Assembly (NCBI GenBank): GCA_964430735.1
Contig: CAYSFB010000006.1
Coordinates: forward strand, 12,089-76,088
DNA from: an uncultured Planctomycetia bacterium
GTDB taxonomy: Bacteria; Omnitrophota; Gorgyraeia; 2-02-FULL-51-18; JAGOUK01
Length of the DNA: 64,000 nucleotides
Direction: 5' to 3'
Position numbers and translations under genes: made by a program. How positions within the stretch are numbered: the first letter of the stretch is position 1; every line of letters begins with the position of its first letter. This document shows positions 1-64,000 of the stretch, piece after piece. The notes under the pieces were generated by a model, which had not been told where the DNA came from, searched no databases, and saw only the letters and a list, made by a program, of their open reading frames with translations.

Positions 1-1207
1 TGGCCTGGCACAGCGTGAGATTGGCCGCTTTTTGCGTCGTCACGGCCGTTTCTTTCTGAAAAGCGACCTGGTTGTGAATCGACGCGATCTCGAGCTGGTC
101 GATTTCCGCGACGAGCTTCGATTCGAACGCCTTGTCCTGACGGATTTTGTAATCGGCGATCTGCTTGAAAAGTTCCTCCTGATACCTCAGGTTATAAACC
201 GCGTTCACCGCGTTCCGGTACGCCTCTCCGGTCTGCCGGACGATGTCCGTCCGTTCCTTCTGGTAACGGAGCTCGTCCGCCCGCAATGCCGCCTGCGCCT
301 GACGCAGCGTGAAGGCCAGCTCACCTCCGTAATACACCGGCTGAGAAAAATTCAGCATCGCCCGCTTGGAATGATAGGACGAATCGGCAATCAAACCTCC
401 GCCATGCGAAAATTCGAGTCCCGCGGTCGGAAAAAATGCCCGCACGGCTTCTCCGACCTTGCGACGCGCGCCGGCGGCACGGTGGCGGAGAGACTCGAGC
501 ATCAGGCTGCTCTTGACTGCGATGTCCTCGGCTTCGGTCAGCGTCACGACGTTATCCGACATCGCAATGGTCAGCGCTAGCTGGCCCTCGGGAGGAGAAA
601 TGGTCCGGCTCGTCCCGCCGATATCCATGGGCCGTTCTTCGATGTCTTTGTTGATCCGGTGTTTGACGTAACGGGCTTTGAGGTTGTTCGGGTCAATTTT
701 GAGCGCTTCGTCGGCCAGCTCGTACGCTTCGTCATACATTTCTTTGCGGGAATAGGCGCTACTGGCCTTCCACGCGATGTCCTGCGCTTGTTTTTTGGGA
801 TTTGCCGATTTAAAAGGCATCGACGCAGGATCCGTATCGGCTGCCCGGATCACCACCGACTCCGGCTTGGGTTCTTTACGGAACTCGGCCTTGATTGGGG
901 TGGCCGCAGTCTTTTTAGTAGCCGGAGCGGCCACCGGCTTCAAATTCGTCCTCAAATCCTTTTTCACTTCCTCCACAACCGGGTTTGCACCAAGTTTTTT
1001 TTCCGCTTCTTTAATGGCTTTATTAATCCGATCAACGACCTCGGAAGAATCAGCAGCCTTATCGGATTTGGGAGAGGGGGCTGTCTTGGAATACGCGGGA
1101 TGAATGCAAAAAATCAGGCCTGGCAGCAGAAAAAACAAGCCTGCAAGCACCCATTTTTTTGAGCGTTTATGTTTTTCGGAGCGGAAAAAATCCATTGTAG
1201 CTTTCAT
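1..1207 (-). CDS. TolC-family outer membrane efflux protein, N-terminal part (start codon at 1205-1207, gene continues beyond the window start); not in ORF track because it runs off the edge
   Basis: Minus-strand reading frame is open from the ATG at 1207 down to position 1. It has a signal-peptide-like N-terminus (MKATMDFFRSEKHKRSKKWVLAGLFFLLPGLIFC). The later region shows OEP-type heptad and leucine-rich repeats (e.g. ...NFSQPVYYGGELAFTLRQAQAALRADELRYQKER...). An AT-rich promoter-like region lies upstream at 1208-1341. Confidence 0.55.
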   Translation of the reverse strand, partial: MKATMDFFRSEKHKRSKKWVLAGLFFLLPGLIFCIHPAYSKTAPSPKSDKAADSSEVVDRINKAIKEAEKKLGANPVVEEVKKDLRTNLKPVAAPATKKTAATPIKAEFRKEPKPESVVIRAADTDPASMPFKSANPKKQAQDIAWKASSAYSRKEMYDEAYELADEALKIDPNNLKARYVKHRINKDIEERPMDIGGTSRTISPPEGQLALTIAMSDNVVTLTEAEDIAVKSSLMLESLRHRAAGARRKVGEAVRAFFPTAGLEFSHGGGLIADSSYHSKRAMLNFSQPVYYGGELAFTLRQAQAALRADELRYQKERTDIVRQTGEAYRNAVNAVYNLRYQEELFKQIADYKIRQDKAFESKLVAEIDQLEIASIHNQVAFQKETAVTTQKAANLTLCQA

Positions 1208-1341
1208 AGAATTGTTAATATTTTATGACTATGACTAACTATTGTCAATCATGGTCCTTTAAATACATATAAGTATAAATAAAAGATACTGCCACCCCTT
1301 AAGGAGAATGGCAAATTCGATCGCAGTTGTCGTGGCTTGGT

Positions 1342-3264
1342 TTAACGCGAGAGAGGTAAGGTAGCCGCGGACGGGAGATGGCCCAGCATTTCTTGGGCGG
1401 TCGAAGCAATCTTTTGGGGCGAAAGGCCGCAAAGGTCGAGCAGGATGTTGCGGGGACCGTGTTCGATGAAGCGGTCTGGAATGCCGAGACAGCGGACCGG
1501 GGTCAGAATCTGCCGTTCGCTCAAGGCTTCCAGGACCGCGGAACCGAATCCGCCGGCCACACAGCCTTCTTCGAGCGTCACGATTGCGCGGGTTTTTTGA
1601 GCCCAGGCCACGATGAGCGCCTCGTCGAGCGGCTTGGCGAACCGGGCGTTGATGACGCCCGCACTCACGCCTTCGCGCTCGAGGAGCGCGGCCGCGTCGA
1701 GCGCCGGCCCGGTCATGGCGCCGTAGGCGACCAGCATGACGTCGGACCCTTCTTTGAGAAGCTCGGACTTTCCGAGTTCGATCGGCGCGTGGGCAAACTG
1801 GTTGAGGGCCGGGTGCAGCAATTCGGTCACGGCTCCACGCGGATACCGCAACGCAATGGGTCCGGACGTGTGGTCGGCCGCGAAGCGGATCATCTGCTCG
1901 AATTCCTTGCCGTCGCGCGGCGCCAGCACCGTCATCCCGGGGATTTTGCGCATGAACGAGATGTCCAGAACGCCGTGATGCGTCGGACCGTCTTCGCCGA
2001 CCAGGCCTCCGCGGTCCATCGCGAGAACCACCGACAAGTTTTGCAGCGCGATGTCGTGCACGATCTGGTCGAATGCTCGCTGCATGAACGTTGAATAAAC
2101 CGCAGCGAATGGCCGCATCTTCTCGTAGGCCAGCCCCGCGCAGAACGTAATGCCGTGCTCCTCGGAAATACCGACGTCGAAGAAGCGCTCGGGGAATTTT
2201 TGACCGAATTTCACGAGGCCGGTCCCCTCAGGCATGCCGCCGGTGAGCGCGGTGATCTTCAGGTTCGTCTCGGCCAATTCGCAAAGCGTCTGGCCGAACA
2301 CCTCGGTGTAGGTGAGGTCGGTGGATTTTTTCTTAAGCTCGCCCGTCTTCATGTCGAACGGCGCGGAGGCGTGCCAGCGGATCGGGTCGGCTTCCGCCAT
2401 GGGCATCCCCTTGCCCTTTTTGGTGACGACGTGAATAAGAACGGGTCCTGGAATCGAAAATATTTTGGGAAACAGGTCGAGCATCCGCTCCATGTCGTGT
2501 CCGTCAAGAGGGCCGAAATAGCGAAATCCGAAGTTTTCGAACAGCTGTCCCGGCACGAGGAGATGCTTCACGCCCTCTTCAATGTACTTGATCTTGCCGA
2601 GCACGCGGCCGCCGACCTTGGGAAGGCGTCCGATAAGACCCTCGACCTCTTCGCGCAGATGGTTGTACGTGGGGTTGGTGATGACCTGGTTCAGATAGCG
2701 GGACATGGCGCCTACGGATTTGGAAATGCTCATCTCGTTGTCGTTCAGGATCACGACGAGATTTTCTTTGATGTGGCCGGCGTGGTTCATCGCTTCGAAG
2801 GCCATGCCGTTGGCGATCGACGTGTCGCCGATCACCGCGATCACCTTGGAGTTCTGTCCGCGGCGGCGGCGCGCGACGGCGACGCCCAGCGCGGCGGAAA
2901 TCGACGGACCGCCGTGGCCCGTGGTGAACACGTCGTAGGGACTTTCGCCGGCGTTCACGAGACCCGAAAGGCCTTTGTATTGGCGGAACGATTGGCGGAA
3001 CGCGTCGCGGCGGCCGGTCAGAATTTTGTGGGCCTGCACCTGATGGCCGACGTCCCAGACCAGGAAGTCGTTCGGAGTGTCGAGGACATAGTGCAGCGCC
3101 ACGGTGAGATCCGTGACGCCAAGACCCGCACCGAGATGGCCGCCTTTTTCGGAGACGGTCTCAATGATGCAGTCGCGCACTTCCCGAGCCAGACGCGGAA
3201 GTTCCGTCTTGGGAAGTTTGCGGATGTCCGCGGGAGAATTGATGTGGGGCAGCAGCGGTTCCAT
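1342..3264 (-). CDS. dxs: 1-deoxy-D-xylulose-5-phosphate synthase
   Basis: 640 aa. Carries the TPP-binding motifs GHxG/GDG...NDN (VGHQVQAHKILTGRR, IGDTSIANGMAFEAMNHAG, ILNDNEMSIS), typical of Dxs. Confidence 0.95.
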   Translation of the reverse strand: MEPLLPHINSPADIRKLPKTELPRLAREVRDCIIETVSEKGGHLGAGLGVTDLTVALHYVLDTPNDFLVWDVGHQVQAHKILTGRRDAFRQSFRQYKGLSGLVNAGESPYDVFTTGHGGPSISAALGVAVARRRRGQNSKVIAVIGDTSIANGMAFEAMNHAGHIKENLVVILNDNEMSISKSVGAMSRYLNQVITNPTYNHLREEVEGLIGRLPKVGGRVLGKIKYIEEGVKHLLVPGQLFENFGFRYFGPLDGHDMERMLDLFPKIFSIPGPVLIHVVTKKGKGMPMAEADPIRWHASAPFDMKTGELKKKSTDLTYTEVFGQTLCELAETNLKITALTGGMPEGTGLVKFGQKFPERFFDVGISEEHGITFCAGLAYEKMRPFAAVYSTFMQRAFDQIVHDIALQNLSVVLAMDRGGLVGEDGPTHHGVLDISFMRKIPGMTVLAPRDGKEFEQMIRFAADHTSGPIALRYPRGAVTELLHPALNQFAHAPIELGKSELLKEGSDVMLVAYGAMTGPALDAAALLEREGVSAGVINARFAKPLDEALIVAWAQKTRAIVTLEEGCVAGGFGSAVLEALSERQILTPVRCLGIPDRFIEHGPRNILLDLCGLSPQKIASTAQEMLGHLPSAATLPLSR

Positions 3265-3273
3265 AAAAAAATC

Positions 3274-4110
3274 TTATGCTTTGCGTTCGAATAAAAAGTC
3301 GGCGAACGCCAACAGTTCCGCGGCTTCGGGGCCGAACGGCTTCACGGCGGACTTGGCCCGATCGCGCACCTGGGCGGCCAACGCATAGGTCTTGTCGGCA
3401 CCCAAAAGCGGAACATAACCGTCGCCGTCTATAATATCATCCACCAGCTGAAACAAAAACCCTACTTCTTGGCCGTATTTTTTGAGTCTTCTAACGGCTC
3501 CAGGGGCCGCTCCGGCCCACAAAGCTCCTGCCTCGCAGGCCACAGTGATCAAACAGCCTGTCTTAAGCGTGTTGATCCGGGACAATTCGTCGATCTTCAC
3601 CTGCTTCTTCTGATGCTTCAGGTCCGCGGCCTGACCGCCGACCATTCCATACGCGCCGGCGGCACGGCCGACGGCCGCGATCACCTGTCTCCGCCGCGGT
3701 TCGGCCACGTCCTTGGCCTCCGCCAATACGATAAACGCCTGGGTCAAGAGCGCATCTCCCGCCAAAATCGCCGTCGCCTCGTCGAACTGCTTATGACAGG
3801 TCTTGCGCCCCCGCCTGAAGTCGTCGTCGTCCATCGCCGGCAAATCGTCGTGCACGAGCGAGTACGCGTGAATCATCTCCAGCGCCGCGGCCAAAGGCAT
3901 CGCCTTCGCTCCGCGCGCGCCGCAGACCCGGGCCGCTTCGAGCACGAGGTACGGCCGGACGCGCTTGCCGCCGGAAAAAACGGAATAGCTCATCGCTTCG
4001 GCCAAATGCGCCGGATACAGCTTTTTACCGGGCAACAGCTTCGCCAGCGCACGGTCGACGGCGCGGGCTGTTTGGGCTAAACGCCCGGGAATGTTCACGG
4101 AGGGGGCCAA
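3274..4110 (-). CDS. ispA: polyprenyl synthetase (farnesyl/geranylgeranyl diphosphate synthase)
   Basis: 278 aa with both aspartate-rich motifs (LVHDDLPAMDDDDFRRG and FQLVDDIID). It sits in the conserved xseB-ispA-dxs arrangement. Confidence 0.8.
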   Translation of the reverse strand: MAPSVNIPGRLAQTARAVDRALAKLLPGKKLYPAHLAEAMSYSVFSGGKRVRPYLVLEAARVCGARGAKAMPLAAALEMIHAYSLVHDDLPAMDDDDFRRGRKTCHKQFDEATAILAGDALLTQAFIVLAEAKDVAEPRRRQVIAAVGRAAGAYGMVGGQAADLKHQKKQVKIDELSRINTLKTGCLITVACEAGALWAGAAPGAVRRLKKYGQEVGFLFQLVDDIIDGDGYVPLLGADKTYALAAQVRDRAKSAVKPFGPEAAELLAFADFLFERKA

Positions 4111-4113
4111 GAA

Positions 4114-4371
4114 CTACTTCTTGGCCTTTTTAGGCTTGAAGTCTTCGTCGGCGGGAACGGCCTTGGCTTCGCCCGATGAGCTGCGGAGCAGGACTTCGAT
4201 CCGTTTCTGGGCTTCTTCCAGGCGCTTGGTGCAGCCCTGGCTCAATTTGATGCCTTCTTCATAGAGCTTGAGGGCTTCGTCAAGATTGAGATCACCGCTC
4301 TCCATGCGGCCGACGATGTCTTCCAGGCGCTTCAGCTGATCTTCGAACTTCGCTTCTTTGACTTGTGTCAT
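4114..4371 (-). CDS. xseB: exodeoxyribonuclease VII small subunit
   Basis: 85 aa coiled-coil protein (FEDQLKRLEDIVGRMESGDLNLDEALKLYEEGIKL). Its start overlaps the xseA stop by 4 nt. Confidence 0.9.
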   Translation of the reverse strand: MTQVKEAKFEDQLKRLEDIVGRMESGDLNLDEALKLYEEGIKLSQGCTKRLEEAQKRIEVLLRSSSGEAKAVPADEDFKPKKAKK

Positions 4372-5618
4372 GATGACTCCGTTGGTTCTACGCGCGTCTG
4401 GACTTCGCCGTCGGCGACCCGCACGCGGATCCGCTTCGAGGACCTGAGCTGGCGCGTGGATTTTATAATGCCTCCCGATGCCGCGTCAAATAGGATGCTG
4501 TAACCGCGCTCGAGGCATTTCTGGGGGCTGAGCGCCTCCAGTTTACCGAGCAGGTACCGGAGCTCCTTCTGCCGATCGGACGACGAGCGCTCAGCGGCTG
4601 CATGCAGCGCATCCGCCAGATCGTCCACCGCCTGTTGAAGCTCTTCGAACAGACTTTCGGGCCGCTGAAAAACCCTGGACCCCTTGAGCCGTTCGAGCGT
4701 TTCGCGACGGTCGTCCACTTCACGTTCGAGCGCCCGCGCAAGGCGCGCACCGGTCTCGCGCAGCGATGCCTCCAGGTCCTCGAGCCGGGGCAGGAGAATC
4801 TCGGCCGCGGCCGAGGGCGTGGGCGCGCGGCGATCCGCGGCAAAATCCGCGATAGTGTAATCCACTTCATGCCCCACGGCCGAAACGACCGGGATCTCCG
4901 ACGCCGCGATCGCGCGCGCGACGGATTCTTCGTTGAAGGCCCACAAGTCTTCGAGACTCCCGCCGCCGCGCGCCACGACGATCACGTCGATGTCTCCCAG
5001 CGCGTTCAAGTCCGCGATTGCCCGTACGATTTCCGGCGCCGCAGACGGGCCCTGCACCTGCACGGGAGCCAGCACGATGCGGACTTTAAAAAATCTCCGT
5101 TCCCACACGTGCATCATGTCGCGGATGACCGCGCCGGTCGGCGAAGTCACGACGCCGATCGACAGCGGCAAAAACGGCAGCGGACGCTTACGCGCCTCGT
5201 CGAACAGCCCCTCCTTAAGCAGTTTGGCCTTGAGCTGCTCAAACGCCAGCTGAAGCTGACCGAGCCCCTTCGGCTCCATCGAATCGACGACGAGCTGATA
5301 CTGGCCGCGCGGCACATAAATGCTCACCCGTCCATGCAACAAAACTTTTTGTCCCGCCTCGGGCCGGAACCTGAGCCGCATGTTCTCCCGCTTGAACATC
5401 ACGCACTGCAGCGCCGAATCCCCGTCCTTCAGATTGAAGTACATGTGCCCGGAAGAGTGGTGGGTAAAATCAGATATCTCCCCCTCAACCCACACCGAGC
5501 TGAACATATCTTCCAAAGTGAAGCGCACCAGTCGCGTCAACTGCGAGACCGTGTAGATCTTCTTCTCCGCAGAGTCGGCATGTGCCGCTAACCGATCGAT
5601 CTGAATCTCTTCGCTCAT
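4368..5618 (-). CDS. xseA: exodeoxyribonuclease VII large subunit
   Basis: 416 aa. N-terminal OB-fold region followed by the catalytic core (VTSPTGAVIRDMMHV...VVARGGGSLEDLWAFNEE). Confidence 0.9.
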   Translation of the reverse strand: MSEEIQIDRLAAHADSAEKKIYTVSQLTRLVRFTLEDMFSSVWVEGEISDFTHHSSGHMYFNLKDGDSALQCVMFKRENMRLRFRPEAGQKVLLHGRVSIYVPRGQYQLVVDSMEPKGLGQLQLAFEQLKAKLLKEGLFDEARKRPLPFLPLSIGVVTSPTGAVIRDMMHVWERRFFKVRIVLAPVQVQGPSAAPEIVRAIADLNALGDIDVIVVARGGGSLEDLWAFNEESVARAIAASEIPVVSAVGHEVDYTIADFAADRRAPTPSAAAEILLPRLEDLEASLRETGARLARALEREVDDRRETLERLKGSRVFQRPESLFEELQQAVDDLADALHAAAERSSSDRQKELRYLLGKLEALSPQKCLERGYSILFDAASGGIIKSTRQLRSSKRIRVRVADGEVQTRVEPTESS

Positions 5619-5642
5619 AAATTAAATAGGGACACGTACTAT

Positions 5643-7229
5643 TTACCGCTCCCGCGCCGACCGGGCGAATTCAATCGCCCGGGTTTCGCGAATCACGGTG
5701 ACTCGGATTTGCCCTGGAAAATTGGAGCTCTGCTGAACGGCCTTCGTGATCTCACGCGCGAGCGCGGGCATTGCGCTGTCAGGCACTTCATTCGGATTGA
5801 CCAAAATACGCAGTTCGCGGCCCGCCTGGATCGCAAACACGCTCTCGACACCCGGAATATTTTTCGCGACCTTCTCGAGCTTTTCCATCCGGTGCAGATG
5901 CTGTTCGATGGTCTCGCGCCGGGCGCCGGGCCGTGAAGCCGAAATCGCATCGGCCGCCTGAAGGAGGACGGGCCAGACCGACTTGGGCGAAATATCCTCA
6001 TGATGCGCTTCGATCGCGTGGATCACATCGTCCGGCTCGCCGTATTTGCGCGCGAGCTCCCCGCCGATGAGGGCGTGCGGCCCTTCGACCTCATGGGACA
6101 CGGTCTTACCGATGTCGTGCAGCAGCCCCGCCCGGCGCGCGGTCACCGCGTCCAGTCCGAGCTGACCGGCGAACACGTTCATGACGGCTGCGACTTCCTT
6201 GGCGTGCGACAGCGAATTCTGACCGTAGCTGGTCCGGTACTTGAGCTTGCCGACAATGGTCATGAGCTCCGGATGCATGTCCGACACGCCGATCTCGAGC
6301 GCCGCCGCCGCGCCGTCCGCGCGGATCGACTGGTCGAGCTCCTGCCGGACCTTGCCGACCGTTTCCTCGATGCTCGAGGGATGGATGCGGCCGTCCTCGA
6401 TGAGGCGCTCAAGCGCCAGCCGCGCGACCTCACGCCGGACCGGATCAAACGCCGAAAGAACCACCGCGCCGGGCGTTTCGTCGATGACGACGTCGACGCC
6501 CGTCGCCTGTTCGAAGGTGCGAATGTTGCGCCCTTCCTTGCCGATGATACGCCCCTTCATCTCTTCGCCGGGAAGCTGGACGACGCTGACCGTCTGATCG
6601 ATCGAAAGCTCCGTCGCGCAGCGCTGAATGGCCTGGGCGACGATATTCTTGGCCTTCTTGTCGGCCATCTCGCGCGCCTCCTCCTCGACGGTCTTGATCA
6701 TCCGGCTGGCCTCGACGCGAACTTCGGTTTCCATCCGGCGCAGCAGCTGCCGTTTGGCGTCTTCGCTGCCGAGACCCGAAAGGCTCTGAAGGCGCTCCTG
6801 CTCCTCCTGGATCATGCGCTCGAGGTCGGCTTTGCGCTTTTCCATTTCTTTCTCGGCCGCTTTGAGACGGTCGGACGCCTTTTCGGCTTCGTGCTGCTTC
6901 GCGCGGGCTTCGTCCATCTGCTTCTGGGCCGCGCGCTCGCGCTCGCCGGACCGCGCGATGGCTTCCTCCATTTCGCGGCGGCGCAGCGTCTGCGTTTCAT
7001 CAAATTCGTGTTTCAGGCGAAGCAGGTAGCTCTCGCCTTCCTTTTGGAGTTCGGCGCGGCGGCGTTCGGCGTCGCGCTCGGAGGCGGTGCGGATCTCTTC
7101 GGCGCGCGTCTCGGCGCCGCGGATTTTTTGCTCGCCGATCTTGAGGCGGACCCAGTATCCGAGCGCCGTAAAAACGGCGCCGAAGACGAGGCTGAGGAGG
7201 ATGAACGAAACGAGGCTGGCGGTGCTCAT
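5643..7229 (-). CDS. rny: ribonuclease Y
   Basis: 528 aa. N-terminal TM helix, long coiled-coil, KH domain (GRIIGKEGRNIRTFEQATGVDVVID) and HD domain (HAKEVAAVMNV...LLHDIGK). Confidence 0.9.
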   Translation of the reverse strand: MSTASLVSFILLSLVFGAVFTALGYWVRLKIGEQKIRGAETRAEEIRTASERDAERRRAELQKEGESYLLRLKHEFDETQTLRRREMEEAIARSGERERAAQKQMDEARAKQHEAEKASDRLKAAEKEMEKRKADLERMIQEEQERLQSLSGLGSEDAKRQLLRRMETEVRVEASRMIKTVEEEAREMADKKAKNIVAQAIQRCATELSIDQTVSVVQLPGEEMKGRIIGKEGRNIRTFEQATGVDVVIDETPGAVVLSAFDPVRREVARLALERLIEDGRIHPSSIEETVGKVRQELDQSIRADGAAAALEIGVSDMHPELMTIVGKLKYRTSYGQNSLSHAKEVAAVMNVFAGQLGLDAVTARRAGLLHDIGKTVSHEVEGPHALIGGELARKYGEPDDVIHAIEAHHEDISPKSVWPVLLQAADAISASRPGARRETIEQHLHRMEKLEKVAKNIPGVESVFAIQAGRELRILVNPNEVPDSAMPALAREITKAVQQSSNFPGQIRVTVIRETRAIEFARSARER

Positions 7230-7289
7230 TTTAAAGGAACTCCATTTTCGAAGGGCCGCCCTCCAAACTGCCGGCGGAGCCCGCTTGAT

Positions 7290-7856
7290 TTATGCGAACA
7301 GGACGCGGTCTACTTTTTCGTCGTGCGGCTCGCGCGGAACGCGGTCCACGCGCTGACATTCAAACGCCGGCGCGATGCGCGCGGCCTTCCGGCCGAGCCG
7401 GGACAAAAACTTGTCGTAATACCCCTTGCCGCGGCCGAGCCGGTATCCCTCGCGGTCAAACGCGAGTCCGGGCACGATCACGCAATCAATCGCTGCCGGG
7501 TCCGCCGCCGGCAGCACGCCGGGGTCCGGCTCGAGAATCCCGAACGGCCCGGGAACAAAAGAACCTTCCCAGCGCGTGAGCCGCCGCGCTTCGAGCACGC
7601 CTTCCGCCGCCAGGACGCGCGGGACGAGGACGGTGCGCCCCTCGGACAAAAGCCGCCGGATGAGGCCGTGCGTATCAAACTCCTCGGGCATCGACACATA
7701 GCAAAATACGGTGCGGCTTTTTTGAAAAAGTTCGTCCGCCTGAAGCTCCCCGGCGAGCCGTGCGGACCGAAGCCGCCGGTCCTCGGGACTCATCTGCCGC
7801 AGCGCGGCCGCAATCCTGCTCCGCAGCGCTTTTTTTTGATCCGCGACGGGATCCAT
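7290..7856 (-). CDS. 5-formyltetrahydrofolate cyclo-ligase (MTHFS)
   Basis: Conserved motifs LVPRV, GYRLGRGKGYYD. I chose the internal Met (MDPVADQKKALRSRI...), which gives about 188 aa. Its ATG overlaps the Rrf2 stop as TGATG. The track ORF extends to 7979, but that extension is an Arg/Pro-rich stretch with no recognisable similarity. Confidence 0.75.
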   Translation of the reverse strand: MDPVADQKKALRSRIAAALRQMSPEDRRLRSARLAGELQADELFQKSRTVFCYVSMPEEFDTHGLIRRLLSEGRTVLVPRVLAAEGVLEARRLTRWEGSFVPGPFGILEPDPGVLPAADPAAIDCVIVPGLAFDREGYRLGRGKGYYDKFLSRLGRKAARIAPAFECQRVDRVPREPHDEKVDRVLFA

Positions 7857-8323
7857 CAAATATTGAAGTGGATCGGCTGCGCGAGAGCCGACCGGGGTTC
7901 CTGCCGCGCCGACTGGATCAGCTCTTCGAGCGAAACGCGGCTCAGGGCTTCGGCGAAGCCGTCCGACAGCCTCCGCCAAAAAAGCTCGGCCGCCGTGCGG
8001 GCAACCGGTTGGGACTTGCGGCTCGACGATGCGGCCGATCCGCGGGCTTCACCGCTCACGAGCTCGTCCTCGCCGAGTGCGGATAGCAGCGCGCCGACGC
8101 TGATTTGAGACGGCTTGGCCGTAAGCACATACCCGCCGCGCGGGCCACGGACGCTTTTGACCCAGCCCTCGCGCTTGATGCGGCTCAAGATCTGCTCGAG
8201 GTAGGCGGCCGAGATTTTTTCGTCCTCGGCGATTTGCGAAATGGAGACAGCGCTCTCCCCGTACCGTTCGGCGAGATAAAGCATCGCCGTCAGACCGTAA
8301 GTGGCGCGGGTAGAAAACTTCAT
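7856..8323 (-). CDS. Rrf2-family transcriptional regulator
   Basis: 155 aa with an Rrf2 winged-helix N-terminus (MKFSTRATYGLTAMLYLAE...SVRGPRGGYVLTAKP). It lacks the three-Cys Fe-S ligand set of IscR. Confidence 0.85.
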   Translation of the reverse strand: MKFSTRATYGLTAMLYLAERYGESAVSISQIAEDEKISAAYLEQILSRIKREGWVKSVRGPRGGYVLTAKPSQISVGALLSALGEDELVSGEARGSAASSSRKSQPVARTAAELFWRRLSDGFAEALSRVSLEELIQSARQEPRSALAQPIHFNI

Positions 8324-8333
8324 GGGGTCCCGG

Positions 8334-8771
8334 TCAGCCGCAGCGCTTGCAGAGGCCGAACAGTTTGTGGGAGTGGCTGATGATCTTGAAGCCCTGGCGG
8401 CGGGCTTCCTCTTCCTGGATCTTCTCGATGGCGTCGCTTTCGAACTCCAGGATGGTCTTGCACTTCACGCAGATCAGGTGGTCGTGGTGCTGTTTGCCGA
8501 GCATCGGCTCGTAGGACATGCGTCCGTCGCCGAAGTCGTGTCCTTCGAAGATTTTGGATTCGGTGAGGAGCGCCAGCGTCCGGTAGAGCGTGGCTTTGGA
8601 GATGGTGCGGTCTCGTTTTTTGACGAGGTCGAGCAGCTCTTCGGCGCCGAAGTGGCGCTTGGCCTCGAAGGCTTCGAGCAGGATCGCCCGCCGCTGAGAG
8701 GTGTACTTGAGGTCCCGCGCGGCCAAAAACTCCTCGAACTTTCTCTCGGCGTCGGCCAAAAACGGGCTCAT
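8334..8771 (-). CDS. Fur-family metalloregulator (Fur/Zur/PerR type)
   Basis: Starts at the internal Met (MSPFLADAERKFEEFL...). DNA-binding helix TLYRTLALL. HHDHLICVKC...CKRCG structural Zn site. The upstream part of the track ORF is Arg-rich with no recognisable similarity. Confidence 0.8.
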   Translation of the reverse strand: MSPFLADAERKFEEFLAARDLKYTSQRRAILLEAFEAKRHFGAEELLDLVKKRDRTISKATLYRTLALLTESKIFEGHDFGDGRMSYEPMLGKQHHDHLICVKCKTILEFESDAIEKIQEEEARRQGFKIISHSHKLFGLCKRCG

Positions 8772-8779
8772 GGTCACCT

Positions 8780-8989
8780 CTAGCTGCTGCAGCGGATGCG
8801 GACGATGTCCAGTTGTTCCCGGATATCTTTGAGCTGTTGGGCGATGTCGGCCTGGCTCTTGATCAGCGTGCCGATGTCTTTCTTGATCTGCGCCAGTTCC
8901 GCGTCCGGAACGTCGGCTGCGCGGACGCTCGCGGTCCCCACCGCCGCTGCTGCGGCCAAAACCAGCAGCAGCCATCCCGCGCGCTTCAT
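8780..8989 (-). CDS. small secreted/periplasmic coiled-coil protein (hypothetical)
   Basis: 69 aa: signal peptide MKRAGWLLLVLAAAAAVGTASVRA followed by an amphipathic helix. Its ATG directly abuts the stop of the upstream NIL-domain gene (TAGATG), and it ends 10 nt before the Fur start, so it looks operonic. Confidence 0.4.
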   Translation of the reverse strand: MKRAGWLLLVLAAAAAVGTASVRAADVPDAELAQIKKDIGTLIKSQADIAQQLKDIREQLDIVRIRCSS

Positions 8990-9229
8990 CTAGACCGTCG
9001 TCCGGCCGTCGGCGGCTTCGACTTTGACGCCGCGCGACTCGAGGTATTTGACGCCGGCGGTGAGGTCCGCTTCGGCACCTTCGAGTTCGAGCGTCATCTC
9101 GCCGATCGTCTCCGTCACGCGCGCGCGGCGGATGTTCGGGATGATGTTGAACTGCTTGGCCATCGTGAAGACCACCGGCTCCTGAACCCGTTCCGGCGGA
9201 AACACCAGCGTGACGCGTCGTGATGCCAT
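8990..9229 (-). CDS. NIL-domain (ferredoxin-like, MetN C-terminal type) small protein
   Basis: About 79 aa from the Met preceded by AAGGAGAG (MASRRVTLVFPPERVQEPVVFTMAKQFNIIPNIRRARV...LELEGAEADLTAGVKYLESRGVKVE). NIL-like beta-alpha-beta pattern. It lies between the sulfur-carrier gene and the fur-family gene. Confidence 0.55.
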   Translation of the reverse strand: MASRRVTLVFPPERVQEPVVFTMAKQFNIIPNIRRARVTETIGEMTLELEGAEADLTAGVKYLESRGVKVEAADGRTTV

Positions 9230-9251
9230 GTGACTCTCCTTTAAGAAAAAG

Positions 9252-9533
9252 TTAGCGCGCTCCGCCCGCAATGGCCGGAATGATCGAAACTTCGTCGCCG
9301 TCCTTAAGAGCCGTCTCGGCGCCGCTCAGGAAACGGATGTCTTCCTCGTTCACGTACACGTTCACAAAGCGGCGAAGCTTGCCGTCCGCATCGCAAAGGC
9401 GTTCCTTGATCCCGGGGAATTTGGCCTCGAGGTCTTTGAGCATGTCGTTCACGTTCGCGCCGGCAACCTGGACTTCGGACTGGTTGGCGGTGAGCTTTTG
9501 AAGGGGGGTCGGGATGCGGACTTTGATGGCCAT
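9252..9533 (-). CDS. MoaD/ThiS-family sulfur-carrier protein (CysO-like) with C-terminus ...AIAGGAR
   Basis: About 93 aa from the internal ATG ([25 protein letters not shown]...[16 protein letters not shown]). Beta-grasp pattern. A Gly-Gly is followed by two extra residues (AR) before the stop. A JAMM protease gene lies nearby at 15669-16067. Confidence 0.7.
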
Positions 9534-9546
9534 GGTTGTCTCCTGA

Positions 9547-10800
<1,254 letters not shown>

Positions 10801-10883
10801 TGTGAATAAAGGGGTTGTATTTATTTATGACCAAATTACTTGCGTATTCTAACATCCTGGAATGGGCAGGGCAAGTAATAGCA

Positions 10884-10909
10884 CGGGCCGCCCCCCAAGG
10901 GGCGGCCCG
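10884..10909 (-). terminator. GC-rich hairpin (cgggccgcccc-ccaa-ggggcggcccg) between the 1216-aa gene stop and the ThrC-like start; possible intrinsic terminator/attenuator
   Basis: Perfect 11-bp inverted repeat with a 4-nt loop. The downstream U-tract on the minus transcript is weak (UGCUAUUACUU). Confidence 0.3.
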
Positions 10910-10933
10910 CATAGACCTCGTTCAATCATTCAG

Positions 10934-13900
10934 TTACGAGAGCGGATTGCCTGCGATGAGTTCGCGTCCCGGTTCTTCCGGTGCCGCGAACCGCTCATCC
11001 TCACTCTGTTCAGACTGCTGGTCCTGAACCCAGTGCATGTCCAGAATCTGATCCATCGCCGTATTCTGCAGCTCCTCCTCCATCACGGACGAACTCATAT
11101 CGTCCGGGTCGAGCCAGCCGTCGCCGATCGGCAGAATAAACCACTCGTCAACCGGATCGCTCCACTCATCCACTTCGCCTAAATTGACAAGCGACGCAAA
11201 ACGCTCGCCGTCGGCGGATTTGAATTCGAACACCAGGGTTCCAAGCTCCTGCCCGCCTTCCTGCACGAGATAAAACTGATCGATCTGAAAGTCCTCTCCG
11301 CCAAAGTACTCGCGGGCTTCCGCCTGAGCGCGTCCGAGAACATCCTCGGGGCCGTTCTTGCCCAAATAGTGAAGCTCGACCGGTTCCGGCTGTTCCTTGT
11401 CAGGCGATACGAGGTAGCGGGCTTCAAAATGATCGGACTCAAGACCAAATTCGTATATGCCCTTGCCGCCCTCCACCCAGCGGGTGCGGAATTCGTTCTC
11501 AGACGAGGCCACTCCCTCCGCCAAGTGCGTCCGGGCGCTCTGATTGGCGGCGACCACATCGGGATCGACCTCCATCCCGCCGTCAAAGGAAGGCGCATCG
11601 GATCCGGAGGGCGCCAAGGTGCCCGCATAGTCCCGGACATCCACCCTTCCGCTCCGCCAATCATGTTCGCCGTACTTGAAAGCGGCCGCATACGTCCAGA
11701 CGCCGTTTTCCCAGCGAGTTTCGGCAATCCCGATTTCCGCAGGATCGGCGTTGAGCTTCTCCGCGACGGCCTGGACCGCCATCTCCATCCTTTGCTTCAT
11801 ATATGCGGAGGGTTCCACATTGAGAATCGCGCCCTGGCGATTCACCCTCACGTCAAACCGGTATCCGGGCACCGTTTCGACGGCCAACACCATTTCACCT
11901 GCTGCGGGGTCATGCTGAGCCACGCCCGCTACCCGTGCGTCGACTCCATACTTGCGGATCACCGCATCGACCGCTGAGGCCGCAAGATCGGCGCCGGTTT
12001 CCTGATCGATCATCGTTCGAATGATTCGCTGAGCGGAATGGCGGGCATACTCTTCCGAATACACGGAATATCCAAAAAAGCCCGCCTCATACTCAATCTT
12101 GATGTCATGCCCCGCCGCCACCGCATAAATCAAGACCGCGGGCGAGATTCCCGACCCCTCTATCGGCCGCTCCAGAAGCAAAATTCCGTTGATAAAGGAC
12201 TCAGGAGCAACATCCTGATGCGATTGCTTAAAAATCCGGTTCAATTCATGCCGTGCGTCCGCTGCGGCGGTCAGAAGATCAAAGCCACCTTCCGTCGGTA
12301 GCGTCAGCGCGTCGCCGACGACCTTGCCCTTCACGGACGCGTGCGGAAGCAGGAAGTTTATGAATAGACTTTGGTCATCCGCAATCTCATAGCCGCTGAC
12401 CTCAACCGTCTCCGGGTTCAAAAGCCGGATCAACTCCTCTTTGGCCGCCTGGATTCGATCCTCGATGCGGTTGTCGACTTCCACCGCACCTGTTTGGAGA
12501 TCGGCGCGGGCCTCGTAAGTTTTGCCGTCCCTGTCCATCAGGGTGATCCTGAGCATCTGGTCATTCTCGAAGAACCAATCCGCCACGGTCAGCTCAACCG
12601 CGATATCCCGGCCGCCCGCAATCGAAGCCGCGACACGTTCCTTGGCTGTCTGCAAATATTCAACGCCGGTTTGCTGGTCCCAGATCCTGAACACACGGCT
12701 GTACGAAGGCATGTCGTATCGGGAATCCCCGCTCCAGTCATAGATGATGTCGAATCGGTCGGCTGTCCGATAAAAGAATTGATGCTGCGGCACGAATCCC
12801 TCGACCCGCGCCATCAACATCGTGTGTGTGTCGCCGCCCAAGACCCCGGCGCGGCTCATCACCTCGTACCGAGCGGCTCCGGCCGCCTCCACGAGATCCG
12901 GGTTCATCAACTGGACATTTGACTCGCGAATCTCCACATCCACCCCGGCATTGCCAAAAATACTCGTCTCTCCCATTCCATATTGGACCCAGATGCTTCC
13001 ATAGCCGGAAGGGCCGTACCCATCGATCCGGCCGCCGATCGGCGTAACGGGGTTCAGCTTGGCATTCACGGACTCCAGGATGCGGCTCAACTCCACACGG
13101 GCCTCGTCCATAACGGGTTCAATTTTTTCTAGGGTCACGCCGGAAGAGAGATCATCCCAACGGAATTCAAATTCCGCGCTGCCGCTGCGGAGGCGCACGG
13201 AGGCCGAGCCCCCGTCGGCAATGCACCGGACACAAATGGCTTCAGTAGGCGCGTTGATGATTCCGCGATTCTGAAGTTCACGTCGCGCCCCTTCCAGCGC
13301 GGTCACCATGGCCGGGTCCGCCTCGATCACGCCGGACTCGGGGTAGACGGTCATCCAAATCGAACTGTGGATGATGGTCGGACCGTCGACACCCGCCTGT
13401 TCCTGAACACCGCATTCCAGCTGAATCCGACCGCCTTCATCACGCGCAGAAAGCACTTTTACATCACCGAACGGTTCGAGTATTTTGGCGGCCTGCTTGA
13501 GCACATCCTTCAGCGTGACTTCATCTCCAAAGTGAAGAGCGAGCGCCTCGCCGGCCGCATCCAGCTCAACCCAAATTGTCTCGGTGAAGCTGATGCCCAT
13601 ATGGGAACCGTCACGCAATATGCCGAAGCTCATGATCGAATCACCGGGAAGTCCGGCGGTGCGGACCATTTGCTTGGCCTTCTCCACAAGATCGTCTCCC
13701 GAACGGCGCGAAATAAGCTTCTCCAGGCTGGTTCGCTTGGCCGACACGATGCCGTTTAATACATCTGCCTTGAGGATGGCCTTGTACATCGGGGTCGTGA
13801 TATCCGCCTCGATCGCTCGACCGGACTTATTGATTTCCTTGAAGAGCGGGGTCTCGAACCCGCGCAAGCCGTCGATATGCGTTTCGGAAAGGTCAGATCC

Positions 13901-14584
13901 ATCCTTACTGACCAATCGCTGCGATGCAAACCGACGCAAAGCGAGAACCGCTTCCTGCTCGTAATCCTGCAAACCCGAGGTCAACTGGTCCGGATCGACC
14001 CAGACCCGGATATCCCCGCCTTGAAGCTTGAATTGTACGATCGTCCGCGTGCTGTCCGGCGTGATGTTCACGACCTCGTAGATGCTGGGATTAACGATCG
14101 ACACCAACAGGTCCTTGGCAATCTTCTGCACGTCGATGACGACAGGCTTTCCTTGGTCGGCCGGTGTTGCCGACACCAGTCGGACATCGACGGCCCGGCC
14201 CGAATTGTCATAACTGAATTTTTCGATCGACTTCAGCCGCTGGGCAAAGTCGTAGCGGGCGCGGGAAACCAGCCGGTCCCCGATATAGAGGTCCCGGGTA
14301 CCAACGCGTCCGGCAGGTCCTGACCGATAGGAGTAAACCACTGATTTGGCGGCTGTGCTGCGCTTCGATAGACGGCCCCTGTTTCCCTTATAAGATTCGT
14401 CGAGATACTCCGAGCAGGATGACCCGAGGCACACGCTTTTGATCCGCCCGCTTCCATAATAAGTGTAGGCAGGTTTGATGGCGGCATCGGCTGATGGAAT
14501 GGCAAAGAGCACCGAGGAAAGGGGGATCGATACAAGCACCAGAAGTTTTGCGCAGTTGATGGTGATATTCGTGGAATTAGCCAT
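10934..14584 (-). CDS. large secreted hypothetical protein (1216 aa) with recurring PepSY-like beta-domain motifs and an acidic C-terminal tail
   Basis: N-terminal signal peptide (MANSTNITINCAKLLVLVSIPLSSVLFAIPSADA). No catalytic motif recognised. Repeated motifs of the type DRDGKTYEARADLQTGAVEV / ENGVWTYAAAFKYGEHDWRSGRVDV / ELGTLVFEFKSADGERFASLVNLGEV. AT-rich promoter region at 14585-14745. Confidence 0.7.
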   Translation of the reverse strand: MANSTNITINCAKLLVLVSIPLSSVLFAIPSADAAIKPAYTYYGSGRIKSVCLGSSCSEYLDESYKGNRGRLSKRSTAAKSVVYSYRSGPAGRVGTRDLYIGDRLVSRARYDFAQRLKSIEKFSYDNSGRAVDVRLVSATPADQGKPVVIDVQKIAKDLLVSIVNPSIYEVVNITPDSTRTIVQFKLQGGDIRVWVDPDQLTSGLQDYEQEAVLALRRFASQRLVSKDGSDLSETHIDGLRGFETPLFKEINKSGRAIEADITTPMYKAILKADVLNGIVSAKRTSLEKLISRRSGDDLVEKAKQMVRTAGLPGDSIMSFGILRDGSHMGISFTETIWVELDAAGEALALHFGDEVTLKDVLKQAAKILEPFGDVKVLSARDEGGRIQLECGVQEQAGVDGPTIIHSSIWMTVYPESGVIEADPAMVTALEGARRELQNRGIINAPTEAICVRCIADGGSASVRLRSGSAEFEFRWDDLSSGVTLEKIEPVMDEARVELSRILESVNAKLNPVTPIGGRIDGYGPSGYGSIWVQYGMGETSIFGNAGVDVEIRESNVQLMNPDLVEAAGAARYEVMSRAGVLGGDTHTMLMARVEGFVPQHQFFYRTADRFDIIYDWSGDSRYDMPSYSRVFRIWDQQTGVEYLQTAKERVAASIAGGRDIAVELTVADWFFENDQMLRITLMDRDGKTYEARADLQTGAVEVDNRIEDRIQAAKEELIRLLNPETVEVSGYEIADDQSLFINFLLPHASVKGKVVGDALTLPTEGGFDLLTAAADARHELNRIFKQSHQDVAPESFINGILLLERPIEGSGISPAVLIYAVAAGHDIKIEYEAGFFGYSVYSEEYARHSAQRIIRTMIDQETGADLAASAVDAVIRKYGVDARVAGVAQHDPAAGEMVLAVETVPGYRFDVRVNRQGAILNVEPSAYMKQRMEMAVQAVAEKLNADPAEIGIAETRWENGVWTYAAAFKYGEHDWRSGRVDVRDYAGTLAPSGSDAPSFDGGMEVDPDVVAANQSARTHLAEGVASSENEFRTRWVEGGKGIYEFGLESDHFEARYLVSPDKEQPEPVELHYLGKNGPEDVLGRAQAEAREYFGGEDFQIDQFYLVQEGGQELGTLVFEFKSADGERFASLVNLGEVDEWSDPVDEWFILPIGDGWLDPDDMSSSVMEEELQNTAMDQILDMHWVQDQQSEQSEDERFAAPEEPGRELIAGNPLS

Positions 14585-14745
14585 TTGGGTGGGTGCTCCT
14601 AATTAATATCATCAACTAATCGAATTTCAATCTTTGTAAGAACAGGTCAAAGGATACCACTGCCGTTAAACTGATTAGAATTTGGCATAAGATCAGCCAG
14701 TTTTCAAGGGGGGAAGAAAATTTTGATTAGAGGTTGTAGCTTGAA

Positions 14746-15672
14746 TTAGCCTTCGAAGTACTGAACCATGCTGAGATACCGTTCCCCGGAATCCGGAAAA
14801 AGTACCACAACCGTCTTTCCGGAGCCGAGCCGCTCGGCGGCCTTGAGGGCGCCCCAGCACGCTGCGCCGCAGCTGATGCCGGCGAAGATCCCCTCGAGCT
14901 TGCAGAGCCGGGACGCCGTCTTGTACGCGTCCTCGTCCGAGCAGCGAAAAATCTCATCGACTACTTCGCGGTTCAACGTCTGCGGGACGAATCCCGCGCC
15001 GATACCCTGGATCATATGCGCGCCGGGCTTGCCGCCGGACAAAACCGGCGACGTGGCCGGTTCCACGCCAATAATTTTGACGGCCGAATTGTGTTTCTTC
15101 AGCACTTCGCCGACGCCGGAGATCGTGCCGCCCGTGCCGATTCCCGCCACAAAGGCGTCGACCTTGCCGTCCAGATCCGCGAGGATTTCTTTGCCGGTCG
15201 TCTTCCGATGCGCGGCCGGGTTGTCGGGGTTCGTGAACTGACTGGGCATGAACGCGCCCTGGCTTTCGCGCACGAGCTGTTTGGCTTTTTCAACCGCGCC
15301 CGCCATGCCGGAGTCCACCGGCGTCAGCACTACTTCGGCGCCATATGACTTGAGGATCTGCAGCCGCTCGAAGCTCATGTTGTCGGGCATCACGAGCGTC
15401 ACGTGATACCCGCGCGCCGCGCCGACCATGGCCAAACCGATGCCGGTGTTGCCGCTCGTCGCTTCGACGATGCGCGAACCGGTCTTCACGAGACCGTTCT
15501 TCTCGGCCTGATCGATCATATTGAGGGCGATGCGGTCCTTCACGCTGCCACCCGGGTTGAACACCTCGAGCTTCGCGTACACGTCCGCCGCGCCCTTGGG
15601 CACGATGCGGTTCAGCTTCACCATCGGCGTGTTGCCGATCAGATCAGAAATGGACTGGACGGGCTTCGTCAT
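14746..15672 (-). CDS. cysM: cysteine synthase (CysK/CysM family; probably CysM-type using a protein thiocarboxylate donor)
   Basis: 308 aa. PLP lysine motif (GGSVKDR). TSGNTG glycine loop. Its ATG overlaps the stop of the JAMM gene (ATGA). Confidence 0.9.
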   Translation of the reverse strand: MTKPVQSISDLIGNTPMVKLNRIVPKGAADVYAKLEVFNPGGSVKDRIALNMIDQAEKNGLVKTGSRIVEATSGNTGIGLAMVGAARGYHVTLVMPDNMSFERLQILKSYGAEVVLTPVDSGMAGAVEKAKQLVRESQGAFMPSQFTNPDNPAAHRKTTGKEILADLDGKVDAFVAGIGTGGTISGVGEVLKKHNSAVKIIGVEPATSPVLSGGKPGAHMIQGIGAGFVPQTLNREVVDEIFRCSDEDAYKTASRLCKLEGIFAGISCGAACWGALKAAERLGSGKTVVVLFPDSGERYLSMVQYFEG

Positions 15673-16067
15673 ACGACCCGGATCTCCTCAGGCGTCACGT
15701 CGTCCCCCGCGATCCGGTAGGACCGCAGGTCGGGGTTGTTCATGTCGGCCAGCGACACGATGAGGTAACTCACTTCCGGATAAAAGGCCTGACGGCGGTC
15801 GGTCTGCGACGGCTCCGGCGCCGACGCGACATGCGAATGAAAAATTCCGAGCAAGTCCTGCCCGTCCGCGGAAATTTGCTTGAAGGCCTTGAGCTGCTGC
15901 TTCGGATCCATCGTGTACGTGACGGTCGAATGGTCCATGTTCTCGATCGGCAAAAAGTATTTGGCCCGGCCGTTCTTTCCGACCAGGAATCCGCACGCTT
16001 CCTGCGGATACACGCCCTTCGCGTGCTGGACCATTGCCGTGTGGACGTCTTTGGGGATCTCAAGCAT
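15669..16067 (-). CDS. mec: JAMM/MPN+ metalloprotease (Mec+-like, CysO hydrolase)
   Basis: About 133 aa from the internal Met (MLEIPKDVHTAMVQHAKGVYPQEACGFLVG...). JAMM motif E...HSHVASAPEPSQTD (HxHx7Sx2D). The upstream part of the track ORF is Arg-rich with no recognisable similarity. Confidence 0.8.
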   Translation of the reverse strand: MLEIPKDVHTAMVQHAKGVYPQEACGFLVGKNGRAKYFLPIENMDHSTVTYTMDPKQQLKAFKQISADGQDLLGIFHSHVASAPEPSQTDRRQAFYPEVSYLIVSLADMNNPDLRSYRIAGDDVTPEEIRVV

Positions 16068-16072
16068 CGTCG

Positions 16073-16807
16073 TTATTTTCCTGTCGGCCGGTTGTGCAGG
16101 CCGCATTCCTTGTGATCCGGACTTTCCCACCACCACCGTCCGGCGCGCTCGTCCTCGCCCTCTTTGACGGGCCGGGTACAGGGCGCGCAGCCGATGGACC
16201 GGTAACCGGCATCGAACAGCTTGTTGTAAGGAACCTTGTTGCCGCGGATATACGCCCACACCCGCGCCTCGTCCCAGTCGGCCAGGGGGTTCAGCTTCAC
16301 GATCCCGCCCTGAGTCGCCGCGCCCTGCGAGGAATCGATCTCGACCTTGCCGACCTCGGTCCGCGTCACCGACTGCGCCCGGCGCTGTCCCGTGACCCAG
16401 GCTTCAGCTCCGGCCAGCGCGCGCCGGAGCGGTTCGACCTTGCGGATCCCGCAGCACTCCTTGCGGTTCTCGACCGATTCCTTGAACGAATAAAAACCTT
16501 TGGCCCGCACCAGCTGCTCGACCCGCGCCGCGTCCGGAAAAAACACCTCGATCCCGACGCCGTACTTAAACTTGACCGCGTCCATGACCGCGTACGTCTC
16601 TTCGTGGAGACGGCCCGTATCGAGCGTCACGATCCGGACTTTGGGGTCGATCTTCACGGCCATATCGATGAGCACGACGTCCTCGGGACCAAACGACGAC
16701 GCGAGCACGATCTTGGGCCCGAACTTCTTGAGCGCCCAGCCCAAAAGCGCCTCAGGCGACTGCGCTTCGAATTCCCTGCTGAGCTGAACCGCTTCGTCCT
16801 GCTTCAT
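16073..16807 (-). CDS. cysH: adenylylsulfate (APS)/PAPS reductase, Fe-S-containing CysH type
   Basis: 244 aa. PP-loop SFGPEDVVLIDM. Cys pairs CCGIRKVEPL and ECGLH, typical of APS-reductase-type CysH. Confidence 0.85.
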   Translation of the reverse strand: MKQDEAVQLSREFEAQSPEALLGWALKKFGPKIVLASSFGPEDVVLIDMAVKIDPKVRIVTLDTGRLHEETYAVMDAVKFKYGVGIEVFFPDAARVEQLVRAKGFYSFKESVENRKECCGIRKVEPLRRALAGAEAWVTGQRRAQSVTRTEVGKVEIDSSQGAATQGGIVKLNPLADWDEARVWAYIRGNKVPYNKLFDAGYRSIGCAPCTRPVKEGEDERAGRWWWESPDHKECGLHNRPTGK

Positions 16808-16818
16808 AAAAAAGCGGT

Positions 16819-18086
<1,268 letters not shown>

Positions 18087-18087
<1 letters not shown>

Positions 18088-18890
18088 TACATGTACCCTT
18101 TCGCGCGGAGTTTTTGCATCGCGTAGCGCTGCGAATGGTCCTGTTCGCGGCCGACGCGCTCTGAGATCTTGGTGTTTTTAAGTTCTTCAATCACCTTGTC
18201 GACGGTATCGGCGTTGGACTCCACGGGCTTGGTGATCGGCTGGCAGCCGAGCGTGCGGTAACGCTTGCCGTTCTTGGCGAAGTAGAGGTCCACGAGCGGA
18301 ATATTCTCGCGCTTGATGTAATTCCACACGTCGACCTCGGTCCATTCGAGGAGCGGATGGATGCGCACGTGCGTGCCGGGCTCGTAATCCGACTGGAACT
18401 GGTTCCACAGCTCCGGCGGCTGATCCTTGTAATTCCACTCGAAGTCGATGTTGCGGGGTGAAAAGTATTTTTCCTTCGCGCGCGTGCCGTCCTCATCGCG
18501 GCGGATGCCGACAAAAAGCCCGTCCCACTTCTCTTTTTCGATCATCTGCTGGAGGGCAACGGTCTTCATCTCGTGGCAGACGGTGACGGGGTCATTGTTG
18601 TCGTAATTGACGCCGCGTGCCTTGGCCGCTTCGTTGACGCCGACGATGAGCTTGAGGCCCCATTCCCTGGCGTACTTTTCGCGGTAGGCGTACATTTCGG
18701 GGAATTTGAAGGTGGTGTCGATGTGGACGACCGGGAACGGCACCTTGCCGAAAAAAGCCTTCCGGGCGAGCCAGACGTTCACGCAGGAGTCCTTCCCCAT
18801 CGACCACAGCATCGCGGGCTTCTTGAACTTCTTGTAAGCCTCGCGGATGATAAAAATTGACTGGTTTTCGAGCGCGCTCAAATGATCCAC
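18087..18890 (-). CDS. cysD: sulfate adenylyltransferase subunit 2
   Basis: 267 aa. PP-loop motif WSMGKDS. Conserved CysD core. Overlaps the cysN start by 1 nt. Confidence 0.9.
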
Positions 18891-18967
18891 GGCTAAAAAA
18901 GCTCCTTTATCCGATGAATTCAGTAGGGTTTAATCAGACTAAATTCTAATAAATCCAAGTTCAGCTG

Positions 18968-20314
18968 TCAAGATTTGCCCTTTTCGGCCTTTTGCTGCGT
19001 CGAGAGCTTGGACTTGAGGGATTCCAGATACGCTTTGAAGGTTTTTTCGTGCCCCTGCTCCGTCGGCTCGTAGTATCGCCGGCTCTCGGTCATGTATTCC
19101 TGGGCAACGTGGTGGCCGGGGTGGTCATGGGCGTACTGGTAGCCGACGCCGCGGCCGAGGGATTCGGCTCCCTTATAGTGAGAATCCTTGAGATGTGACG
19201 GGACTTCGAGGGATCGGCCCTCCTCCACGTCCTTGGTCGCCTTTTCGATCGCCAGATACGCCGCATTCGATTTGGGCGCGCAGGCGATGTACGTCGTGGC
19301 CTGGGCCAGCGGGATCCTCGCCTCGGGCATACCGATGAATTCCGACGCCTGCAGCGCGGCGTTGGCGATGACCAGCGCCTGCGGGTCGGCGTTGCCGACG
19401 TCCTCCGACGCGCAGATCACCAGGCGCCGCGCGACGAAGCGCGGGTCTTCGCCGGCGTACAGCATTTTGGCCAGATAATAAACCGCCGCATCGGGGTCCG
19501 ATCCGCGCATGGATTTGATGAAGGCGGAGGCGTGGTCGTAGTGCTCGTCGCCGGCGTTGTCGTAGCGGACGGCCTTTTTCTGAACTGACTCCTGGGCGAC
19601 GGCCAAATTAAAATCGATGGTTCCATCCTTGCCGGGGACGGTCGAGAGGACGCCGATCTCCAGGGCGTTCAAGGCCCGGCGCGCGTCACCTTCCGACATC
19701 GCCGCCAAGAACTTAAGCGCTTCGCGGTCCATCCGCACCGGCGTCGCGGCCAACCCACGCTCCCTGTCCGACAACGCGCGCGTCAGCACGTCCATCACGT
19801 CCGCCTCTTCCAAAGGCTTGAGCTCGAACACGAGCGACCGGGACAATAGCGGTGAATTCACCGAAAAAAACGGATTCTGCGTCGTCGCGCCGATGAGCAG
19901 CGGATTGCCGCGCTCGACGTCGGGCATGAGGACGTCCTGCTGCGAACGGCTGAACCGGTGGATCTCATCGACGAAGAGGATGGTCCGCTTGCCGTAAGCT
20001 TTTTGATTCACCTTGGCCTTGTCGATGATCTTGCGCAGATCCGCGACGCTCGAAGAAACGGCGTTGACGGATTCGAAGAAGGCCTTGGTCTGGCGCGAAA
20101 CGATGAGGGCGAGCGTCGTCTTTCCGCAACCGGGAGGGCCGTAGAGGATGATGGATGAGAGCCGGTCCGTTTCGATGACGCGGCGGAGCAGCGTCCCTTC
20201 TTTGAGGATGTGCCGCTGGCCGCAGAACTCCTCGAGCGTCCGCGGCCTCATCCGGCTGGCCAGCGGCTCATGCTTCAAGACTTCCTGAGAATTTTGGGCT
20301 TCAAAAAGGTCCAT
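18968..20314 (-). CDS. rarA: replication-associated recombination protein A (AAA+ ATPase RarA/MgsA)
   Basis: Starts at the internal Met (MDLFEAQNSQ...). Walker A GPPGCGKTT. Walker B ILFVDEIHRF. MgsA C-terminal helical domain. The 71-aa upstream extension in the track ORF is not supported. Confidence 0.85.
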   Translation of the reverse strand: MDLFEAQNSQEVLKHEPLASRMRPRTLEEFCGQRHILKEGTLLRRVIETDRLSSIILYGPPGCGKTTLALIVSRQTKAFFESVNAVSSSVADLRKIIDKAKVNQKAYGKRTILFVDEIHRFSRSQQDVLMPDVERGNPLLIGATTQNPFFSVNSPLLSRSLVFELKPLEEADVMDVLTRALSDRERGLAATPVRMDREALKFLAAMSEGDARRALNALEIGVLSTVPGKDGTIDFNLAVAQESVQKKAVRYDNAGDEHYDHASAFIKSMRGSDPDAAVYYLAKMLYAGEDPRFVARRLVICASEDVGNADPQALVIANAALQASEFIGMPEARIPLAQATTYIACAPKSNAAYLAIEKATKDVEEGRSLEVPSHLKDSHYKGAESLGRGVGYQYAHDHPGHHVAQEYMTESRRYYEPTEQGHEKTFKAYLESLKSKLSTQQKAEKGKS

Positions 20315-20677
20315 AGGTTTCCGTTTGGCAGGAGTAGATCTGAAAAAATTTGTCCGTCGAGAAGGCGGCAGATGCAAGGCGCGCCGACGAAGCTGTACCA
20401 ACGGTACAGCGAGGAGAAGCAACGCCGCAGATGCCGCCTTATCGACGGACAAATAAAACCCGCGATGCCGTGTGTTGAGTCCTGGCAGAATCCCTGTTTT
20501 AACAGGGCGGGAACCTATCTCCGTCACTTCTTATCCGACGGATCGCCGGATCTATCCGCGCCGGTGAGTCGACTCCCACATGAGTGATATCGGATTCGCG
20601 CGTATGGACGCAACGAAGCTCGAACACCGCAGGAAGCTTATGTCAAAAACCTGAGATTATTATACACCCGGTCCGGG

Positions 20678-22720
20678 TTACTGGCGAAGTTCGGCGGCGT
20701 AATCGGTCTTGAGGGCGGTGACGACGGCCGCCTGGAGCGCGGTGATCTCGTCATCCGTGAACGTGCCGTCCTGCTTCTGATACTGGAGGGAAAAGGCCAG
20801 GCTGCGCTTATCCTTGGGGATGTTCTTCCCCTGATAAAGGTCGAAGAGCTCGACGTGTTTCAGGCTCGCGCCGGCCGCTTCGTGCATCTTCCGCGTGAGG
20901 TCGGCCACCGGGACCGCCTTGTCGACCAGGACCGCGATGTCGCGGCGCACCGACGGAAACTTGGGGAGCTCAACGAAACGGCGCTCGACCTTGGGCAGCT
21001 TGAGAAAATCCTCGAGCAAAATCTCCGCCGCATAGACCGGCTGGGCGATGTCCCAGTCCTTGAGCACGTCCTCGGCAATCGCGCCCGCATGCGCCATCCG
21101 GAAACCCGTCGGGGCGTCCATCATGATGGTCTGGTCGAACATGTCGGGCCACACATCGGCGTTTTTCCATTCCGGCATGACGCGGCCTGAGGCCTTGAAG
21201 ATGTTTTCGATCAGGCCTTTGAGATAAAAAATTCCCGCCTCCTGCTTCCCCGACCAGCTCTTGAACCATTCACCCGTCACGGCGAGGGTTAGCACCTCTT
21301 CTTCGCGCGCCTGGTAGAACCGGTGCGACACCTCGAAGAACGCCAGATCCTTTTCCTTGCGGTTCAAGTTGTGCCGGATCGCTCCCAGGAGGCCGATGAT
21401 ACCGGTGGGCCGCAGCACTTCCTGCTCCTGGCTTAAGGGGTTCTTGATCCGGAGCAGCGCCTTGTCCTTGGGGAAGCGCAGCTTCGCCAGATCCGCCGCC
21501 GCGACCATGTTGAACGTCACCGTCTCCCACAGTCCCTGCGACACCAGGTGCCGCTTCAGGTTCCGTATCTCGTGATACGGCGATTCGCGGCGTTCGGCCG
21601 ACGCGTAGCGCGTGGGCGGGATCGTCGTCGGGATCTTGTCGAACCCGTCCACGCGGACGATCTCTTCGACCAGGTCGCACTCCTGCCGGATATCGGTCCG
21701 GTGCGGCGCATACGCGACTTTGACGTACTTGGCAGAAATTTTGCGCACCGGCAAACCAAGCGAGGAGAGAATGCGCGCGGCTTCGAGCGTCGAATACGGC
21801 TTGCCGAGAACACGCTCGAGCGTCTTCTGGAACACCTTCGTCGACGGAAAAATCTTCGGTTTGAGCGAGCCCTCGGTGAGAAGCGCTGACGCGGAAAACG
21901 CCTTGGCGTGTTCGATGAGGAGCGCCGCGGCGCGGTCGGACGCCCAAGTCACCCAACCGGGTTCGATCGGGCGCTCGAACCGGTAACTCGAATCGGTGCC
22001 GAGCTTCAGGAAGCGCGACGTGCGGCGGACGAGAATGGGGTCGAAGCGCGCCGACTCGAGGACGATGCGCTGGGTCTCGGGCGTGATCTCCGTGGCCTTG
22101 CCGCCCATGACGCCGGCGATGGCGATGGGCTTCTTCGCGTCGGCGATCACCAGAATGCGCTCGTCGAGCGCGTACTCGACGTTGTTGATGCCGACCATTT
22201 TTTCTCCGCGCTTGGCGCGGCGGACGATGATCTGGCTTCCTTCGATCTTGTCGTAGTCAAACGCATGCAGCGGCTGGCCCGATTCGAACATGACGAAATT
22301 GGTGATGTCGACCGCGTTGTTCACGCCTTTCTGCCCCATCCACTCGAGGGGTTTGGCGATCGCGGCCGGCGCCGGGCCGACGCGCACGCCGTCCAGCACG
22401 CGGGCGGTGTAGCCCAGGCAGGCGCGGGCGTCCTGGATCTTGATCGTGAGCGCGAGCTTGTTCGAGGCGCGGAACGGGATGCGGGGGATGCGCGGCTTTT
22501 TGACCTTTTTCTGCGTGAGCGCGGCGAGCTCGGACGCGAGCCCGAGAACGGACAGGCAGTCGGGACGGTTGGTCGTGATCTCCGCGTGCAGCACGTCCGA
22601 ACCTTCGACGTGCTCAACGCCTTCGATCATCGTGCCGGTCATCGTGTACAGCTCCGCCAGCTTCTCGGCCTTGAGCGCCACGTCGACGTAATCCTTGAGC
22701 CACTTCACGGGCAGCTTCAT
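20678..22720 (-). CDS. pheT: phenylalanine--tRNA ligase beta subunit (short form, 680 aa)
   Basis: B3/B4, B5 and B6/7 modules are recognisable. The N-terminal region passes directly from VEHVEG to ...ITTNRPDCLSVLG, i.e. it lacks the roughly 100-aa EMAP/tRNA-binding domain present in E. coli PheT. Confidence 0.9.
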   Translation of the reverse strand: MKLPVKWLKDYVDVALKAEKLAELYTMTGTMIEGVEHVEGSDVLHAEITTNRPDCLSVLGLASELAALTQKKVKKPRIPRIPFRASNKLALTIKIQDARACLGYTARVLDGVRVGPAPAAIAKPLEWMGQKGVNNAVDITNFVMFESGQPLHAFDYDKIEGSQIIVRRAKRGEKMVGINNVEYALDERILVIADAKKPIAIAGVMGGKATEITPETQRIVLESARFDPILVRRTSRFLKLGTDSSYRFERPIEPGWVTWASDRAAALLIEHAKAFSASALLTEGSLKPKIFPSTKVFQKTLERVLGKPYSTLEAARILSSLGLPVRKISAKYVKVAYAPHRTDIRQECDLVEEIVRVDGFDKIPTTIPPTRYASAERRESPYHEIRNLKRHLVSQGLWETVTFNMVAAADLAKLRFPKDKALLRIKNPLSQEQEVLRPTGIIGLLGAIRHNLNRKEKDLAFFEVSHRFYQAREEEVLTLAVTGEWFKSWSGKQEAGIFYLKGLIENIFKASGRVMPEWKNADVWPDMFDQTIMMDAPTGFRMAHAGAIAEDVLKDWDIAQPVYAAEILLEDFLKLPKVERRFVELPKFPSVRRDIAVLVDKAVPVADLTRKMHEAAGASLKHVELFDLYQGKNIPKDKRSLAFSLQYQKQDGTFTDDEITALQAAVVTALKTDYAAELRQ

Positions 22721-23748
22721 GCGGAGAACTGCCTCAGGAAACGCAGGTCGTTTTCGTAAAAAAGACGAATGTCGTTCACGCCCCAGCGGCGCATCGCGAT
22801 ACGCTCGACGCCGAAGCCAAAGGCGAACCCGGAATATTTTTCGGGACTGATCTTCACCGCGCGCAGGACGTTCGGATGCACCATGCCGGCGCCGAGGATC
22901 TCAAGCCAGCCCTTGTGTCCGCATGAGCGGCAGCCGGAACCCTTGCAGAGTCCGCACGAAACGTCGACTTCCGCGGAGGGTTCGGTGAACGGAAAAAAGT
23001 GCGGCCGGAACCGCAGCTTCACGTCGCTGCCGAAAAATTGTTTGGCGAATGCGAGCAGCACGCCCTTCAAGTCCGCGAAGCTCACGCGTTCGTCGACGTA
23101 AAGGCCTTCGATCTGATGGAACATGAAGGAATGGGTCGCGTCGGTCGCGTCGGGCCGGTACACGCGGCCGGGAGCGAGAACCTTCACCGGCGGCCGCTCT
23201 TTTTCCATGATGCGCGTCTGGACGGTCGACGTCTGGCTGCGCAGAAGCTTGCCGTTCTCGAGATAAAAAGTTGCGAGATCGTCGCGCGAGGAGTGGTCGG
23301 CCGGAATATTCAGCGCTTCGAAGTTGTAGTAATCGGTTTCCATCTCGGGGCCCGAAACGATCTCGAACCCGAGACGGTAAAAAATATCGCAGATCTCGTC
23401 GACGACCTGGGTGATGGGATGCAGTCCGCCCACAGCCGGAGCGGTTCCGGGAAGCGAAAGGTCTTCGCGCCGCGCGGCGGAAGCGGCCGCGCCGGCGCCG
23501 GCCTTGAGCTCGTTCGCACGTGCGTCGAAGAACCCTGCGATTTCGTTTTTGGCGCGGTTGGCTTCGCGGCCGGCCTCGGGCTTTTCGGCCGGGTCGATCT
23601 GGCCGAAGAGCGCGGTGAGCTCGGCGAGCGTGCCTTTGCGGCCCAGGAATTTGATGCGCAGCTGCTCCAGCTCCTCGAGCGAGCCTGCGGAAGCGGACTG
23701 GGCCTGGGCTTCGGCGATCTGTTGGCGGATTTTTTCGGCGAGTGTCAT
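22717..23748 (-). CDS. pheS: phenylalanine--tRNA ligase alpha subunit
   Basis: 343 aa. Class II motifs (FRPHFFPFTEPSAEVDV, GAGMVHPNV). Confidence 0.9.
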   Translation of the reverse strand: MTLAEKIRQQIAEAQAQSASAGSLEELEQLRIKFLGRKGTLAELTALFGQIDPAEKPEAGREANRAKNEIAGFFDARANELKAGAGAAASAARREDLSLPGTAPAVGGLHPITQVVDEICDIFYRLGFEIVSGPEMETDYYNFEALNIPADHSSRDDLATFYLENGKLLRSQTSTVQTRIMEKERPPVKVLAPGRVYRPDATDATHSFMFHQIEGLYVDERVSFADLKGVLLAFAKQFFGSDVKLRFRPHFFPFTEPSAEVDVSCGLCKGSGCRSCGHKGWLEILGAGMVHPNVLRAVKISPEKYSGFAFGFGVERIAMRRWGVNDIRLFYENDLRFLRQFSA

Positions 23749-23812
23749 TTAAAAAGGAAGCCGCCGGAGGTTTGAAGACCGTCCGGCGGCTTGCTTAAGC
23801 GTAGACTTCGGC

Positions 23813-24163
23813 TTAATTGGCCTTGGCGATCTTGACCAGCTCGGAGAACGCGGCCGGGTCGATCTGAGCGATCTCAGAGAGCGACTTGCGGTCGAGTAGA
23901 ACCTGAGCCGTGAGAAGCCGGTGCATCAGCTGGCTGTACGTGATGCCGTTCTCTTCCGCAGCGGCCGTGATGCGCGAAATCCAGAGGGTCCGGAAATTCC
24001 GCTTCTTCAGCCGGCGGTGAACCGCCGAGTACTGCCAGGCGCGATGAACGGTCTCGCGGGCCTGACGATAAAGCTTGCGGCGGCCGCCGACGAAGCCCTT
24101 GGCCGCTTTAAGATATTTCTTGTGCCGCTTCTTCGTGGCGGTCACGTTTCTGACTCTAGCCAT
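23813..24163 (-). CDS. rplT: 50S ribosomal protein L20
   Basis: 116 aa, MARVRNVTATKKRHKKYLK... Confidence 0.95.
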   Translation of the reverse strand: MARVRNVTATKKRHKKYLKAAKGFVGGRRKLYRQARETVHRAWQYSAVHRRLKKRNFRTLWISRITAAAEENGITYSQLMHRLLTAQVLLDRKSLSEIAQIDPAAFSELVKIAKAN

Positions 24164-24347
24164 TTGGGAGCATCCTCCTGATTCGCTTGTCGTCCGCAGG
24201 AGAGATCGTTCCCTGTCTGCGCATCTGACGTTTCCGTTTACGCGTCTTCGAGGCGTTCAGGTGGCCCTTGCCGCTCCGTCCGCGCTTCAAACTTCCCGAC
24301 TTCCTGAGCCGGATCCGGCGTGCGACGCCTTTTCTTGTCTTGAGCAT
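24156..24347 (-). CDS. rpmI: 50S ribosomal protein L35
   Basis: 63 aa, Lys/Arg-rich (MLKTRKGVARRIRLRKSGSLKRGRSGKGH...). Confidence 0.9.
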   Translation of the reverse strand: MLKTRKGVARRIRLRKSGSLKRGRSGKGHLNASKTRKRKRQMRRQGTISPADDKRIRRMLPNG

Positions 24348-24366
24348 AACTACTACTGGCTCCTCG

Positions 24367-24906
24367 TTAATGTTTCGGCTGAAGGATCATGATGAGCTGG
24401 TTTCGGTCCTTCAAAGGAGCCGACTCAACCGATCCGATGGGCGAAACTTCCTCGGCCAACTTCATCAGCAGCTGTCTGCCGTTTTCGGTGTTGGCCTTTT
24501 CCCGTCCGCGGTAGACCATGGTGACTTTCACCTTGTCGCCGCGCTTCAAGAAATTCTCAATATGCTTTTTTTTGAATCCGTAATCGTGGTCGTCAATGTT
24601 CGGGTGGAACTTGATTTCCTTGATCTGGATCGTCTTCTGCTTTTTCCGCGCTTCTTTGTCCTTTTTCTCCTGCTCGTACTTGAACTTCGAGAAGTCCATG
24701 ATGCGGCAGACAGGAGGCTGGGCCGTCGGCGCGATCTCGACCAGGTCGAGCTCCGCTTTGGTGGCGAACACCATCGCTTCCTGCGGAGTCATGATCCCGA
24801 GCTGAGCGCCGTTTTCGTCGATCAGCCGGATCTTGAGGGCGCGGATGAACTGGTTGATTCGAATACGCGGTTTGGCGGATGAGGCCGGCGCTGAAGAGCC
24901 GCCCAT
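24367..24906 (-). CDS. infC: translation initiation factor IF-3
   Basis: About 179 aa from the internal ATG (MGGSSAPASSAKPRIRINQFIRALKIRLIDENGAQLG...), which aligns with the IF3 N-terminus. An AUU start near ...PRIRI... cannot be excluded. The track ORF extends to 24981. Confidence 0.85.
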   Translation of the reverse strand: MGGSSAPASSAKPRIRINQFIRALKIRLIDENGAQLGIMTPQEAMVFATKAELDLVEIAPTAQPPVCRIMDFSKFKYEQEKKDKEARKKQKTIQIKEIKFHPNIDDHDYGFKKKHIENFLKRGDKVKVTMVYRGREKANTENGRQLLMKLAEEVSPIGSVESAPLKDRNQLIMILQPKH

Positions 24907-25033
24907 CGGAGGCCGTCCGAATGATGAACCCGGTGTCGAAGGACGCGGACCTGAATTAAAGGAACCTGGAACCGGGCTCAATTCTTAACGCGTTGAATCT
25001 GCAAGTTTTCCTACGCCCTCCGTTAGTTGTTTC

Positions 25034-26785
25034 TTAAAAACTGCAATCCCGGTCCCGCACTTCGGAACCGAGCTTGCTCATAAAATCTGCGACGCTCATC
25101 GCGTTCTGATCGCGGGATCCGCGCCGGCGGACGGTGACCGTCCCGGCCTGGACTTCCTTGTCTCCCACGACGAGCGTGTACGGAATCTTTTCTTCATTGG
25201 CCTCGCGCACGCGCTTGCCGAGCGTATCGCCCGGCTCGAGGATCACGGGCCTGACGCCAACCGCTTCGAATTTCTTAACAAGCTCCAGCGCATAAGCCGA
25301 GTGCGCCTCGGTCACAGGCACCAAGGCCACCTGCACGGGCGCAACCCATAAAGGAAACGCCCCGGCATAATGCTCGACCAGGGTGCCCAGGAAGCGTTCG
25401 ACGCTTCCCAAAATCGCCCGGTGCAGCATGACGGGACGCTTTTTCTCGCCTCCGGAGGAAACGTATTCGAGTTCGAACTTCTCCGGGAGGGCAAAATCGC
25501 ACTGTATTGTACTACACTGCCACGCCCTTCCCAAAGCATCTTTAATCCGGAGGTCGATCTTGGGTCCGTAGAAGGCCCCGCCCTCCGGCGCGACCTCGTA
25601 CTTGAGGCCTTTCTTCTCGAGGGCCCCTTTGAGGGCCGCAGTGGCCTTGGCCCAGATTTCGTCGGTCCCGATCGACTCCTTAGGGCGGGTTGACAGTTCG
25701 ATCTCATAATCCTTAAACCCAAATGCCCCAAGGACATAGAACACAAAATCGATGACGTTTGCGATCTCATCTTCGAGCTGTTCGGGCAGGCAAAAAATGT
25801 GGGCGTCGTCTTGGGTAAAGTTCCGGACGCGGAGTAAGCCGTGCAAAGCGCCGGATTTTTCGTTCCGGCATACGTTACCCAACTCGAAGAACCGGAGCGG
25901 AAATTGCCGGAAGCTGCGGGTCTGGGTCTTGTAAATGAGCATGTGGCCGGGGCAATTCATCGGCTTGATGCCGTATTCCTTGCCGTCCTCGGCCTCATGA
26001 ATGAACATGTTCTCTTTATAGTAGGAGTAATGCCCGGAGGTCTTCCACACATCGCTCTTCAGGATCTGCGGACCGCCGACAAAAAGGTATCCGCGCTTCA
26101 AATGCTCTTCGCGGCAGAATTGCTCAACCAGGTAACGGAGTTTCGCGCCTTTGGGGTGATAAAAAACAAGTCCAGGACCGGCTTCTTCCTGGATCGAAAA
26201 AAGATCGAGCTCGCGGCCGAGCTTGCGGTGATCGCGCTTCTTGGCCTCTTCGCGCGCCTTTAGATAATCGTCGAGATCCTTCTGGGAAAAAAACGCCGTT
26301 CCGTACACGCGCTGCATCATGGGGTTCGTCTCGATGCCGCGCCAGTACGCGCCGGACACGTTGAGGAGCTTCAGCGCCTTGATCTCGCCGGTCGAGTGCA
26401 CGTGGGGATTTTTGCAGAGGTCGGTGAAATCTCCGTCGACGACGAGCGTCACCTTCTCGTCGGCCGGGAGCCGGTCGATGATGTCGAGTTTGTACGGCTC
26501 ATTCGCTTTTTTAAAAAAGTCGATCGCTTCCGGCCGCGGCACTTCCTTCTTCACATAAGGATAATTCGCCTTGGTGATCTCGAGCATCTTCTTCTCGATC
26601 TTCTCCAGATCCTCATCGGTCAGACGGTGCGAAAGATCGATATCATAAAAAAATCCGTAATCCACGGGAGGTCCCACGCCGAGCTTCGCCTCCGGCCAAA
26701 AGCTCTTCACCGCCTGCGCCAACACATGCGCACAGCTGTGCCTTAACTTATCAAGATCTGTATATTGCTCTGCTTCCTTAACCAT
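25034..26785 (-). CDS. thrS: threonine--tRNA ligase (lacking the N-terminal TGS/N1 domain)
   Basis: About 583 aa from MVKEAEQYTD.... Begins with the N2 editing-domain HxxxH motif (LRHSCAHVLAQAV). Class II core follows. The track ORF extends upstream through a tandem repeat. Confidence 0.9.
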   Translation of the reverse strand: MVKEAEQYTDLDKLRHSCAHVLAQAVKSFWPEAKLGVGPPVDYGFFYDIDLSHRLTDEDLEKIEKKMLEITKANYPYVKKEVPRPEAIDFFKKANEPYKLDIIDRLPADEKVTLVVDGDFTDLCKNPHVHSTGEIKALKLLNVSGAYWRGIETNPMMQRVYGTAFFSQKDLDDYLKAREEAKKRDHRKLGRELDLFSIQEEAGPGLVFYHPKGAKLRYLVEQFCREEHLKRGYLFVGGPQILKSDVWKTSGHYSYYKENMFIHEAEDGKEYGIKPMNCPGHMLIYKTQTRSFRQFPLRFFELGNVCRNEKSGALHGLLRVRNFTQDDAHIFCLPEQLEDEIANVIDFVFYVLGAFGFKDYEIELSTRPKESIGTDEIWAKATAALKGALEKKGLKYEVAPEGGAFYGPKIDLRIKDALGRAWQCSTIQCDFALPEKFELEYVSSGGEKKRPVMLHRAILGSVERFLGTLVEHYAGAFPLWVAPVQVALVPVTEAHSAYALELVKKFEAVGVRPVILEPGDTLGKRVREANEEKIPYTLVVGDKEVQAGTVTVRRRGSRDQNAMSVADFMSKLGSEVRDRDCSF

Positions 26786-26797
26786 AAAATCTTTCCT

Positions 26798-26850
26798 AAT
26801 CAACCGATCCTGAATCAACCGTCCTGAATCAACCGATCCTGAATCAACCG
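26798..26850. repeat. tandem direct repeat, about 3.6 copies of a 15-nt unit (aatcaaccgatcctg; second copy 14 nt), immediately upstream of the thrS start on the transcribed strand
   Basis: Read directly: aatcaaccgatcctg / aatcaaccgtcctg / aatcaaccgatcctg / aatcaaccg.... On the thrS mRNA it reads CAGGAUCGGUUGAUU repeated, ending about 12 nt before the AUG. Confidence 0.7.
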
Positions 26851-26993
26851 AGCGCTGCGCAGCAGCGTAAATTAACCCCAAACACTTCTTCCGCTCAAAA
26901 GGCGTCAGATGCGAGGCGCGGCGGCGCGAAGCATACCATTCAGTATGCGAGTGCCGCCGCAACGAAGCAGATGACGTCTTTTCAGCGGAAGAA

Positions 26994-27070
<77 letters not shown>

Positions 27071-27113
27071 GAAAAATTGAGAAAAATCCGACTCACGACC
27101 ACGACAAACTCAT

Positions 27114-27197
27114 GCCGGGAGCGGGACTCGAACCCGCAAGAGCCGAAGCCCGTCAGATTTTAAGTCTGAAGCGTATACCAATTCCGCCATCCCGGCA
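27114..27197 (-). tRNA. tRNA-Leu (anticodon TAA), long variable arm, no CCA encoded
   Basis: GCCGGGAUGGCGGAAUUGGUAUACGCUUCAGACUUAAAAUCUGACGGGCUUCGGCUCUUGCGGGUUCGAGUCCCGCUCCCGGCA. Confidence 0.9.
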
Positions 27198-27201
27198 ATT
27201 T

Positions 27202-27275
27202 GGAGGCGACGGCCGGAATTGAACCGGCGTAAACGGTTTTGCAGACCGCTGCCTAACCACTTGGCTACGTCGCCG
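27202..27275 (-). tRNA. tRNA-Cys (anticodon GCA), CCA encoded
   Basis: GGCGACGUAGCCAAGUGGUUAGGCAGCGGUCUGCAAAACCGUUUACGCCGGUUCAAUUCCGGCCGUCGCCUCCA. Confidence 0.9.
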
Positions 27276-27313
27276 TAAAGGCAAAATAGGGCATCGTAAA
27301 GACGGACAATGTA

Positions 27314-27982
27314 TCAGATGGCCCGTTGACGGTCAATCAGGGCTTCAGTCCGCCGAACGATGCTTCGGGCGAGCCTGGCTTTGGAGACGCCGCTCAAGGC
27401 CTCGCGCCCACCCTGTCGGTCCAACAAAAGAGTGTCCAACCGCACCGCACCGAAGGGGTTCTTTTTTCCCCCAACCGATTGGGCGGCAATAAGATCCAAG
27501 TTTTTTCTCTGCAACTTTTGGGCCGCTTGCTTTTCGAGACCGGAACTTTCGACGGCAAATCCGACGAGGACTTGGCCGGGTTTTTTGCGGCGGCCGAGGT
27601 CGGCCAGGATATCGGGATTCGGGATGAGGCGGACCGTGAGTGCGGCTTTGCCGCGTTTGATTTTGGCGGCGACCGGCGCGGCGGGACGGAAGTCGGCCAC
27701 GGCCGCGGTCATGCACACGGCGTCGGACTGCTTGAATTCTTTGAGCGCGATCCGATGAAGCTCGCGGGCCGTCTCGAACCGGATCACCTGGATCTTCGTC
27801 CCTATATTAAGGGGAAGATCGACGGGTCCGGCCGCCAGCGTCACGGCATGGCCGCGCTGCGCAAACGCGCGGGCCAATTCGATTCCGAGCCTTCCGGTCG
27901 AACGGTTCGAAATGAACCGGACCGGATCCAGCGGTTCCCGCGTCGGGCCGCAGGTCACGAACACTCGGAGCCGGAACTTCAT
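27314..27982 (-). CDS. coaB: phosphopantothenate--cysteine ligase (CoaB), encoded as a separate gene
   Basis: About 222 aa from the internal ATG (MKFRLRVFVTCGPTREPLDPVRFISNRSTGRLG...). Its ATG overlaps the coaC stop as ATGA. The upstream part of the track ORF is Arg-rich with no recognisable similarity. Confidence 0.8.
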   Translation of the reverse strand: MKFRLRVFVTCGPTREPLDPVRFISNRSTGRLGIELARAFAQRGHAVTLAAGPVDLPLNIGTKIQVIRFETARELHRIALKEFKQSDAVCMTAAVADFRPAAPVAAKIKRGKAALTVRLIPNPDILADLGRRKKPGQVLVGFAVESSGLEKQAAQKLQRKNLDLIAAQSVGGKKNPFGAVRLDTLLLDRQGGREALSGVSKARLARSIVRRTEALIDRQRAI

Positions 27983-28545
27983 CGCGCGGGACGCTCGGAC
28001 AGGGCCTTGAGGATTTCCTGGAGGATGACGGCGTTGGACTGGATATGCCCCATCGCATGATCGGAGCAGACGAGCTTGCCTTCGATCGGCTCGATGAAGC
28101 GGACGCCGCGGGATTTGAGAACCTGGATGTTTTCTTGCGTCGCGGGATGCGCGAGCATCCGGTCGTTCATCGCGGGGACCGCGATCACGGGCGACAACGC
28201 CGCAAGCAGCGTGCACGCCAGAAGGTCGTCGGTCATGCCGGCGCGCATCCGGGCGAGAATGTCCGCGGAAGCGGGACACACGACGATGAGGTCGGCCGCC
28301 TTCGCGAGCTCGATGTGAACGGGCTTCAAATTTCCGTCGACGCGCATGAGGTCGGTCTTCGCTTCCTCGCCGGCCAGCGACTGGATCGTGAGCGGTGTCA
28401 CGAAGTGGTGCGCGTCGCGCGACAGGACCGGGAGTACGCGCACGCCGGCTTCCTTCAGATCAAGAATGAGATCGCACGCGCGGTACGCGGCGATGGATCC
28501 GGTGATCCCGAGAACGACGGTGTGTTTGTAATTTTTGGTCGTCAT
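27979..28545 (-). CDS. coaC: phosphopantothenoylcysteine decarboxylase flavoprotein (CoaC)
   Basis: 188 aa. Flavoprotein fold (VVLGITGSIAAYRACDLI...PAMNDRMLAHPATQENI). Confidence 0.85.
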   Translation of the reverse strand: MTTKNYKHTVVLGITGSIAAYRACDLILDLKEAGVRVLPVLSRDAHHFVTPLTIQSLAGEEAKTDLMRVDGNLKPVHIELAKAADLIVVCPASADILARMRAGMTDDLLACTLLAALSPVIAVPAMNDRMLAHPATQENIQVLKSRGVRFIEPIEGKLVCSDHAMGHIQSNAVILQEILKALSERPAR

Positions 28546-29138
28546 TTGGATTTTTTGGATTTTACTTTGAGGCGTTCGGCGATGATGATCGCCCGGAGCT
28601 CGTCGACGGCTTTGGCGAGATCCAGGTTCAAAACGACGTAATCGTATTTGGACGCTTCGCGCATTTCGCGTTTGGCGATTTTGAGGCGGCGCTGGATTTC
28701 TTCCGGCGCGTCTGTGGAACGATTGAGAAGGCGGCGGCGTAATTCTTCCATGGAAGGCGGCATCACGAATACACGGATCGCGTCTTTGAGGTTGCGCTTG
28801 ACCTGGTCGGCGCCCTGAACGTCGATGAGCAAAAGCACGTCCTTCCCCTGACGGCGGCGGCTTTCCACGAACGCCCGAGGAGTTCCGTAGGACTGTCCAA
28901 AAACGGTCGCGTGTTCCAAAAATCCTTTTTCGTGCTTCACGCGCTCGAACGTGTTCGCGTCGATAAAAAAGTAGTCGCGGCCGTCGCGCTCACCGTCGCG
29001 CGGAGGGCGCGTCGTCATGGATACGGAGCGCTCGACATCCGGCATCGCGTTCAGGATCTGCCCGGCGAGCGTGGTCTTGCCGCCGCCCGAAGGTGCGGAG
29101 ATCACGAAGACGTTCCCGATACGTTTGGCCATGCTCAC
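28542..29138 (-). CDS. gmk: guanylate kinase
   Basis: 198 aa. P-loop SAPSGGGKTT. The TRPPR motif region reads MTTRPPRDGERDGRDYFF. Confidence 0.9.
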   Translation of the reverse strand: MSMAKRIGNVFVISAPSGGGKTTLAGQILNAMPDVERSVSMTTRPPRDGERDGRDYFFIDANTFERVKHEKGFLEHATVFGQSYGTPRAFVESRRRQGKDVLLLIDVQGADQVKRNLKDAIRVFVMPPSMEELRRRLLNRSTDAPEEIQRRLKIAKREMREASKYDYVVLNLDLAKAVDELRAIIIAERLKVKSKKSK

Positions 29139-29944
29139 TCCAGGTTCTGCGCTTGTTCGCGGATTTTTTCGATCTCAGTCTTCATCTCGATCACGTCCGA
29201 CGCGATTGACGCGTCGTTGCACTTGGATCCGGTGGTGTTGGCTTCGCGCACCATTTCCTGCGCGATGAAGTCGATCTTACGCCCGACTTCTCCGCCGGTT
29301 TTCAGCGTTCCGCGGAACGCGCCGATGTGGCTGTTCAGCCGCACGAGCTCTTCGGTGACATCCAGACTTTTGGCCGCGGCGTCGGCGGACTTCGCGCGCA
29401 GCGCCGATCGGCGGCGGATGCGCACCGACGCTTTTTCGATGATACCGAGCCGCATCGAGAGGTCGCGCGTGAGCTTGCGTCCCTCGAGTTCGCGCGACGC
29501 GTTCAGGCGGTCGAGCGCCTGCTTGAGCGCGCGCGAGAGGTCATTCCAGACCTTGTGCCGGTCCGAGACTTTGGCCGTCGGCGTGATCACGTCCGGCATT
29601 CGGACGATGTCGCGCAGCGTGATTTTTTCGTGGAGGCCCAGCGCGCGGTTCAGCCGCACGAATACTTTGTGATACTCCCTGGCGAGGTTTTCGTCGACGG
29701 TGAGCTGTCCCCTGCGGACCAGCTGGTCGGGCGCGGTGATCGTCAGATGCACCTTGCCGCGTCCGATCGTTTTCTGAGTCACACGGCGGATGTCTTCTTC
29801 ATGCGACAAAAGGGCATGCGGTAGCCGCGCCGAAAATTCAAAATACCGGTGATTGGTGGATTTGATCTCGATCTGGACGGGACCCTGAGGAATCTCGAAC
29901 TCCGCCCTTCCGAATCCGGTCATGCTTCTGACGGAAGTCGCCAT
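29135..29944 (-). CDS. yicC: YicC-family stress-induced protein (endoribonuclease YicC/YloC)
   Basis: About 270 aa from MATSVRSMTGFGRAEFEIPQG... (YicC N-terminal SMTGFG motif). DUF1732-type C-terminus. The upstream part of the track ORF is not supported. Confidence 0.8.
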   Translation of the reverse strand: MATSVRSMTGFGRAEFEIPQGPVQIEIKSTNHRYFEFSARLPHALLSHEEDIRRVTQKTIGRGKVHLTITAPDQLVRRGQLTVDENLAREYHKVFVRLNRALGLHEKITLRDIVRMPDVITPTAKVSDRHKVWNDLSRALKQALDRLNASRELEGRKLTRDLSMRLGIIEKASVRIRRRSALRAKSADAAAKSLDVTEELVRLNSHIGAFRGTLKTGGEVGRKIDFIAQEMVREANTTGSKCNDASIASDVIEMKTEIEKIREQAQNLE

Positions 29945-29961
29945 CGCGGCGGATCTCCCCG

Positions 29962-30474
29962 TCAGGCCCAAACGGTCGACTTCGTCTTGAGCACCGCTTC
30001 CTTGACGGGATAGAGCTTCACTTCCGCGATCTCCTCCGGCTTGAACCAGAGCTTGATCTCGCGCTCGGCGTCCTTGGTGGAGTCGGACGCGTGAATGACG
30101 TTCTCGAACACGCCGCGCGTCGTGATGCGGCCGTAGCTGCCGCGGATCGACGTCGGGTCGGCTTCTTCGGGGTTGGTCGCGCCGCACATCTTGCGGACCT
30201 TCTCAATCGCGTTCGGCCCGTAGTAGACCATGACCATCACGCGCTTGGTGTGATACGCGCCGGTCATGTACTTGACGAGTTCTTCGAAGAAGGGCTTGTC
30301 GGTCAGATGGTGATAGTGCTTCTCGGCCATTTCGCGCGTCATCGTCGTCATTTTGGCGGCGATGATTTTGAGTTTGGTTTCGGAGAGGCGCGTGATGATA
30401 TTGCCCGTGAGCGACTTTTTGATGCCGTCGGGCTTGATGATCACCATGGTTGCTTCATTTTTTTCGGTCGACAT
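29962..30474 (-). CDS. ndk: nucleoside diphosphate kinase with a roughly 25-aa C-terminal extension
   Basis: 170 aa. Active-site region NVIHASDS. The extension KPEEIAEVKLYPVKEAVLKTKSTVWA follows the usual C-terminus. Confidence 0.9.
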   Translation of the reverse strand: MSTEKNEATMVIIKPDGIKKSLTGNIITRLSETKLKIIAAKMTTMTREMAEKHYHHLTDKPFFEELVKYMTGAYHTKRVMVMVYYGPNAIEKVRKMCGATNPEEADPTSIRGSYGRITTRGVFENVIHASDSTKDAEREIKLWFKPEEIAEVKLYPVKEAVLKTKSTVWA

Positions 30475-30572
30475 AAATGCTTTGAACCTCTCCTTGGATC
30501 CGTCGTATACGGAAGTTTATTTATAACCTATTATTTTAAGCGATTCGTACCAATAATTTCAATAACCGTTAT

Positions 30573-31412
30573 TTATTCGTCGGCAGTCAAAATACCCAGC
30601 ACCCGGTTCAAATCCTCCTGGGAAAAATACTCGATCACGACCTTGCCCCGCTTCTTCCCCTGCAGAATGCGCACGCGCGTGCCAAAACGGTGCTGAAGCT
30701 TCTCTTCAATGCTGGCCAGATGGATGTCCTTCTTCCGGCGGACCGGAGCGGCGGCGCCTGCGCCGAGAATCCGCGCGGCCATTTCCGACTGCCGGACCGA
30801 AAGGCCTTTCTTGAGGATCTTGTCGCAGAGCTTGTTCTGTTCTTTTTCGTCCTCGAGCATGAGCAGGCTCTTGGCGTGACCCATGCTGATGAGGTTTTCT
30901 TCGAGGTGGCGCTGGATTTTGGCCGGCAGATCCAGGAGGCGCAGCGTGTTGGCGACGGTGGCGCGGTCTTTGGAGACTTTGGCCGAGATCTGCTCCTGCG
31001 TCAGGTTGAATTCCTGCGAAAGCCGCTTGTAGGCGCGGGCTTCTTCGATCCGGTTCAACTCTTCGCGCTGAACGTTTTCGATCAGCGAGAGCTCCAAAAC
31101 GTTTCCGTCGTCGACGTTCTTGATGATCGCGGGAATTTCTTTGAGCCCCAACAGCTTCGCGGCCCGGAACCGGCGCTCGCCGGCAATGATCTCATATTTG
31201 GCGCCTTTTGCACGAACCAGGATGGGCTGGATAACGCCCTTTTCCTTTATAGAGGCGGCCAATTCCTTCAGTCGGTTTTCGCTGAAGTAGAGACGCGGCT
31301 GAAACGTGGATGCCTCCAGACGATCCAACTCGAGTGTTTGAACCTTTTCCCGTTCCGCAGGAGCCGCCGGAATGAGCGAAGAGAGGCCTCTTCCTAATAC
31401 ACTTTTTTCCAT
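30573..31412 (-). CDS. parB: chromosome partitioning protein ParB
   Basis: 279 aa. ParB box GERRFRAAKLLG. HTH present. Confidence 0.9.
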   Translation of the reverse strand: MEKSVLGRGLSSLIPAAPAEREKVQTLELDRLEASTFQPRLYFSENRLKELAASIKEKGVIQPILVRAKGAKYEIIAGERRFRAAKLLGLKEIPAIIKNVDDGNVLELSLIENVQREELNRIEEARAYKRLSQEFNLTQEQISAKVSKDRATVANTLRLLDLPAKIQRHLEENLISMGHAKSLLMLEDEKEQNKLCDKILKKGLSVRQSEMAARILGAGAAAPVRRKKDIHLASIEEKLQHRFGTRVRILQGKKRGKVVIEYFSQEDLNRVLGILTADE

Positions 31413-31432
31413 ATTAACACTCCTAACTTCTA

Positions 31433-32206
31433 TTATTGCAATATGTTCTGTACTTCGCCCAAGAATTCTTTTGTGAATTCCTCGTATTTTTTGCTTGCGA
31501 CAGAATCTTTATCGTATCGCATAATCGGTTTGCCGAATCCGGGGGCTTCGCTCATTTTGACCGACCGCGGAATCACCGATTGATAAACTTTTTCGCCAAA
31601 ATGCTTCCGGACCTCTTGAATGACTTGCTCGGTGAGTTTGGTCCGGCCATCGGCCATCGTCATGAGAATTCCTTCGATATGCAAACTAGGGTTCAAATTA
31701 TCCCGTACCAGATCGATGGTTTTGACCAGCTGGCCCAAGCCCTCCAGGGCGTAGTACTCACACTGGATCGGAATCAGAACAGAGCCGGCGGCGGTAAGCG
31801 CATTGATCGTGAGAATGCCTAGTGACGGCGGACAATCAATAATGCAATAGTCAAATTTGTCAGCCAAAGGAGCAAAAGCCCGTTTTAATCGGCCTTCGCG
31901 ACCCATTTCGTTCACAAGTTCGATTTCTGCGCCCGTTAGATTGATATTGGAGGGGACGAGCCACAGATTCTCGATCTGCGTCTGAATCATGATCTCTTCT
32001 ACGGGCTTATGCTGGAGAAGGATGTCGTAAGCAGACTGCTGGATGGTATTTTTGTCGATACCCAAGCCGCTGGTGGCATTTCCTTGTGGATCCAAGTCAA
32101 CCAGAATGGTCTTTTTACCGGCAAGTCCTAAAAAACTCGCCAGTGTGATGGAGGTTGAGGTCTTTCCAACGCCGCCTTTTTGATTACAAACTGAGACTAT
32201 TTTCAT
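31433..32206 (-). CDS. parA: chromosome partitioning ATPase ParA (Soj)
   Basis: Starts at the internal Met (MKIVSVCNQKGGVGKTSTSI...), deviant Walker A. Confidence 0.9.
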   Translation of the reverse strand: MKIVSVCNQKGGVGKTSTSITLASFLGLAGKKTILVDLDPQGNATSGLGIDKNTIQQSAYDILLQHKPVEEIMIQTQIENLWLVPSNINLTGAEIELVNEMGREGRLKRAFAPLADKFDYCIIDCPPSLGILTINALTAAGSVLIPIQCEYYALEGLGQLVKTIDLVRDNLNPSLHIEGILMTMADGRTKLTEQVIQEVRKHFGEKVYQSVIPRSVKMSEAPGFGKPIMRYDKDSVASKKYEEFTKEFLGEVQNILQ

Positions 32207-32214
32207 AGGGTATT

Positions 32215-32230
32215 TGTTCCACGTGGAACG
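32215..32230. promoter_or_regulatory. parS centromere-like site (tGTTCCACGTGGAACg)
   Basis: 14-bp perfect palindrome GTTCCACGTGGAAC, 9 nt upstream of the parA start. Matches the parS consensus TGTTNCACGTGAAACA with two mismatches, one in each half-site (C for T, G for A), so it stays palindromic. Confidence 0.6.
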
Positions 32231-32320
32231 TTTATGCACCTTGTGTACTAAGTGTGAATTGTGGGAACTATATCAAAAGTTTAAATACAGGTCTAGTAAT
32301 TTTGTTATCTAGAAGCCGCC

Positions 32321-32340
32321 GTTGTTCCACGTGGAACAAC
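32321..32340. promoter_or_regulatory. parS centromere-like site within a 20-bp perfect palindrome (GTTGTTCCACGTGGAACAAC)
   Basis: Read directly. Lies immediately 3' of the mnmG stop, in the slot where rsmG would normally sit. Confidence 0.65.
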
Positions 32341-32343
32341 GCT

Positions 32344-34167
32344 TTAGCTGGATGAAGAAGAGCGAGAGAGCTTTTCGACGACGATCGATAGAATCGAAAT
32401 ATCGGAAGGGCGGATGCCGGAGATTCTGGAGGCTTGGCCGATAGTTGCAGGACGGATATGAATGAGTTTTTCACGAGATTCACGGCTCATGCTTTGAATC
32501 GCAGCATAATCCAACGAGGCGGGGATCTTTTTATTCTCAAGATGATGGGCGCGGCCAATCGCTTTGAGTTCGCGGTCGATATATCCTTCATATTTAACTT
32601 CGATGGCCAGCTTAAGGGCTACGTTTTTCGTAATCCCGTCAGGAGCAAGGATACGATAGGCCTCTTCTAAGGGGGTTTCTGGCATTCGGAGGTGCATGAG
32701 AAGGCTTTTGCCTTCATATCGGATACCACTTAGCTTGGCTTTGAAAGTCTGAAGGCTCTCTCGGTCGCTCTCAAAGGCCTGGTAATGGGCCTCAGAAATG
32801 AGCCCCAGGCGGTGCCCATGAGCCATTAAACGCAGATCGGCATTGTCTTGGCGGAGCAAAAGCCGGTGCTCTGCTCGAGACGTAAACATCCGATAAGGCT
32901 CAAGCGTGCCCTTCGTCACCAAATCGTCAATCAAAACACCGATATAAGCTTCGTGTCGCTGAAGAATAAACGGTTCCTCGCCTCGAATCTTAAGCACGGC
33001 ATTGATGCCGGCCATCAGGCCCTGGCACCCGGCCTCTTCATAGCCGGATGTTCCGTTGATCTGGCCAGCCAAATAAAGACCTTCGACTAATTTGGTCTCC
33101 AGAGTCGAATGGAGCTGAGTTGGTTGAACAAAGTCGTATTCCACAGCATATCCAAATCTCATAAGTTCAGCATTTTCAAGGCCTTGTATACTTTGTATCA
33201 TGCGTATCTGTATATCCTGTGGAAGACTTGTGGATACTCCATTGACGTAAACTTCCTGTGTTTGACGTCCTTCGGGCTCCAAAAAGATCTGATGCCGCTC
33301 TTTATCGGCAAATTTGACGACTTTGTCTTCGATCGACGGACAGTAACGCGGTCCGCGGCTTTGGATGCGGCCGGAGTAAAGCGGTGAGCGGTGAATATTT
33401 TCTTTGATAATCCGATGTGTTTTTTCATTCGTGAACGTGAGATAGCACGGCAACTGCTCCTGCGTGATCCGATCCGTTCGGAAGCTGAACGGTTCGGGAT
33501 CCGCGTCACCGGGTTGAGGATCGAGTTTGGAAAAATCGATGGACCGAGCGTTCAATCGACAGGGCGTGCCTGTTTTGAGGCGCAGCACCTCGAATCCGAG
33601 TTCCGCGAGACACGCGGACAAACCGACCGACGGCTTGTCGCCGGCGCGGCCGCCGCCGAAAGAAAGTTCTCCGATGTGAATCAATCCGTTCAAAAAAGTT
33701 CCGGTCGTAATGATGACGGACTTCGCGTGATACAGCGTGTCGATCGATGTCACGACGCCGGTGATGCGACTACCTTCAACGACGAGGCGTTTGACTTCAC
33801 CCATTTTGACGTCGAGCCGATCCTGCGACTCGAGAATATTTTTCATCGTCCATTGATAGAGCTTTTTATCGGACTGCGCGCGCGGCGCCCAGACGGCGGG
33901 ACCTTTTCCCTTGTTCAACATGCGGAATTGAATGCCGGTGAGATCTGTGACGCGGGCCATCTCGCCGCCGAGCGCGTCCATTTCTTTGACGATGTGGCCT
34001 TTGGCGAGTCCGCCGATGGCGGGATTGCAGGACATCTGCGCGATGGAGTCGACGTTCATCGTGAGCATGAGCGTCTTTGCGCCCATGCGCGCGGCCGCAA
34101 GCGCCGCTTCGCAGCCGGCGTGTCCCGCGCCGACCACGATCACGTCATACGTTCCGAGCAAAATCAT
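32344..34167 (-). CDS. mnmG: tRNA uridine 5-carboxymethylaminomethyl modification enzyme MnmG (GidA)
   Basis: 607 aa. FAD motif DVIVVGAGHAGCEAA. Conserved MnmG core. Confidence 0.95.
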   Translation of the reverse strand: MILLGTYDVIVVGAGHAGCEAALAAARMGAKTLMLTMNVDSIAQMSCNPAIGGLAKGHIVKEMDALGGEMARVTDLTGIQFRMLNKGKGPAVWAPRAQSDKKLYQWTMKNILESQDRLDVKMGEVKRLVVEGSRITGVVTSIDTLYHAKSVIITTGTFLNGLIHIGELSFGGGRAGDKPSVGLSACLAELGFEVLRLKTGTPCRLNARSIDFSKLDPQPGDADPEPFSFRTDRITQEQLPCYLTFTNEKTHRIIKENIHRSPLYSGRIQSRGPRYCPSIEDKVVKFADKERHQIFLEPEGRQTQEVYVNGVSTSLPQDIQIRMIQSIQGLENAELMRFGYAVEYDFVQPTQLHSTLETKLVEGLYLAGQINGTSGYEEAGCQGLMAGINAVLKIRGEEPFILQRHEAYIGVLIDDLVTKGTLEPYRMFTSRAEHRLLLRQDNADLRLMAHGHRLGLISEAHYQAFESDRESLQTFKAKLSGIRYEGKSLLMHLRMPETPLEEAYRILAPDGITKNVALKLAIEVKYEGYIDRELKAIGRAHHLENKKIPASLDYAAIQSMSRESREKLIHIRPATIGQASRISGIRPSDISILSIVVEKLSRSSSSS

Positions 34168-34188
34168 CGGAAGTTCCGCGGTTCGGGA

Positions 34189-35823
34189 TTACGCAGCGAC
34201 GGCGGGAACGGGATTGGTTTTTTTGAGGAAGGCCTGATACCCGGTCATGACCAGCGTGTTCGTAAGCCAGTAGATCACGAGGCCGGACGGCATCTGGTAA
34301 AAAATGAATCCGAAAATGATCGGCATCACGGTCATCATGATCTTCTGCTGCTGCGCCATCGCGGGATCCGCGGAGGCCATTGCGCCGGCCGTCATCTTCT
34401 GCTGGACCACCATCGCGCCGACCATGATGAGCGGCAGCAGATGGATCGAGTTTCCGATCAGCGGCAGTTCGAACGGCAGCGGAATGCGGTCCGGCGACGC
34501 GAGGTCCTTGGCCCAGAGAAATGTGCTGCCGAGCAATTCCGGCGCCTTGGACAAGGCGACGTAAAGTCCCATGAAGATCGGCATCTGCAGCAGCATCGGC
34601 AGGCAGCCGCCCATCGGATTCACCTTGTGCTTTTTGTACAACTCCATCGTCGCTTCGTTGAGCTTGGCGGGGTTGTCCTTGTGCTTCTCGCGGAGCTTGA
34701 GCGCTTCGGGCTGGACCATCTGCATCCGGCGCATCGACATGAAGCTGGTCTTGGTGAGCGGCATCAGCAGGATGTTCGTGAGAATCGTGAGGAGAATGAT
34801 CGCGACGCCGTAGTTTTTCACAACGCCCGCCAGCATGTGCAGACCGCCGAGCAGAATCTTCGCGATAAAATCCATTTTGCCGAAGTTGACGATGCGGTCG
34901 AGTCCGAACGGCGTCATGTCTTCGACGCGGTTGGGACCGAGGTACCACACAAATCCATCGCGGAGCGTTTCGCCCGGCTGCAGCAGCGTTTCGGAGCGGA
35001 CGAGATACGAGCCGAAGTCCTTCTTGTCATATGCTTCCACATGCGCCGAAAAAGTTCCGGCCGTCTGCGCGGGTTTGAACAGGCTCGAGAAGTGGCGGTT
35101 CTTCATCGACGCGGCGATCACCGGTTCGTTGAGCGTCTTGGGTTTGTCCACGCCGGGACGGCGAATGTGCTGAAGCTTCGCGGCGGTGAGCCAGTTGGCT
35201 TCGATGTACTGCTCGTCGATGCTGTTGTGGCTCACCGGATGCGAGCCGGTCAGGATCCGGTAGCGCACGCGGACGGGAGCCTCGGAACGGTTTGTCACTG
35301 CGACCGAAAGTCCGTGTCCGTATCCTTCGACCGCGAGGTTCCAGGTTTTTTCGACATGAATTTTTCCGTTGTCTGCTGAAGAGCGTATCGTGCGACCGTC
35401 GCGCGTCGTCGTGTAGGTCAGGTCCGAAACGGTTTGAGAATCCGCCAGCAGGTTGTCGATCGAACCGACGCCAGTCCGGCCGGAAGCGGACTTAAGAAAA
35501 AGGTATGCGCCGCCGGTATTGTCCGGATAACCGGTGAAGCGCACTTCGGTGAACGTGCCCTGGTTTGCGGAATAGACGAACTCATATCCGGGCGCGGTGA
35601 CGGAAACCGACTGGTCCGGTTGAACGGAAGATGCGGCCGATCCGGCCGGCATGGGCGTCAGTAAAGCAGGTGCAGTGGTCCCGGTCAGCGCAGACTCGGC
35701 CGCATTTTGCACGGCGGCTGTTTTGGGCTTGCCGTATTCCGGATAAAAGTATTCAACCGCTTTGGTGTAGCCGAAAAATACGACGAAAGAAAGAACAATG
35801 GCGATGAGGGCGCGCTTTTCCAT
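34189..35823 (-). CDS. yidC: membrane protein insertase YidC
   Basis: Starts at the internal Met (MEKRALIAIVLSFVVFF...). Periplasmic domain and C-terminal five-TM core (GGCLPMLLQMPIFMGLY...YWLTNTL). Confidence 0.9.
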   Translation of the reverse strand: MEKRALIAIVLSFVVFFGYTKAVEYFYPEYGKPKTAAVQNAAESALTGTTAPALLTPMPAGSAASSVQPDQSVSVTAPGYEFVYSANQGTFTEVRFTGYPDNTGGAYLFLKSASGRTGVGSIDNLLADSQTVSDLTYTTTRDGRTIRSSADNGKIHVEKTWNLAVEGYGHGLSVAVTNRSEAPVRVRYRILTGSHPVSHNSIDEQYIEANWLTAAKLQHIRRPGVDKPKTLNEPVIAASMKNRHFSSLFKPAQTAGTFSAHVEAYDKKDFGSYLVRSETLLQPGETLRDGFVWYLGPNRVEDMTPFGLDRIVNFGKMDFIAKILLGGLHMLAGVVKNYGVAIILLTILTNILLMPLTKTSFMSMRRMQMVQPEALKLREKHKDNPAKLNEATMELYKKHKVNPMGGCLPMLLQMPIFMGLYVALSKAPELLGSTFLWAKDLASPDRIPLPFELPLIGNSIHLLPLIMVGAMVVQQKMTAGAMASADPAMAQQQKIMMTVMPIIFGFIFYQMPSGLVIYWLTNTLVMTGYQAFLKKTNPVPAVAA

Positions 35824-35833
35824 GAGGAGATTC

Positions 35834-36064
35834 CTAGCGTTGGGTCTTCCGGGGGGCTGGAACCGGATCAAATCCGAACGAACCCCAGGGATGGCACTTA
35901 GTTAATCGACGCAATATCAATAAAGACCCGCCCCAAGACCCGTGCGCTTCAATGGCTTGAGAAGCATAATTCGAACAGGACGGCTCAAATCTACAAACAC
36001 ATAACCTGCTGGGGTTAAACAGGTTAGATAATACGAAAAAAAAGATCTTAAAAATTCGTTTCAA
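35834..36064 (-). CDS. yidD: membrane protein insertion efficiency factor YidD
   Basis: 76 aa. [19 protein letters not shown] motif. Confidence 0.85.
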
Positions 36065-36402
36065 TTTATCTTACTTTTTTCGACTAACGGTTTCATAACT
36101 GCCAGCACCTCGCCCATTCGGATGGCTTTAGGCGGATCCGATTTAACCGAAAATCGCCACATTTCGGTGAGGGGCGGGTCAAATGCAAGCGCTCGAGCCG
36201 CTTCACGGATGAGTCGCCGGACTCGTGAACGCCGAACACTTTTGGCCACGACTTTCTTGGGGATGCTGATCACCCAGGCATGGCGTCCGATCCGGGGGGA
36301 TCGGTAAAGAACCAGCCAGCCGGATGAGCGCGGCGGCGTCGGACTAAGCAGCGAGCTTATGGCGCCCCTTTTGGCGGCGTTTGGACAGCACTCTGCGCCC
36401 AT
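36061..36402 (-). CDS. rnpA: ribonuclease P protein component
   Basis: 113 aa. RNR motif region ([17 protein letters not shown]). The first in-frame ATG lies inside the rpmH coding sequence in another frame (overlap about 59 nt). The true start is uncertain. Confidence 0.75.
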
Positions 36403-36481
36403 CGGCGGTTTTCATTCTCTTGCGGAAACCCGCTTTGCGCTTGCGCTTGACGTTGGATTTATTGCGAAGGTTGTATTTCAT
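36344..36481 (-). CDS. rpmH: 50S ribosomal protein L34 (not in ORF track)
   Basis: Minus-strand ORF ATG at 36479-36481 translating [45 protein letters not shown] (45 aa), stop TAG. Confidence 0.85.
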
Positions 36482-36499
36482 GCTCTTTTATCCTGATTG

Positions 36500-36830
36500 T
36501 AAGGCCGGTTAGAAGCGAGAATTATATCACAATTCCAGGCCGTCGCAAACCAAACGCCGAGCAAGAATCACTATCTTTTTTGTATTTTCTCCGACCGAGG
36601 CCCGACCCGGTCGTGTCCTCGTCCGAATGACGACAGTCTAAATAAGTATTATATCTATTAACATGAATCAGATATTATTATTAATTATTTGTTATGGATA
36701 TTGATTAAATAACTCTAGAGTCCATACTTATATTGGAAATAAAATATATGGTTATTAAAGTCCATAAAAATAAGATTTTGCATATTTCATCCTGGGTGAT
36801 GAGCTTTGTCTTCATCTTCCACACCTTGGC
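36500..36830. other. strongly AT-rich tract (rpmH-proximal intergenic region plus the first 100 nt or so of the giant gene): candidate promoter and/or DNA-unwinding element of oriC
   Basis: Runs such as aaataagtattatatctattaacatgaatcagatattattattaattatttgttatggatattgattaaataactc contrast sharply with the GC-rich flanks. Position: between rpmH and dnaA. Confidence 0.5.
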
Positions 36831-39800
36831 AGGAGATGCTGGCGTCGCTTGGGCCGACCTATTCCTGGACGATCAGTCACAATCTGGGCTCATTGACTCC
36901 ACGCTGCGTCCCGATCCAGGCGTGGAAGCCGCTCAAGCGGATGAAGAAGCCGGTATCACACGCTATCCAAGCGGCCGGATCCAGTCCCAAAGAAACGCAG
37001 AAACCGGCGCGATCACTTACTTCGAGGATCGATACCCGGGGCGCATCAGCCAGGTGGAATATCCGGACGGAACCATGGAGGTGGTCAAGGCATATGATGC
37101 GGTCACGAACGAAGCCAAAACGGTCGAGCGCTACGATGCGGATGGCGCTCTGCTTCACCGTATCGACTATGAATACACGTCCGTGAACGGGACGGTTCAA
37201 GTCGCGGCATCGGTGCGCGGACCATCGGGCACGACGCCTTATTCGCTGACCTATGTCAAAGATGAGAACAATGTCGTATCAATGAAAAAACTGGAGGTGT
37301 TCGGCGCATCCGGACCCGGGGCGGATTTGGCGAGTCTCATGAATGCTACCGATCATCAGAACTCGCCGCTTCCTGGAGGCTGGTCTGCAGTGACAAATGG
37401 TTACTTCGTTCCGGATAAAATTTCTTTTGAGATTCTGCCGGACGATACGGTGGATCTCGTTTATTCCCGCGGGCCCCTCGTGCCGGTCGAAACGCGAAAC
37501 AGCTGGAATGCCGCCGCCAGCACGTTCACGACCAGCTTCGACCTCGAGATCAGCGGCCGCCCGGACCTTGGCCTCATAACGACCGATTGGTCGATCGCAC
37601 TGACGTCTTCGGGAAGCGTTTATTTGCCTTTTTTGCTTAAGACGATCACCACGGACTTTGTCATGGACTTCGGTTTTAACGGCGGTATGGGCAAAGCCCA
37701 TGAAGTGGGTCTTCTCAACTACGATCAGCGAGGATTGATCACGGAGACGACCAACGCTCAGCTCCTCTACGACGCAGACGGTAAGCTGCTCGCGGAGAGC
37801 GGGCAGCGGCTCACTTACGGTTACTCGACCTATCAGCCGAACGACCAGCCGCAGATTCTTCTGACCAGCGTCACGCGCCTCGACCTTGCGGGTCCTTCCC
37901 AACAAACTGTCAGCCGGGAATTCGTCCAGGTCGGAAATGATCTGCGTGTATCCGAGATCCACCATGCGGACGGACGGACGGTCCTGTATGACTCTTTGGG
38001 CCGCGTCTCCGAAATGCGCTTCGCCGATGGGGCCATCGAAAAAATCTTGCTCTACGAGGGAGATTCCTCCCGGATCCTCGCAGCCGAACGCCGCAACGCC
38101 CGGGGCGTCGTCACCCACAGACTCGGTTACATTTACTCCACGGTCCAGGGGGTCGAATACACCACCGTGAATGTCCAGGGGCCCGATGCGACCACCGGCT
38201 ATAGTTTTACCTACTTCCAGAATTCCTCCGGCTCCACGCAGCTGGCCAGGTTCGATCTCACAACCCGGCCGGAAGGGTTTAAGGATTTTTATCTGGGCTA
38301 TTCCAGCCCTTCTGCTGGCGCCGAACTCAGTCCTGAATCCGGTTTGTATCAAAGATTTGGCTGGGACCTGTTCGGCGGCGGATCTGACACCGTTTTTGCG
38401 GGCAGCACGAGCCTTTCGCTCAACGCCGACGGATCCGCAAATGGCACCGGCGGCTCCGGACAAATCCCCCTGACCGTGTCGTGGGATCCTGGGACCTCGA
38501 CCGTCACGGCCCATCAGAACGCAAAGGTCCTCGGCACGGACTTCTCCGCGGACTGGTCCATCCATTTCACCTCCACCGCGGATTCTTTGATGCCTTTTCG
38601 GATCGATGCGGTGAGCGCCTCCGCTTCCAACGCCGACGGCAGCCGGCAGGGCGGTGTCGTTTATCAATACGATCCCGACGGATTGCTGACGAAAAAGGTG
38701 GTCTCCTCCAAGGACGTGCCGAACGGCCAAAGAGAGACAACCACCGACTACACGTATACGACTTATGAGCTGTCGGGTCGGTCCATCGTTGTTCTGACCG
38801 GATCTGCGCGGCATTATTTGCAAAAGGCCCCGTCCTCCGGAGGGACCGATTACACCGAGTCGACCGGCGCTTCGAGAGAATTCGAAGTGATGGGCAACTA
38901 TCTCGTCACTTCAAAGTTCAGCAGCAGTGAATACATGAGTCCGACCGGTGATTTTTACCATCAATACGACGCTTTGTATGACTACGAGACCATCGACGGA
39001 AAGCCCTATCTCACATCCAGCGCGTATGCGGGAGACGGCCGCGTCCCCGGTCCGACCGCCTTTTTTATCTATACCCCCGAGTCGAGAAGTCTGCCCTTCA
39101 CACAAAATGGCCGCTATGACTATGCGTATGGGGTCGTGAACGGCGAAGTCAAACTTCTGGAGCAAAAGGAACACTTCGAGCTCTTGTCCCAAAACGGCAA
39201 CCTGCTCGTGAACGACACGACGACGACCAGCCAGTACGGTGTCGTCGGCGGCCAAACGGTCCTCCTTGCGTCCACGATGACCCAACGCGCGGAAGTTTCC
39301 AAGGACGGCATCAAGCTCAGCAGCTATGTCGTGGACAACCCGAGGGTCAGCCGATACGCAGTGATCGACGGAAAAACGACCCAGATCATGAGCCGGAACG
39401 CCTATCGTCGCGTCATCACCAACTTGCTGACCTCGGAAGTTTACACAGAGGACAGCATGCGCATGAATGTCCTGAACCGGACCCGGGGCGTGATGCTCGA
39501 GAAGCTGGTCTACACCAGCAACAGTCAGGACATCACGAGGATCGCTCCGGATTTTGACTCCACGCTTGCCGGTCTTCAGCAGGACTACCCGGAACTGTTC
39601 CAGTCGCTGGAACCCGGGTCGTGGGGATACCTTCCTCCCACTGATATAAAAGAATACGACGCCGGCACAGGCAAGCTCGTCAAGATCACCTACGAAAATG
39701 GAGACGTTCGGGAGTTCGATCCGGACGGGTTGGTGAAAAGCTTTTATGAGGCCGCCACCGGCAACAGGACCGAATACATGCCGGACACGCTGAACCGTCC

Positions 39801-42528
39801 GGCCAGGATCATTTATGCCGACGGCGCAGAAGACCGGATCACCGGATATTTCGGAGACACCTCGCAGGTCCAGTCGGTCGAGCGATATGACCGGGAGAAG
39901 GTCCTGACACACACGCTGACTTACGCCTACGAAACCCTGGACGGCGTCGAATGGACGCATCTCTCCGTCGCCGGCCTCACCTCCATGAGCTACCGGATGA
40001 GTTACACCAAAAATCCGGACGGGACCGTGGATCTGAAAAAATTCTCCATGGGACTCGATAAGACCCCGCCCGCGGACGATCCGACCGACGTTTACGGCTC
40101 GGCCCGGAACGAGAGTTCGGAGTGGGCCTCCGCCTTGGACAGCATTTTTTCAGTTTGGGACATGAAATATGGCCGCCCCATCGGCTTTGGAGCGGCGCAG
40201 ATCTCGTTCGATTTGACGGACCCGCAGGCCGTGTCGGCTGATTTTAGCACCAACCGCCAGGACGGCCCGATTCCGCAGACCCGGTCTGCGGCTTGGGATC
40301 CGCAGGCACTGGTTCTTAGCGCCAATGTGGACGCGCCGATCGCTTCGGATGGCTACTTTTCCAATCCTTATAATCTGGACTGGTCGATCGGGATCGAAAA
40401 AGGCCGGAGCGGGTCGTTTTTGCCGTTCGAGGTCCGCTCCGTCCACTTCGTGAAACAGGACAAGGTTTATTGGGGATATGTCGGGCTAGAGACGCGGGAT
40501 TATGATCAAACTTCTTCGCAGACCATCACGTTCGACCATCGTGGTCTGGCAACCCGGATCGACGGAATGAGCATGTACGTGTATCCGGGAGGCGACACGG
40601 TCCAGAAGCGCGAGTCTTCCGTGCTTCTGGATTATCAAACGTTCGATCTCGGCGGCCGGTCGGTTGTCCGGCGCACGCGGACCCGTTACACGCGGAACGA
40701 CGCGCGGCCGTTCGGGGTCAATTACGATTACCGAACGGAATCGAATTACGAATATCAGAGATACGGGGGTGATTACAAGTCGAGCCATCAGACCATTCAG
40801 AACTTCGAGGGCGAGCACGGAACCGTGTTGACGTCTCCGGGTGTCGAGCACTATTACCGGGATTATTCGGCTATCAACGGCACCCTTTACGAGATCTCGA
40901 CCCGCTCGATCTCAGCCGACGGAACGTCCATCACGAAGACGTCCACGGACTACGTCCTCGTCGGGGGACAGCCGATGACGGCCCGGGCCACGACCCACAC
41001 AACCTCCATCAATGGGACCAGGATCAAGAACGAGGCTCTGGACAGAATCCTGAGCTACGTCGAGCTCGACGGCAGGGTCATTCAAAGCGAGCTGCATCAA
41101 ACCCTGACGCGGGTCGAAATACGCCAAGGAAAACTGTACTCGGAAGCCGTCGAGGAGATCATCAGCCAGAACCGGTATGCGCTGCTGCTCGGCATTCCAA
41201 GGGCGATCGTGACGCGGCAGATCCGGCAATCCCAAATCTCGTATCACGCAGAGGGGTATACCAATAAGACCTACAATGCATCGACGATTCTGCGCGGGTT
41301 GGGGGAGAACGACGTCCTCCTGTCCGGTCTTCAAGACCTCAAATTGAATGAGGCCGGCGTCTGGCAGACTTCCAAAACGGGGGCTTACGACACGCTCTTG
41401 GCCGCGCATCCCGAATTGGCTGCGATCATGGCGGAATTCGTTCCGATGACTCCCCGCCGCAAACCGTCGAATTTGGGCAATGAATTCGATTCAGACGATC
41501 GCCTCTTCCAGTCGAACTTCACGAACGGCGATCGCGTGAGGTTCAACGCCGACGGCTGGATCATCGGGTCATTTGACGTGCCTTCAGAACTTCCGGAATT
41601 TGTTCGCGAGCCCGATGCGGCCGCCGCCAAGTCTTCGGCGAATACTCTTTTCCTGCGAAGGACTTCTTTGCCGGACAACGACCTCGGCCCCAAACTCAAA
41701 AAATCCAAGCGGTCCGGTCGGAAGGGGCTTGGGAACTTCGTTGATCCGGAAAAGACCCAAGGCTTGCCGGATACGGGTGCCCTGGCGGATAAATCCCGCA
41801 GGGCTCGTTCCAAAGCATCTGCGCTTTTTGCCGAAACGGCCGCGGACTGCCGCGTCGAAGTATGCCGCGAGACCTTGGATTCGTCTTTGGCCCCGCTTCC
41901 GGAGGAGGACGATCCTTTCCGGCGGTCAGGGGCGAACGGAATGAGCGGTCTTCCGGACGGTCGAGCCAGGGTCTTTCAGCGTGCGCTCACCGATCCTGAG
42001 CTCGCGGTTTTGGGAGAGTCTTCTCGCACAACGCTCACGGAATCTATCACCGCGACAGGAAGGTCCGGCCTCAAACTGCTTCAACAGTTGTTCAGTCTGC
42101 TGGAGGGGCGGACGGCCTCACTGGGCTCCTGGATCGGCCGCAATCCGGCCGCCGCGCCCAAGGAATTCGAAGAGACCCTCCAAAATTCCCTTTTGCTCGT
42201 GAGAAGCCTCCGCTCGATACATATGGCCACAAAGGGAAATCCATCGGTCGGATCCAGTTTATTGGGCGGGGTCGAGGGAATCGCGGTCGGCGGCCTTCCT
42301 TATATACCGATGTTATGCGGAATGATCGCCAGTCAGGTCGTTTTAAATAACGGACCGGGCGCGATCGACACGGTCGGAGAGATCCTCCTTGTCCGATTTG
42401 TGGAGTCGCTTCTCGGTAAACCGGGGAATCGCGGTTGGAACCGGTATTTTGAATCCATCGGCGCACATCGTTCGGGTCCGCTCCAAGCCCCTCCTGCCAT
42501 TTTCGGTCAGATCCTCTCCGACAACTAA
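36733..42528 (+). CDS. giant secreted hypothetical protein (1931 aa) with three internal repeats of about 330 aa carrying YD-repeat-like motifs
   Basis: N-terminal signal/TM (ILHISSWVMSFVFIFHTLAGDAGVAWA). Three modules each contain ...ERYD(A/R)(D/E)xxL(L/T)H(R/T)(I/L)xYxYx(S/T)xxGxxxxxxxV(R/Q/A)GP-like blocks and a DWSI(A/H/G) element. Frequent YDxxGxL / DPDGL motifs. The C-terminal roughly 400 aa has no recognisable domain. Confidence 0.75.
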   Translation: MEIKYMVIKVHKNKILHISSWVMSFVFIFHTLAGDAGVAWADLFLDDQSQSGLIDSTLRPDPGVEAAQADEEAGITRYPSGRIQSQRNAETGAITYFEDRYPGRISQVEYPDGTMEVVKAYDAVTNEAKTVERYDADGALLHRIDYEYTSVNGTVQVAASVRGPSGTTPYSLTYVKDENNVVSMKKLEVFGASGPGADLASLMNATDHQNSPLPGGWSAVTNGYFVPDKISFEILPDDTVDLVYSRGPLVPVETRNSWNAAASTFTTSFDLEISGRPDLGLITTDWSIALTSSGSVYLPFLLKTITTDFVMDFGFNGGMGKAHEVGLLNYDQRGLITETTNAQLLYDADGKLLAESGQRLTYGYSTYQPNDQPQILLTSVTRLDLAGPSQQTVSREFVQVGNDLRVSEIHHADGRTVLYDSLGRVSEMRFADGAIEKILLYEGDSSRILAAERRNARGVVTHRLGYIYSTVQGVEYTTVNVQGPDATTGYSFTYFQNSSGSTQLARFDLTTRPEGFKDFYLGYSSPSAGAELSPESGLYQRFGWDLFGGGSDTVFAGSTSLSLNADGSANGTGGSGQIPLTVSWDPGTSTVTAHQNAKVLGTDFSADWSIHFTSTADSLMPFRIDAVSASASNADGSRQGGVVYQYDPDGLLTKKVVSSKDVPNGQRETTTDYTYTTYELSGRSIVVLTGSARHYLQKAPSSGGTDYTESTGASREFEVMGNYLVTSKFSSSEYMSPTGDFYHQYDALYDYETIDGKPYLTSSAYAGDGRVPGPTAFFIYTPESRSLPFTQNGRYDYAYGVVNGEVKLLEQKEHFELLSQNGNLLVNDTTTTSQYGVVGGQTVLLASTMTQRAEVSKDGIKLSSYVVDNPRVSRYAVIDGKTTQIMSRNAYRRVITNLLTSEVYTEDSMRMNVLNRTRGVMLEKLVYTSNSQDITRIAPDFDSTLAGLQQDYPELFQSLEPGSWGYLPPTDIKEYDAGTGKLVKITYENGDVREFDPDGLVKSFYEAATGNRTEYMPDTLNRPARIIYADGAEDRITGYFGDTSQVQSVERYDREKVLTHTLTYAYETLDGVEWTHLSVAGLTSMSYRMSYTKNPDGTVDLKKFSMGLDKTPPADDPTDVYGSARNESSEWASALDSIFSVWDMKYGRPIGFGAAQISFDLTDPQAVSADFSTNRQDGPIPQTRSAAWDPQALVLSANVDAPIASDGYFSNPYNLDWSIGIEKGRSGSFLPFEVRSVHFVKQDKVYWGYVGLETRDYDQTSSQTITFDHRGLATRIDGMSMYVYPGGDTVQKRESSVLLDYQTFDLGGRSVVRRTRTRYTRNDARPFGVNYDYRTESNYEYQRYGGDYKSSHQTIQNFEGEHGTVLTSPGVEHYYRDYSAINGTLYEISTRSISADGTSITKTSTDYVLVGGQPMTARATTHTTSINGTRIKNEALDRILSYVELDGRVIQSELHQTLTRVEIRQGKLYSEAVEEIISQNRYALLLGIPRAIVTRQIRQSQISYHAEGYTNKTYNASTILRGLGENDVLLSGLQDLKLNEAGVWQTSKTGAYDTLLAAHPELAAIMAEFVPMTPRRKPSNLGNEFDSDDRLFQSNFTNGDRVRFNADGWIIGSFDVPSELPEFVREPDAAAAKSSANTLFLRRTSLPDNDLGPKLKKSKRSGRKGLGNFVDPEKTQGLPDTGALADKSRRARSKASALFAETAADCRVEVCRETLDSSLAPLPEEDDPFRRSGANGMSGLPDGRARVFQRALTDPELAVLGESSRTTLTESITATGRSGLKLLQQLFSLLEGRTASLGSWIGRNPAAAPKEFEETLQNSLLLVRSLRSIHMATKGNPSVGSSLLGGVEGIAVGGLPYIPMLCGMIASQVVLNNGPGAIDTVGEILLVRFVESLLGKPGNRGWNRYFESIGAHRSGPLQAPPAIFGQILSDN

Positions 42529-42540
42529 AACCTGCTCCTA

Positions 42541-42569
42541 TTGCTGGACGGGAACTCCCTTGCTATAAT
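42541..42569 (+). promoter_or_regulatory. dnaA: sigma70-like promoter TTGCTG-N17-TGcTATAAT (extended -10), about 175 nt upstream of the dnaA start
   Basis: Read directly. Correct 17-nt spacer and perfect -10 with a TG extension. Function is unproven. Confidence 0.35.
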
Positions 42570-42658
42570 GCTGAATCTTTAGGGTCGGGAAGTTTGAGAC
42601 GAAGGCTGTGTAAAAGGCCTTGTCTTAGGTTTCATTCCGTGTCTCTTTGGCCTATAAT

Positions 42659-42667
42659 TGTGGATAA
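42659..42667. promoter_or_regulatory. DnaA box (TGTGGATAA = reverse complement of TTATCCACA, perfect match)
   Basis: Read directly in the AT-rich region upstream of dnaA. Confidence 0.5.
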
Positions 42668-42742
42668 CTTTTGTTATTTAACCCTATTGTTTTCAATAGG
42701 TTGTATTTTATATCCACCGCATTATTGAGGATGTTCACAATC

Positions 42743-42751
42743 TGTGGATAA
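42743..42751. promoter_or_regulatory. DnaA box (TGTGGATAA, perfect) overlapping the dnaA GTG start codon
   Basis: Read directly: ...tcTGTGGATAAtttgaac, where GTG GAT AAT TTG AAC codes for V/M-D-N-L-N of DnaA. Confidence 0.5.
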
Positions 42752-44096
42752 TTTGAACATTCTATCGCCTCAGGACGTCTGGGCGAAGGTGATGGAATAC
42801 CTGGAACGCGAACTTTCGGCCGTTTCGATCGACCGATGGTTCCGGAACCTCACCCCTTCCGAAGTCTCCGATCAAACGCTTACCGTCGACGTTCCGGACG
42901 AATTTTTTAAAAATTGGATCGAAGAGCACTACCTTGAATTGATTTATCAGGGGCTCAAGAGTTCCGGTTCGCCCGTTTCGCAGTTCAAACTCAAAGTCGT
43001 TCCGCGTAAAATCACCGACACGCCGGCTCCCAGCGCATCGCCCGATCGCTTTTCGTCCGAACAGCCGCGGCCTGACCGACCCACGCTCAATTCGCAGTGC
43101 ACGTTCGAAGAATTCGTCGTCGGGCCGTCGAACCGTTTCGCGCACGCGGCATGCCTCGCCGTCGCGGACCGCCCGGCCAAAGCGTACAACCCACTGTTCA
43201 TCCACGGCCCCGTGGGCCTGGGCAAAACCCATCTCATGCAGGCCATCGGACACGAAGTGCTGCGCCGCAATCCGAACGCGAGCGTTCTCTATATTACGAG
43301 CGAAAAGTTCACCAACCAGCTCATCAACGCGATTCAGAACCAGACGACGCTCAAGTTCCGCGAAAAATACCGCACGGTCGACGTGCTGCTCATCGACGAC
43401 ATCCACTTTATCGCCGGCAAAGAAGCGACGCAGGAAGAGTTCTTCCATACGTTCAACGCTCTGCACGACAGCCACAAGCAGATCATCGTTTCGAGCGACC
43501 GGCCGCCCAAGGAAATCATCAATCTCGAAGAGCGCCTCATCTCCCGTTTTGAGTGGGGTCTCGTCACGGACATCCAGAAACCGGACTTCGAGACGCGGGC
43601 GGCCATCCTGCGTAAAAAAGCCCTGCGCCACAACATTCCCGTTCCGGATCCGGTCACGAACTTCATCGCTGAGATTGTTCACTCCAACATCCGCGAGCTT
43701 GAAGGCGCGCTCATGCGGGTGGTCGCCTACGCGGAACTCACGACGATGCCGGTCACACTCGAACTTGCCCAGGAAGTCCTGAAGCGTGTGGCGCAGGAGA
43801 GCGAAAAAAAGATCACGCTTGAATACATTCAAAAGAAGGTGAGCGACTACTTCTCAATCCGAATCAATGAGCTCATGGCCAAGCGCCGTAGTAAAAATAT
43901 CGTTTTACCGCGCCAGATCGCAATGTACCTTTCGAGAGAATTAACAAATCATTCGCTTCCCGAGATCGGACAGTCGTTCGGCGGAAAGGACCACACCACA
44001 GTCATGCATGCGTGTGAAAAGATCCGGACAGGTCTCGAAAAAGACATGAGCCTTAAAGAAATGGTAAATCGCATTCGTCAGACCATTTCCAACTAG
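42744..44096 (+). CDS. dnaA: chromosomal replication initiator DnaA
   Basis: 450 aa. Walker A GPVGLGKTHL. Sensor and box VII motifs. C-terminal DNA-binding domain. Apparent GTG start. Confidence 0.95.
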   Translation: MDNLNILSPQDVWAKVMEYLERELSAVSIDRWFRNLTPSEVSDQTLTVDVPDEFFKNWIEEHYLELIYQGLKSSGSPVSQFKLKVVPRKITDTPAPSASPDRFSSEQPRPDRPTLNSQCTFEEFVVGPSNRFAHAACLAVADRPAKAYNPLFIHGPVGLGKTHLMQAIGHEVLRRNPNASVLYITSEKFTNQLINAIQNQTTLKFREKYRTVDVLLIDDIHFIAGKEATQEEFFHTFNALHDSHKQIIVSSDRPPKEIINLEERLISRFEWGLVTDIQKPDFETRAAILRKKALRHNIPVPDPVTNFIAEIVHSNIRELEGALMRVVAYAELTTMPVTLELAQEVLKRVAQESEKKITLEYIQKKVSDYFSIRINELMAKRRSKNIVLPRQIAMYLSRELTNHSLPEIGQSFGGKDHTTVMHACEKIRTGLEKDMSLKEMVNRIRQTISN

Positions 44097-44234
44097 AGTT
44101 GTACACAGTTTTTGATTCAGGTAATGTGTTTGAATGAAACGAGTTGTGACAATATCGCGCTAATCACAGCGACTACGGCTATGACTACTTTTTCTTTAGC
44201 GCTAAAAAACTAATAATAATAGAGAGTGTGAATA

Positions 44235-45335
44235 ATGAGGATAAGTGTACAAAAAGAAGATTTGGTTAGAGGAATTCAAACGGTACAAAATGCCGTGAGC
44301 GTTCGGGGTTCCCTGCCTATCCTCGCAAATATTTTATTGGAAACAAAAGACAACCAACTTTGTTTAACTGCGACTGATTTGGATATTGCCATTTCCTGTT
44401 TTATCCCCGCGGAGATACAGGAGAAGGGTGCAATCACGGTTCCTGCAAAGCGTTTTGGTGACGTTATTAAAGAGTTGTGGTCGGACGACGCAATCAAACT
44501 TCAAGTGGTCAAGGGGAACACGGTTCAAATCGAAACCAAAAAAACGAATTACAAAATTCCAGGTTTGGCCAAAGACGACTTTCCTCAAATTCCGTTTTTC
44601 ACAGGTGAAAAAAACGCGATCATTCTTCCTCAGCGCACACTGAATGAAATGTTGAAGATGACGCAGTTTGCGATGAGCCGGGACGAGGCGCGTTACGTTT
44701 TAAACGGAACTTTATTTTCTTTTAACGGAAAAACAGCCCGGTTGGTCGCGACGGACGGACGGCGCCTGGCGATGATTGAGCGTGAGATGGAAAAACCCTC
44801 CCCAATCAAAAAGAATGTGATCATCCCCACCAAAACGATTCACGAACTTTCTCGGAATCTCCAGGAAGCGGGAGAAGTGAATATTTTATTCAAAGAGAAT
44901 CAAATTCAATTCCAGATCAATCAAACCTACATCACCAGCCGTCTAATCGAAGGGGAATTCCCGAATTATGAACAAGTCATCCCCCAAAAGACCAAAGAGC
45001 AGTTGATCCTCAGCACCAAGGATTTTCTTTCGGCCACGCGCCGGGCGAGTATTTTTACAAATCAGGAATCCCAATCCATTAAAATCAGCCTCGATAAAAA
45101 CCGGATGGTGATTTCCAAAAATACGCCGGAAGTCGGTGAAGCGTATGAGGAGATTGAAACGGATTATAAAGGCGGCGGTCTGGTGATCGGGTTCAACCCC
45201 AATTACCTTATCGACGTCCTTAAGACGATTCCGGATGAAAAAGTAAAATTCGAACTCATTGATCCTGAAAAACCCGGAATGATCCGGGCCGAAAACAATT
45301 ACACCTACATCGTCCTGCCGATGCAGCTGTCGTGA
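44235..45335 (+). CDS. dnaN: DNA polymerase III beta sliding clamp
   Basis: 366 aa, three-domain clamp (MRISVQKEDLVRGIQTVQNAV...). Confidence 0.95.
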   Translation: MRISVQKEDLVRGIQTVQNAVSVRGSLPILANILLETKDNQLCLTATDLDIAISCFIPAEIQEKGAITVPAKRFGDVIKELWSDDAIKLQVVKGNTVQIETKKTNYKIPGLAKDDFPQIPFFTGEKNAIILPQRTLNEMLKMTQFAMSRDEARYVLNGTLFSFNGKTARLVATDGRRLAMIEREMEKPSPIKKNVIIPTKTIHELSRNLQEAGEVNILFKENQIQFQINQTYITSRLIEGEFPNYEQVIPQKTKEQLILSTKDFLSATRRASIFTNQESQSIKISLDKNRMVISKNTPEVGEAYEEIETDYKGGGLVIGFNPNYLIDVLKTIPDEKVKFELIDPEKPGMIRAENNYTYIVLPMQLS

Positions 45336-45643
45336 CGAAAAGGCAGACACTTCCCACTTCATCCGTCGGGGATTTGGTGAAGGATTTGATGACCGCGATC
45401 GAAAGTTCGCAGGTCGTATCTGAGGAAAAGTTGTTATTAGCGTGGATAGAAGCGGTGGGGGAAGCGGGCTTTAAGAACGCCAAACCCTATTCGCTGAGCA
45501 AAGGTGTGTTGAATGTGACGGTGAAGAATCCGTCCTGGTCGCAGGAACTCACGCTGAAAAAACGCTGGGTGATCAAAAAACTTCAAGTGGCTTTAGGTAA
45601 AGATCAGATTCACGACATCCGGTTCAAAACCGGTCAAATCTAA
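45332..45643 (+). CDS. DUF721-family protein (DciA-like putative helicase-loading factor)
   Basis: 103 aa with the DUF721 signature W..AVG...A....P..L..G.L.V.V...SW.QEL (LLLAWIEAVGEAGFKNAKPYSLSKGVLNVTVKNPSWSQEL). Overlaps the dnaN stop by 4 nt. Occupies the usual recF slot. Confidence 0.75.
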   Translation: MTKRQTLPTSSVGDLVKDLMTAIESSQVVSEEKLLLAWIEAVGEAGFKNAKPYSLSKGVLNVTVKNPSWSQELTLKKRWVIKKLQVALGKDQIHDIRFKTGQI

Positions 45644-48202
<2,559 letters not shown>

Positions 48203-48221
48203 AGGACTAAAGAAAAACACC

Positions 48222-50723
48222 ATGGCAAAACAAGACGACAAGAAAAATCTGGCGAACTTCGCGGCCGAGCAGAAGATCGTCCCCGTTCAGATCGAGGACG
48301 AGCTGAAGACTTCGTACCTCAATTACGCGATGTCCGTCATCGTCGGCCGGGCGCTCCCCGACGTGCGCGACGGACTCAAGCCCGTGCATCGCCGCATTCT
48401 GTACGCGATGAAGGAGCTGGGTCTCGAGTATCCCAAGACCTACAAGAAGAGCGCCCGTATCGTCGGTGAAGTGCTCGGTAAATACCATCCGCACGGCGAC
48501 TCGGCTGTGTACGAAGCGCTCGTGCGCATGGTGCAGGACTTCTCGCTGCGCTATCCGCTCGTGGACGGTCAGGGCAACTTCGGTTCGGTCGACGGCGATT
48601 CCGCGGCCGCCATGCGTTACACCGAAGCGCGTCTGGCGTCCATTTCCTCGTCCCTGCTCTCGGACATCGACCGCGACACGGTCGACTTCGCTCCGAACTT
48701 CGATGAAACGCTCGAAGAGCCCAAGCTCCTGCCGGCGACGCTCCCGAACCTGATCTGCAACGGCTCGGGCGGCATCGCGGTCGGTATGGCGACCAACATT
48801 CCTCCGCACAACCTGAACGAAGTGTCCGAAGCCATTCTGCACCTGATCGACAATCCGGGCGCGTCGGTGAAGGACCTCTGCAAATTCGTGAAGGGTCCGG
48901 ACTTCCCGACAGGGGCCTCGATCATCGGCACCGCGGGCATCAAGTCCGCCTACGAGACGGGCCGCGGCTCGATCGTAATCCGCGCCAAGACCTCGATCGA
49001 AGAGGTGAAGGGCGGCCGCGAACAGATCGTTGTCACCGAGATCCCGTATCAGGTCAACAAGGCCTCGCTCATCGAATCGATCGCCGACCTCGTGCAGGCC
49101 AAGAAGGTCGAGGGCATCGCCGACATCCGCGACGAGTCCGACCGCTCCGGCATGCGCGTCGTCATCATTCTGAAGCGCGACGCCGCCGCCCAGGTCATCC
49201 TGAACCAGCTCTTCAAGCACACGCAGCTGCAGCAGTCGTTCGGCATCATCATGCTCGCGATTGCGGACGGCCGCCCGAAGACGCTCACCTTGAAGGAGAT
49301 CCTGGAGTACTACATCCGCCACCGCAAGGAAGTGATCATCCGCCGTTCGCGTTTCGAGCTCGAAAAAGCCCGGGACCGCGCCCACATCCTCGAGGGCCTT
49401 CTCGTCGCCGTCGCGAACATCGACAAGATCATCAAGACCATCCGCGAAGCGAAGAACCCGGCGGAAGCCAAGGCGAACCTCATGGAACGCTTTGACCTCT
49501 CCGACCGCCAGTCGCAGGCCATTCTCGAGCTTCAGCTCCAGAAGCTGACGCAGCTCGAGCGCTACAAGATCGACGAGGAGTACAAGCAGATCCTTTCCCG
49601 TATCAAGGAACTCGAAGAGATCCTGAAGAGCGAGAAGAAGGTCCTCGAAATCATCAAGACCGAGCTCAAAGCCCTGGTCGAGAAGTTCGGCGACAAGCGC
49701 CGCACCGAGATTCAGCGCGACGAGTCCTCGCTCGAGATGGACATCGAAGACCTGGTTGCCGACGAAGACATGGTCGTGACGATTTCCCAGGAAGGGTACG
49801 TGAAGCGTTCGCCGCTGGCGAGCTACCGCAAGCAGCGCCGCGGCGGTGTGGGCGTCACCAACGCCACGCACGAGGAGGACTTCATCGAACACCTCTTTGT
49901 GGCCTCGACACACGACCACGTGCTGCTGTTCACCAATAAAGGAAAGGTGTACTCGATCCGCGTGCACGAGCTGCCGCAGGCCAACCGCACGGCCAAGGGC
50001 AAGTTCATCAAGAACTTCGTGAATCTGAACCAGGGCGAAAAAATCAGCTCCATCGTTCCGATCCGCAAGTTCGAGCCGAACAAATACCTCGTCATGATGA
50101 CCGCGATGGGCGTCACGAAGCGCTGCGAGCTCGGCGACTTTGACGACATCCGCAAGACCGGCATCATCGCGATCAACCTGCACAAGGAAGACGAATTGAT
50201 CAGCGTGCGCCTCACGGGCGGCAATTCGAACGTCTTTGCCGCGACCAAGCTCGGCAAGGCCATCCACTTCCCCGAAACGGACGTGCGCTCGATGGGCCGC
50301 GCCGCCGCGGGAGTGAGGGGCATGACGCTCGAGAAGAACGACGAGATCGTCGGCATGGAAGCGGTCGACAAGAACGACTACCTGCTGACCGTGACCGAGC
50401 ACGGCTTCGCCAAGCGGTCCAAGGCGGACGAGTACCGCCTGCAGTCGCGCGGCGGCAAGGGCATCACGAACCTCAAGGTCACCGAGCGCAACGGCAAGGC
50501 CATCGGCATGCGCGCCGTCTCGGACCATGACGACCTCATGGTGATGTCGACCGGCGGAATGATCGTCCGGGTCGGCGTGAAGGACCTTCGCGCCACGGGA
50601 CGCGTCGCTCAGGGCGTCAAAGTCATCAACTTGAAAGGCGGAGACAAAGTTGCTACCATGACGTGCGTCGAAGCCGAGGATGCCGAGGGGACCGCCCCTC
50701 CGTCCGAGGGCGCCGCCGAGTAA
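48222..50723 (+). CDS. gyrA: DNA gyrase subunit A
   Basis: 833 aa. Active-site Tyr region ([10 protein letters not shown]), QRDR ([11 protein letters not shown]), C-terminal beta-pinwheel repeats. Confidence 0.97.
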
Positions 50724-50737
50724 AACTCTCTTCTTTT

Positions 50738-50815
50738 GACCCCATCGTCTAGCCTGGTCTAGGACATTACCCTTTCACGGTAGTAACACGGGTTCGAATC
50801 CCGTTGGGGTCGCCA
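50738..50815 (+). tRNA. tRNA-Glu (anticodon TTC), CCA encoded
   Basis: GACCCCAUCGUCUAGCCUGGUCUAGGACAUUACCCUUUCACGGUAGUAACACGGGUUCGAAUCCCGUUGGGGUCGCCA. Confidence 0.9.
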
Positions 50816-50826
50816 CATTCATCGCG

Positions 50827-51831
50827 ATGAGATTCCTTCTTCGAATCCTGCGACCTTCGCCTGATTCCCACCTGATCGGAGACCGGCAGCGGAAGCTGCT
50901 GGCTTGGCTGATGGCTGCGGCCGTCCTTGTGGGAGCCGTCGGTCTCGGCCGTTATTTTTATGCGCAGTTTGAAGCGGCGCAGCAGGAAAAAGCGCTCCTT
51001 CGGGCGCGGGCCGTCGCTTGGCTCCAGCTTCGGGACCGGATCCGGGAAGAGCTTCTCGCGTTCCACGGAAAGTCCGGCGTCATCGTCCGGGATCTCAAAA
51101 CCGGGTGGGAGCTTTCGCACAACCGTTCTAAGCCCTTTGCGTCAGCCAGTCTCGCCAAGCTCCCCATCATGGTCGCGCTGCTGCAGGCCGCGGAAGCCGG
51201 CCAGTTCAGCCTGGACCAGGAAATCACCCTCAAGTCCTCGGACAAGCTCGAAGGCTCCGGCGATCTGAAAAGCATGCCCTCCGGCGCGTCGTTCGGCATC
51301 GGCAAGCTCATCACGCTGATGATCGCCGACAGCGACAACACCGCCACCGAGATGTTGACCAAGTTCATGGGCCAGGACACGCTGAACGCGGCGTTTGAGC
51401 GCTATGGTCTGGAAGTGACCCGTCTGAACCGGCATGTCGCCGATTACGTCGCACGCGACCGGAGGGATATCGAGAATTACACGACCGCCGAGGAAATGGC
51501 GTCGCTGCTCGATCAGATTTATCACCGCAAACTTGTCAGCCGCAATGTGTCGGACCAGTGCATCACGACACTTAAGCTCTCTCGCACGAACGACCGCATC
51601 CCACGCTACCTGCCTCCGGAATTATCCGTTGCGCACAAAACGGGGCTCGAAAACGGCGTGTGCCATGACGCCGGAATTCTCTTTTCTCCGGAGGGGGATT
51701 TGATCGTGGTCGTCCTCACCAACCACAATGACGCGACGCACGGCCGCGCCAAAGAACTCATCGGCCGTGTGGCGCGGCTGTCTTACGAATATCTGGGCAG
51801 CTGGAAACCCGCGGAAACATCCGCGGGTTAG
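50827..51831 (+). CDS. class A beta-lactamase-family serine hydrolase with N-terminal membrane anchor
   Basis: SxxK (SLAK), SDN (ADSDNTAT) and KTG (HKTGLENG) motifs present. The start could be the downstream Met (MAAAVLVG...). Confidence 0.7.
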   Translation: MRFLLRILRPSPDSHLIGDRQRKLLAWLMAAAVLVGAVGLGRYFYAQFEAAQQEKALLRARAVAWLQLRDRIREELLAFHGKSGVIVRDLKTGWELSHNRSKPFASASLAKLPIMVALLQAAEAGQFSLDQEITLKSSDKLEGSGDLKSMPSGASFGIGKLITLMIADSDNTATEMLTKFMGQDTLNAAFERYGLEVTRLNRHVADYVARDRRDIENYTTAEEMASLLDQIYHRKLVSRNVSDQCITTLKLSRTNDRIPRYLPPELSVAHKTGLENGVCHDAGILFSPEGDLIVVVLTNHNDATHGRAKELIGRVARLSYEYLGSWKPAETSAG

Positions 51832-51837
51832 CCACGC

Positions 51838-52287
51838 CTACTTTTTCTTCTTTTTCTTGACGGGAGCGGCCTGCTTTTTATCGGCAGGTGCGGGGGCGGG
51901 AGACGCGGGCTTCGGCGCGGGCGGAGGAACTGCCTGGCGGTTGCCGGCGGCCTTGCGCTGGGCGAAGCATTCCTTGCAATACACGGAGCGGCCTTCGGAA
52001 GGGCGGAACGGCACCTCGCACGGAACCTTGCAGTCCGCGCAGATGGCCTCGAACATCGGCCGCTCGCGGCGCGGAAATTCTTTGGGCGCGTGGTTCTGAA
52101 CGGCCCGGGGCGCCTGCGACGGCGCGGAGCCCTGGGGCCGGGACGCGGTCTGGGCGATCACCACCTCCATTTTGGATTCGAGGCTCACCAGACGGTCCAG
52201 CAGCTTGCCCATCAACCCCTCGAGATAGGGGTCGATGGCGGGCGCGGCGGACTTGGACTTTGATTGGGTCTTGGAAGCTTTTTTCAT
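51838..52287 (-). CDS. hypothetical zinc-ribbon protein with Pro/Lys-rich C-terminal tail
   Basis: About 150 aa from MKKASKTQSK.... CADCKVPC...VYCKECF (CxxC-x16-CxxC). Ends ...PAPADKKQAAPVKKKKKK. Its ATG overlaps the ogt stop (ATGA). Confidence 0.5.
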   Translation of the reverse strand: MKKASKTQSKSKSAAPAIDPYLEGLMGKLLDRLVSLESKMEVVIAQTASRPQGSAPSQAPRAVQNHAPKEFPRRERPMFEAICADCKVPCEVPFRPSEGRSVYCKECFAQRKAAGNRQAVPPPAPKPASPAPAPADKKQAAPVKKKKKK

Positions 52288-52763
52288 GACACTCCTTCGT
52301 GGGTGAGCAGCCGGATCTTGGTTTGAATTCCCCCGGAATACCCTCCGATCGAACCGTCGTTCGAAATGACGCGGTGGCAGGGGACGATGACGCAAAGCGG
52401 GTTCCGGCCGTTGGCGCTGCCGACCGCGCGGACGGCCTTCGGGTTGCGGATACGCCGGGCGATGTCGCGGTACGAACAGGTGCGGCCGTACGGAATCTTT
52501 GAGAGTGCCGACCAGACGGATTTTTGGAATTCGGTTCCGGCCGCATCGAGCGGGACGGTGAACTTCCTGAGTTTGCCGGAAAAATATGCGTCGAGTTCAC
52601 GCGCGGCGCGGGCAAGAATGCGGACTTCGGGCGCGGGGCCGGCGAGAGTCTTGAGCAGCGGGGCTTTTTGCTTCGCAAAAAAGACGCCGGTCAGGCCTTT
52701 GGGCGAAGCGGTGAGGTGGAGCGCGCCGATCTTCGAGGTCATTTTCCACTGGACCGTCTGCAT
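52284..52763 (-). CDS. ogt: methylated-DNA--protein-cysteine methyltransferase
   Basis: 159 aa. Active-site PCHRV. HTH region. Confidence 0.85.
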   Translation of the reverse strand: MQTVQWKMTSKIGALHLTASPKGLTGVFFAKQKAPLLKTLAGPAPEVRILARAARELDAYFSGKLRKFTVPLDAAGTEFQKSVWSALSKIPYGRTCSYRDIARRIRNPKAVRAVGSANGRNPLCVIVPCHRVISNDGSIGGYSGGIQTKIRLLTHEGVS

Positions 52764-52795
52764 GATTTTCTCCCGAATTTGGGTATCATGTTAGC

Positions 52796-54040
52796 ATGAA
52801 AACCATCTCCTCCCGAATCGCCGGATTCAAGCAGCGTCTCCTGAGTCTGAACGACGGAGAACCGCTGAGCGGCCTCTCGCTGGCAATCATCGTCGCGCTC
52901 GACATCTTCGTTTTTTCCATTCTCATGTCCGGACTCGGCAGCCACACCGCCCAGCTCACGTCGCCCGAAGAATACATCCCTTATGTCTGCCGGCAGACGT
53001 TCATCGACCACGAGTGGTCGCCGTCCGACCGCATCACCCAGCTTCAGAACGTGGCGCTTTCCGGCGTTTATCCCTACGATGCATACCGGCTCGAGGAGGA
53101 GTTTGACGCGCGCCGCATCGCGCAGATGCATCCCCAGGCCCGGGAGTTTTTCGAAAAGGTCCGTGGTGTGCGGCAGGACGCGGAACTGTCCCGGTTGTTC
53201 GCCGAGCGCCAGTCGCTGGCGGCCGAGCTGGGGACGCTGAACGCCCGTTTTCAGTCGAGCAAACCCGCGTACGATACGGCGCTGCTGGAGCGGTCCGTCC
53301 GGCAGGGCTCCGAGCCGGCGGCAATGCCGGCGGTGGCGGGGCAGGTCCGGGAGGGGCAGGCAGCGATCGAAGCGGCCGTCGCAAGACTCGCGGCGCTGGA
53401 CCGGAAAATCGACGGGCATCCGGGAGTCCGGGACCTGTGGGCCGTGATCGCGCCCGAAGACGGCGCGCGGCGGACGACCTTGATCGTCGACCTCCGGCGG
53501 TTCGAGTTCAAATACAAAGTGATCGAGCTTCTGTGGCAGATGCTTTTCCTCCTGCCTGTGTTCGCGGCGTTCTGGTTCTGGAACGGCCGCAGCCTCGCTC
53601 GGAAGAACCGGATCCAGACCCTTCTCTCGTCGCACCTGCTGGTCGTCGCGGCGATCCCCATTCTTTTCAAAGCGGTCGAGCTCGTCGTCGACCTCATCCC
53701 GGAGCATTTCTTCAAGGAGCTGTTCAAGGTCCTCAGGGCGATGCACCTCATCGCGCTGTGGCACTTTTTCCTGATCGCGTTTACGGTGGCGGCGGCACTG
53801 ACCGCGATTTACTTCGTCCAAAAAAAGGTTTTTTCCAGGGAGCAGCTGCGGCGGAACCGGCTGGCGGCCGGGCAATGCCATGCGTGCGGCAAGCGGCTCG
53901 CGTCGTGGGCGGGAGCGGCGCATTGCCCGTTGTGCGGAACCGCTCAGCACACGCGCTGCGGCGGCTGCGGCAAGGACACGCCGGCCGCCGGGGACTTCTG
54001 CGCCCATTGCGGCCGGGCCTCCAAAGCGGACGGCCGATGA
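52796..54040 (+). CDS. hypothetical multi-pass membrane protein with C-terminal double zinc ribbon
   Basis: 414 aa. Hydrophobic helices (LAIIVALDIFVFSILM; LLWQMLFLLPVFAAFWFW; HLIALWHFFLIAFTVAAALTAIYFV). CHACGKRL...CPLCG...CGGCG...CAHCG at the C-terminus. The antisense ORF 52739-54007 is Arg-rich and rejected. Confidence 0.55.
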   Translation: MKTISSRIAGFKQRLLSLNDGEPLSGLSLAIIVALDIFVFSILMSGLGSHTAQLTSPEEYIPYVCRQTFIDHEWSPSDRITQLQNVALSGVYPYDAYRLEEEFDARRIAQMHPQAREFFEKVRGVRQDAELSRLFAERQSLAAELGTLNARFQSSKPAYDTALLERSVRQGSEPAAMPAVAGQVREGQAAIEAAVARLAALDRKIDGHPGVRDLWAVIAPEDGARRTTLIVDLRRFEFKYKVIELLWQMLFLLPVFAAFWFWNGRSLARKNRIQTLLSSHLLVVAAIPILFKAVELVVDLIPEHFFKELFKVLRAMHLIALWHFFLIAFTVAAALTAIYFVQKKVFSREQLRRNRLAAGQCHACGKRLASWAGAAHCPLCGTAQHTRCGGCGKDTPAAGDFCAHCGRASKADGR

Positions 54041-55035
54041 GGCGCCGGAAGATCGGGCGGCAGGGATTCGAGATGCCGTCCATCGGCTTGGGCTGCATGG
54101 GGATGAGCTTCGCCTACGGCCAGGCCGACGAAGCGGAGTCGCTGCGGACGCTCGAGCGCGCTCTCGATCTCGGCATGGATCACTGGGACACCGCGGAAAT
54201 CTACGGGCCCTTCAAGAACGAAACGCTCATCGGGCGCTTCCTCGCCGCTTCGCCCGGCCGCCGCAAGCGGGTGACGCTTGCGACCAAATTCGCTTGGCGA
54301 TTCTCGCCGGAAGGGGAGCGGCTCGGACTCGACGGTAGCGCCGCCAACCTGCGCCGCGCGATCGAGGGCTCGCTCAAGCGGCTCGGCACCGACCACGTCG
54401 AACTTTATTATCATCACCGCAACGACCCGCAGGTTCCGATCGAAGAAACGGTGGGCGCGATGGCGGAGCTGGTGCTCGAGGGCAAGGTGCGTTTTCTAGG
54501 ACTGTCCGAAGTCGGACCCGAAACGCTGCGGCGCGCGCATGCGGTCCATCCGATCACGGCGCTCCAGAGCGAATATTCCCTCTGGCATGTGCCGCTGCGG
54601 GAGCGGATGCTGCCGGTATTGCGGGAGCTCGGAATCGGCCTGGTCGCCTACAGCCCGGTGGGCCGGGGATTTTTGACGGGCGTCGTGAAGCCCGCGGAGG
54701 AAATGGGCCGGGACGACATCCGGCGGACGTTTCCGCGCTTCCAGAAGGAACACGCCGCCGCCAACCTCCGGCTGGTGGACGCGCTGCGCCGGTTCGCCGA
54801 GGAAAAAAACGCCACGGTTCCGCAGCTGTGCATCGCGTGGCTGTTGGAGCAGGGGGACGACATCGTCACGATTCCGGGAACGACCCGGGTGGACCATCTC
54901 GAAGAGGACGCGGCCGCCGACCGGCTCCGGCTGTCAGAGGGCGATATGGAAGCGGTCGAAAAAATTTTGAGGGACTATCCGGTGAGCGGACCGAGACTGC
55001 CCGAAGGCATGATGCGACTGATCAATACCGTTTGA
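54037..55035 (+). CDS. aldo/keto reductase
   Basis: 332 aa from MRRRKIGRQGFEMPSIGLGCMGMS.... AKR catalytic tetrad context (DTAEIYG, HVELYYHHR). Its start overlaps the upstream gene stop (ATGA). The track ORF extends upstream to 53437 without support. Confidence 0.85.
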   Translation: MRRRKIGRQGFEMPSIGLGCMGMSFAYGQADEAESLRTLERALDLGMDHWDTAEIYGPFKNETLIGRFLAASPGRRKRVTLATKFAWRFSPEGERLGLDGSAANLRRAIEGSLKRLGTDHVELYYHHRNDPQVPIEETVGAMAELVLEGKVRFLGLSEVGPETLRRAHAVHPITALQSEYSLWHVPLRERMLPVLRELGIGLVAYSPVGRGFLTGVVKPAEEMGRDDIRRTFPRFQKEHAAANLRLVDALRRFAEEKNATVPQLCIAWLLEQGDDIVTIPGTTRVDHLEEDAAADRLRLSEGDMEAVEKILRDYPVSGPRLPEGMMRLINTV

Positions 55036-56074
55036 GGAGCGCGCCGTAGGCCGAGAACCCCGCGCCAAACGCGGCCATCAGGGCCAGGTCGCCTTTTTTG
55101 ACGCGGCGATTTTTCCAGATCCTCTCCAGGACAAAAACGACGGACGGCGACGACATGTTGCCGTAGTCGAAAAGCACGCCCCGCGAATCGGCGAGCGCCG
55201 CGGCGTCGAGGTTCAGCGCGTCCTGGATGCGGTCGAGGACTTTCTTGCCGCCGGGATGGATCGCCCAGTGACGGATCTGCTCCTGCGTGACGCCGTGTTT
55301 GCGGAAGAGGGCCGAGGTGAGCTCGCGGGTGATCTGGGCCGCGGTGTCGGGCACCGCGGGCTTGATGACGTTGCGGAGCCGCGAATCCTCGGTCTTAAAG
55401 CGCAGAAGTTCGCGGTGGCGCGGCTCGACCCGGGATTCGAATCCGAGCACTTGGAATCCGCGCGCGTTCTTTTTATTGGTGAGAAGCGCGGCGGAGGAGC
55501 CGTCGCCGAAGATCGAATTCGAAAGGATCAGCTCCGGGTCGTCGCCCCAGAAAATGGCCGAAGAGCAGATTTCGGTCGAGACCATGAGTGCGTACGAGTC
55601 CGGATTGGCGCTCAGATAATTGTGGCAGGTCTGCAGAACCGGCAGCGCTCCGCCGCAACCCATGCCGGCCAGGTCCACCGCGTAAATACCGCTTTTCAGA
55701 CCGCAGCGCTCGATCACGTGCGACGTCAGGCCCGGGCAGATATAACCGGTGCAGGTCGAGATCGCGATGCAGCCGATTTTTTCTCTGGGGACGCCGGATT
55801 TGCGGATACACTTTTCCACAGCCGCCGCGGAGAGCTTCGCCGCAGCCTCTTCGAACCGGTGAATCAGAATGTTCTGGTCTTCGGCGAAGAAGTCATCGAA
55901 GCTTTGGACTGAAAAGTGGCGCGTCTGGATCCCCTTGTCCTTAAGGAATCGGTGGTACAGTACTTTTTCGATCTTAGAAAGCTTGCGCTTCTTCGACAGC
56001 GTCGTCAGGACCGTTTCCTGGCTGAGCCGGAAGGGGGGATTGGCGGTGGCGATGTCGGTCAGGGTGACAATCAT
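55022..56074 (-). CDS. type III polyketide synthase (chalcone/stilbene synthase family)
   Basis: 350 aa. Catalytic Cys in GMGCGGALPVL, His in HWAIHPGGKKVLD, Asn in GNMSSPSVVF. Its 3' end overlaps the AKR 3' end by 14 nt; the two genes are convergent. Confidence 0.85.
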   Translation of the reverse strand: MIVTLTDIATANPPFRLSQETVLTTLSKKRKLSKIEKVLYHRFLKDKGIQTRHFSVQSFDDFFAEDQNILIHRFEEAAAKLSAAAVEKCIRKSGVPREKIGCIAISTCTGYICPGLTSHVIERCGLKSGIYAVDLAGMGCGGALPVLQTCHNYLSANPDSYALMVSTEICSSAIFWGDDPELILSNSIFGDGSSAALLTNKKNARGFQVLGFESRVEPRHRELLRFKTEDSRLRNVIKPAVPDTAAQITRELTSALFRKHGVTQEQIRHWAIHPGGKKVLDRIQDALNLDAAALADSRGVLFDYGNMSSPSVVFVLERIWKNRRVKKGDLALMAAFGAGFSAYGALLKRY

Positions 56075-56130
56075 CGGGATAGTCTACTTGGGTACGCTAT
56101 GAATCACAACCAACATATAAAGGAGAACTT

Positions 56131-56553
56131 ATGATCCGCAAAGCATCAGCCGTCTGGAACGGCGGACTCAAGGACGGAAAAGGACGTGTTTCGACGGAAA
56201 GCGGCGTCTTGGCCGACACCCAGTATTCGTTCGGCACGCGGTTTGAGAGCGGAAAAGGGACGAATCCTGAGGAGCTCATCGCGGCGGCGCATGCGGGCTG
56301 CTTCTCGATGGCACTTTCGGCGCAGCTTGGCAATGCGGGCCTCACCCCGGAGAGCATCGCCACCTCGGCGGATCTCACGATGGAAAAGCTAGATACCGGC
56401 TGGGCGGTGACGAAGGTGCATTTGACCGTCAAAGCCAAGGTGCCCGGCGCGGACAAGGCCAAATTTGATACGGCTGCCGGCAATGCCAAGGATGGTTGTC
56501 CGATCTCAAAATTGCTTAAAGCGGCCATTACGATGGACGCACAACTCATTTAA
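56131..56553 (+). CDS. osmC: OsmC/Ohr-family peroxiredoxin
   Basis: 140 aa. Two conserved Cys (AGCFSM and DGCPIS). Confidence 0.85.
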   Translation: MIRKASAVWNGGLKDGKGRVSTESGVLADTQYSFGTRFESGKGTNPEELIAAAHAGCFSMALSAQLGNAGLTPESIATSADLTMEKLDTGWAVTKVHLTVKAKVPGADKAKFDTAAGNAKDGCPISKLLKAAITMDAQLI

Positions 56554-56773
56554 TTTAAATGAGTTACGAATAATTAGTCGACAAAATATGAATCTTGGAA
56601 TCCGGCGGGGTTCCGGGTTTAATTTTTCCGAAACATATTCGTAACATGGGGGAGTAAACTTGGGGGCTCGTGTTGTGAAATAAGGCGAACGGCGTTATCA
56701 TAACGCGGCCCCTGATTGACCCCGACCGATTTTGTTCCGAGAAACGTTCAAGAAAAACGAAGTGGAGAGCAGT

Positions 56774-58951
56774 ATGTCTACCTTACAGGAAGCAAAACAA
56801 CTCATGCACACCAACGGAAGCGGCGCGCGCAAAGCCATCAACAGCAAGGACATCACCCAGGTTTTTGGATCGAATGTCTTCAACGACAAGGTGATGCGCG
56901 AGCGCCTTCCGAAAGAGACGTACAAGGCCCTCCGCAAGACCATCGAGCAGGGCGAAAAGCTCACGCTCGAAGTCGCCAACGTCGTCGCCAACGCGATGAA
57001 GGACTGGGCGATCGAAAAGGGCGCGACCCACTACACGCACTGGTTCCAGCCCCTCACCGGCATCACCGCCGAAAAGCATGATTCGTTCATCTCCGCTCCG
57101 ACCGAAGACGGCACCGTCATCATGGAATTCTCCGGCAAGCAGCTCATTCAGGGCGAGCCGGACGCGTCGTCGTTCCCGTCGGGCGGCCTGCGCGCAACCT
57201 TCGAAGCCCGCGGTTACACCGCGTGGGACTGCACGTCTCCGGCCTTCCTGAAGGAAGACGCCGTCGGTTACGTGACCCTCTGCATCCCGACCGCGTTCTG
57301 CTCCTACACCGGCGAAGCGCTGGACAAGAAGACCCCGATGCTGCGCTCGATGGAAGCCGTTTCGAAGCAGGCCGTGCGCGTGCTGCGCGCTCTCGGCAAC
57401 ACGACGGTCACCCGCGTGACGTCGACGGTCGGTCCCGAGCAGGAATACTTCCTGATCGACAAGAAGTTTGTCGACCAGCGCACGGATATTTTGGCCGCCG
57501 GCCGCACGCTCTTCGGCGCGCCCGCGCCCAAAGGGCAGGAGCTTGAAGATCAGTACTTCGGCTCGATCCGCGACCGTATTTCCCGCTTCATGCACGACCT
57601 CGACATGGAGCTCTGGAAGATGGGCGTGTCCGCCAAGACCAAGCACAACGAAGTGGCCCCCGCGCAGTTTGAGCTGGCGCCCATCTTCTCGACGACCAAC
57701 ATCGCCGCCGACCACAACCAGCTCGTCATGGAGACGATGCAGAAGGTGGCGCTCCGTCACGGCCTCGTCTGCCTCCTGCACGAGAAGCCGTTCGCGGGCG
57801 TGAACGGTTCGGGCAAGCACAACAACTGGTCGCTCGGCACCGACGACGGCCAGAATCTGCTTGAGCCGGGCAAGACCCCGCACGACAACGAGCAGTTCCT
57901 GCTCTTCTGCGCCGCGATCATCAAGGCGGTCGACACGCACGCGGACCTGCTGCGCGCCGGCGCCGCCAACACCGGAAACGACCTGCGCCTGGGCGCCAAT
58001 GAGGCCCCTCCCGCGATCATCTCGGTGTTCATGGGCGAAGAGCTCTCGGACATCCTGTTCAGCCTGGCCAAGGGCAAGGAAGCCAAGTCGAAGGGTCAGC
58101 ACTATCTGAACATCGGCGCGGATTCGCTCCCGGCCCTTCCGAAGGACAACACGGATCGCAACCGCACGTCGCCCTTCGCGTTCACCGGCAACAAGTTCGA
58201 ATTCCGCATGGTTCCCGCGTCGATTTCGATCTCCGGCCCGAACGTGATCCTCAACACGATCACCGCCGAAGCCCTGGACGAAGTCGCCACGCGCCTGGAG
58301 AAGTCCAAGGACGTCGACAAGGAAGTCGCCGCGATCATCAAGGAGTACATCTCCAAGTACGGACGCGTCATCTTCAACGGCAACAACTACTCGGAAGAGT
58401 GGGTCAAGGAAGCCAAGAAGCGCGGCCTGCCGAACATCTCCTCGATGGTCGAAGCCATGGAATGCGTCACGCTTCCGGAAAAGGTGAAGATGTTCGAGAA
58501 GTACAAGGTGCTTTCGAGCGTCGAACTCCATGCGCGCCAGGAAGTGTATCTTGAGAAGTACTGCAAAGACATCCACATCGAAGCCAAGGCGTCGATCGAG
58601 ATGGTCAACCGCCAGTACATCCCGGCCGTCATCAAGTACACGGGTCAGCTGGCCCAGGTTGTTGCGAGTCTGAAGGCCGCCGGCGCGATCGCGCAGGCGA
58701 CCGTCCAGAAGAGCATCCTCGCCGAAGTGTCGAAGCTTCTCACCTCCGCCCAGAAAAAGGCGGAAGCGCTCGAGGCCGCGACGCTGAAGGCTCAGGAAAC
58801 CTCCGACACGCACGCGAAGGCCAAGGCCTTCCGTGACAAGGTGGTGCCCGCCCAGCTTGCCGTGCGCGCCGACATCGACGCGCTTGAGCGGATCGTGCCC
58901 ACCGAGCTGTGGCCCGTTCCCTCGTACGCGGACATGCTCTTCAAGCTCTAA
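56774..58951 (+). CDS. glnN: glutamine synthetase type III
   Basis: About 725 aa from the ATG preceded by GGAGAG ([15 protein letters not shown]...). GSIII N-terminal [11 protein letters not shown] motif. Catalytic core present. The track uses an upstream TTG at 56732. Confidence 0.9.
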
Positions 58952-58983
58952 TCGGCTGAAGACTGACCGGATCCGTTTACAGC

Positions 58984-59033
58984 GGCCGGCATGGAGCTCC
59001 CTGAAGGGAAAACTCTATGCCGGCCGTTTTTTT
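58984..59033 (+). terminator. Rho-independent terminator after glnN (stem ggccggcat/atgccggcc, loop, then TTTTTTT)
   Basis: Read directly: ggccggcatggagctccctgaagggaaaactctatgccggccgttttttt. Confidence 0.6.
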
Positions 59034-59051
59034 GCCTGTAAAATCCTCCCC

Positions 59052-59375
59052 ATGATCCAAGACATCCTCGCCTGGTTTGTCATCCTGATCGGTATCTGGT
59101 GGGCCGTTCAGCCTACCGTCCTGCGGGGCGCCATGACCCGTAAAACCAGCTGGCAGATGTTCCTCCTGTCCGCCTGGCTCATCCTGTTGCCGCTCCTGTC
59201 GATGGGAAAAAAGCTCGGTCTCATTGGCGCCGTCCTCATCCTCGTTCTTTTTTGGATTGTTATTTCCCGGCTGAACGACGGGATCCGGACCGCGTTCGGA
59301 AAGGTCCCGCTCGTTTACTTCCAAGCCATCGGAGTCGCCAACATCATCGGCGGCATCCTGATGCTGCGGTACTAG
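59052..59375 (+). CDS. small hypothetical membrane protein (about 107 aa, 3 predicted TM helices)
   Basis: Internal ATG (MIQDILAWFVILIGIWWAV...). Hydrophobic helices. The upstream part of the track ORF is Cys/Ser/Pro-rich with no recognisable similarity. Confidence 0.45.
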   Translation: MIQDILAWFVILIGIWWAVQPTVLRGAMTRKTSWQMFLLSAWLILLPLLSMGKKLGLIGAVLILVLFWIVISRLNDGIRTAFGKVPLVYFQAIGVANIIGGILMLRY

Positions 59376-59403
59376 CCCCTGCGGGGAAAGGTATAATGTC
59401 CGG

Positions 59404-60684
59404 ATGACTTTTTCTGTTCCGGCTCCGCAAGACCGGCGCCACTTTCTGGACGCGCTCCGGGTTCCGGAGATCCGGCTCTTTTTGGGCGCGGTCGGGTTTT
59501 ACTCGATGGGCAGCCGGGCGCTTTTGGTCGTGATCGGCTTCCAGGTGTACCAGCTCACGCATAGCGCGATGGCGCTCGGATGGCTGGGGTTGGTCGAGGC
59601 GATTCCGGCGTTGCTGCTGGTGTTGTTCGGCGGGTATGTGGCCGACCGGCACGACCGGCGCAAAATCCTGCTCGTCACGCGGGCCGTCTCGGTCGCCTGC
59701 GCCGTGGCGTTGGCGCTTTTTTCCTGGAAGGGATCCGCGGAGACCATCGGATGGTTGTACGCGGTTGTGTTCGCGGCGGGGATCGCGCGCGGGTTCTCGG
59801 ATCCGGCGGGCACTGCGTTTGAGGCGCAGGTCGTGCCAAAGCATCTGACCGTCAACGCCGCTTCGTGGATTTCCAGCACGTGGCTGTCGAGCTGGGCGGT
59901 CGGAGCGGCCGCGATCGGATTCGTGTATGACGCCTTCGGCCCTTCGGCCGCGTACGCGGTCATCGCCGTCTGCTTCGCCGCTTCCTGGATCTGCACCTGG
60001 CGGATCGCACCCAAGCAGACCTCGTTTAAGAGCTCGTCCGAAGCCAAGGGCATCCCGGCCATCGTTCATGATATGTTCGAGGGCTGGAAATTCGTTTTTT
60101 CGCGCCAACCACTCTGGGGGGCTTTGGCGCTGGATCTTTTTGCGGTGCTGTTCGGAGGCGCGATCGCGATCCTGCCGATCTTTGCGCACGACATCCTGCA
60201 GGTGGGCGCGCGCGGACTGGGGCTTTTGAACGCATCGGCCCAGCTGGGCGCGCTCACCGTGACGCTCCTGGCGACGCACCGGCCGCCGATCGCGCGCGCC
60301 GGCCGCAACCTGCTGTTGGCCGTCGCCGGGTTCGGCGTGAGCATGATCGTGTTCGCATTTTCGAAGAACTTCTGGCTGTCGATGATCGCGCTGTTCGCAA
60401 GCGGCGTATTCGACGGCGTGAGCGTCGTAATCCGACGGTCGATGGTGCGCCTCCTGTCGCCGGACCATTTGCGCGGACGCATCGCGGCGGCCAACTGGGT
60501 GTTCGTCTGTTCGTCCAACGAATTGGGCGCGCTCGAATCCGGGATGCTGGCCGCCTGGATCGGCGCGGTTCCGTGCGTCGCTGCCGGCGGCGTTGTGACG
60601 CTGGCCATCGTCGGAGTGACGGCGCTGGCGGCCCGGCAATTGAGGGAGCTGAGGTTCGATCCCCAAACGATGAATACAAAATGA
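59404..60684 (+). CDS. MFS transporter
   Basis: 426 aa, 12 predicted TM segments. MFS signature GGYVADRHDRRKILL after TM2. Confidence 0.8.
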   Translation: MTFSVPAPQDRRHFLDALRVPEIRLFLGAVGFYSMGSRALLVVIGFQVYQLTHSAMALGWLGLVEAIPALLLVLFGGYVADRHDRRKILLVTRAVSVACAVALALFSWKGSAETIGWLYAVVFAAGIARGFSDPAGTAFEAQVVPKHLTVNAASWISSTWLSSWAVGAAAIGFVYDAFGPSAAYAVIAVCFAASWICTWRIAPKQTSFKSSSEAKGIPAIVHDMFEGWKFVFSRQPLWGALALDLFAVLFGGAIAILPIFAHDILQVGARGLGLLNASAQLGALTVTLLATHRPPIARAGRNLLLAVAGFGVSMIVFAFSKNFWLSMIALFASGVFDGVSVVIRRSMVRLLSPDHLRGRIAAANWVFVCSSNELGALESGMLAAWIGAVPCVAAGGVVTLAIVGVTALAARQLRELRFDPQTMNTK

Positions 60685-62270
60685 AAAAAACCGATTATCC
60701 GGTCCTGAAGTTCCGATATCAGAGCGTCATCCTGTCGCTTCTGATCGGGCTTTCGCTTACCGTTTATTTTTATTTCCAAGCTTACCGCCTCGAATCCGAA
60801 GCGATCTCGGCCCAGGTCAAAAATTACACGCTCGACGTGCGCCGGACCATCGAATCCGACGCGCAGAAAAACCTGAGCACGCTGAGCGCGCTCCGGAGCT
60901 TTTTTGCCGCCGCACGCGGCGTTGACGCGGCCGAGTTCGGCATTTTTACCGAGCACCTTTTCAATCTGTATCCGACCATCGAAACGCTCGAATGGGTTCC
61001 CCGGGTGCTCAAAGAGGACGTGCCGGCCTTCAAGGCATCGGCGCGCAAGGCCGGCGTTTCCGACCCATTCCTTTACCGTCTCGGCAAAAACGGATCTCCG
61101 GAACCCGCCAAAGACAAAAAAGAATACTTTGTGACGTTGTATGCCGAGCCCTTCGAGACCAGCGCCTTCGTCATCGGGTATGACCACGTGTCGGATCCCG
61201 TGCGGGAAGCCGCCATGCTCCGAGCCGCCGATATCGACGACATTTTTGCGACCAGCATCCTTAAGATCCAGCGACTCAGTTCCGAAGGGCAGGATTCCTT
61301 CCGCGGGTTCGTGGTGTATTTGCCGGTGTTCGCTTCCGACGCTTCGCGCCGGCATTCGCCCCGCCCCGCCCAGCTGCTCAAAGGATATCTGGCGGCGGTG
61401 TTCCGCGCCGACGAGTTCGTGCGCGCGTCGATCGGACGCTTCCATTCTTCCGACGTCGAGATCCGGGTGTCCGCCGCCGATGCGGCCGCGGACGGTTCCT
61501 GGATCGAGCTGGTCCGCTCCGGCGGTTCGACGTCCGCCGCGCCGTACATCGGCCGGATCGGTCCTGCCGAGCGGTTCACGCACCGGACCGAGTTCGACAT
61601 CGCCGGCCGCCGGTTCAAAGTCGAATGTGAGCGCCTGGAGAGGCCGTACGGAGCCGGCCATCGGACTTCGAGCGCACTCATCGCCGTGGGTGTCCTGAGT
61701 TCGATTCTTTTGGCGCTGGTGATGATTCTGATCGAGCGCCGCAAGGCGCAGGCGTTGGTGACGGAGTGGTCGGTGCGCGACGAGCTGACGGGACTTTACA
61801 ACCGGCGCGGGTTTTTGCTGTTTGGAGAAGAGCGGATGCGGCTGGCCCAGCGGAACCAGTCCGGGCTGTGGCTGGTCTGCACCGATCTGGATTACCTGAA
61901 GCGCATCAACGACACGTACGGCCACGCCGAGGGCGATAAGACGCTGGTCCGCGCCGCCAGGATCCTCAAAGAAGCGCTGCGCGAGTCCGACATCGTCGCC
62001 CGGATCGGAGGCGACGAATTTGCGGCGCTGGTGCAGGAATCCGACCCGGCGGGGATCGGTGGCATTCTCGAGCGGATCAACGCCGGAGTGCGTCAGGACG
62101 CGGAGCAGGGTCCGAAAGGCCGGGAAGTTTCGCTCAGCGTCGGGGCCGCGTACGGCCGGCCGGGCGATCCGGCGACGCTGGACGATTTTTTGAACCGCGC
62201 GGATCAGGAGCTGTATCGTGCGAAGTCGGCGCGGCCCGCTCAAGAGCGGCATCCCAAGCATCAGAGATAA
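60681..62270 (+). CDS. sensor diguanylate cyclase: periplasmic sensor (CHASE-like) domain, TM helix, GGDEF domain
   Basis: About 529 aa from MKKTDYPVLKF.... TM at both ends of the roughly 300-aa extracytoplasmic domain. RxGGDEF active site (ARIGGDEFAAL). Its ATG overlaps the MFS stop (ATGA). Confidence 0.8.
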   Translation: MKKTDYPVLKFRYQSVILSLLIGLSLTVYFYFQAYRLESEAISAQVKNYTLDVRRTIESDAQKNLSTLSALRSFFAAARGVDAAEFGIFTEHLFNLYPTIETLEWVPRVLKEDVPAFKASARKAGVSDPFLYRLGKNGSPEPAKDKKEYFVTLYAEPFETSAFVIGYDHVSDPVREAAMLRAADIDDIFATSILKIQRLSSEGQDSFRGFVVYLPVFASDASRRHSPRPAQLLKGYLAAVFRADEFVRASIGRFHSSDVEIRVSAADAAADGSWIELVRSGGSTSAAPYIGRIGPAERFTHRTEFDIAGRRFKVECERLERPYGAGHRTSSALIAVGVLSSILLALVMILIERRKAQALVTEWSVRDELTGLYNRRGFLLFGEERMRLAQRNQSGLWLVCTDLDYLKRINDTYGHAEGDKTLVRAARILKEALRESDIVARIGGDEFAALVQESDPAGIGGILERINAGVRQDAEQGPKGREVSLSVGAAYGRPGDPATLDDFLNRADQELYRAKSARPAQERHPKHQR

Positions 62271-62284
62271 AAGGAGAATGAATC

Positions 62285-63100
62285 ATGAAGCGTGAGCAGA
62301 ATCACATGCGGCCGGCCCTTGTCCTTTTGGCGGGCTTCTTGCTGGCCGCGGGTTCGGGGATGGCGCCGGCTCAGGCGGCGGTCGAGACGCGGACGGTGGA
62401 ATACCGGCAGGGCGATACCGTGCTCGAAGGATATTTGGCGCAGGACACGGCTTTGAGCGCGCTCCGGCCGGCGGTGATCGTGGTGCACGACTGGATGGGA
62501 TTGGGCGACCAGGCCAGGGAGACGGCCGTCAAGCTCACGGCGCTCGGCTATACGGCGCTGGCGGCGGACGTTTACGGCAAGGGGGTGCGGCCGCGAGATA
62601 CGCAGGAAGCGGGGACGCAGGCGACGCTTTATAAGAGCGACCGGGAGTTGATGCGCCGTCGGATCGTCGCGGCGTTTGAATACCTCAAGGCACAGCCGGG
62701 GGTGGATCCGGACCGGATCGCGGTGATCGGATACTGCTTCGGAGGGACTGTGGCGCTGGAGCTGGCTCGCAGCGGCGCTGGCGTGAAGAGCGCGGTGAGC
62801 TTCCATGGAGGGCTGGACGCACCGACCCCGTCGGCCGTCAACCCGATGAAGACCCGGATTCTGGCATTGCACGGAGCGGAAGATCCCTATGTACCTCAGG
62901 CCGAGGTGGAAGGCTTTGTGGGCGAGATGCGTTCGCTCGGCGCGGACTGGCAGCTGGTCGTGTACAGCGGCGCGGTGCACGCGTTTACGAATCCGTTGGC
63001 CGGCAACGACCCGTCAAAAGGCGTGGCGTATGATGCCAAGGCCGCCGCGCGCTCGTGGGAAGCCATGAAAGACTTCCTCGCCGAGACGCTGGCGGAATAA
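62285..63100 (+). CDS. dienelactone hydrolase-family protein, secreted
   Basis: 271 aa. Signal peptide. Nucleophile elbow GYCFGG. His in VHAFT. Confidence 0.8.
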   Translation: MKREQNHMRPALVLLAGFLLAAGSGMAPAQAAVETRTVEYRQGDTVLEGYLAQDTALSALRPAVIVVHDWMGLGDQARETAVKLTALGYTALAADVYGKGVRPRDTQEAGTQATLYKSDRELMRRRIVAAFEYLKAQPGVDPDRIAVIGYCFGGTVALELARSGAGVKSAVSFHGGLDAPTPSAVNPMKTRILALHGAEDPYVPQAEVEGFVGEMRSLGADWQLVVYSGAVHAFTNPLAGNDPSKGVAYDAKAAARSWEAMKDFLAETLAE

Positions 63101-63111
63101 CAGGGCTTCTT

Positions 63112-63594
63112 TTACGACTTCAAGAGACTGCGCAGCATCCAGGCGGTTTTTTCGTGGATCTGCAGCCGGCGCGTGAGCAGGTCGATTGTCGCCTGGTCAG
63201 AACCCTTTTCCGCCGCCGGAAAAATGGCGCGGGCTGTGCGGATCACCGCTTCCTGGCCCAGAACCAAGTCCCGAATCATCGCGACGTCTTCGAGGCGCCC
63301 GTCGCTTTCTTTGATGCTCGTGAGGCGTCCGTACTCGGCGTAAGAGCCGGGCGCACGTTCCCCGAGCGCGCGGATGCGTTCGGCCACTTCGTCGACGGCC
63401 AGCGCCAGTTCCGTATACTGCGTTTCGAACATGAGGTGCAGCGTCTGGAACATGGGACCGACGACGTTCCAGTGGTAGTTGTGGGTCTTCAAGTACAGCG
63501 TGTAAGTGTCCGCCAGAAGCGTCGACAGGCCTTTGGCGATTTCGACGCGCTGGGGTTCCGGGATTCCGATTTCGATGGGGGATGCGGGACTCAT
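63112..63594 (-). CDS. dps: DNA-binding ferritin-like protein Dps
   Basis: 160 aa. Ferroxidase-centre residues ([25 protein letters not shown]...DEVAERIR). Confidence 0.9.
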
Positions 63595-63727
63595 GAGGAC
63601 CTCCTTTGGGACGGTTGCAAACCTAAAGTCATTATACGCCGTTCGTCCGGCCTTGAATCAAGCATAGCACCGGGTATATAATCGATCAAATCGATTAATG
63701 TTATTATCAAGATAGGTAAATACTATC

Positions 63728-64000
63728 ATGGAACTCCAGCAGCTCCGTTATGTCGCGGCCCTCGCCCGCGAACTTCATTTTGCCAAAGCCGCCCGAAAAA
63801 CGAACGTGTCCCAGCCGACCCTGAGCCAGCAGGTCAAAAAGCTCGAGAGTGAGCTGGGCACCGCGCTTTTTGAGCGGTCCCCCCGCCGCGTCCGTCTTAC
63901 CGATGCAGGAAAAAAATTCCTGCCGTATGCGCTGGAAGTGCTCGGTGCAGCGGAACGGGGTATTCAGGAGTTGAGCAGCCGCGAGGGCGAAGTGACCGGC
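63728..64000 (+). CDS. LysR-family transcriptional regulator, N-terminal part (OxyR-like by position; continues beyond window end)
   Basis: MELQQLRYVAALARELHFAKAARKTNVSQPTLSQQVKKLESELGTALFERSPRRVRLTDAGKKF (LysR HTH). Divergent from dps. Confidence 0.8.
   Translation, partial: MELQQLRYVAALARELHFAKAARKTNVSQPTLSQQVKKLESELGTALFERSPRRVRLTDAGKKFLPYALEVLGAAERGIQELSSREGEVTG

Follow-up and report, generated by a model that had tools for sequence, protein, structure and literature searches.

The Omnitrophota operon described here most likely makes homocysteine by means of a ubiquitin-like sulfur carrier, and perhaps also cysteine. It lies in the window, the whole stretch of 64,000 nucleotides that was analysed, and constitutes the remnant of a single Omnitrophota sulfur-assimilation operon with the order cysD-cysN-cysH-JAMM-cysK-metM-carrier-NIL. 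We consider it probable that this remnant carries out carrier-fed, MetM-type homocysteine synthesis with a NIL-domain protein as third component. All genes lie on the minus strand, and every sequence feature of the first-pass annotation was found where it had been placed. The features are as follows.

18943..18971, minus strand: promoter-like site (TTGACA-17-TAGAAT) 5' of cysD, 11 of 12 matches in a consensus scan only, putative function
18087..18890, minus strand: cysD, sulfate adenylyltransferase small subunit (PRK05253, 367 bits, cut-off 195; Pfam PAPS_reduct)
16819..18087, minus strand: cysN, sulfate adenylyltransferase GTPase subunit (TIGR02034 CysN, 386 bits, cut-off 336)
16073..16807, minus strand: cysH, Fe-S-type APS reductase (TIGR02055, 266 bits, cut-off 235)
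15669..16067, minus strand: JAMM/MPN+ metalloprotease, Mec/HcyD-like, 132 amino acids (Prok-JAB, E=1e-23)
14746..15672, minus strand: CysK-type cysteine synthase (TIGR01139 cysK, 438 bits, cut-off 351)
10934..14584, minus strand: open reading frame (ORF) of 1216 amino acids, a lineage-specific insertion
10882..10911, minus strand: strong, terminator-like GC hairpin of 13 pairs, directly 3' of the 1216-residue ORF (pattern scan only)
10846..10874, minus strand: promoter-like site (TTGCCC-17-TG-TAGAAT) 5' of the MetM-like gene (pattern scan only)
9547..10800, minus strand: MetM-like PLP enzyme of the ThrC family, N-terminal Cys4 zinc ribbon, 417 amino acids
9252..9533, minus strand: ubiquitin-like sulfur carrier of the CysO/MetO type, C-terminus masked, 93 amino acids (Pfam ThiS, E=5e-18)
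8990..9229, minus strand: standalone NIL-domain protein, 79 amino acids (Pfam NIL, E=3e-17)

HMM E-values as small as those of the carrier and JAMM genes are well past chance level. The cysD stop is overlapped by the cysN start, the CysN product has no APS-kinase domain, and CysH carries the motifs CC, CAPC and ECGLH. The 1216-residue ORF, for which Pfam and NCBIfam searches gave no match, cuts the operon in two and is outside the system; it is missing in loci L003 and L084, where the CysK and MetM-like genes adjoin, and among the fetched loci is matched only by the identical contig L087. Neither a homoserine kinase nor a sulfite reductase is encoded in the window. No SAM riboswitch was detected in the window, and none 5' of the MetM-like gene even at E<=1.

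The MetM-like enzyme contains four cysteines (Cys9, 12, 24 and 27) that are invariant in relatives, and its PLP lysine is Lys110. It shares 49-55% identity (369-468 bits) with 80 actinobacterial metM orthologues, which were defined by riboswitch, adjacency and genus and not by the Streptomyces albulus MetM sequence, compared to 36.6% identity (200 bits) with Bacillus subtilis ThrC. A SAM-I riboswitch lies directly 5' of the orthologue in 11 of 11 actinobacterial genes tested, and a carrier gene follows it in about 50 of the 80 loci; this combination is the metM/metO signature reported in the literature. Of the 27 actinobacterial carrier tails that were read, 20 have GG as their last residues, 6 have GGC and 1 carries a longer extension. 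The first-pass annotation had suggested a MetM-type ThrC paralogue and a phylogeny against threonine synthases, and a neighbour-joining tree bears the suggestion out: the window protein and other Omnitrophota proteins are sister to the riboswitch-controlled metM orthologues, and in 50 of 50 bootstraps four solved ThrCs (from B. subtilis, Aquifex, Thermus and M. tuberculosis) fall outside the MetM clade. The MetM and ThrC groups have 28 positions fixed differently. By this placement the enzyme is other than an ordinary threonine synthase and is predicted to be a carrier-thiocarboxylate-dependent homocysteine synthase. It may be bifunctional or have a threonine-synthase role; threonine-related activities have been reported for a cyanobacterial MetM-like enzyme.

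The carrier ends in ...PAIAGGAR, the masked Gly-Gly that had been described at the outset. The solved protein closest to it is M. tuberculosis CysO (3dwg_C, E=4e-24, 88 bits); the carrier is 52% identical to CysO, 56% to Streptomyces MetO and 77% to the N-terminal half of Omnitrophota ThiS-NIL fusions, relationships that place it in the CysO/MetO subfamily. Residues beyond the GG, 1-36 in number, are present in 23 of 29 related carriers (regex sample). In the JAMM protease, Glu23 is present and residues 77-90, HSHVASAPEPSQTD, fit HxHx7Sx2D. Its stop and the cysK start overlap as ATGA, and the intact motif, this coupling and the place downstream of cysD-cysN-cysH are all seen in the sequence as first noted. 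A JAMM orthologue occurs in the operon of all Omnitrophota loci spanning the region (L001-L003 and L084-L086; L087 is too short to cover it). Two roles are predicted for the protease: trimming of the carrier tail and release of the amino acid from the carrier adduct. As the first-pass annotation had stated, an E1 is missing from the window: Pfam scans of its large ORFs gave no ThiF-family match, and tblastn of the window with the ThiF E1 of a related locus as query gave nothing (best E=0.19). Locus L122 encodes together a JAB protein, ThiF (291 bits), CysK, a ThiS-NIL fusion, a MetM-like enzyme and a carrier, and L139 encodes a ThiS-ThiF fusion, which we count as support for E1 dependence in related clusters.

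The NIL gene begins 22 nt past the carrier stop, with its own AAGGAG ribosome-binding site and ATG. The first-pass annotation had recorded a NIL-domain protein after the carrier; it is present, but it is more than a neighbour. The best 120 homologues of the carrier-NIL protein of L002 are all ThiS-NIL fusions, in which an invariant PAIAGG and one further residue, A or S, lead into a variable linker of 5-26 amino acids, and the AlphaFold model of such a fusion consists of two domains joined by a linker of pLDDT below 50. Most Omnitrophota make the carrier fused to NIL, its invariant GG lying inside the chain; in the window lineage this fusion has come apart inside the linker, and the window NIL protein is the former C-terminal half of the carrier-NIL precursor. 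In the PDB it is related only to MetN C2 domains, and its Asn32 aligns with MetN Asn295, the Asn required for methionine binding (PMC6233128). Among 80 diverse metagenome loci, the carrier adjoins the MetM-like gene in about 70, and a standalone NIL gene sits beside both genes in 26, in three gene orders; 14 of these 26 operons are headed by a SAM riboswitch, as in the NC10 locus L137 (riboswitch, NIL, MetM-like, carrier). A NIL gene was found in none of the 80 actinobacterial metM loci. We postulate that the NIL protein is most likely a ligand-binding partner that senses methionine or homocysteine.

Homocysteine synthesis is better supported than cysteine synthesis, reversing the emphasis of the first-pass annotation, which had put cysteine first and homocysteine as a possibility. 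The gene it called cysM is of the CysK type by its TIGR01139 score; the best PDB matches of the product are CysK enzymes. With M. tuberculosis CysM it shares 38% identity (180 bits), and its motif HMIQGIGAGF has Gln at the position of CysM Arg220; it thus differs from the O-phosphoserine-type CysM of M. tuberculosis. By these traits its substrate is likely to be O-acetylserine and not O-phosphoserine. The Mec+/CysO/CysM logic proposed earlier thus holds for the JAMM gene adjoining a cysteine synthase and for the CysO-like carrier, but not for the PLP enzyme. The CysK-type enzyme is 66-73% identical to the PALP gene product that comes after JAB-ThiS in relatives. In loci L001, L002, L085 and L086 a dedicated small carrier of the ThiS type is encoded between JAMM and CysK, fused in frame to CysK in L086; the window, L003 and L084 lack this carrier. 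Since the window lineage lacks it, a single carrier for both the cysteine and the homocysteine branch is plausible. Free sulfide is the usual sulfur source of CysK-type enzymes, and a CysK using it would account for the same facts.

Gene identities, family placements, the gene order with its conservation, the carrier-NIL fusion and fission, and the riboswitch linkage of relatives are seen in the sequences; the following chemical steps, with their substrates and the roles of the JAMM and NIL proteins, we infer. Sulfate would be converted to sulfite by CysDN and the APS reductase, with the sulfite reductase encoded elsewhere. The blocked tail of the carrier (GG-AR) would be trimmed to GG by the JAMM protease, and the carrier would then be adenylated and thiocarboxylated by a ThiF/MoeZ-type E1 encoded outside the window. 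From O-phosphohomoserine and the carrier thiocarboxylate, the MetM-type enzyme would form a carrier-homocysteine adduct, which the same JAMM protease would hydrolyse, freeing homocysteine and recycling the carrier. Cysteine would come from the CysK-type enzyme, with sulfur from the same carrier or from free sulfide. The NIL protein, a homologue of MetN C2, would join the homocysteine branch as third component.

A serious contender, to which we give somewhat less than an even chance, is that the carrier serves the homocysteine branch only, CysK being an ordinary O-acetylserine sulfhydrylase on free sulfide and the JAMM-cysK coupling a relic. The relic would come from an ancestor in which these genes flanked that of a dedicated ThiS-type carrier. 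The cysK score, the Gln in place of Arg220 and the missing dedicated ThiS fit this reading, whereas the JAB-ThiS-CysK order around orthologous CysK genes in sister lineages and the in-frame fusion in L086 argue that this CysK family works with a carrier, and the ATGA coupling to JAMM has been kept.

That the ThrC-like protein is a real, possibly the only, threonine synthase, with the carrier serving molybdopterin, thiamin or tRNA thiolation and adjacent by accident, we regard as improbable. The protein passes the NCBIfam thrC equivalog TIGR00260 (289 bits, cut-off 167), bears this label in all public annotations, and has no second thrC beside it in the window; yet it stands apart from the solved ThrCs and groups with SAM-riboswitch-controlled genes, its adjacency to the carrier recurs across the metagenome and actinobacterial loci, NCBIfam moaD gives merely 22.6 bits on the carrier (cut-off 66), and molybdopterin or thiamin genes are absent nearby. 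Slightly more improbable still is a SAMP/Urm1-like modifier with JAMM as its de-conjugating protease, exerting covalent regulation of the neighbouring PLP enzymes instead of delivering sulfur. The carrier barely exceeds the SAMP1 cut-off (63.9 bits against 60), desampylase is the best NCBIfam match of JAMM, though at 96 bits under the 130-bit cut-off, and dual-function carriers are known from the Urm1 and SAMP literature. Against this, the likeness to CysO is stronger, the context is sulfate assimilation with two sulfur-incorporating PLP enzymes, and SAM riboswitches govern related operons.

Mec-CysO-CysM is the cysteine pathway of M. tuberculosis, with MoeZ as E1. The window resembles it in the JAMM gene and the carrier, and sister Omnitrophota have the exact JAB-carrier-PLP order, although their carrier at this place is short and ThiS-type, not CysO-type; the PLP enzyme differs as described. 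The HcyS/HcyD/HcyF/MetY system of Wolinella succinogenes, reportedly described by Krishnamoorthy and Begley in 2011, a study cited in PMC5764234, is said to make homocysteine in a protein-thiocarboxylate-dependent manner. It shares with the window the clustering with sulfate-assimilation genes, an extra C-terminal carrier residue removed by JAMM, and release of the product by the same protease; both protease steps are predicted for the window. In contrast, its PLP enzyme is the O-acetylhomoserine sulfhydrylase MetY of fold type I, compared to a ThrC-family enzyme of fold type II here, and its E1 lies within the cluster.

The proposed route itself is known from Streptomyces albulus as the MetM/MetO pathway to homocysteine (Hasebe et al. 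2024, related in the GapMind 2026 preprint and PMC12172450). In these accounts the gene of a ThrC-family enzyme with an N-terminal zinc ribbon precedes that of a CysO-like carrier, whose C-terminus is frequently blocked (GGC there, GGAR in the window), and the pathway requires a JAMM protease and an E1, whose genes may lie at other loci. Streptomyces orthologues are 50-52% (enzyme) and 52-56% (carrier) identical to the window proteins. Unlike that system, the window has no SAM riboswitch, and its genes sit inside a sulfate-assimilation/cysK/JAMM operon. What is novel relative to the known route is the extra methionine-sensor-like NIL protein, which most relatives make as one polypeptide with the carrier.

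NIL domains are tied to homocysteine or methionine metabolism in the C2 domain of the methionine importer MetN, whose methionine-binding Asn is conserved here, and in MA1822, a NIL-ferredoxin of the DUF39 homocysteine route; in Omnitrophota the domain is standalone or carrier-fused rather than placed on an ABC ATPase or ferredoxin, with a putative ligand and role. As in ubiquitin and SAMP precursors with their deubiquitinase or JAMM, the beta-grasp GG is buried in a fusion (NIL, CysK or ThiF) or under a short tail and a JAMM protease is encoded alongside, but the released Omnitrophota carrier would be expected to bear sulfur, not to tag proteins. The Thermus thermophilus 'MoaD related protein' (PDB 1v8c) has two domains: an N-terminal MoaD-like one ending ...VAGGG at residue 88, and after it an alpha/beta domain some 80 residues long. 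In a Foldseek comparison both domains of the ThiS-NIL model align to this structure, although the two domains are oriented differently (rmsd 12.6 A) and, by sequence, the C-terminal domain of 1v8c is not significantly similar to NIL.

The operon holds up, as chemistry predicted from sequence, as a MetM/MetO-type, protein-thiocarboxylate-dependent homocysteine route set within a sulfate-assimilation operon together with a JAMM protease. The first description of this route dates from 2024 and comes from Streptomyces (GapMind 2026 preprint; PMC12172450); here it would be part of a conserved core-metabolism operon of the uncultured candidate phylum Omnitrophota. The source names of the closest homologues place the organism itself in Candidatus Omnitrophota. 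The first-pass annotation had proposed synthesis of cysteine and possibly homocysteine. The homocysteine part stands on the MetM placement of the enzyme and on a MetO-type carrier, while the cysteine part is less certain, its enzyme having been misnamed. Three features depart from known systems: NIL as a partner that can be fused to the carrier, several kinds of carrier pro-protein, and the loss of a second carrier in the window lineage. All features named in the first-pass annotation were recovered on the minus strand at the same positions. The main ones, together with a large open reading frame between them, are as follows.

8990-9229, minus strand: NIL protein, 79 amino acids, following the carrier gene and preceded by its own ribosome-binding site
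9252-9533, minus strand: carrier of the ThiS/MoaD family, 93 amino acids, ending PAIAGGAR, with a ThiS match (Pfam)
9547-10800, minus strand: ThrC-family PLP enzyme (MetM-like), with a PALP match at E=8e-67 (Pfam)
10934-14584, minus strand: open reading frame of 1216 amino acids with a hydrophobic N-terminus and no Pfam or NCBIfam match
15669-16067, minus strand: JAMM protease, with a Prok-JAB match of 84 bits (Pfam)

Genes for cysD, cysN and an Fe-S-type APS reductase lie upstream of the JAMM gene. In L003 and L084, loci of close Omnitrophota relatives, the order is cysD-cysN-cysH, JAB (the JAMM protease), CysK, MetM-like gene, carrier and NIL, with short gaps. In the window, 13 nt separate the MetM-like gene from the downstream carrier, and the 1216-residue open reading frame is inserted between the CysK-type gene (14746-15672) and the MetM-like gene; behind it come a strong hairpin and, after that, a promoter-like site. 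Of the loci fetched, the identical contig L087 alone shares this insertion.

The MetM-like enzyme is a fold-type II PLP enzyme with its catalytic lysine, Lys110, within SFKDR, and its four N-terminal cysteines are invariant among relatives. As a MetM it would be predicted to form homocysteine from O-phosphohomoserine and carrier-COSH. It passes the TIGR00260 thrC HMM (289 bits against a cut-off of 167), and annotation pipelines will therefore keep naming it threonine synthase. A search of species-representative genomes returned 80 actinobacterial homologues, 49-55% identical to the window enzyme at 369-468 bits; against B. subtilis ThrC the window enzyme scores 200 bits. The metM orthologues are defined here by riboswitch and adjacency, not by the authentic S. 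albulus MetM sequence. A SAM-I riboswitch, characteristic of the Streptomyces genes though not strictly required of a metM, lies directly upstream in each of the 11 loci scanned with Rfam, and a carrier gene directly downstream in about 50 of the 80; of 27 carrier tails read, 20 end in GG, six in GGC and one in a longer extension. With the riboswitch upstream and the carrier downstream, these loci agree with metM/metO as published, where a riboswitch goes together with a homologue of "threonine synthase" and with a sulfur carrier, and where Mec hydrolyses carrier-cysteine (GapMind 2026 preprint; PMC12172450). Some riboswitch-controlled metM orthologues, in Micromonosporaceae and relatives (L004-L027), stand without an adjoining carrier gene, unlike those of Streptomyces; there the carrier must be encoded elsewhere, or CysO may be shared.

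In a neighbour-joining tree, with four experimentally solved threonine synthases recovered from PDB alignments as comparison, the window protein and its Omnitrophota counterparts form the sister group of the riboswitch-linked genes from actinobacteria. In all 50 bootstraps the four solved enzymes fall outside the clade so formed. The enzyme thus stands apart from solved threonine synthases, as the MetM-type proposal of the first-pass annotation had it, and firm clustering with ordinary threonine synthases was not seen. Twenty-eight alignment positions are fixed differently between the window/MetM clade and the four threonine synthases. They include T88, S155, R160 and N188 of Thermus ThrC, which we take to be phosphate-site residues involved in phosphate binding. 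On phylogeny and gene context, an ordinary threonine synthase is judged an improbable identity for the window enzyme. A search of the window for a second thrC found none. Every public record names the Omnitrophota MetM-like enzyme "threonine synthase", and methionine and threonine auxotrophy predictions for these Omnitrophota are therefore probably wrong.

The carrier shares 56% identity with a MetO orthologue from Streptomyces and 52% with CysO of M. tuberculosis, and the AlphaFold model of a fused homologue matches CysO with TM values of 0.87-0.92 (beta-grasp fold). Its tail reads Gly-Gly followed by Ala-Arg, consistent with the masked Gly-Gly reported earlier. In other Omnitrophota, carrier and NIL form a single protein of 171-192 amino acids, and the best 120 homologues of the carrier-NIL protein of the Omnitrophota locus L002 are fusions throughout (120/120). 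These fusions share an invariant PAIAGG, followed by Ala or Ser and a linker that varies in length from 5 to 26 residues and has Lys or Arg as its last residue, after which the NIL half begins RVTLVFP. The AlphaFold model of the fusion contains two folded domains, the N-terminal matching CysO and the C-terminal matching the C2 domains of MetN; pLDDT in the linker between them is below 50. The window carrier stops at GGAR, and NIL restarts as MASRRVTLVFP in a different reading frame. Because L003 and L084 carry the same split, it represents a real gene fission inside the linker and not a sequencing error; L087 is identical to the window. From sequence, the conserved Gly-Gly, the small residue and the variable linker together have the look of a processing site, and the JAMM protease of the operon would be the obvious candidate to cleave carrier-NIL after Gly-Gly.

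The metal site of this protease (E...HxHx7Sx2D) is present as Glu23 and HSHVASAPEPSQTD at residues 77-90, and its stop codon overlaps the start of the next gene as ATGA, so that both the intact motif and the coupling described at first are confirmed. The absence of an E1 from the window was likewise upheld, as neither Pfam scans of large open reading frames nor tblastn with a related E1 detected a ThiF-type protein; none of the Omnitrophota loci examined has an E1 within 10 kb. In Streptomyces and Mycobacterium, too, the E1 is as a rule encoded away from the other genes (GapMind 2026 preprint; PMC12172450). Two related clusters do contain a ThiF gene: in L122, JAB, ThiF, CysK, a ThiS-NIL fusion, the MetM-like enzyme and a carrier lie together, and in L139 ThiF is fused to ThiS.

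Fusions that leave the Gly-Gly of a carrier internal appear to have evolved more than once, and they offer a simple bacterial system for the JAMM processing of ubiquitin-like precursors. Several further arrangements were seen. At L092 6253-6810, carrier and NIL share a frame with a single stop codon between them (...AIAGGIR*AIFMVTKQVELIYP...); AIAGGIR* resembles the GGAR-stop of the window and may mark either a separate fission event or a site of stop-codon read-through. At L122 4416-4850, the carrier joined to NIL is a short ThiS-type one and not of the CysO/MetO kind (...YMAGG-EGGASKMVTK-RVRFNFP...), and L139 1-897 is a ThiS-ThiF fusion. The solved Thermus thermophilus "MoaD related protein" (PDB 1v8c) has two domains, a MoaD-like one ending ...VAGGG at residue 88 and, after it, an alpha/beta domain some 80 residues long; in structural alignment each of the two matches the ThiS-NIL model.

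The gene called cysM in the first-pass annotation has to be renamed, as it encodes a CysK-type enzyme (TIGR01139, 437.8 bits against a cut-off of 350.95) whose best structural relatives are CysK enzymes. An M. tuberculosis-type CysM is rejected on this HMM score, on the PDB matches (CysM is absent among the best 60) and on the residue at Arg220, which is Gln here (motif HMIQGIGAGF); identity to M. tuberculosis CysM is 38% (180 bits). In CysM, Arg220 reportedly has a role in O-phosphoserine specificity (Agren et al. 2008).

The CysK-type orthologues of the Omnitrophota loci L001, L002 and L085 come after JAB and a short ThiS-type carrier, those of L001 and L002 being 66-70% identical to the window enzyme. 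The Gly-Gly of these short carriers is again masked (GGGA, GGGSPSDKEA and GGSL). In the window, L003 and L084, this second carrier is missing and JAMM is coupled directly to CysK. Two readings account for this arrangement equally well: both enzymes may be served by the CysO/MetO-type carrier that remains, as the first-pass annotation suggested, or the CysK of the window lineage may use free sulfide. At L086 6967-8106, also from an Omnitrophota relative, the short ThiS-type carrier is fused in frame to the CysK-type enzyme, leaving its Gly-Gly internal (...EFVFYMGGGG|ISDGILDLVGNTPMVRL...). The JAB-ThiS-CysK genes of L001, L002, L085 and L086 are interleaved with three NMT1/TauA-like ABC importer parts, the ATPase before JAB and the permease and binding protein after CysK, which suggests sulfur-compound uptake coupled to the operon; all three parts are lost from the window.

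The NIL protein matches its Pfam family at 62.7 bits (cut-off 24). Its only solved relatives are the methionine-binding C2 domains of MetN, and its Asn32 aligns with MetN Asn295; the N295A substitution abolishes methionine binding in MetN (PMC6233128). A metagenome scan, with a representative 60% identical as query, returned 80 loci with enzymes 54-65% identical to the window protein. A CysO/MetO-type carrier adjoins the enzyme gene in about 70 of these, and 26 have a standalone NIL gene beside it, in three gene orders; in the 80 actinobacterial loci NIL is absent throughout. The window itself gave no Rfam match to a SAM riboswitch between 8300 and 19200, even at E<=1, and 19 of 38 metagenome loci tested carry one. 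A replacement of the riboswitch by NIL, under which the two should be mutually exclusive, is refuted by the 14 of 26 NIL-containing metagenome loci with a SAM-I riboswitch before the operon, in several cases directly before the NIL gene. L137, of a type belonging to NC10/Methylomirabilota, has the order riboswitch, NIL, MetM-like gene, carrier. These riboswitches place NIL in the methionine regulon with the enzyme and carrier. Comparison across loci links NIL with the enzyme and its carrier, at a minimum in Omnitrophota and NC10; the three often share one SAM riboswitch, and fusions of NIL to carriers recur. A literature search of limited reach gave no mention of this link, and Iyer et al. 2006 mention neither NIL nor threonine synthase with carriers.

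Taken together, these observations leave room for a wider reading, which we put forward tentatively and hold to be possible rather than probable. NIL would be an unrecognised third component of the MetM/MetO pathway in several phyla, a small subunit binding methionine or homocysteine and acting post-translationally to control or assist the pathway. The Omnitrophota carriers would be pro-proteins (carrier-NIL and carrier-CysK, with carrier-ThiF in other lineages), their maturation by JAMM gating sulfur flow as with ubiquitin precursors, and the single carrier of the window lineage would have come to supply the cysteine enzyme as well as the homocysteine enzyme.

Two regulators lie just downstream of the operon on the minus strand. 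An Rrf2-family regulator (IscR/CymR family; 7856-8323) keeps this position wherever an Omnitrophota locus extends far enough, and a Fur-family regulator (about 8334-8771) occurs only in the window-type lineage; its 213-residue open reading frame is probably over-extended, gene calls in relatives being 142-151 amino acids. Between NIL and Fur, a 69-residue open reading frame (8780-8989, minus strand) has a signal-peptide-like N-terminus. Relatives have a small unannotated open reading frame at the same position, with no sequence similarity detected beyond the identical contig L087. Elsewhere in the window, an open reading frame of 1931 amino acids (36733-42528, plus strand) has no Pfam match and adjoins a replication-origin gene set, with dnaA (42744-44096), dnaN, gyrB and gyrA beside it and parA/parB, gidA and yidC on the other side. 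At 55022-56074, the minus strand carries a gene resembling those of type III polyketide synthases, with chalcone/stilbene synthase domains.

Follow-up and report, generated by a model that had tools for sequence, protein, structure and literature searches.

The window, a 64,000-nt stretch of DNA, carries a sulfur-assimilation cluster into which a gene for a 1216-aa protein is set. The rest of the cluster (cysD, cysN, APS/PAPS reductase, JAB, ThiS/MoaD-like and NIL genes) lies entirely on the minus strand. The features at the locus are listed below from the upstream to the downstream flank.

14746-15672, minus strand: upstream flank, cysteine synthase of the CysK/M family (PALP, 2.6e-82; TIGR01139 cysK)
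14585-14745, minus strand: AT-rich leader from the cysteine synthase stop to the start of the 1216-aa gene, with AGGAG inside (GC 0.37)
10934-14584, minus strand: gene of an orphan, putatively exported modular protein of 1216 aa (ORF list, coding periodicity, second assembly)
14483-14584, minus strand: putative signal peptide, residues 1-34, with a hydrophobic core at ~11-30 and an A-D-A↓A cleavage motif (Kyte-Doolittle scan)
14150-14482, minus strand: residues 35-145, N-terminal region of basic charge with four short YD-like repeats (by eye and regular expression)
11165-14149, minus strand: modular body, residues 146-1140, ~13 predicted tandem helix-plus-beta-sheet modules of 60-95 aa each (manual parsing, model)
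13988-14128, minus strand: A-type module 1, residues 153-199, scoring highest against the module of the remote relatives P0002/P0003 (HMM and AF2)
12470-12592, minus strand: marginal A-type module, residues 665-705, holding the previously quoted motif DRDGKTYEARADLQTGAVEV (module HMM)
12335-12451, minus strand: A-type module, residues 712-750 (8.8 bits; null maximum 3.8)
11204-11260, minus strand: marginal A-type core, residues 1109-1127, holding the previously quoted motif ELGTLVFEFKSADGE (module HMM)
10937-11164, minus strand: acidic C-terminal tail, residues 1141-1216 (charge count)
10882-10911, minus strand: GC-rich, terminator-like hairpin 23 nt 3' of the stop, with a weak T tail (13-bp stem, 11 GC pairs)
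10882-14738, minus strand: block of 3857 bp (GC 0.571) that the closest relative, L060, lacks (blastn)
10801-10880, minus strand: ancestral cysK-thrC spacer with a promoter-like thrC site (promoter scan)
9547-10800, minus strand: downstream flank, PLP enzyme of the threonine-synthase family whose N-terminus has a Cys-rich ribbon (profile matches)

The gene begins 161 nt from the cysteine synthase gene on the same strand, and ThiS/MoaD-like and NIL genes follow the downstream threonine-synthase-family gene. The first-pass annotation had placed it between cysM and a ThrC-like gene in the same direction. Position and strand are as described, but the upstream gene passes the NCBIfam equivalog TIGR01139 cysK (437.8 bits; cutoff 350.95) and is therefore of CysK type, not CysM. 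The reading frame starts with ATG, 11 nt downstream of the AGGAG at 14596-14600, and its stop codon is at 10934-10936. GC3 exceeded GC1 and GC1 exceeded GC2 in each 200-codon block (0.68, 0.63 and 0.42, respectively, over the full length). The probability of 1216 codons without a stop at the local composition is ~1e-19, and the longest open run in any other frame of the gene is 264 codons. The sequence agrees at 100% identity with an independent Logan assembly (L001) across 16,035 bp, both junctions included. The ORF is a genuine coding gene, in agreement with its first description. A spurious 702-aa antisense ORF is also present in the window.

The leader has a GC content of 37% compared with 58.5% for the window and is less structured than its shuffles (z = +1.35). 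It gave no Rfam match at E ≤ 1, and the promoter and terminator scan found neither a consensus sigma-70 site nor a terminator in it. It has no counterpart in L060 and lacks the TCCGTGTATA motif common to the remote relatives P0002/P0003. On the other side of the gene, the 81-nt fold at the hairpin has an energy of -34.5 kcal/mol (z = -3.0). In the adjoining spacer, the promoter-like thrC site is TTGCCC-17-TAGAAT with TG (10874-10846), and the spacer sequence GATGTTAGAATACGCAAGTAATTT...GGTCATAAATAAAT matches GATGATAGAATACACAACCAATTT...GGTTATAAATAAATG of the L002 spacer. Both the AT-rich upstream region and the GC-rich hairpin noted in the first-pass annotation are thus present, and they make the independent transcription unit that it had proposed plausible; the lack of a consensus promoter and of a terminator after cysteine synthase speaks against it. 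Transcription may also read through from the cys operon, since the empty site of L060 has a GC hairpin too, similar to but not alignable with that at 10882-10911. With no terminator between the operon and the gene, co-regulation with sulfur assimilation is possible.

Residues ~11-30 are the sole hydrophobic segment of the protein (19-mers above 1.6 on the Kyte-Doolittle scale start only at residues 7-16), and A-D-A↓A follows at 32-34. Hydropathy and motif inspection thus gave the hydrophobic core and AXA site of Sec export, and no lipobox is present in the N-terminus. The mature product would have a mass of 130 kDa, a pI of 4.7 and few cysteines; the composition is ordinary (R 6.5%, Cys 0.5%, Met 2.1%). 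The first 100 residues have a net charge of +8, and the YD-like repeats of the basic region are YTYYGSGRI, GRLSKR, GRVGTR and YDNSGR. Toward the other end, residues 1101-1200 have a net charge of -23, and D+E account for 26% of the last 70 residues compared with 3% for K+R. Pfam detected no domain at all, known or catalytic, and a motif scan found no LPXTG, PEP-CTERM, RTX or RHS-core motif. The protein is accordingly predicted to be exported via Sec, without a membrane anchor or a catalytic domain. The signal peptide, the acidic final 70 residues and the lack of a catalytic motif had all been pointed out from the sequence before, and these descriptions hold.

An exhaustive HMMER search of 1.84 billion representatives retrieved only the protein itself and one marginal match, P0002 (phmmer E = 3.8e-4; whole-protein hhalign probability 9.6%), whose sole relative is P0003 (39% identity). 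By these searches the 1216-aa protein appears close to an orphan. P0002/P0004 and P0003 are metagenomic proteins of 1300 and 1758 aa (Logan runs ERR7850085, SRR30949880). Like the 1216-aa protein, P0002 and P0003 have an N-terminal signal/anchor, many small helix-plus-sheet modules that alternate in a long row, YD-like repeats, an acidic Q-rich end and no Pfam domains, although their YD-like repeats are C-terminal rather than N-terminal. Their genes lie directly 3' of ECF sigma and FecR anti-sigma pairs, in organisms with a GC content of 48%, whereas the gene upstream of the 1216-aa gene is cysteine synthase and no such pair precedes it.

The three proteins share a ~60-aa A module with the consensus xTGxDLYxxAxxxLxxxxNPxxYxLxxW...LxFxFxLxDGxxIxxxVDxxTG. 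An HMM built from P0002/P0003 only scored 36.5 bits on the 1216-aa protein, whereas none of 500 block shuffles exceeded 5.2. A-type module 1 alone scored 15.2 bits (null maximum 3.8 in 500 shuffles), and after masking of the two best A modules the remaining protein gave 5.2 bits, where the null reached at most 5.0. The core at residues 1109-1127 reached 4.1 bits and, in a second test, 1.6 bits (99th percentile 0.9). The B-type module, which alternates with A, scored 3.3 bits, above the 99th percentile of its null (2.0) and below the highest null score (7.4). At the level of sequence profiles, only the A module has a significant match in other proteins. Aligned with those of P0002/P0003, the units look coherent by eye, and a pattern of one helix and 3-4 strands recurs at least 7 times in a low-confidence full-length model. 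The protein has at least two A-type modules, and probably at least five. The first-pass annotation had quoted three recurring short motifs, which lie at residues 684, 959 and 1113. Two of the three fall inside marginal matches to the module HMM, which was built from only the remote relatives, but the pairwise self-alignment of the protein (score 47) was not above chance, shuffled controls reaching up to 50.

AF2 modeling of residues 145-294 from an 18-row alignment gave sub-domain A with a pLDDT of ~96. Its elements, numbered within the unit from residue 145, are H8-19, E25-32, E37-43, E46-53 and E58-60. The predicted A module of ~60 aa is a single helix against an antiparallel sheet of 3-4 strands, with D-x-x-T-G at the end, and its topology in this confident model is PepSY-like. 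The D-x-x-T-G-type ending is one that we take to resemble the PepSY consensus. PepSY (PF03413) and PepSY-like/BLIP-like domains (DUF2874 structure 4k61, BLIP-like 4fr9) are, like the A module, extracytoplasmic, ~60 aa long and often in tandem, and their last strand likewise ends in a D-x-x-T-G-like turn. The earlier suggestion of PepSY-type domains holds for this topology only. Pfam PepSY matched neither the whole protein (E ≤ 0.1) nor its fragments or 21 single modules (E ≤ 10), nor the A, B and tandem consensus sequences (E ≤ 10). The sole PepSY match among PDB sequences, a PepSY propeptide, had a non-significant E of 0.14. The BLIP-like/PepSY-like structures 4k61, 4fr9 and 4hbr were within the top 20 Foldseek matches out of 350,542 chains, none of them significant (E 0.3-0.6, TM ~0.3, rmsd >12 Å).

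In known proteins, PepSY/BLIP-like domains bind peptidases or beta-lactamases and keep them in check. If the A modules were true divergent members, the tandem array could be a polyvalent inhibitor or chaperone of secreted hydrolases that sequesters or regulates extracytoplasmic lytic enzymes, its own or those of a host or prey. The topology, the length, the V-D-x-x-T-G turn, the propeptide match and the three Foldseek matches point in this direction, as does the proposal that Omnitrophota are predators or parasites deploying cell-wall-degrading proteins. We consider it unlikely in view of the four Pfam tests and the poor superpositions. The protein has no significant profile or structure match; it also lacks the associated peptidase or transmembrane PepSY partner of known systems, and no peptidase or lytic enzyme gene adjoins. 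Known PepSY proteins have 1-4 copies of the domain, in contrast to ~13 modules here, and if the module were a divergent PepSY/BLIP-like binder, no known tandem array of that fold would be larger than the one here.

Gene order is kept at 56 related Omnitrophota loci, of which none (0/56) has the 1216-aa gene, and tblastn found no match to the protein at any of 80 related loci. In the 56 relatives, cysK and thrC are adjacent in 30, and the slot between them holds NIR_SIR in ~10, an ABC permease with an NMT1 binding protein in ~14 and NIR_SIR-TusA in 2. The cysteine synthase/thrC-like junction is a variable slot in Omnitrophota with at least 5 states across relatives. A search for orthologues at this position across the lineage found none; the slot is empty or otherwise filled in every relative examined, which bears out the proposal of a lineage-specific gene. 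In L060, cysK and thrC are 85 bp apart; blastn homology to this relative ends at window position 14739 and restarts at 10800, with 74 bp between in L060. The distance to this closest sampled relative is large (dS 0.5-0.85), so that gain versus loss in the sister lineage, and its timing, are weakly constrained.

The first-pass annotation had also considered acquired cargo. As recent foreign DNA this is not supported by the codon usage, which is not foreign: the gene ranks 17th of 29 genes with a GC3 z of -0.86 and is not deviant, with a GC3 below that of the flanking housekeeping genes. Direct or inverted repeats flanking the 3857-bp block were not found beyond chance, phage, plasmid, PHROG and PADLOC searches gave no match for the gene, and the nearest tRNAs are 12 kb away; an integrase or transposase, target-site duplications or terminal repeats, phage or plasmid likeness, an adjacent tRNA and deviant composition, the marks of a mobile element or genomic island, are all lacking. 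Native-like codon usage and the absence of mobile-element scars would also suit an ancestral gene, inherited from the ancestor shared with L060 but deleted in that relative, with fast evolution hiding older orthologues or repeated loss. The divergence of the nearest relative and the rapid change of such proteins (P0002 and P0003 are only 39% identical) fit this history as well. It is nevertheless quite unlikely: besides the 30 relatives with adjacent cysK and thrC, 26 have unrelated fillers, no remnant of the gene is found in any, the ancestral spacer is intact 3' of the block, and many independent clean losses would be required. We infer that a single Omnitrophota lineage acquired the gene, at a gap in its sulfur-assimilation cluster whose content varies.

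On balance, we lean toward a lineage-restricted gene that encodes an exported modular protein for binding or scaffolding and lies where it does incidentally, the function being read from the architecture. The AT-rich leader and the ORF, possibly with the hairpin, would have been gained as one block on the branch of this lineage, landing after the stop codon of cysteine synthase and ahead of the thrC promoter, with no recognisable mobile element involved. The gain would be old enough, or the donor similar enough, for the codon usage to look native. The product would be a "beads-on-a-string" protein of ~130 kDa (signal peptide, basic YD-like region, ~13 small modules and acidic tail) that would serve in the periplasm or at the surface as a multivalent binder or scaffold. 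Poorly conserved, fast-evolving proteins of this sort are common in Omnitrophota. The product would have no enzymatic role in sulfur assimilation, its location being positional hitch-hiking in a permissive intergenic site. No link of the protein to sulfur chemistry is evident. Every slot filler in the relatives is sulfur-related, which could hint at a non-neutral position.

Those fillers, the same strand, the 161-nt distance from cysK without a terminator-like site, and the hairpin after the gene, with a similar one after cysK in the empty-site relative, would fit a last gene of a cysDN-cysH-JAB-cysK transcript. Its product would then serve sulfur-source acquisition in the periplasm or at the surface, standing in for the ABC-transporter or sulfite-reductase genes of the relatives' slot. 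This is very improbable, as the protein has no likeness to any binding protein, sulfatase, reductase or transporter, its only relatives are encoded behind ECF sigma/FecR pairs away from sulfur genes, and the slot is empty in 30 of the 56 relatives that run the cluster. Depletion of Cys and Met is typical of sulfur-starvation proteins; both are at ordinary levels here. A longer shot still is that the A/B modules form a new extracytoplasmic family whose other known carriers are ECF sigma/FecR signalling targets only. A copy captured by the sulfate-assimilation operon at its 3' end, 5' of the terminator, would couple the output of a surface or periplasmic scaffold to sulfur status, and an envelope-remodelling protein would have been rewired from stress-sigma to metabolic-operon control.

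RHS/YD-repeat proteins resemble the 1216-aa protein in being secreted and in having short Y-x-Y-x-x-x-G-R-hydrophobic motifs. A polymorphic toxin or RHS-type effector, with YD repeats and a variable cargo delivered to competitors or hosts, would agree with the YD-like motifs at the N-terminus and with sub-threshold RHS_repeat matches in P0002, P0003 and a 1931-aa neighbour. We give it very little credence, since only ~4 such motifs occur (YD dipeptides likewise number only 4), all below profile thresholds (no RHS_repeat match in residues 1-149 at E ≤ 10), and there is no RHS core, no DPxGL motif and no toxin tip, the C-terminal tail being acidic and of low complexity; nor does an immunity-sized gene lie between the gene and thrC. 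It is equally improbable that the gene is a pseudogene in decay, an ORF that arose by chance in GC-rich DNA or a product of chimeric assembly, for although the sequence is single across all databases and the window does hold a spurious ORF, the open frame, the codon-position GC, the ordinary amino-acid composition, the signal peptide and ribosome-binding site at the first ATG, a module that folds confidently in AF2 and matches independent proteins, and the second assembly all contradict it.

Large exported ORFs that are poorly conserved and have few annotations have been described in Omnitrophota and proposed to be adhesins or surface proteins (PMC10066038; bioRxiv 10.1101/2023.11.21.568195). 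The present gene is similar to these giant ORFs in phylum, export, scarcity of domains and poor conservation between genomes. At 3.65 kb, however, it is far below the >20 kb by which giant ORFs are defined (PMC10066038), and its product lacks their multiple transmembrane helices and C39/S8 peptidase domain; no type II secretion or pilus locus adjoins it in the window. The S-layer role suggested by the first-pass annotation found no specific evidence. The signal peptide, 130-kDa mass, pI of 4.7 and few cysteines are shared with S-layer proteins but are non-specific, Pfam found no SLH or other anchoring domain, and the codon usage is unlike that of a very highly expressed gene.

The preferred reading, a lineage-restricted scaffold gene, makes the locus a clean case, open to dating, of an uncultivated phylum in which a conserved metabolic operon tolerates a large unrelated gene at one specific junction. 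It also adds a small repeat module, confidently folded by AF2 and without a Pfam model, to the "dark" exported proteins of Omnitrophota, which are suspected of mediating contact between cells in a lifestyle that depends on a host. The protein is one of many lineage-specific orphans in metagenome-assembled genomes, and its gene is unusual in detail and ordinary in kind for Omnitrophota. The 1931-aa neighbour is a second large, exported and sparsely annotated ORF in the same window.

The large open reading frame (ORF) starts with ATG, runs over 10934..14584 of the minus strand in the ORF listing of the window and encodes 1216 aa; an AGGAG sequence lies 11 nt 5' of the ATG (14596-14600). The neighbouring genes, all on the minus strand, are as follows.

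18087-18890 (-), cysD
16819-18087 (-), cysN
16073-16807 (-), APS/PAPS reductase
15669-16067 (-), JAB/Mec-type desampylase-like protein
14746-15672 (-), cysteine synthase, passing the NCBIfam CysK equivalog
9547-10800 (-), threonine-synthase-family PLP enzyme (ThrC-like)
9252-9533 (-), ThiS/MoaD/SAMP-like carrier
following these (-), NIL-domain protein, then Fur and Rrf2 regulators

Because of these assignments, the first-pass annotation was right to describe a sulfur-assimilation and sulfur-carrier cluster; one small amendment is that the synthase, called cysM there, scores as CysK-type. The nearest relatives of the ThrC-like protein (66-79% identity) come almost all from MAGs of Candidatus Omnitrophota, some of them labelled "uncultured Planctomycetia". 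The longest ORF of the Fur-family gene (8334-8975, minus strand, 213 aa) includes an R/G/P-rich N-terminal extension (8780-8975) that is missing from the 145-aa call in the Logan assembly. The NIL and Fur genes are separated by a further called ORF, of 69 aa and with no Pfam match.

The leader of the large gene (161 nt) has 37% GC against 58.5% for the window, and 23 nt past the stop codon stands a hairpin with a 13-bp stem containing 11 GC pairs; the AT-rich upstream region and the GC-rich hairpin reported at first reading were thus both recovered. No riboswitch or other regulatory RNA was found in the leader. At the gathering threshold, Rfam matched nothing in the window except tRNA genes, three of them clustered at 26997-27274 (-) and a lone one at 50738-50812 (+).

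From its sequence, the large protein has a predicted Sec-type signal peptide, no further membrane segment and no enzyme domain. Its sole hydrophobic segment spans residues ~11-30 and is followed by A-D-A|A. The mature protein (130 kDa, pI 4.7) is polarised in charge, the first 100 residues being basic (+8) and the tail very acidic (-23); D and E make up 26% of the final 70 residues, and K and R 3%. Searches against Pfam, NCBIfam and PDB sequences gave no matches. The signal peptide, the acidic last 70 residues and the lack of a catalytic motif, all proposed earlier, therefore stand. Manual parsing divided the body (residues 146-1140) into ~13 helix-plus-sheet modules. A full-length AlphaFold2 run without an alignment, used cautiously and solely for its secondary-structure pattern (mean pLDDT 37), contained at least seven repeats of one helix plus three to four strands. 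Pairwise self-alignment for internal repeats reached a top score of 47, compared with up to 50 in shuffles, and no DNA-level tandem repeats were found.

In a search of 5.8 billion clusters, the large protein matched only itself, as a single-member cluster. Exhaustive HMMER searching of 1.84 billion representatives added one marginal match, P0002 (1300 aa, E = 3.8e-4, five stretches), which itself has only one relative, P0003 (1758 aa, 39% identity). Metagenome and viral contig scans yielded no further relatives; one locus from the metagenome scan with an A1 alignment, on a phage terminase-like contig (L084), was rejected as spurious. P0002 and P0003 consist of a signal or anchor segment, alternating A and B modules, and C-terminal YD/RHS-like repeats with an acidic, Q-rich tail. 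The A module comprises ~62 aa (xTGxDLYxxAxxxLxxxxNPxxYxLxxW...LxFxFxLxDGxxIxxxVDxxTG) and the B module ~90 aa (...aR.eIa.klG....dVHinG...).

Whole-protein hhalign of the large protein against P0002 and P0003 was unconvincing (probability 9.6%), and module-level HMMs were therefore used instead. The A-module HMM, built from P0002 and P0003 alone, scored 36.5 bits on the large protein, compared with a maximum of 5.2 in 500 block shuffles. The best domains scored 15.2 bits (residues 153-199) and 8.8 bits (residues 712-750), and weaker ones fell at 665-705, 864-883 and 1109-1127; with the two best masked, the rest scored 5.2, against 5.0 for the best shuffle. Sharing of the B module was not significant. 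As judged from these profile matches, the large protein is built as an array of modules, at least two of which have homologues in two other exported proteins of modular build. The recurrence of short motifs described at first reading is real at the family level, because two of the three (residues 684 and 1113) fall within weak A-type matches, although self-alignment gave no signal for them.

P0002 and P0003 are the closest things to the large protein and have the A module in common with it, but they differ in genomic context and in the placement of YD-like repeats. Immediately 5' of each of their genes stand genes for an ECF sigma factor and an anti-sigma factor of FecR type, on contigs of 48% GC. 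On both contigs, the stretch from the fecR stop to the beginning of the modular-protein gene (L082, 2900-3118; L083, 9947-10001) contains the sequence TCCGTGTATA(C/T)A, a candidate ECF-dependent promoter element; no ECF-type promoter common to these upstream regions and the leader of the large gene was found. In L082, a 47-aa ORF is also present between fecR and the modular-protein gene.

An alignment of 18 rows, comprising A+B units from the three proteins, was used for AlphaFold2 prediction of residues 145-294 (pLDDT 74.9, pTM 0.70). Sub-domain A was modelled with a pLDDT of ~96 as a helix of 12 residues, then three long strands and a short one, and sub-domain B as a longer helix and a sheet (pLDDT 57-88). 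Such a topology, closed by a D-x-x-T-G turn as in A, is expected of PepSY-type domains and is a lead rather than a test. With the threshold relaxed to E<=10, no PepSY-family Pfam match was obtained for the large protein, for fragments of it, for any of 21 modules taken separately or for profile consensus sequences, and the A module has no Pfam model at the sequence level. A PDB sequence search gave one PepSY propeptide chain (E = 0.14). Foldseek against the PDB gave nothing below E = 0.1; the BLIP-like/PepSY-like periplasmic proteins 4k61, 4fr9 and 4hbr were among its top 20 (E 0.3-0.6, TM ~0.3). The modelled fold had no significant match in a viral structure set. The A profile also matched polyubiquitin among PDB sequences, with E values as low as 3e-18, but these matches were dismissed as an artefact: they span Ub-Ub junctions, and the score sums tandem copies of a beta-hairpin pattern at ~18 bits each. 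The earlier suggestion of PepSY-like motifs is thus upheld in the topology of the predicted model and not in the Pfam and Foldseek searches. Among named folds, PepSY/BLIP-like domains come nearest; the A module is PepSY-like in its predicted topology and at most a candidate member of that family. That the protein is a polyvalent hydrolase inhibitor of PepSY/BLIP style, which the same topology would suit, is unlikely.

To compare the position of the gene, the surroundings of the ThrC-like gene in 80 related loci (L002-L081) were searched with every cluster protein (tblastn, E<=1e-5). The large protein matched none of the 80, so that this synteny comparison places the gene at this position in no relative. 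The closest relative, L060 (DNA 82-90% identical; protein identity 99% for ThrC and 95% for CysN), has only 85 bp between cysK and thrC, and its homology to the window ends at 14739 and restarts at 10800. In the 56 loci of Omnitrophota relatives where cysK lies directly 5' of thrC, the junction is empty (gap <=350 bp) in 30; it holds an ABC permease with an NMT1/SsuA-type binding protein in ~14, a NIR_SIR/4Fe-4S sulfite-reductase-like gene in ~10 and a NIR_SIR-TusA fusion in two. The junction is therefore a variable slot, and the large gene a filler unique to the window. The 80 nt 5' of thrC (10801-10880) contain a TG-extended TAGAAT promoter-like site and recognisably equal the spacer of the related locus L002, which sets the extra block at ~10882-14738 (3857 bp), comprising the AT-rich leader, the ORF and the hairpin. 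The empty site of L060 also has a GC hairpin, similar in kind and not alignable to that of the window; the hairpin may have arrived with the large gene or may be an old cysK terminator. Parsimony across the 56 loci favours a gain on the window's branch over repeated clean loss, and an ancestral gene lost elsewhere is for this reason improbable.

No flanking repeats, integrase or tRNA were found beside the extra block, and the large gene had no phage, plasmid, PHROG or PADLOC (defence-system) similarity. Its GC3 (0.68) is lower than that of its immediate neighbours (0.77-0.86). The proposal of acquired cargo found no sign in composition: against 29 credible window genes, the GC3 z-score was -0.86, within the window's spread, and codon usage ranked 17th of 29, so that a foreign composition was rejected. 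Of the 29, parA, mnmG and dnaN are lowest in GC3 (0.52-0.59) and deviate most in codon usage, well beyond the large gene. A recombination tract, considered because CysH and JAB are 77% identical to those of L060 and ThrC 99%, was also rejected, as dS was similar (0.51-0.85) across all six flanking genes. The uneven protein identity therefore reflects dN, i.e. constraint and not import: dN was 0.014 for the ThrC-like gene, 0.023-0.039 for cysD and cysN, and 0.14-0.15 for the APS/PAPS reductase and JAB protein. On these dS values, the closest genome in the sample is far removed, and hence the gain was not necessarily recent.

The large gene is very probably a real, exported, lineage-specific gain. 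The fuller statement, in which this gain also acts as a multivalent binding or scaffold protein, has somewhat better than an even chance. After export, the protein would act in the periplasm or farther out as an elongated multivalent binder or scaffold. Its place in the cys cluster would be hitch-hiking, at a permissive intergenic site just past a stop codon and before the next promoter. Coupling to sulfur metabolism by operon read-through has in its favour that no terminator separates cysK from the large gene and that all other fillers of the slot are sulfur-related; we give it little credence. Omnitrophota have poorly conserved, fast-evolving exported proteins with proposed surface interactions in a host-dependent lifestyle, and a binding or scaffold function would fit that kind (PMC10066038; bioRxiv 10.1101/2023.11.21.568195). 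Large orphan exported proteins are thus already described in this phylum and the present one is another such, well below the size of the "giant" ORFs in those papers; the small domain family inside it is possibly new.

A second such ORF in the window (36733-42528, plus strand, 1931 aa, TTG start as listed, N-terminal hydrophobic segment) is flanked on one side by the yidC end of the origin region and on the other by dnaA (42744-44096), in a neighbourhood that is likewise highly conserved; the origin-region genes (31433-35871, 42744-45335) are parA-like, mnmG/gidA, yidC, dnaA and dnaN. Its GC3 (0.69) is akin to that of the large gene. It contains YD-like repeats, and its Pfam RHS_repeat score of 21.7 bits falls just short of the 22-bit cutoff; it has no PDB or PADLOC matches and no BLASTP similarity to the large protein. 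An RHS-type effector is a highly improbable reading of the large protein itself, in which YD-like motifs were seen at the N-terminus by eye only and neither an RHS_repeat match nor a DPxGL core was found.

Explicit coding tests were applied to the large gene because this GC-rich window holds long spurious antisense ORFs. GC3 (0.68) exceeded GC1 (0.63) and GC2 (0.42) in every 200-codon block, the amino-acid composition was ordinary (R = 6.5%), and the longest open stretch in other frames across the region was <=264 codons. A run of 1216 stop-free codons has P ~1e-19 at its base composition, and the separately produced Logan assembly of the locus (L001, run SRR14271366) matches it with 100% identity across 16,035 bp, both flanks included. 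The large gene is a real gene; that the ORF is dead or artefactual is scarcely credible in view of the stop-free length, the GC3 pattern and this identity. A 702-aa ORF at 6000-8108 (+) lies on the strand opposite the genes for RNase Y, 5-formyltetrahydrofolate cyclo-ligase and Rrf2. It is rich in R (12%), its GC1 exceeds its GC3, and it is therefore spurious, of the type usual in GC-rich DNA; other parts of the window have several more antisense ORFs of similar kind (250-830 aa).

Follow-up and report, generated by a model that had tools for sequence, protein, structure and literature searches.

The 64-kb stretch of DNA analysed here (the window) comes from an uncultured Candidatus Omnitrophota bacterium, an identity given by the relatives of its DnaA. 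Pfam bears out the gene order read earlier from the letters alone (the sequence-only reading), i.e., parB-parA-mnmG-yidC-yidD-rnpA-rpmH on the minus strand and dnaA-dnaN-DciA(DUF721)-gyrB-gyrA on the plus strand. Between rpmH and dnaA lies the giant open reading frame described in that reading, intact and co-oriented with dnaA on the plus strand (Table 1). It can start at TTG 36733 (1931 aa) or ATG 36748 (1926 aa) and ends at 42528; the protein on record, P0001, is the ATG form. Overall, what the sequence-only reading observed is confirmed in part and its interpretation is supported in part. P0001 is a real gene. Its frame has 1926 codons and 0 stops while the other two frames have 46–53, and its codon positions follow GC3 > GC1 > GC2. 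The locus is arranged identically in L001 and L002, which are independent run assemblies (100% over 17.5 and 11.4 kb).

Table 1. Features of the rpmH-dnaA region, with positions in the window.
Feature	Position	Strand	Basis
rpmH (ribosomal protein L34), left neighbour	36344–36481	-	Pfam Ribosomal_L34, E 2.5e-15
rpmH promoter (TTGCGA-N16-TATAAT with TG)	36521–36548	-	Ancestral sequence, kept in L003 and L004
Probable inserted segment, about 5.95 kb	36556–42555	+	Absent in 21/21 Omnitrophota relatives; junction alignments
AT island, GC 0.19; conserved upstream region of the P0001 gene family	36637–36786	+	Composition; upstream alignments
Family-specific promoter-like motif ATATTGATT-N16-CATACT	36698–36728	+	Same in 4 family genes; putative promoter
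P0001, 1926-aa ORF; secreted all-beta repeat protein with degenerate subtilase tail	36748–42528	+	Intact ORF
Predicted Sec signal peptide, aa 1–36, cleavage after AWA	36748–36855	+	Sequence and hydropathy peak
Module A1, about aa 60–379	36925–37884	+	Internal repeat comparison
Modules A2 + B1, aa 380–974	37885–39669	+	Module boundaries; AlphaFold2 model
Modules A3 + B2, aa 975–1565	39670–41442	+	Unit closest to P0002 (34% identity)
Low-confidence linker, aa 1566–1753	41443–42006	+	pLDDT below 50; no homologue-specific features in alignment
Degenerate subtilase-like domain	42007–42489	+	tblastn of P0002 aa 903–1098, E 1.6e-7, 23% identity
dnaA promoter (TTGCTG-N17-TGcTATAAT)	42541–42569	+	Extended -10 kept in L003 and L004
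Two perfect DnaA boxes upstream of dnaA	42659–42667, 42743–42751	-	Ancestral; kept in relatives
dnaA	42792–44096	+	ATG 42792 is the start in public assemblies; longest ORF from GTG 42744
Predicted origin-unwinding module TAATAATAATAG-AGAG-TGTGAATAA-TGAGGATAA	44208–44244	+	DnaA-trios, 4-bp spacer, tandem boxes; putative function

The gap between rpmH and dnaA is 6311 bp here as opposed to 249–732 bp in 21 Omnitrophota relatives, among them L003 (DnaA 92% identical, gap 339 bp) and L004 (DnaA 89% identical, gap 346 bp), which implies that about 5.95 kb has been inserted. The gene is a singleton without orthologue in close relatives, and tblastn found no trace of it in the relatives, L003 and L004 included. 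The flanks align with those of the relatives to about 36555–36565 and again from about 42555, placing the edges of the insert at 36556–36570 on the left and between 42529 and 42555 on the right, and these junctions are the same in both assemblies. No direct or inverted repeats were found flanking the insert, nor an integrase, target duplication or terminal repeat at it. The segment is probably a lineage-specific insertion, a possibility raised in the sequence-only reading, consisting of one self-contained cassette with an AT-rich promoter region and the 1926-aa ORF, which would have entered the space that separates the divergently oriented promoters of rpmH and dnaA. The codon use of the gene is host-like (GC3 0.69, r 0.79), which is compatible with internal relocation as well as with transfer from a related genome and does not tell the two apart.

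At the 5' end of the ORF, extending about 13 codons into it, is the most AT-rich tract of the window, as had been noted before; its GC content is 0.19 against a mean of 0.585 for the window and at least 0.29 for every other island. It holds a GTATTATATCTATTAACAT-like block at 36647–36665 and aligns with the regions upstream of the homologous genes for P0002 (L083), P0003 and the tandem paralogue of P0003 (L084). Within it the element ATATTGATT-N16-CATACT, with a -35-like TTGATT (36701–36706) and a -10-like CATACT (36723–36728), is invariant in all 4 aligned family genes. Exact matches among 164 loci occur upstream of family genes only, with a chance expectation of 0.02 matches per window. The cassette thus probably carries its own AT-rich promoter, and the P0001 gene is most likely transcribed from this conserved TTGATT-N16-CATACT element.

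A phmmer search against 1.84 billion representatives returned only P0002–P0005 (E 2e-69 to 1e-29) and three weak matches. The word-indexed protein search was insensitive, missing the query's own cluster when given a C-terminal fragment, and the rarity of the family therefore rests mainly on the phmmer result. By this measure the family appears very rare, with about 7 members, and fast-evolving. Only the weak match P0006 carries an Omnitrophota label. P0002–P0005, P0007 and the L084 paralogue are uncharacterised metagenomic proteins of 1102–1589 aa with a C-terminal Peptidase_S8 domain. The domain is reported by Pfam in P0002, P0004, P0005 and P0007, while P0003 shares the conserved sequence at the C-terminus without a Pfam match. 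The family profile matches PDB subtilisins at E 1e-20, and no domain of the family other than the C-terminal subtilase is firmly identified. The family layout appears to be a Sec signal peptide, an A module (short YD-like hairpins, the ERYD..H.L.Y.Y block and the DWSI element), a B module (long antiparallel hairpins), further YD-like repeats and the subtilisin-like domain. P0001 shares with these proteins the signal peptide (..LAWA/D..), the A module (E down to 2e-69), the B module, an NGDxKxFDxDG YD-like junction, the subtilase-type C-terminal domain with its end (..YQLFxN vs ..GQILSDN) and the upstream promoter-like element. It differs from P0003 and P0004 in lacking their long YD-like and DGF/DGY repeat region. 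The family genes also differ in location. That of P0002, the only homologue with identifiable neighbours, is flanked by luxE- and luxC-like genes, and that of P0003 belongs to a tandem pair, whereas the P0001 gene adjoins dnaA, so that the suggested benefit from origin-proximal gene dosage is not supported as a family trait.

The N-terminus of P0001 is Sec-like (basic n-region, hydrophobic core, AWA/D) and the signal-peptide motif is conserved in P0002–P0005, in agreement with the predicted secretion of the protein. Three equal tandem modules of about 330 aa had been proposed; comparison of the protein with itself instead resolves the order A1-A2-B1-A3-B2, with A2 at residues 380 to about 700, B1 at about 700–974, A3 at 975 to about 1290, B2 at about 1290–1565, and A3+B2 a duplicate of A2+B1 at an offset of 598 aa. 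The threefold occurrence of the ERYD...H.L.Y.Y block (window scores 77–93 vs at most 48 in shuffles) and of the DWSI element does stand. The duplicates are 22–30% identical and show no repeats at the DNA level, and the duplications that expanded the A-B part found in other members to A-A-B-A-B are presumably old. The C-terminal 400 aa or so had been considered unrecognisable, but roughly the final 170 aa can be aligned with the homologues' subtilase domain, to within a few residues of the C-terminus of P0001. In contrast to other members, P0001 lacks the Ser segment GTSxAAPM through a deletion of about 40 aa and has no His motif, and the identity is 23% compared to 61–64% among the others; the subtilase part of P0001 has decayed.

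P0001 is likely a non-catalytic surface or binding protein. The product would be exported by Sec, would fold into large soluble antiparallel beta sheets and may act on the surface or outside the cell as a non-catalytic binding or scaffold protein, a role that would fit the lifestyle of cell-cell (host or prey) contact proposed for Omnitrophota. Alternatively the gene could be a non-functional relic, i.e., a recently transferred, decaying copy that is still uninterrupted. The loss of the catalytic motifs and the singleton status would agree with this, as would a weaker codon-position signal over the last about 280 codons (GC3 0.61–0.65 in the degenerate domain vs 0.68–0.79), from which the gene could be decaying. 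On the other hand 5.8 kb have remained free of stops, the signal peptide is conserved, as is the promoter motif, the old duplicates are still in frame and codon use is host-like, and we consider a relic unlikely.

It is less likely still that the non-catalytic protein proposed here is instead a bona fide RHS/YD polymorphic toxin or Tc-like cocoon, in which a YD shell encapsulates and delivers the subtilase-derived domain as a C-terminal effector. There are several likenesses to RHS/YD proteins such as T6SS Rhs effectors, the Tc toxin TcB-TcC and teneurins. P0001 has Tyr/Asp/Gly-rich Y-D-x-x-G-x-L antiparallel hairpins, its YD-type motifs are enriched (8 vs 1.1 +/- 1.1 in shuffles), and a large all-beta sheet is combined with a C-terminal domain of another kind. 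Two AlphaFold2 models are both all-beta antiparallel meanders, the one of A2-B1 (pLDDT 73.7, pTM 0.69) with about 33 antiparallel strands, and Foldseek ranks teneurin YD shells first among its PDB matches (E 3e-8, probability 0.99). However, the TM-scores of these matches are 0.06–0.09, fold scores are no better than for generic beta barrels, and by fold a YD shell could not be told apart from large beta sheets in general. The repeat models reach 21.6 bits for Pfam RHS_repeat (cut-off 22) and 15.3 for TIGR01643 (cut-off 15.8), so that all matches of P0001 fall just below the curated cut-offs although P0002 scores 22.8 bits for RHS_repeat, and the motifs number only about 8 across 1926 aa. At E up to 1 no RHS core (TIGR03696), PAAR or VgrG-linked domain was reported, there is no trafficking domain, no autoproteolytic PxxxxDPxGL-type core end precedes a variable toxin, the next gene downstream is dnaA and not an immunity-like gene, and no Rhs, Tc or teneurin chain is among the top 60 PDB-sequence matches of the family profile. 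A canonical RHS toxin was accordingly rejected, and of the earlier YD-repeat reading the secretion and some YD-like hairpins remain.

It is very unlikely that the B modules are outer-membrane beta-barrels and P0001 an inverse-autotransporter-like surface protein displaying its C-terminal domain. The signal peptide would suit such a protein, but the strands are predicted to be polar on both faces (mean hydropathy 0.17 on the more hydrophobic face; 1–6 charged residues per strand), which makes a membrane barrel unlikely, they are 14–19 residues long and exceed the typical membrane-spanning length, and two barrels in one chain would be needed. P0001 also bears comparison with the giant proteins described in Omnitrophota, i.e., Archaeovorins and dockerin-type proteins of 10,000–85,000 aa with many enzymatic and transmembrane domains, encoded about 100 kb from the origin, whose long regular antiparallel beta structures were compared to RHS repeats by the authors themselves and for which a cell-surface role in contacting other cells was proposed (West-Roberts et al., bioRxiv 10.1101/2023.11.21.568195). 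By description P0001 resembles them in phylum, export, an S8 subtilisin-type domain and antiparallel beta structure, although it has 1926 aa and no enzymatic domain left.

The insertion seems to have left the origin machinery undisplaced: on either side of the insert, ancestral sequence is retained in the promoters of rpmH and dnaA and in the DnaA boxes close to dnaA. Downstream of the giant ORF the expected promoter, with an extended -10 (TGcTATAAT, 42561–42569), and two boxes are present, and these are the only perfect TTATCCACA boxes in the whole 64 kb. All relatives have box-like sites both ahead of dnaA and within the dnaA-dnaN spacer. The architecture of a basal unwinding system is DnaA-trios, a spacer and tandem boxes (PMC8287927), and it occurs in bipartite dnaA-linked origins of the Bacillus subtilis and Helicobacter pylori type (PMC8287927, PMC6669920). 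The origin region here is similar: DnaA boxes precede dnaA, and the dnaA-dnaN spacer holds predicted tandem boxes, DnaA-trios (3'-GAT-5' beside the box) and an AT-rich tract. It differs in that its upstream boxes are parted from rpmH by a 5.95-kb gene. The spacer arrangement, which overlaps the dnaN start codon, is probably the unwinding module, and it shows almost no variation between the window, L003, L004 and L009, out to a relative with 66% DnaA identity.

That the AT island (36.64–36.79 kb) is, or has become, the unwinding element of oriC, with the gene inside a split origin and co-oriented with the rightward fork, is hardly credible and was rejected: no other tract in the window is nearly as AT-rich, the AT skew changes sign near 36–38 kb, and a position right of the origin would suit a plus-strand gene better given that nearly all genes of Omnitrophota replichores are reported on one strand (bioRxiv 10.1101/2023.11.21.568195), but no DnaA box was found in the island or within 5.9 kb of it, it is missing from all relatives without the gene, its homologues are promoter regions of family genes at unrelated, non-origin loci, a conserved trio-and-box module is present in the dnaA-dnaN spacer, and the skew changes sign just where the coding strand switches. 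With the unwinding module and boxes at dnaA, the P0001 gene lies left of the origin elements, at a distance of 0.1–6 kb, and its transcription runs in their direction; both this gene and dnaA would be transcribed head-on to the leftward fork.

The gap between rpmH and dnaA is filled by a large plus-strand open reading frame, as described in the sequence-only reading, which runs from a TTG at 36733 or an ATG at 36748 to 42528 (1931 or 1926 aa). In public collections the product, P0001, is present in the ATG form as a singleton cluster on three contigs. Pfam matches agree with the reported gene order on both sides, i.e., parB, parA, mnmG, yidC, yidD, rnpA, and rpmH on the minus strand and dnaA, dnaN, DciA, gyrB, and gyrA on the plus strand. 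Directly 3' of gyrA a class A beta-lactamase-family gene is found at 50827-51831 (+; Pfam Beta-lactamase2, E 1e-61). Across both junctions the window is matched at 100% identity by two independent run assemblies (L001 and L002), and an artefact of one assembly can therefore be excluded. No matches were obtained in PADLOC and PHROGs scans, in an Rfam scan of 36300-42900, or in Pfam for the antisense ORFs inside the gene (142-514 aa). The window holds a second large ORF, 10934-14584 (-), of 1216 aa, which is not a paralogue of P0001 and for which Pfam gave nothing up to E 1e-5.

The gene is an insertion, as had been suspected. The host belongs to Candidatus Omnitrophota by its DnaA relatives, and the distance from rpmH to dnaA is 6311 bp in the window compared to 249-732 bp in the 21 Omnitrophota loci having both genes. 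In the closest relatives, L003 and L004 (DnaA 92% and 89% identical), the gaps are 339 and 346 bp and tblastn found no trace of the P0001 gene. The left flank aligns with relatives up to about 36555-36565, which covers rpmH and its extended -10 promoter (36521-36548), while the right flank re-aligns from about 42555, a stretch in which the TGcTATAAT promoter of dnaA, a small hairpin, and the DnaA boxes are found. From these junctions it follows that about 5.95 kb was inserted between two divergent promoters. The insert is not accompanied by a target duplication, a terminal inverted repeat, flanking direct or inverted repeats, an integrase, or a tRNA. Its codon use is host-like, and it may have been relocated inside the lineage or transferred from a related genome. 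In the Terriglobales loci L080 (5781-10001) and L050 (7098-10001) the rpmH-dnaA gap is 2.9-4.5 kb and contains DUF6077, LprI-like, and Kelch-repeat genes. Such cargo is thus present in other phyla and, as it is found in this gap in Acidobacteriota, the position of the P0001 gene alone is not exceptional. Several loci of Acidobacteriota also have rpmH in inverted orientation with respect to dnaA.

P0001 and its homologues make up a new, uncharacterised family of exported beta-repeat/subtilase proteins, which is very rare (about 7 members in 1.84 billion cluster representatives), has a conserved promoter cassette of its own, and includes one member that has swapped the protease for extra beta modules. 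When these representatives were searched exhaustively by phmmer with P0001 aa 91-1290, only eight proteins were returned, the first being the query's own cluster, followed by P0002-P0005 (E 2e-69 to 1e-29) and the weak matches P0006, P0007, and P0008. All eight are singletons and P0006 alone carries an organism name. The family-linked sequences of known source, i.e., the window and the weak match P0006, are both from Omnitrophota, a phylum proposed to live in contact with other cells. P0002-P0005 and P0007 have in common a signal peptide (..LAWA|D..), one A module (YD-like hairpins with an ERYD block and a DWSI element), one B module, further YD-like repeats, and a conserved C-terminal domain. 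This domain matches Pfam Peptidase_S8 (PF00082) in P0002, P0004, P0005, and P0007 (E 1e-15 to 1e-18), spanning profile positions about 75-288 only; the C-terminus of P0003 has the same conserved sequence and no Pfam match. In P0003 and P0004 the YD-like region is separated from the subtilase domain by long DGF/DGY (DGFGRDGFHKTTGLDRDGY-type) repeat arrays, which are absent from P0001. A family profile matched subtilisins in the PDB at E 1e-20, with no Rhs, Tc, or teneurin chains among the top 60 matches.

P0001 is shown by sequence to be a member through its colinear signal peptide, A, B, and C-terminal domains together with the upstream motif. In tblastn, P0002 aa 903-1098 aligns to 42007-42489 (E 1.6e-7), and all family matches, those of the C-terminal domain included, fall in the frame of the ORF. 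The ends correspond as well (..GQILSDN in P0001, ..YQLFxN in the family). Read-through of the ORF into ancestral intergenic DNA, an idea prompted by a GCCCCTCCTGCC match to L003 (E 0.12), was dropped because the P0001 C-terminus aligns with that of the family to within a few residues of its end. Other searches added no members. A word-indexed protein search with the whole of P0001 returned P0001 alone, and with the family alignment P0001, P0002, and generic subtilases only; with the C-terminal 636 aa it returned nothing and missed even the protein's own cluster, i.e., its negatives are weak. Metagenome contig scans with the A-module and subtilase-region alignments gave generic S8 proteases and no true family member, and a PDB sequence search with P0001 gave nothing at E below 0.6.

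In the subtilase-type domain P0001 is only 23% identical to P0002, whereas the other members are 61-64% identical among themselves. The catalytic Asp, His, and Ser of Peptidase S8 lie in the motifs D[ST]G, HGTH, and GTSxAxP. P0001 falls outside this class: about 40 aa, among them the catalytic GTSxAAPM, have been deleted, no His motif is left, and PF00082 has no match in the C-terminal segment even at E up to 10. The protease of P0001 is predicted to be dead, and the A/B part is expanded. It is conceivable that the whole gene, like its protease, is a decaying relic, which we consider rather unlikely; the frame has no stops in 1926 codons, compared to 53 and 46 in the other two forward frames, GC3 (0.69) is higher than GC1 and GC1 higher than GC2, and codon use follows that of host genes (r 0.79).

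The tract of extreme AT content at the 5' end of the gene was readily confirmed, its GC being 0.19 at 36637-36786 and at least 0.29 in all other 150-bp windows of the 64 kb (mean 0.585). Its proposed role as a DNA-unwinding element was not. No DnaA box is found in 36482-36748, the island is absent in relatives without the gene, and its homologues at other loci are the promoter regions of family genes; on this homology it would be the P0001 gene's own promoter region. Family genes were recovered with upstream DNA for P0002 (locus L083) and for P0003 with a tandem paralogue (L084), and all three have a tract of GC 0.18-0.22 just 5' of the gene. The four upstream regions, i.e., those of the window, L083, and twice L084, align with an invariant ATATTGATT, a 16-nt spacer, and an invariant CATACT, and also have a TATTATATCTATTAACAT-like block in common. 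In 164 loci (about 2 Mb) exact ATATTGATT-N16-CATACT was found 5' of family genes only, and chance would give 0.02 matches in the window. This TTGATT-N16-CATACT motif, a putative sigma-70-type promoter, is located at 36701-36728 in the window, 19 nt 5' of the ATG. Each of the tandem paralogues of L084 (173-4942 and 5155-7662) has the motif, and just 7 nt separate CATACT from the ATG, a spacing that suggests leaderless mRNAs there. As the motif falls within the called ORF of P0003, the annotated start of this protein is probably 19 codons too far upstream. A copy with two mismatches (TTATTGATT-N16-CATTCT) inside parA, at 31812-31842 (-), may be due to chance or be an internal promoter.

Three tandem modules had been proposed for P0001. 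Self-BLASTP gave the identity match alone, while a BLOSUM62 diagonal scan picked up three copies of the ERYD..H.L.Y.Y block, at aa about 127, 447, and 1045, which score 77-93 per window compared to at most 48 in shuffles. The three block copies are thus real, but they are not evenly tandem (offsets of 320 and 598 aa), A3 plus B2 being a duplicate of A2 plus B1. The duplications are old, since protein identity is 22-30% and no DNA-level repeats are left. YD-type motifs ([YFW]x0-1[DN]xxGx[LVITM]) number 8 compared to 1.1 +/- 1.1 in shuffles, and P0001 had been likened to RHS and polymorphic-toxin proteins. A canonical RHS toxin is nevertheless unlikely. The Pfam RHS_repeat (PF05593) reaches 21.6 bits, below the cut-off of 22, TIGR01643 reaches 15.3, below 15.8, and scans of segments for RHS repeats gave 10.6, 21.0, and 15.1 bits; the RHS core TIGR03696 was not found in P0001, an NCBIfam scan at E up to 1 giving TIGR01643 alone. 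The core of RHS proteins ends in an autoproteolytic DPxGL-type motif before a variable toxin, whereas P0001 has no such end and its two DPDGL strings (aa 643 and 992) are ordinary repeat junctions leading into more repeats. Similarly, polymorphic toxins have a variable C-terminal toxin, whereas the C-terminus of P0001 is a degenerate subtilase remnant homologous across the family. There is no toxin and immunity pair; no cognate immunity gene is found 3' of the P0001 gene, the next gene being dnaA.

The likely role of P0001 is a non-catalytic one. The family promoter is predicted to be functional. P0001 would be exported by Sec and may serve as a surface, binding, or scaffold protein; it is a candidate surface or contact protein for work on host or prey interactions of Omnitrophota. 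In the model of A2-B1 the first strands form short YD-like hairpins and later ones are 14-19 residues long. In Foldseek against the PDB the best-ranked matches are teneurin YD shells (E 3e-8), but their TM-scores are 0.06-0.09, and the fold searches therefore do not discriminate between a closed YD shell (cocoon) and other large beta sheets. Both faces of the model strands are polar (the more hydrophobic one has a mean hydropathy of 0.17, and each strand has 1-6 charged residues), a result that speaks for a soluble Tyr/Thr/Ser-rich sheet rather than a membrane barrel. An outer-membrane beta-barrel or inverse autotransporter is very unlikely, the model strands having no hydrophobic lipid-facing side.

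Modules and structure models of P0001 (aa) and the predicted unwinding block of the window (nt)
Feature	Position	Basis	Remarks
Signal peptide	aa 1-36	P0001	
Module A1	aa about 60-379	P0001, alignment	
Module A2	aa 380 to about 700	P0001, alignment	
Module B1	aa about 700-974	P0001, alignment	
Module A3	aa 975 to about 1290	P0001, alignment	
Module B2	aa about 1290-1565	P0001, alignment	
C-terminal part	aa 1566-1926	P0001, alignment	
Model 1	aa 975-1926	8-row alignment	pLDDT 60-90 over aa 975-1565, below 50 after; confident part all-beta
Model 2 (A2-B1)	aa 380-974	8-row alignment	mean pLDDT 73.7, pTM 0.69; about 33 antiparallel strands
Predicted unwinding block	44208-44244	TAATAATAATAG-AGAG-TGTGAATAA-TGAGGATAA	DnaA-trios and tandem DnaA boxes; overlaps dnaN start codon

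The suggestion that the insert has displaced oriC is not supported, as all origin-type elements lie to the right of the P0001 gene and are intact. The two perfect TTATCCACA DnaA boxes noticed earlier, at 42659-42667 and 42743-42751, are the only perfect ones in the window. In all Omnitrophota relatives DnaA-box-like sites are found in the dnaA-proximal half of the rpmH-dnaA gap and in the dnaA-dnaN spacer, the latter being more AT-rich (GC 0.20-0.35). The predicted unwinding block hardly varies between the window, L003, L004, and a further relative, L009, the DnaA of which is only 66% identical. As described in PMC8287927, a basal unwinding system (BUS) combines one DnaA box or tandem boxes with a spacer no longer than 16 bp and three or more NAN trios, of which 3'-GAT-5' adjoins the box. 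The block has this layout, with tandem boxes, about 4 bp of spacer, and three or more DnaA-trios, 3'-GAT-5' again being beside the box. It is probable that this is the BUS of the Omnitrophota origin, and unwinding would then take place here. GC skew gave no origin signal at window scale.

Between the two perfect DnaA boxes, at 42683-42700 (+), there is a small hairpin with a T-run (CCTATTGTTTTCAATAGG TTGTATTTTA), partly conserved in L004, and this is the sole terminator-like site between the P0001 gene and dnaA. It is tempting to speculate, as a very long shot, that the A/B modules form an undescribed soluble beta-shell or filament which in intact family members carries or encloses the subtilase, as a surface device of Omnitrophota for protease delivery or self-processing, and that a dead copy was caught at dnaA. 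Since no terminator precedes the dnaA promoter and DnaA boxes, transcription from the strong AT-rich promoter of this copy would, if this were true, extend into them and couple P0001 expression to dnaA transcription or initiation.

As the P0001 gene is transcribed toward the origin elements it would, like dnaA, be head-on to the leftward fork. Nearly all genes of a replichore are reported to be on one strand in Omnitrophota (West-Roberts et al., bioRxiv 10.1101/2023.11.21.568195), which makes the orientation of the gene a mild oddity. The rpmH-dnaA spacer of Omnitrophota would then tolerate a 6-kb insertion head-on to this fork when the dnaA-proximal boxes and the dnaA-dnaN unwinding module are left intact, and this tolerance supports a functional origin on the dnaA side.
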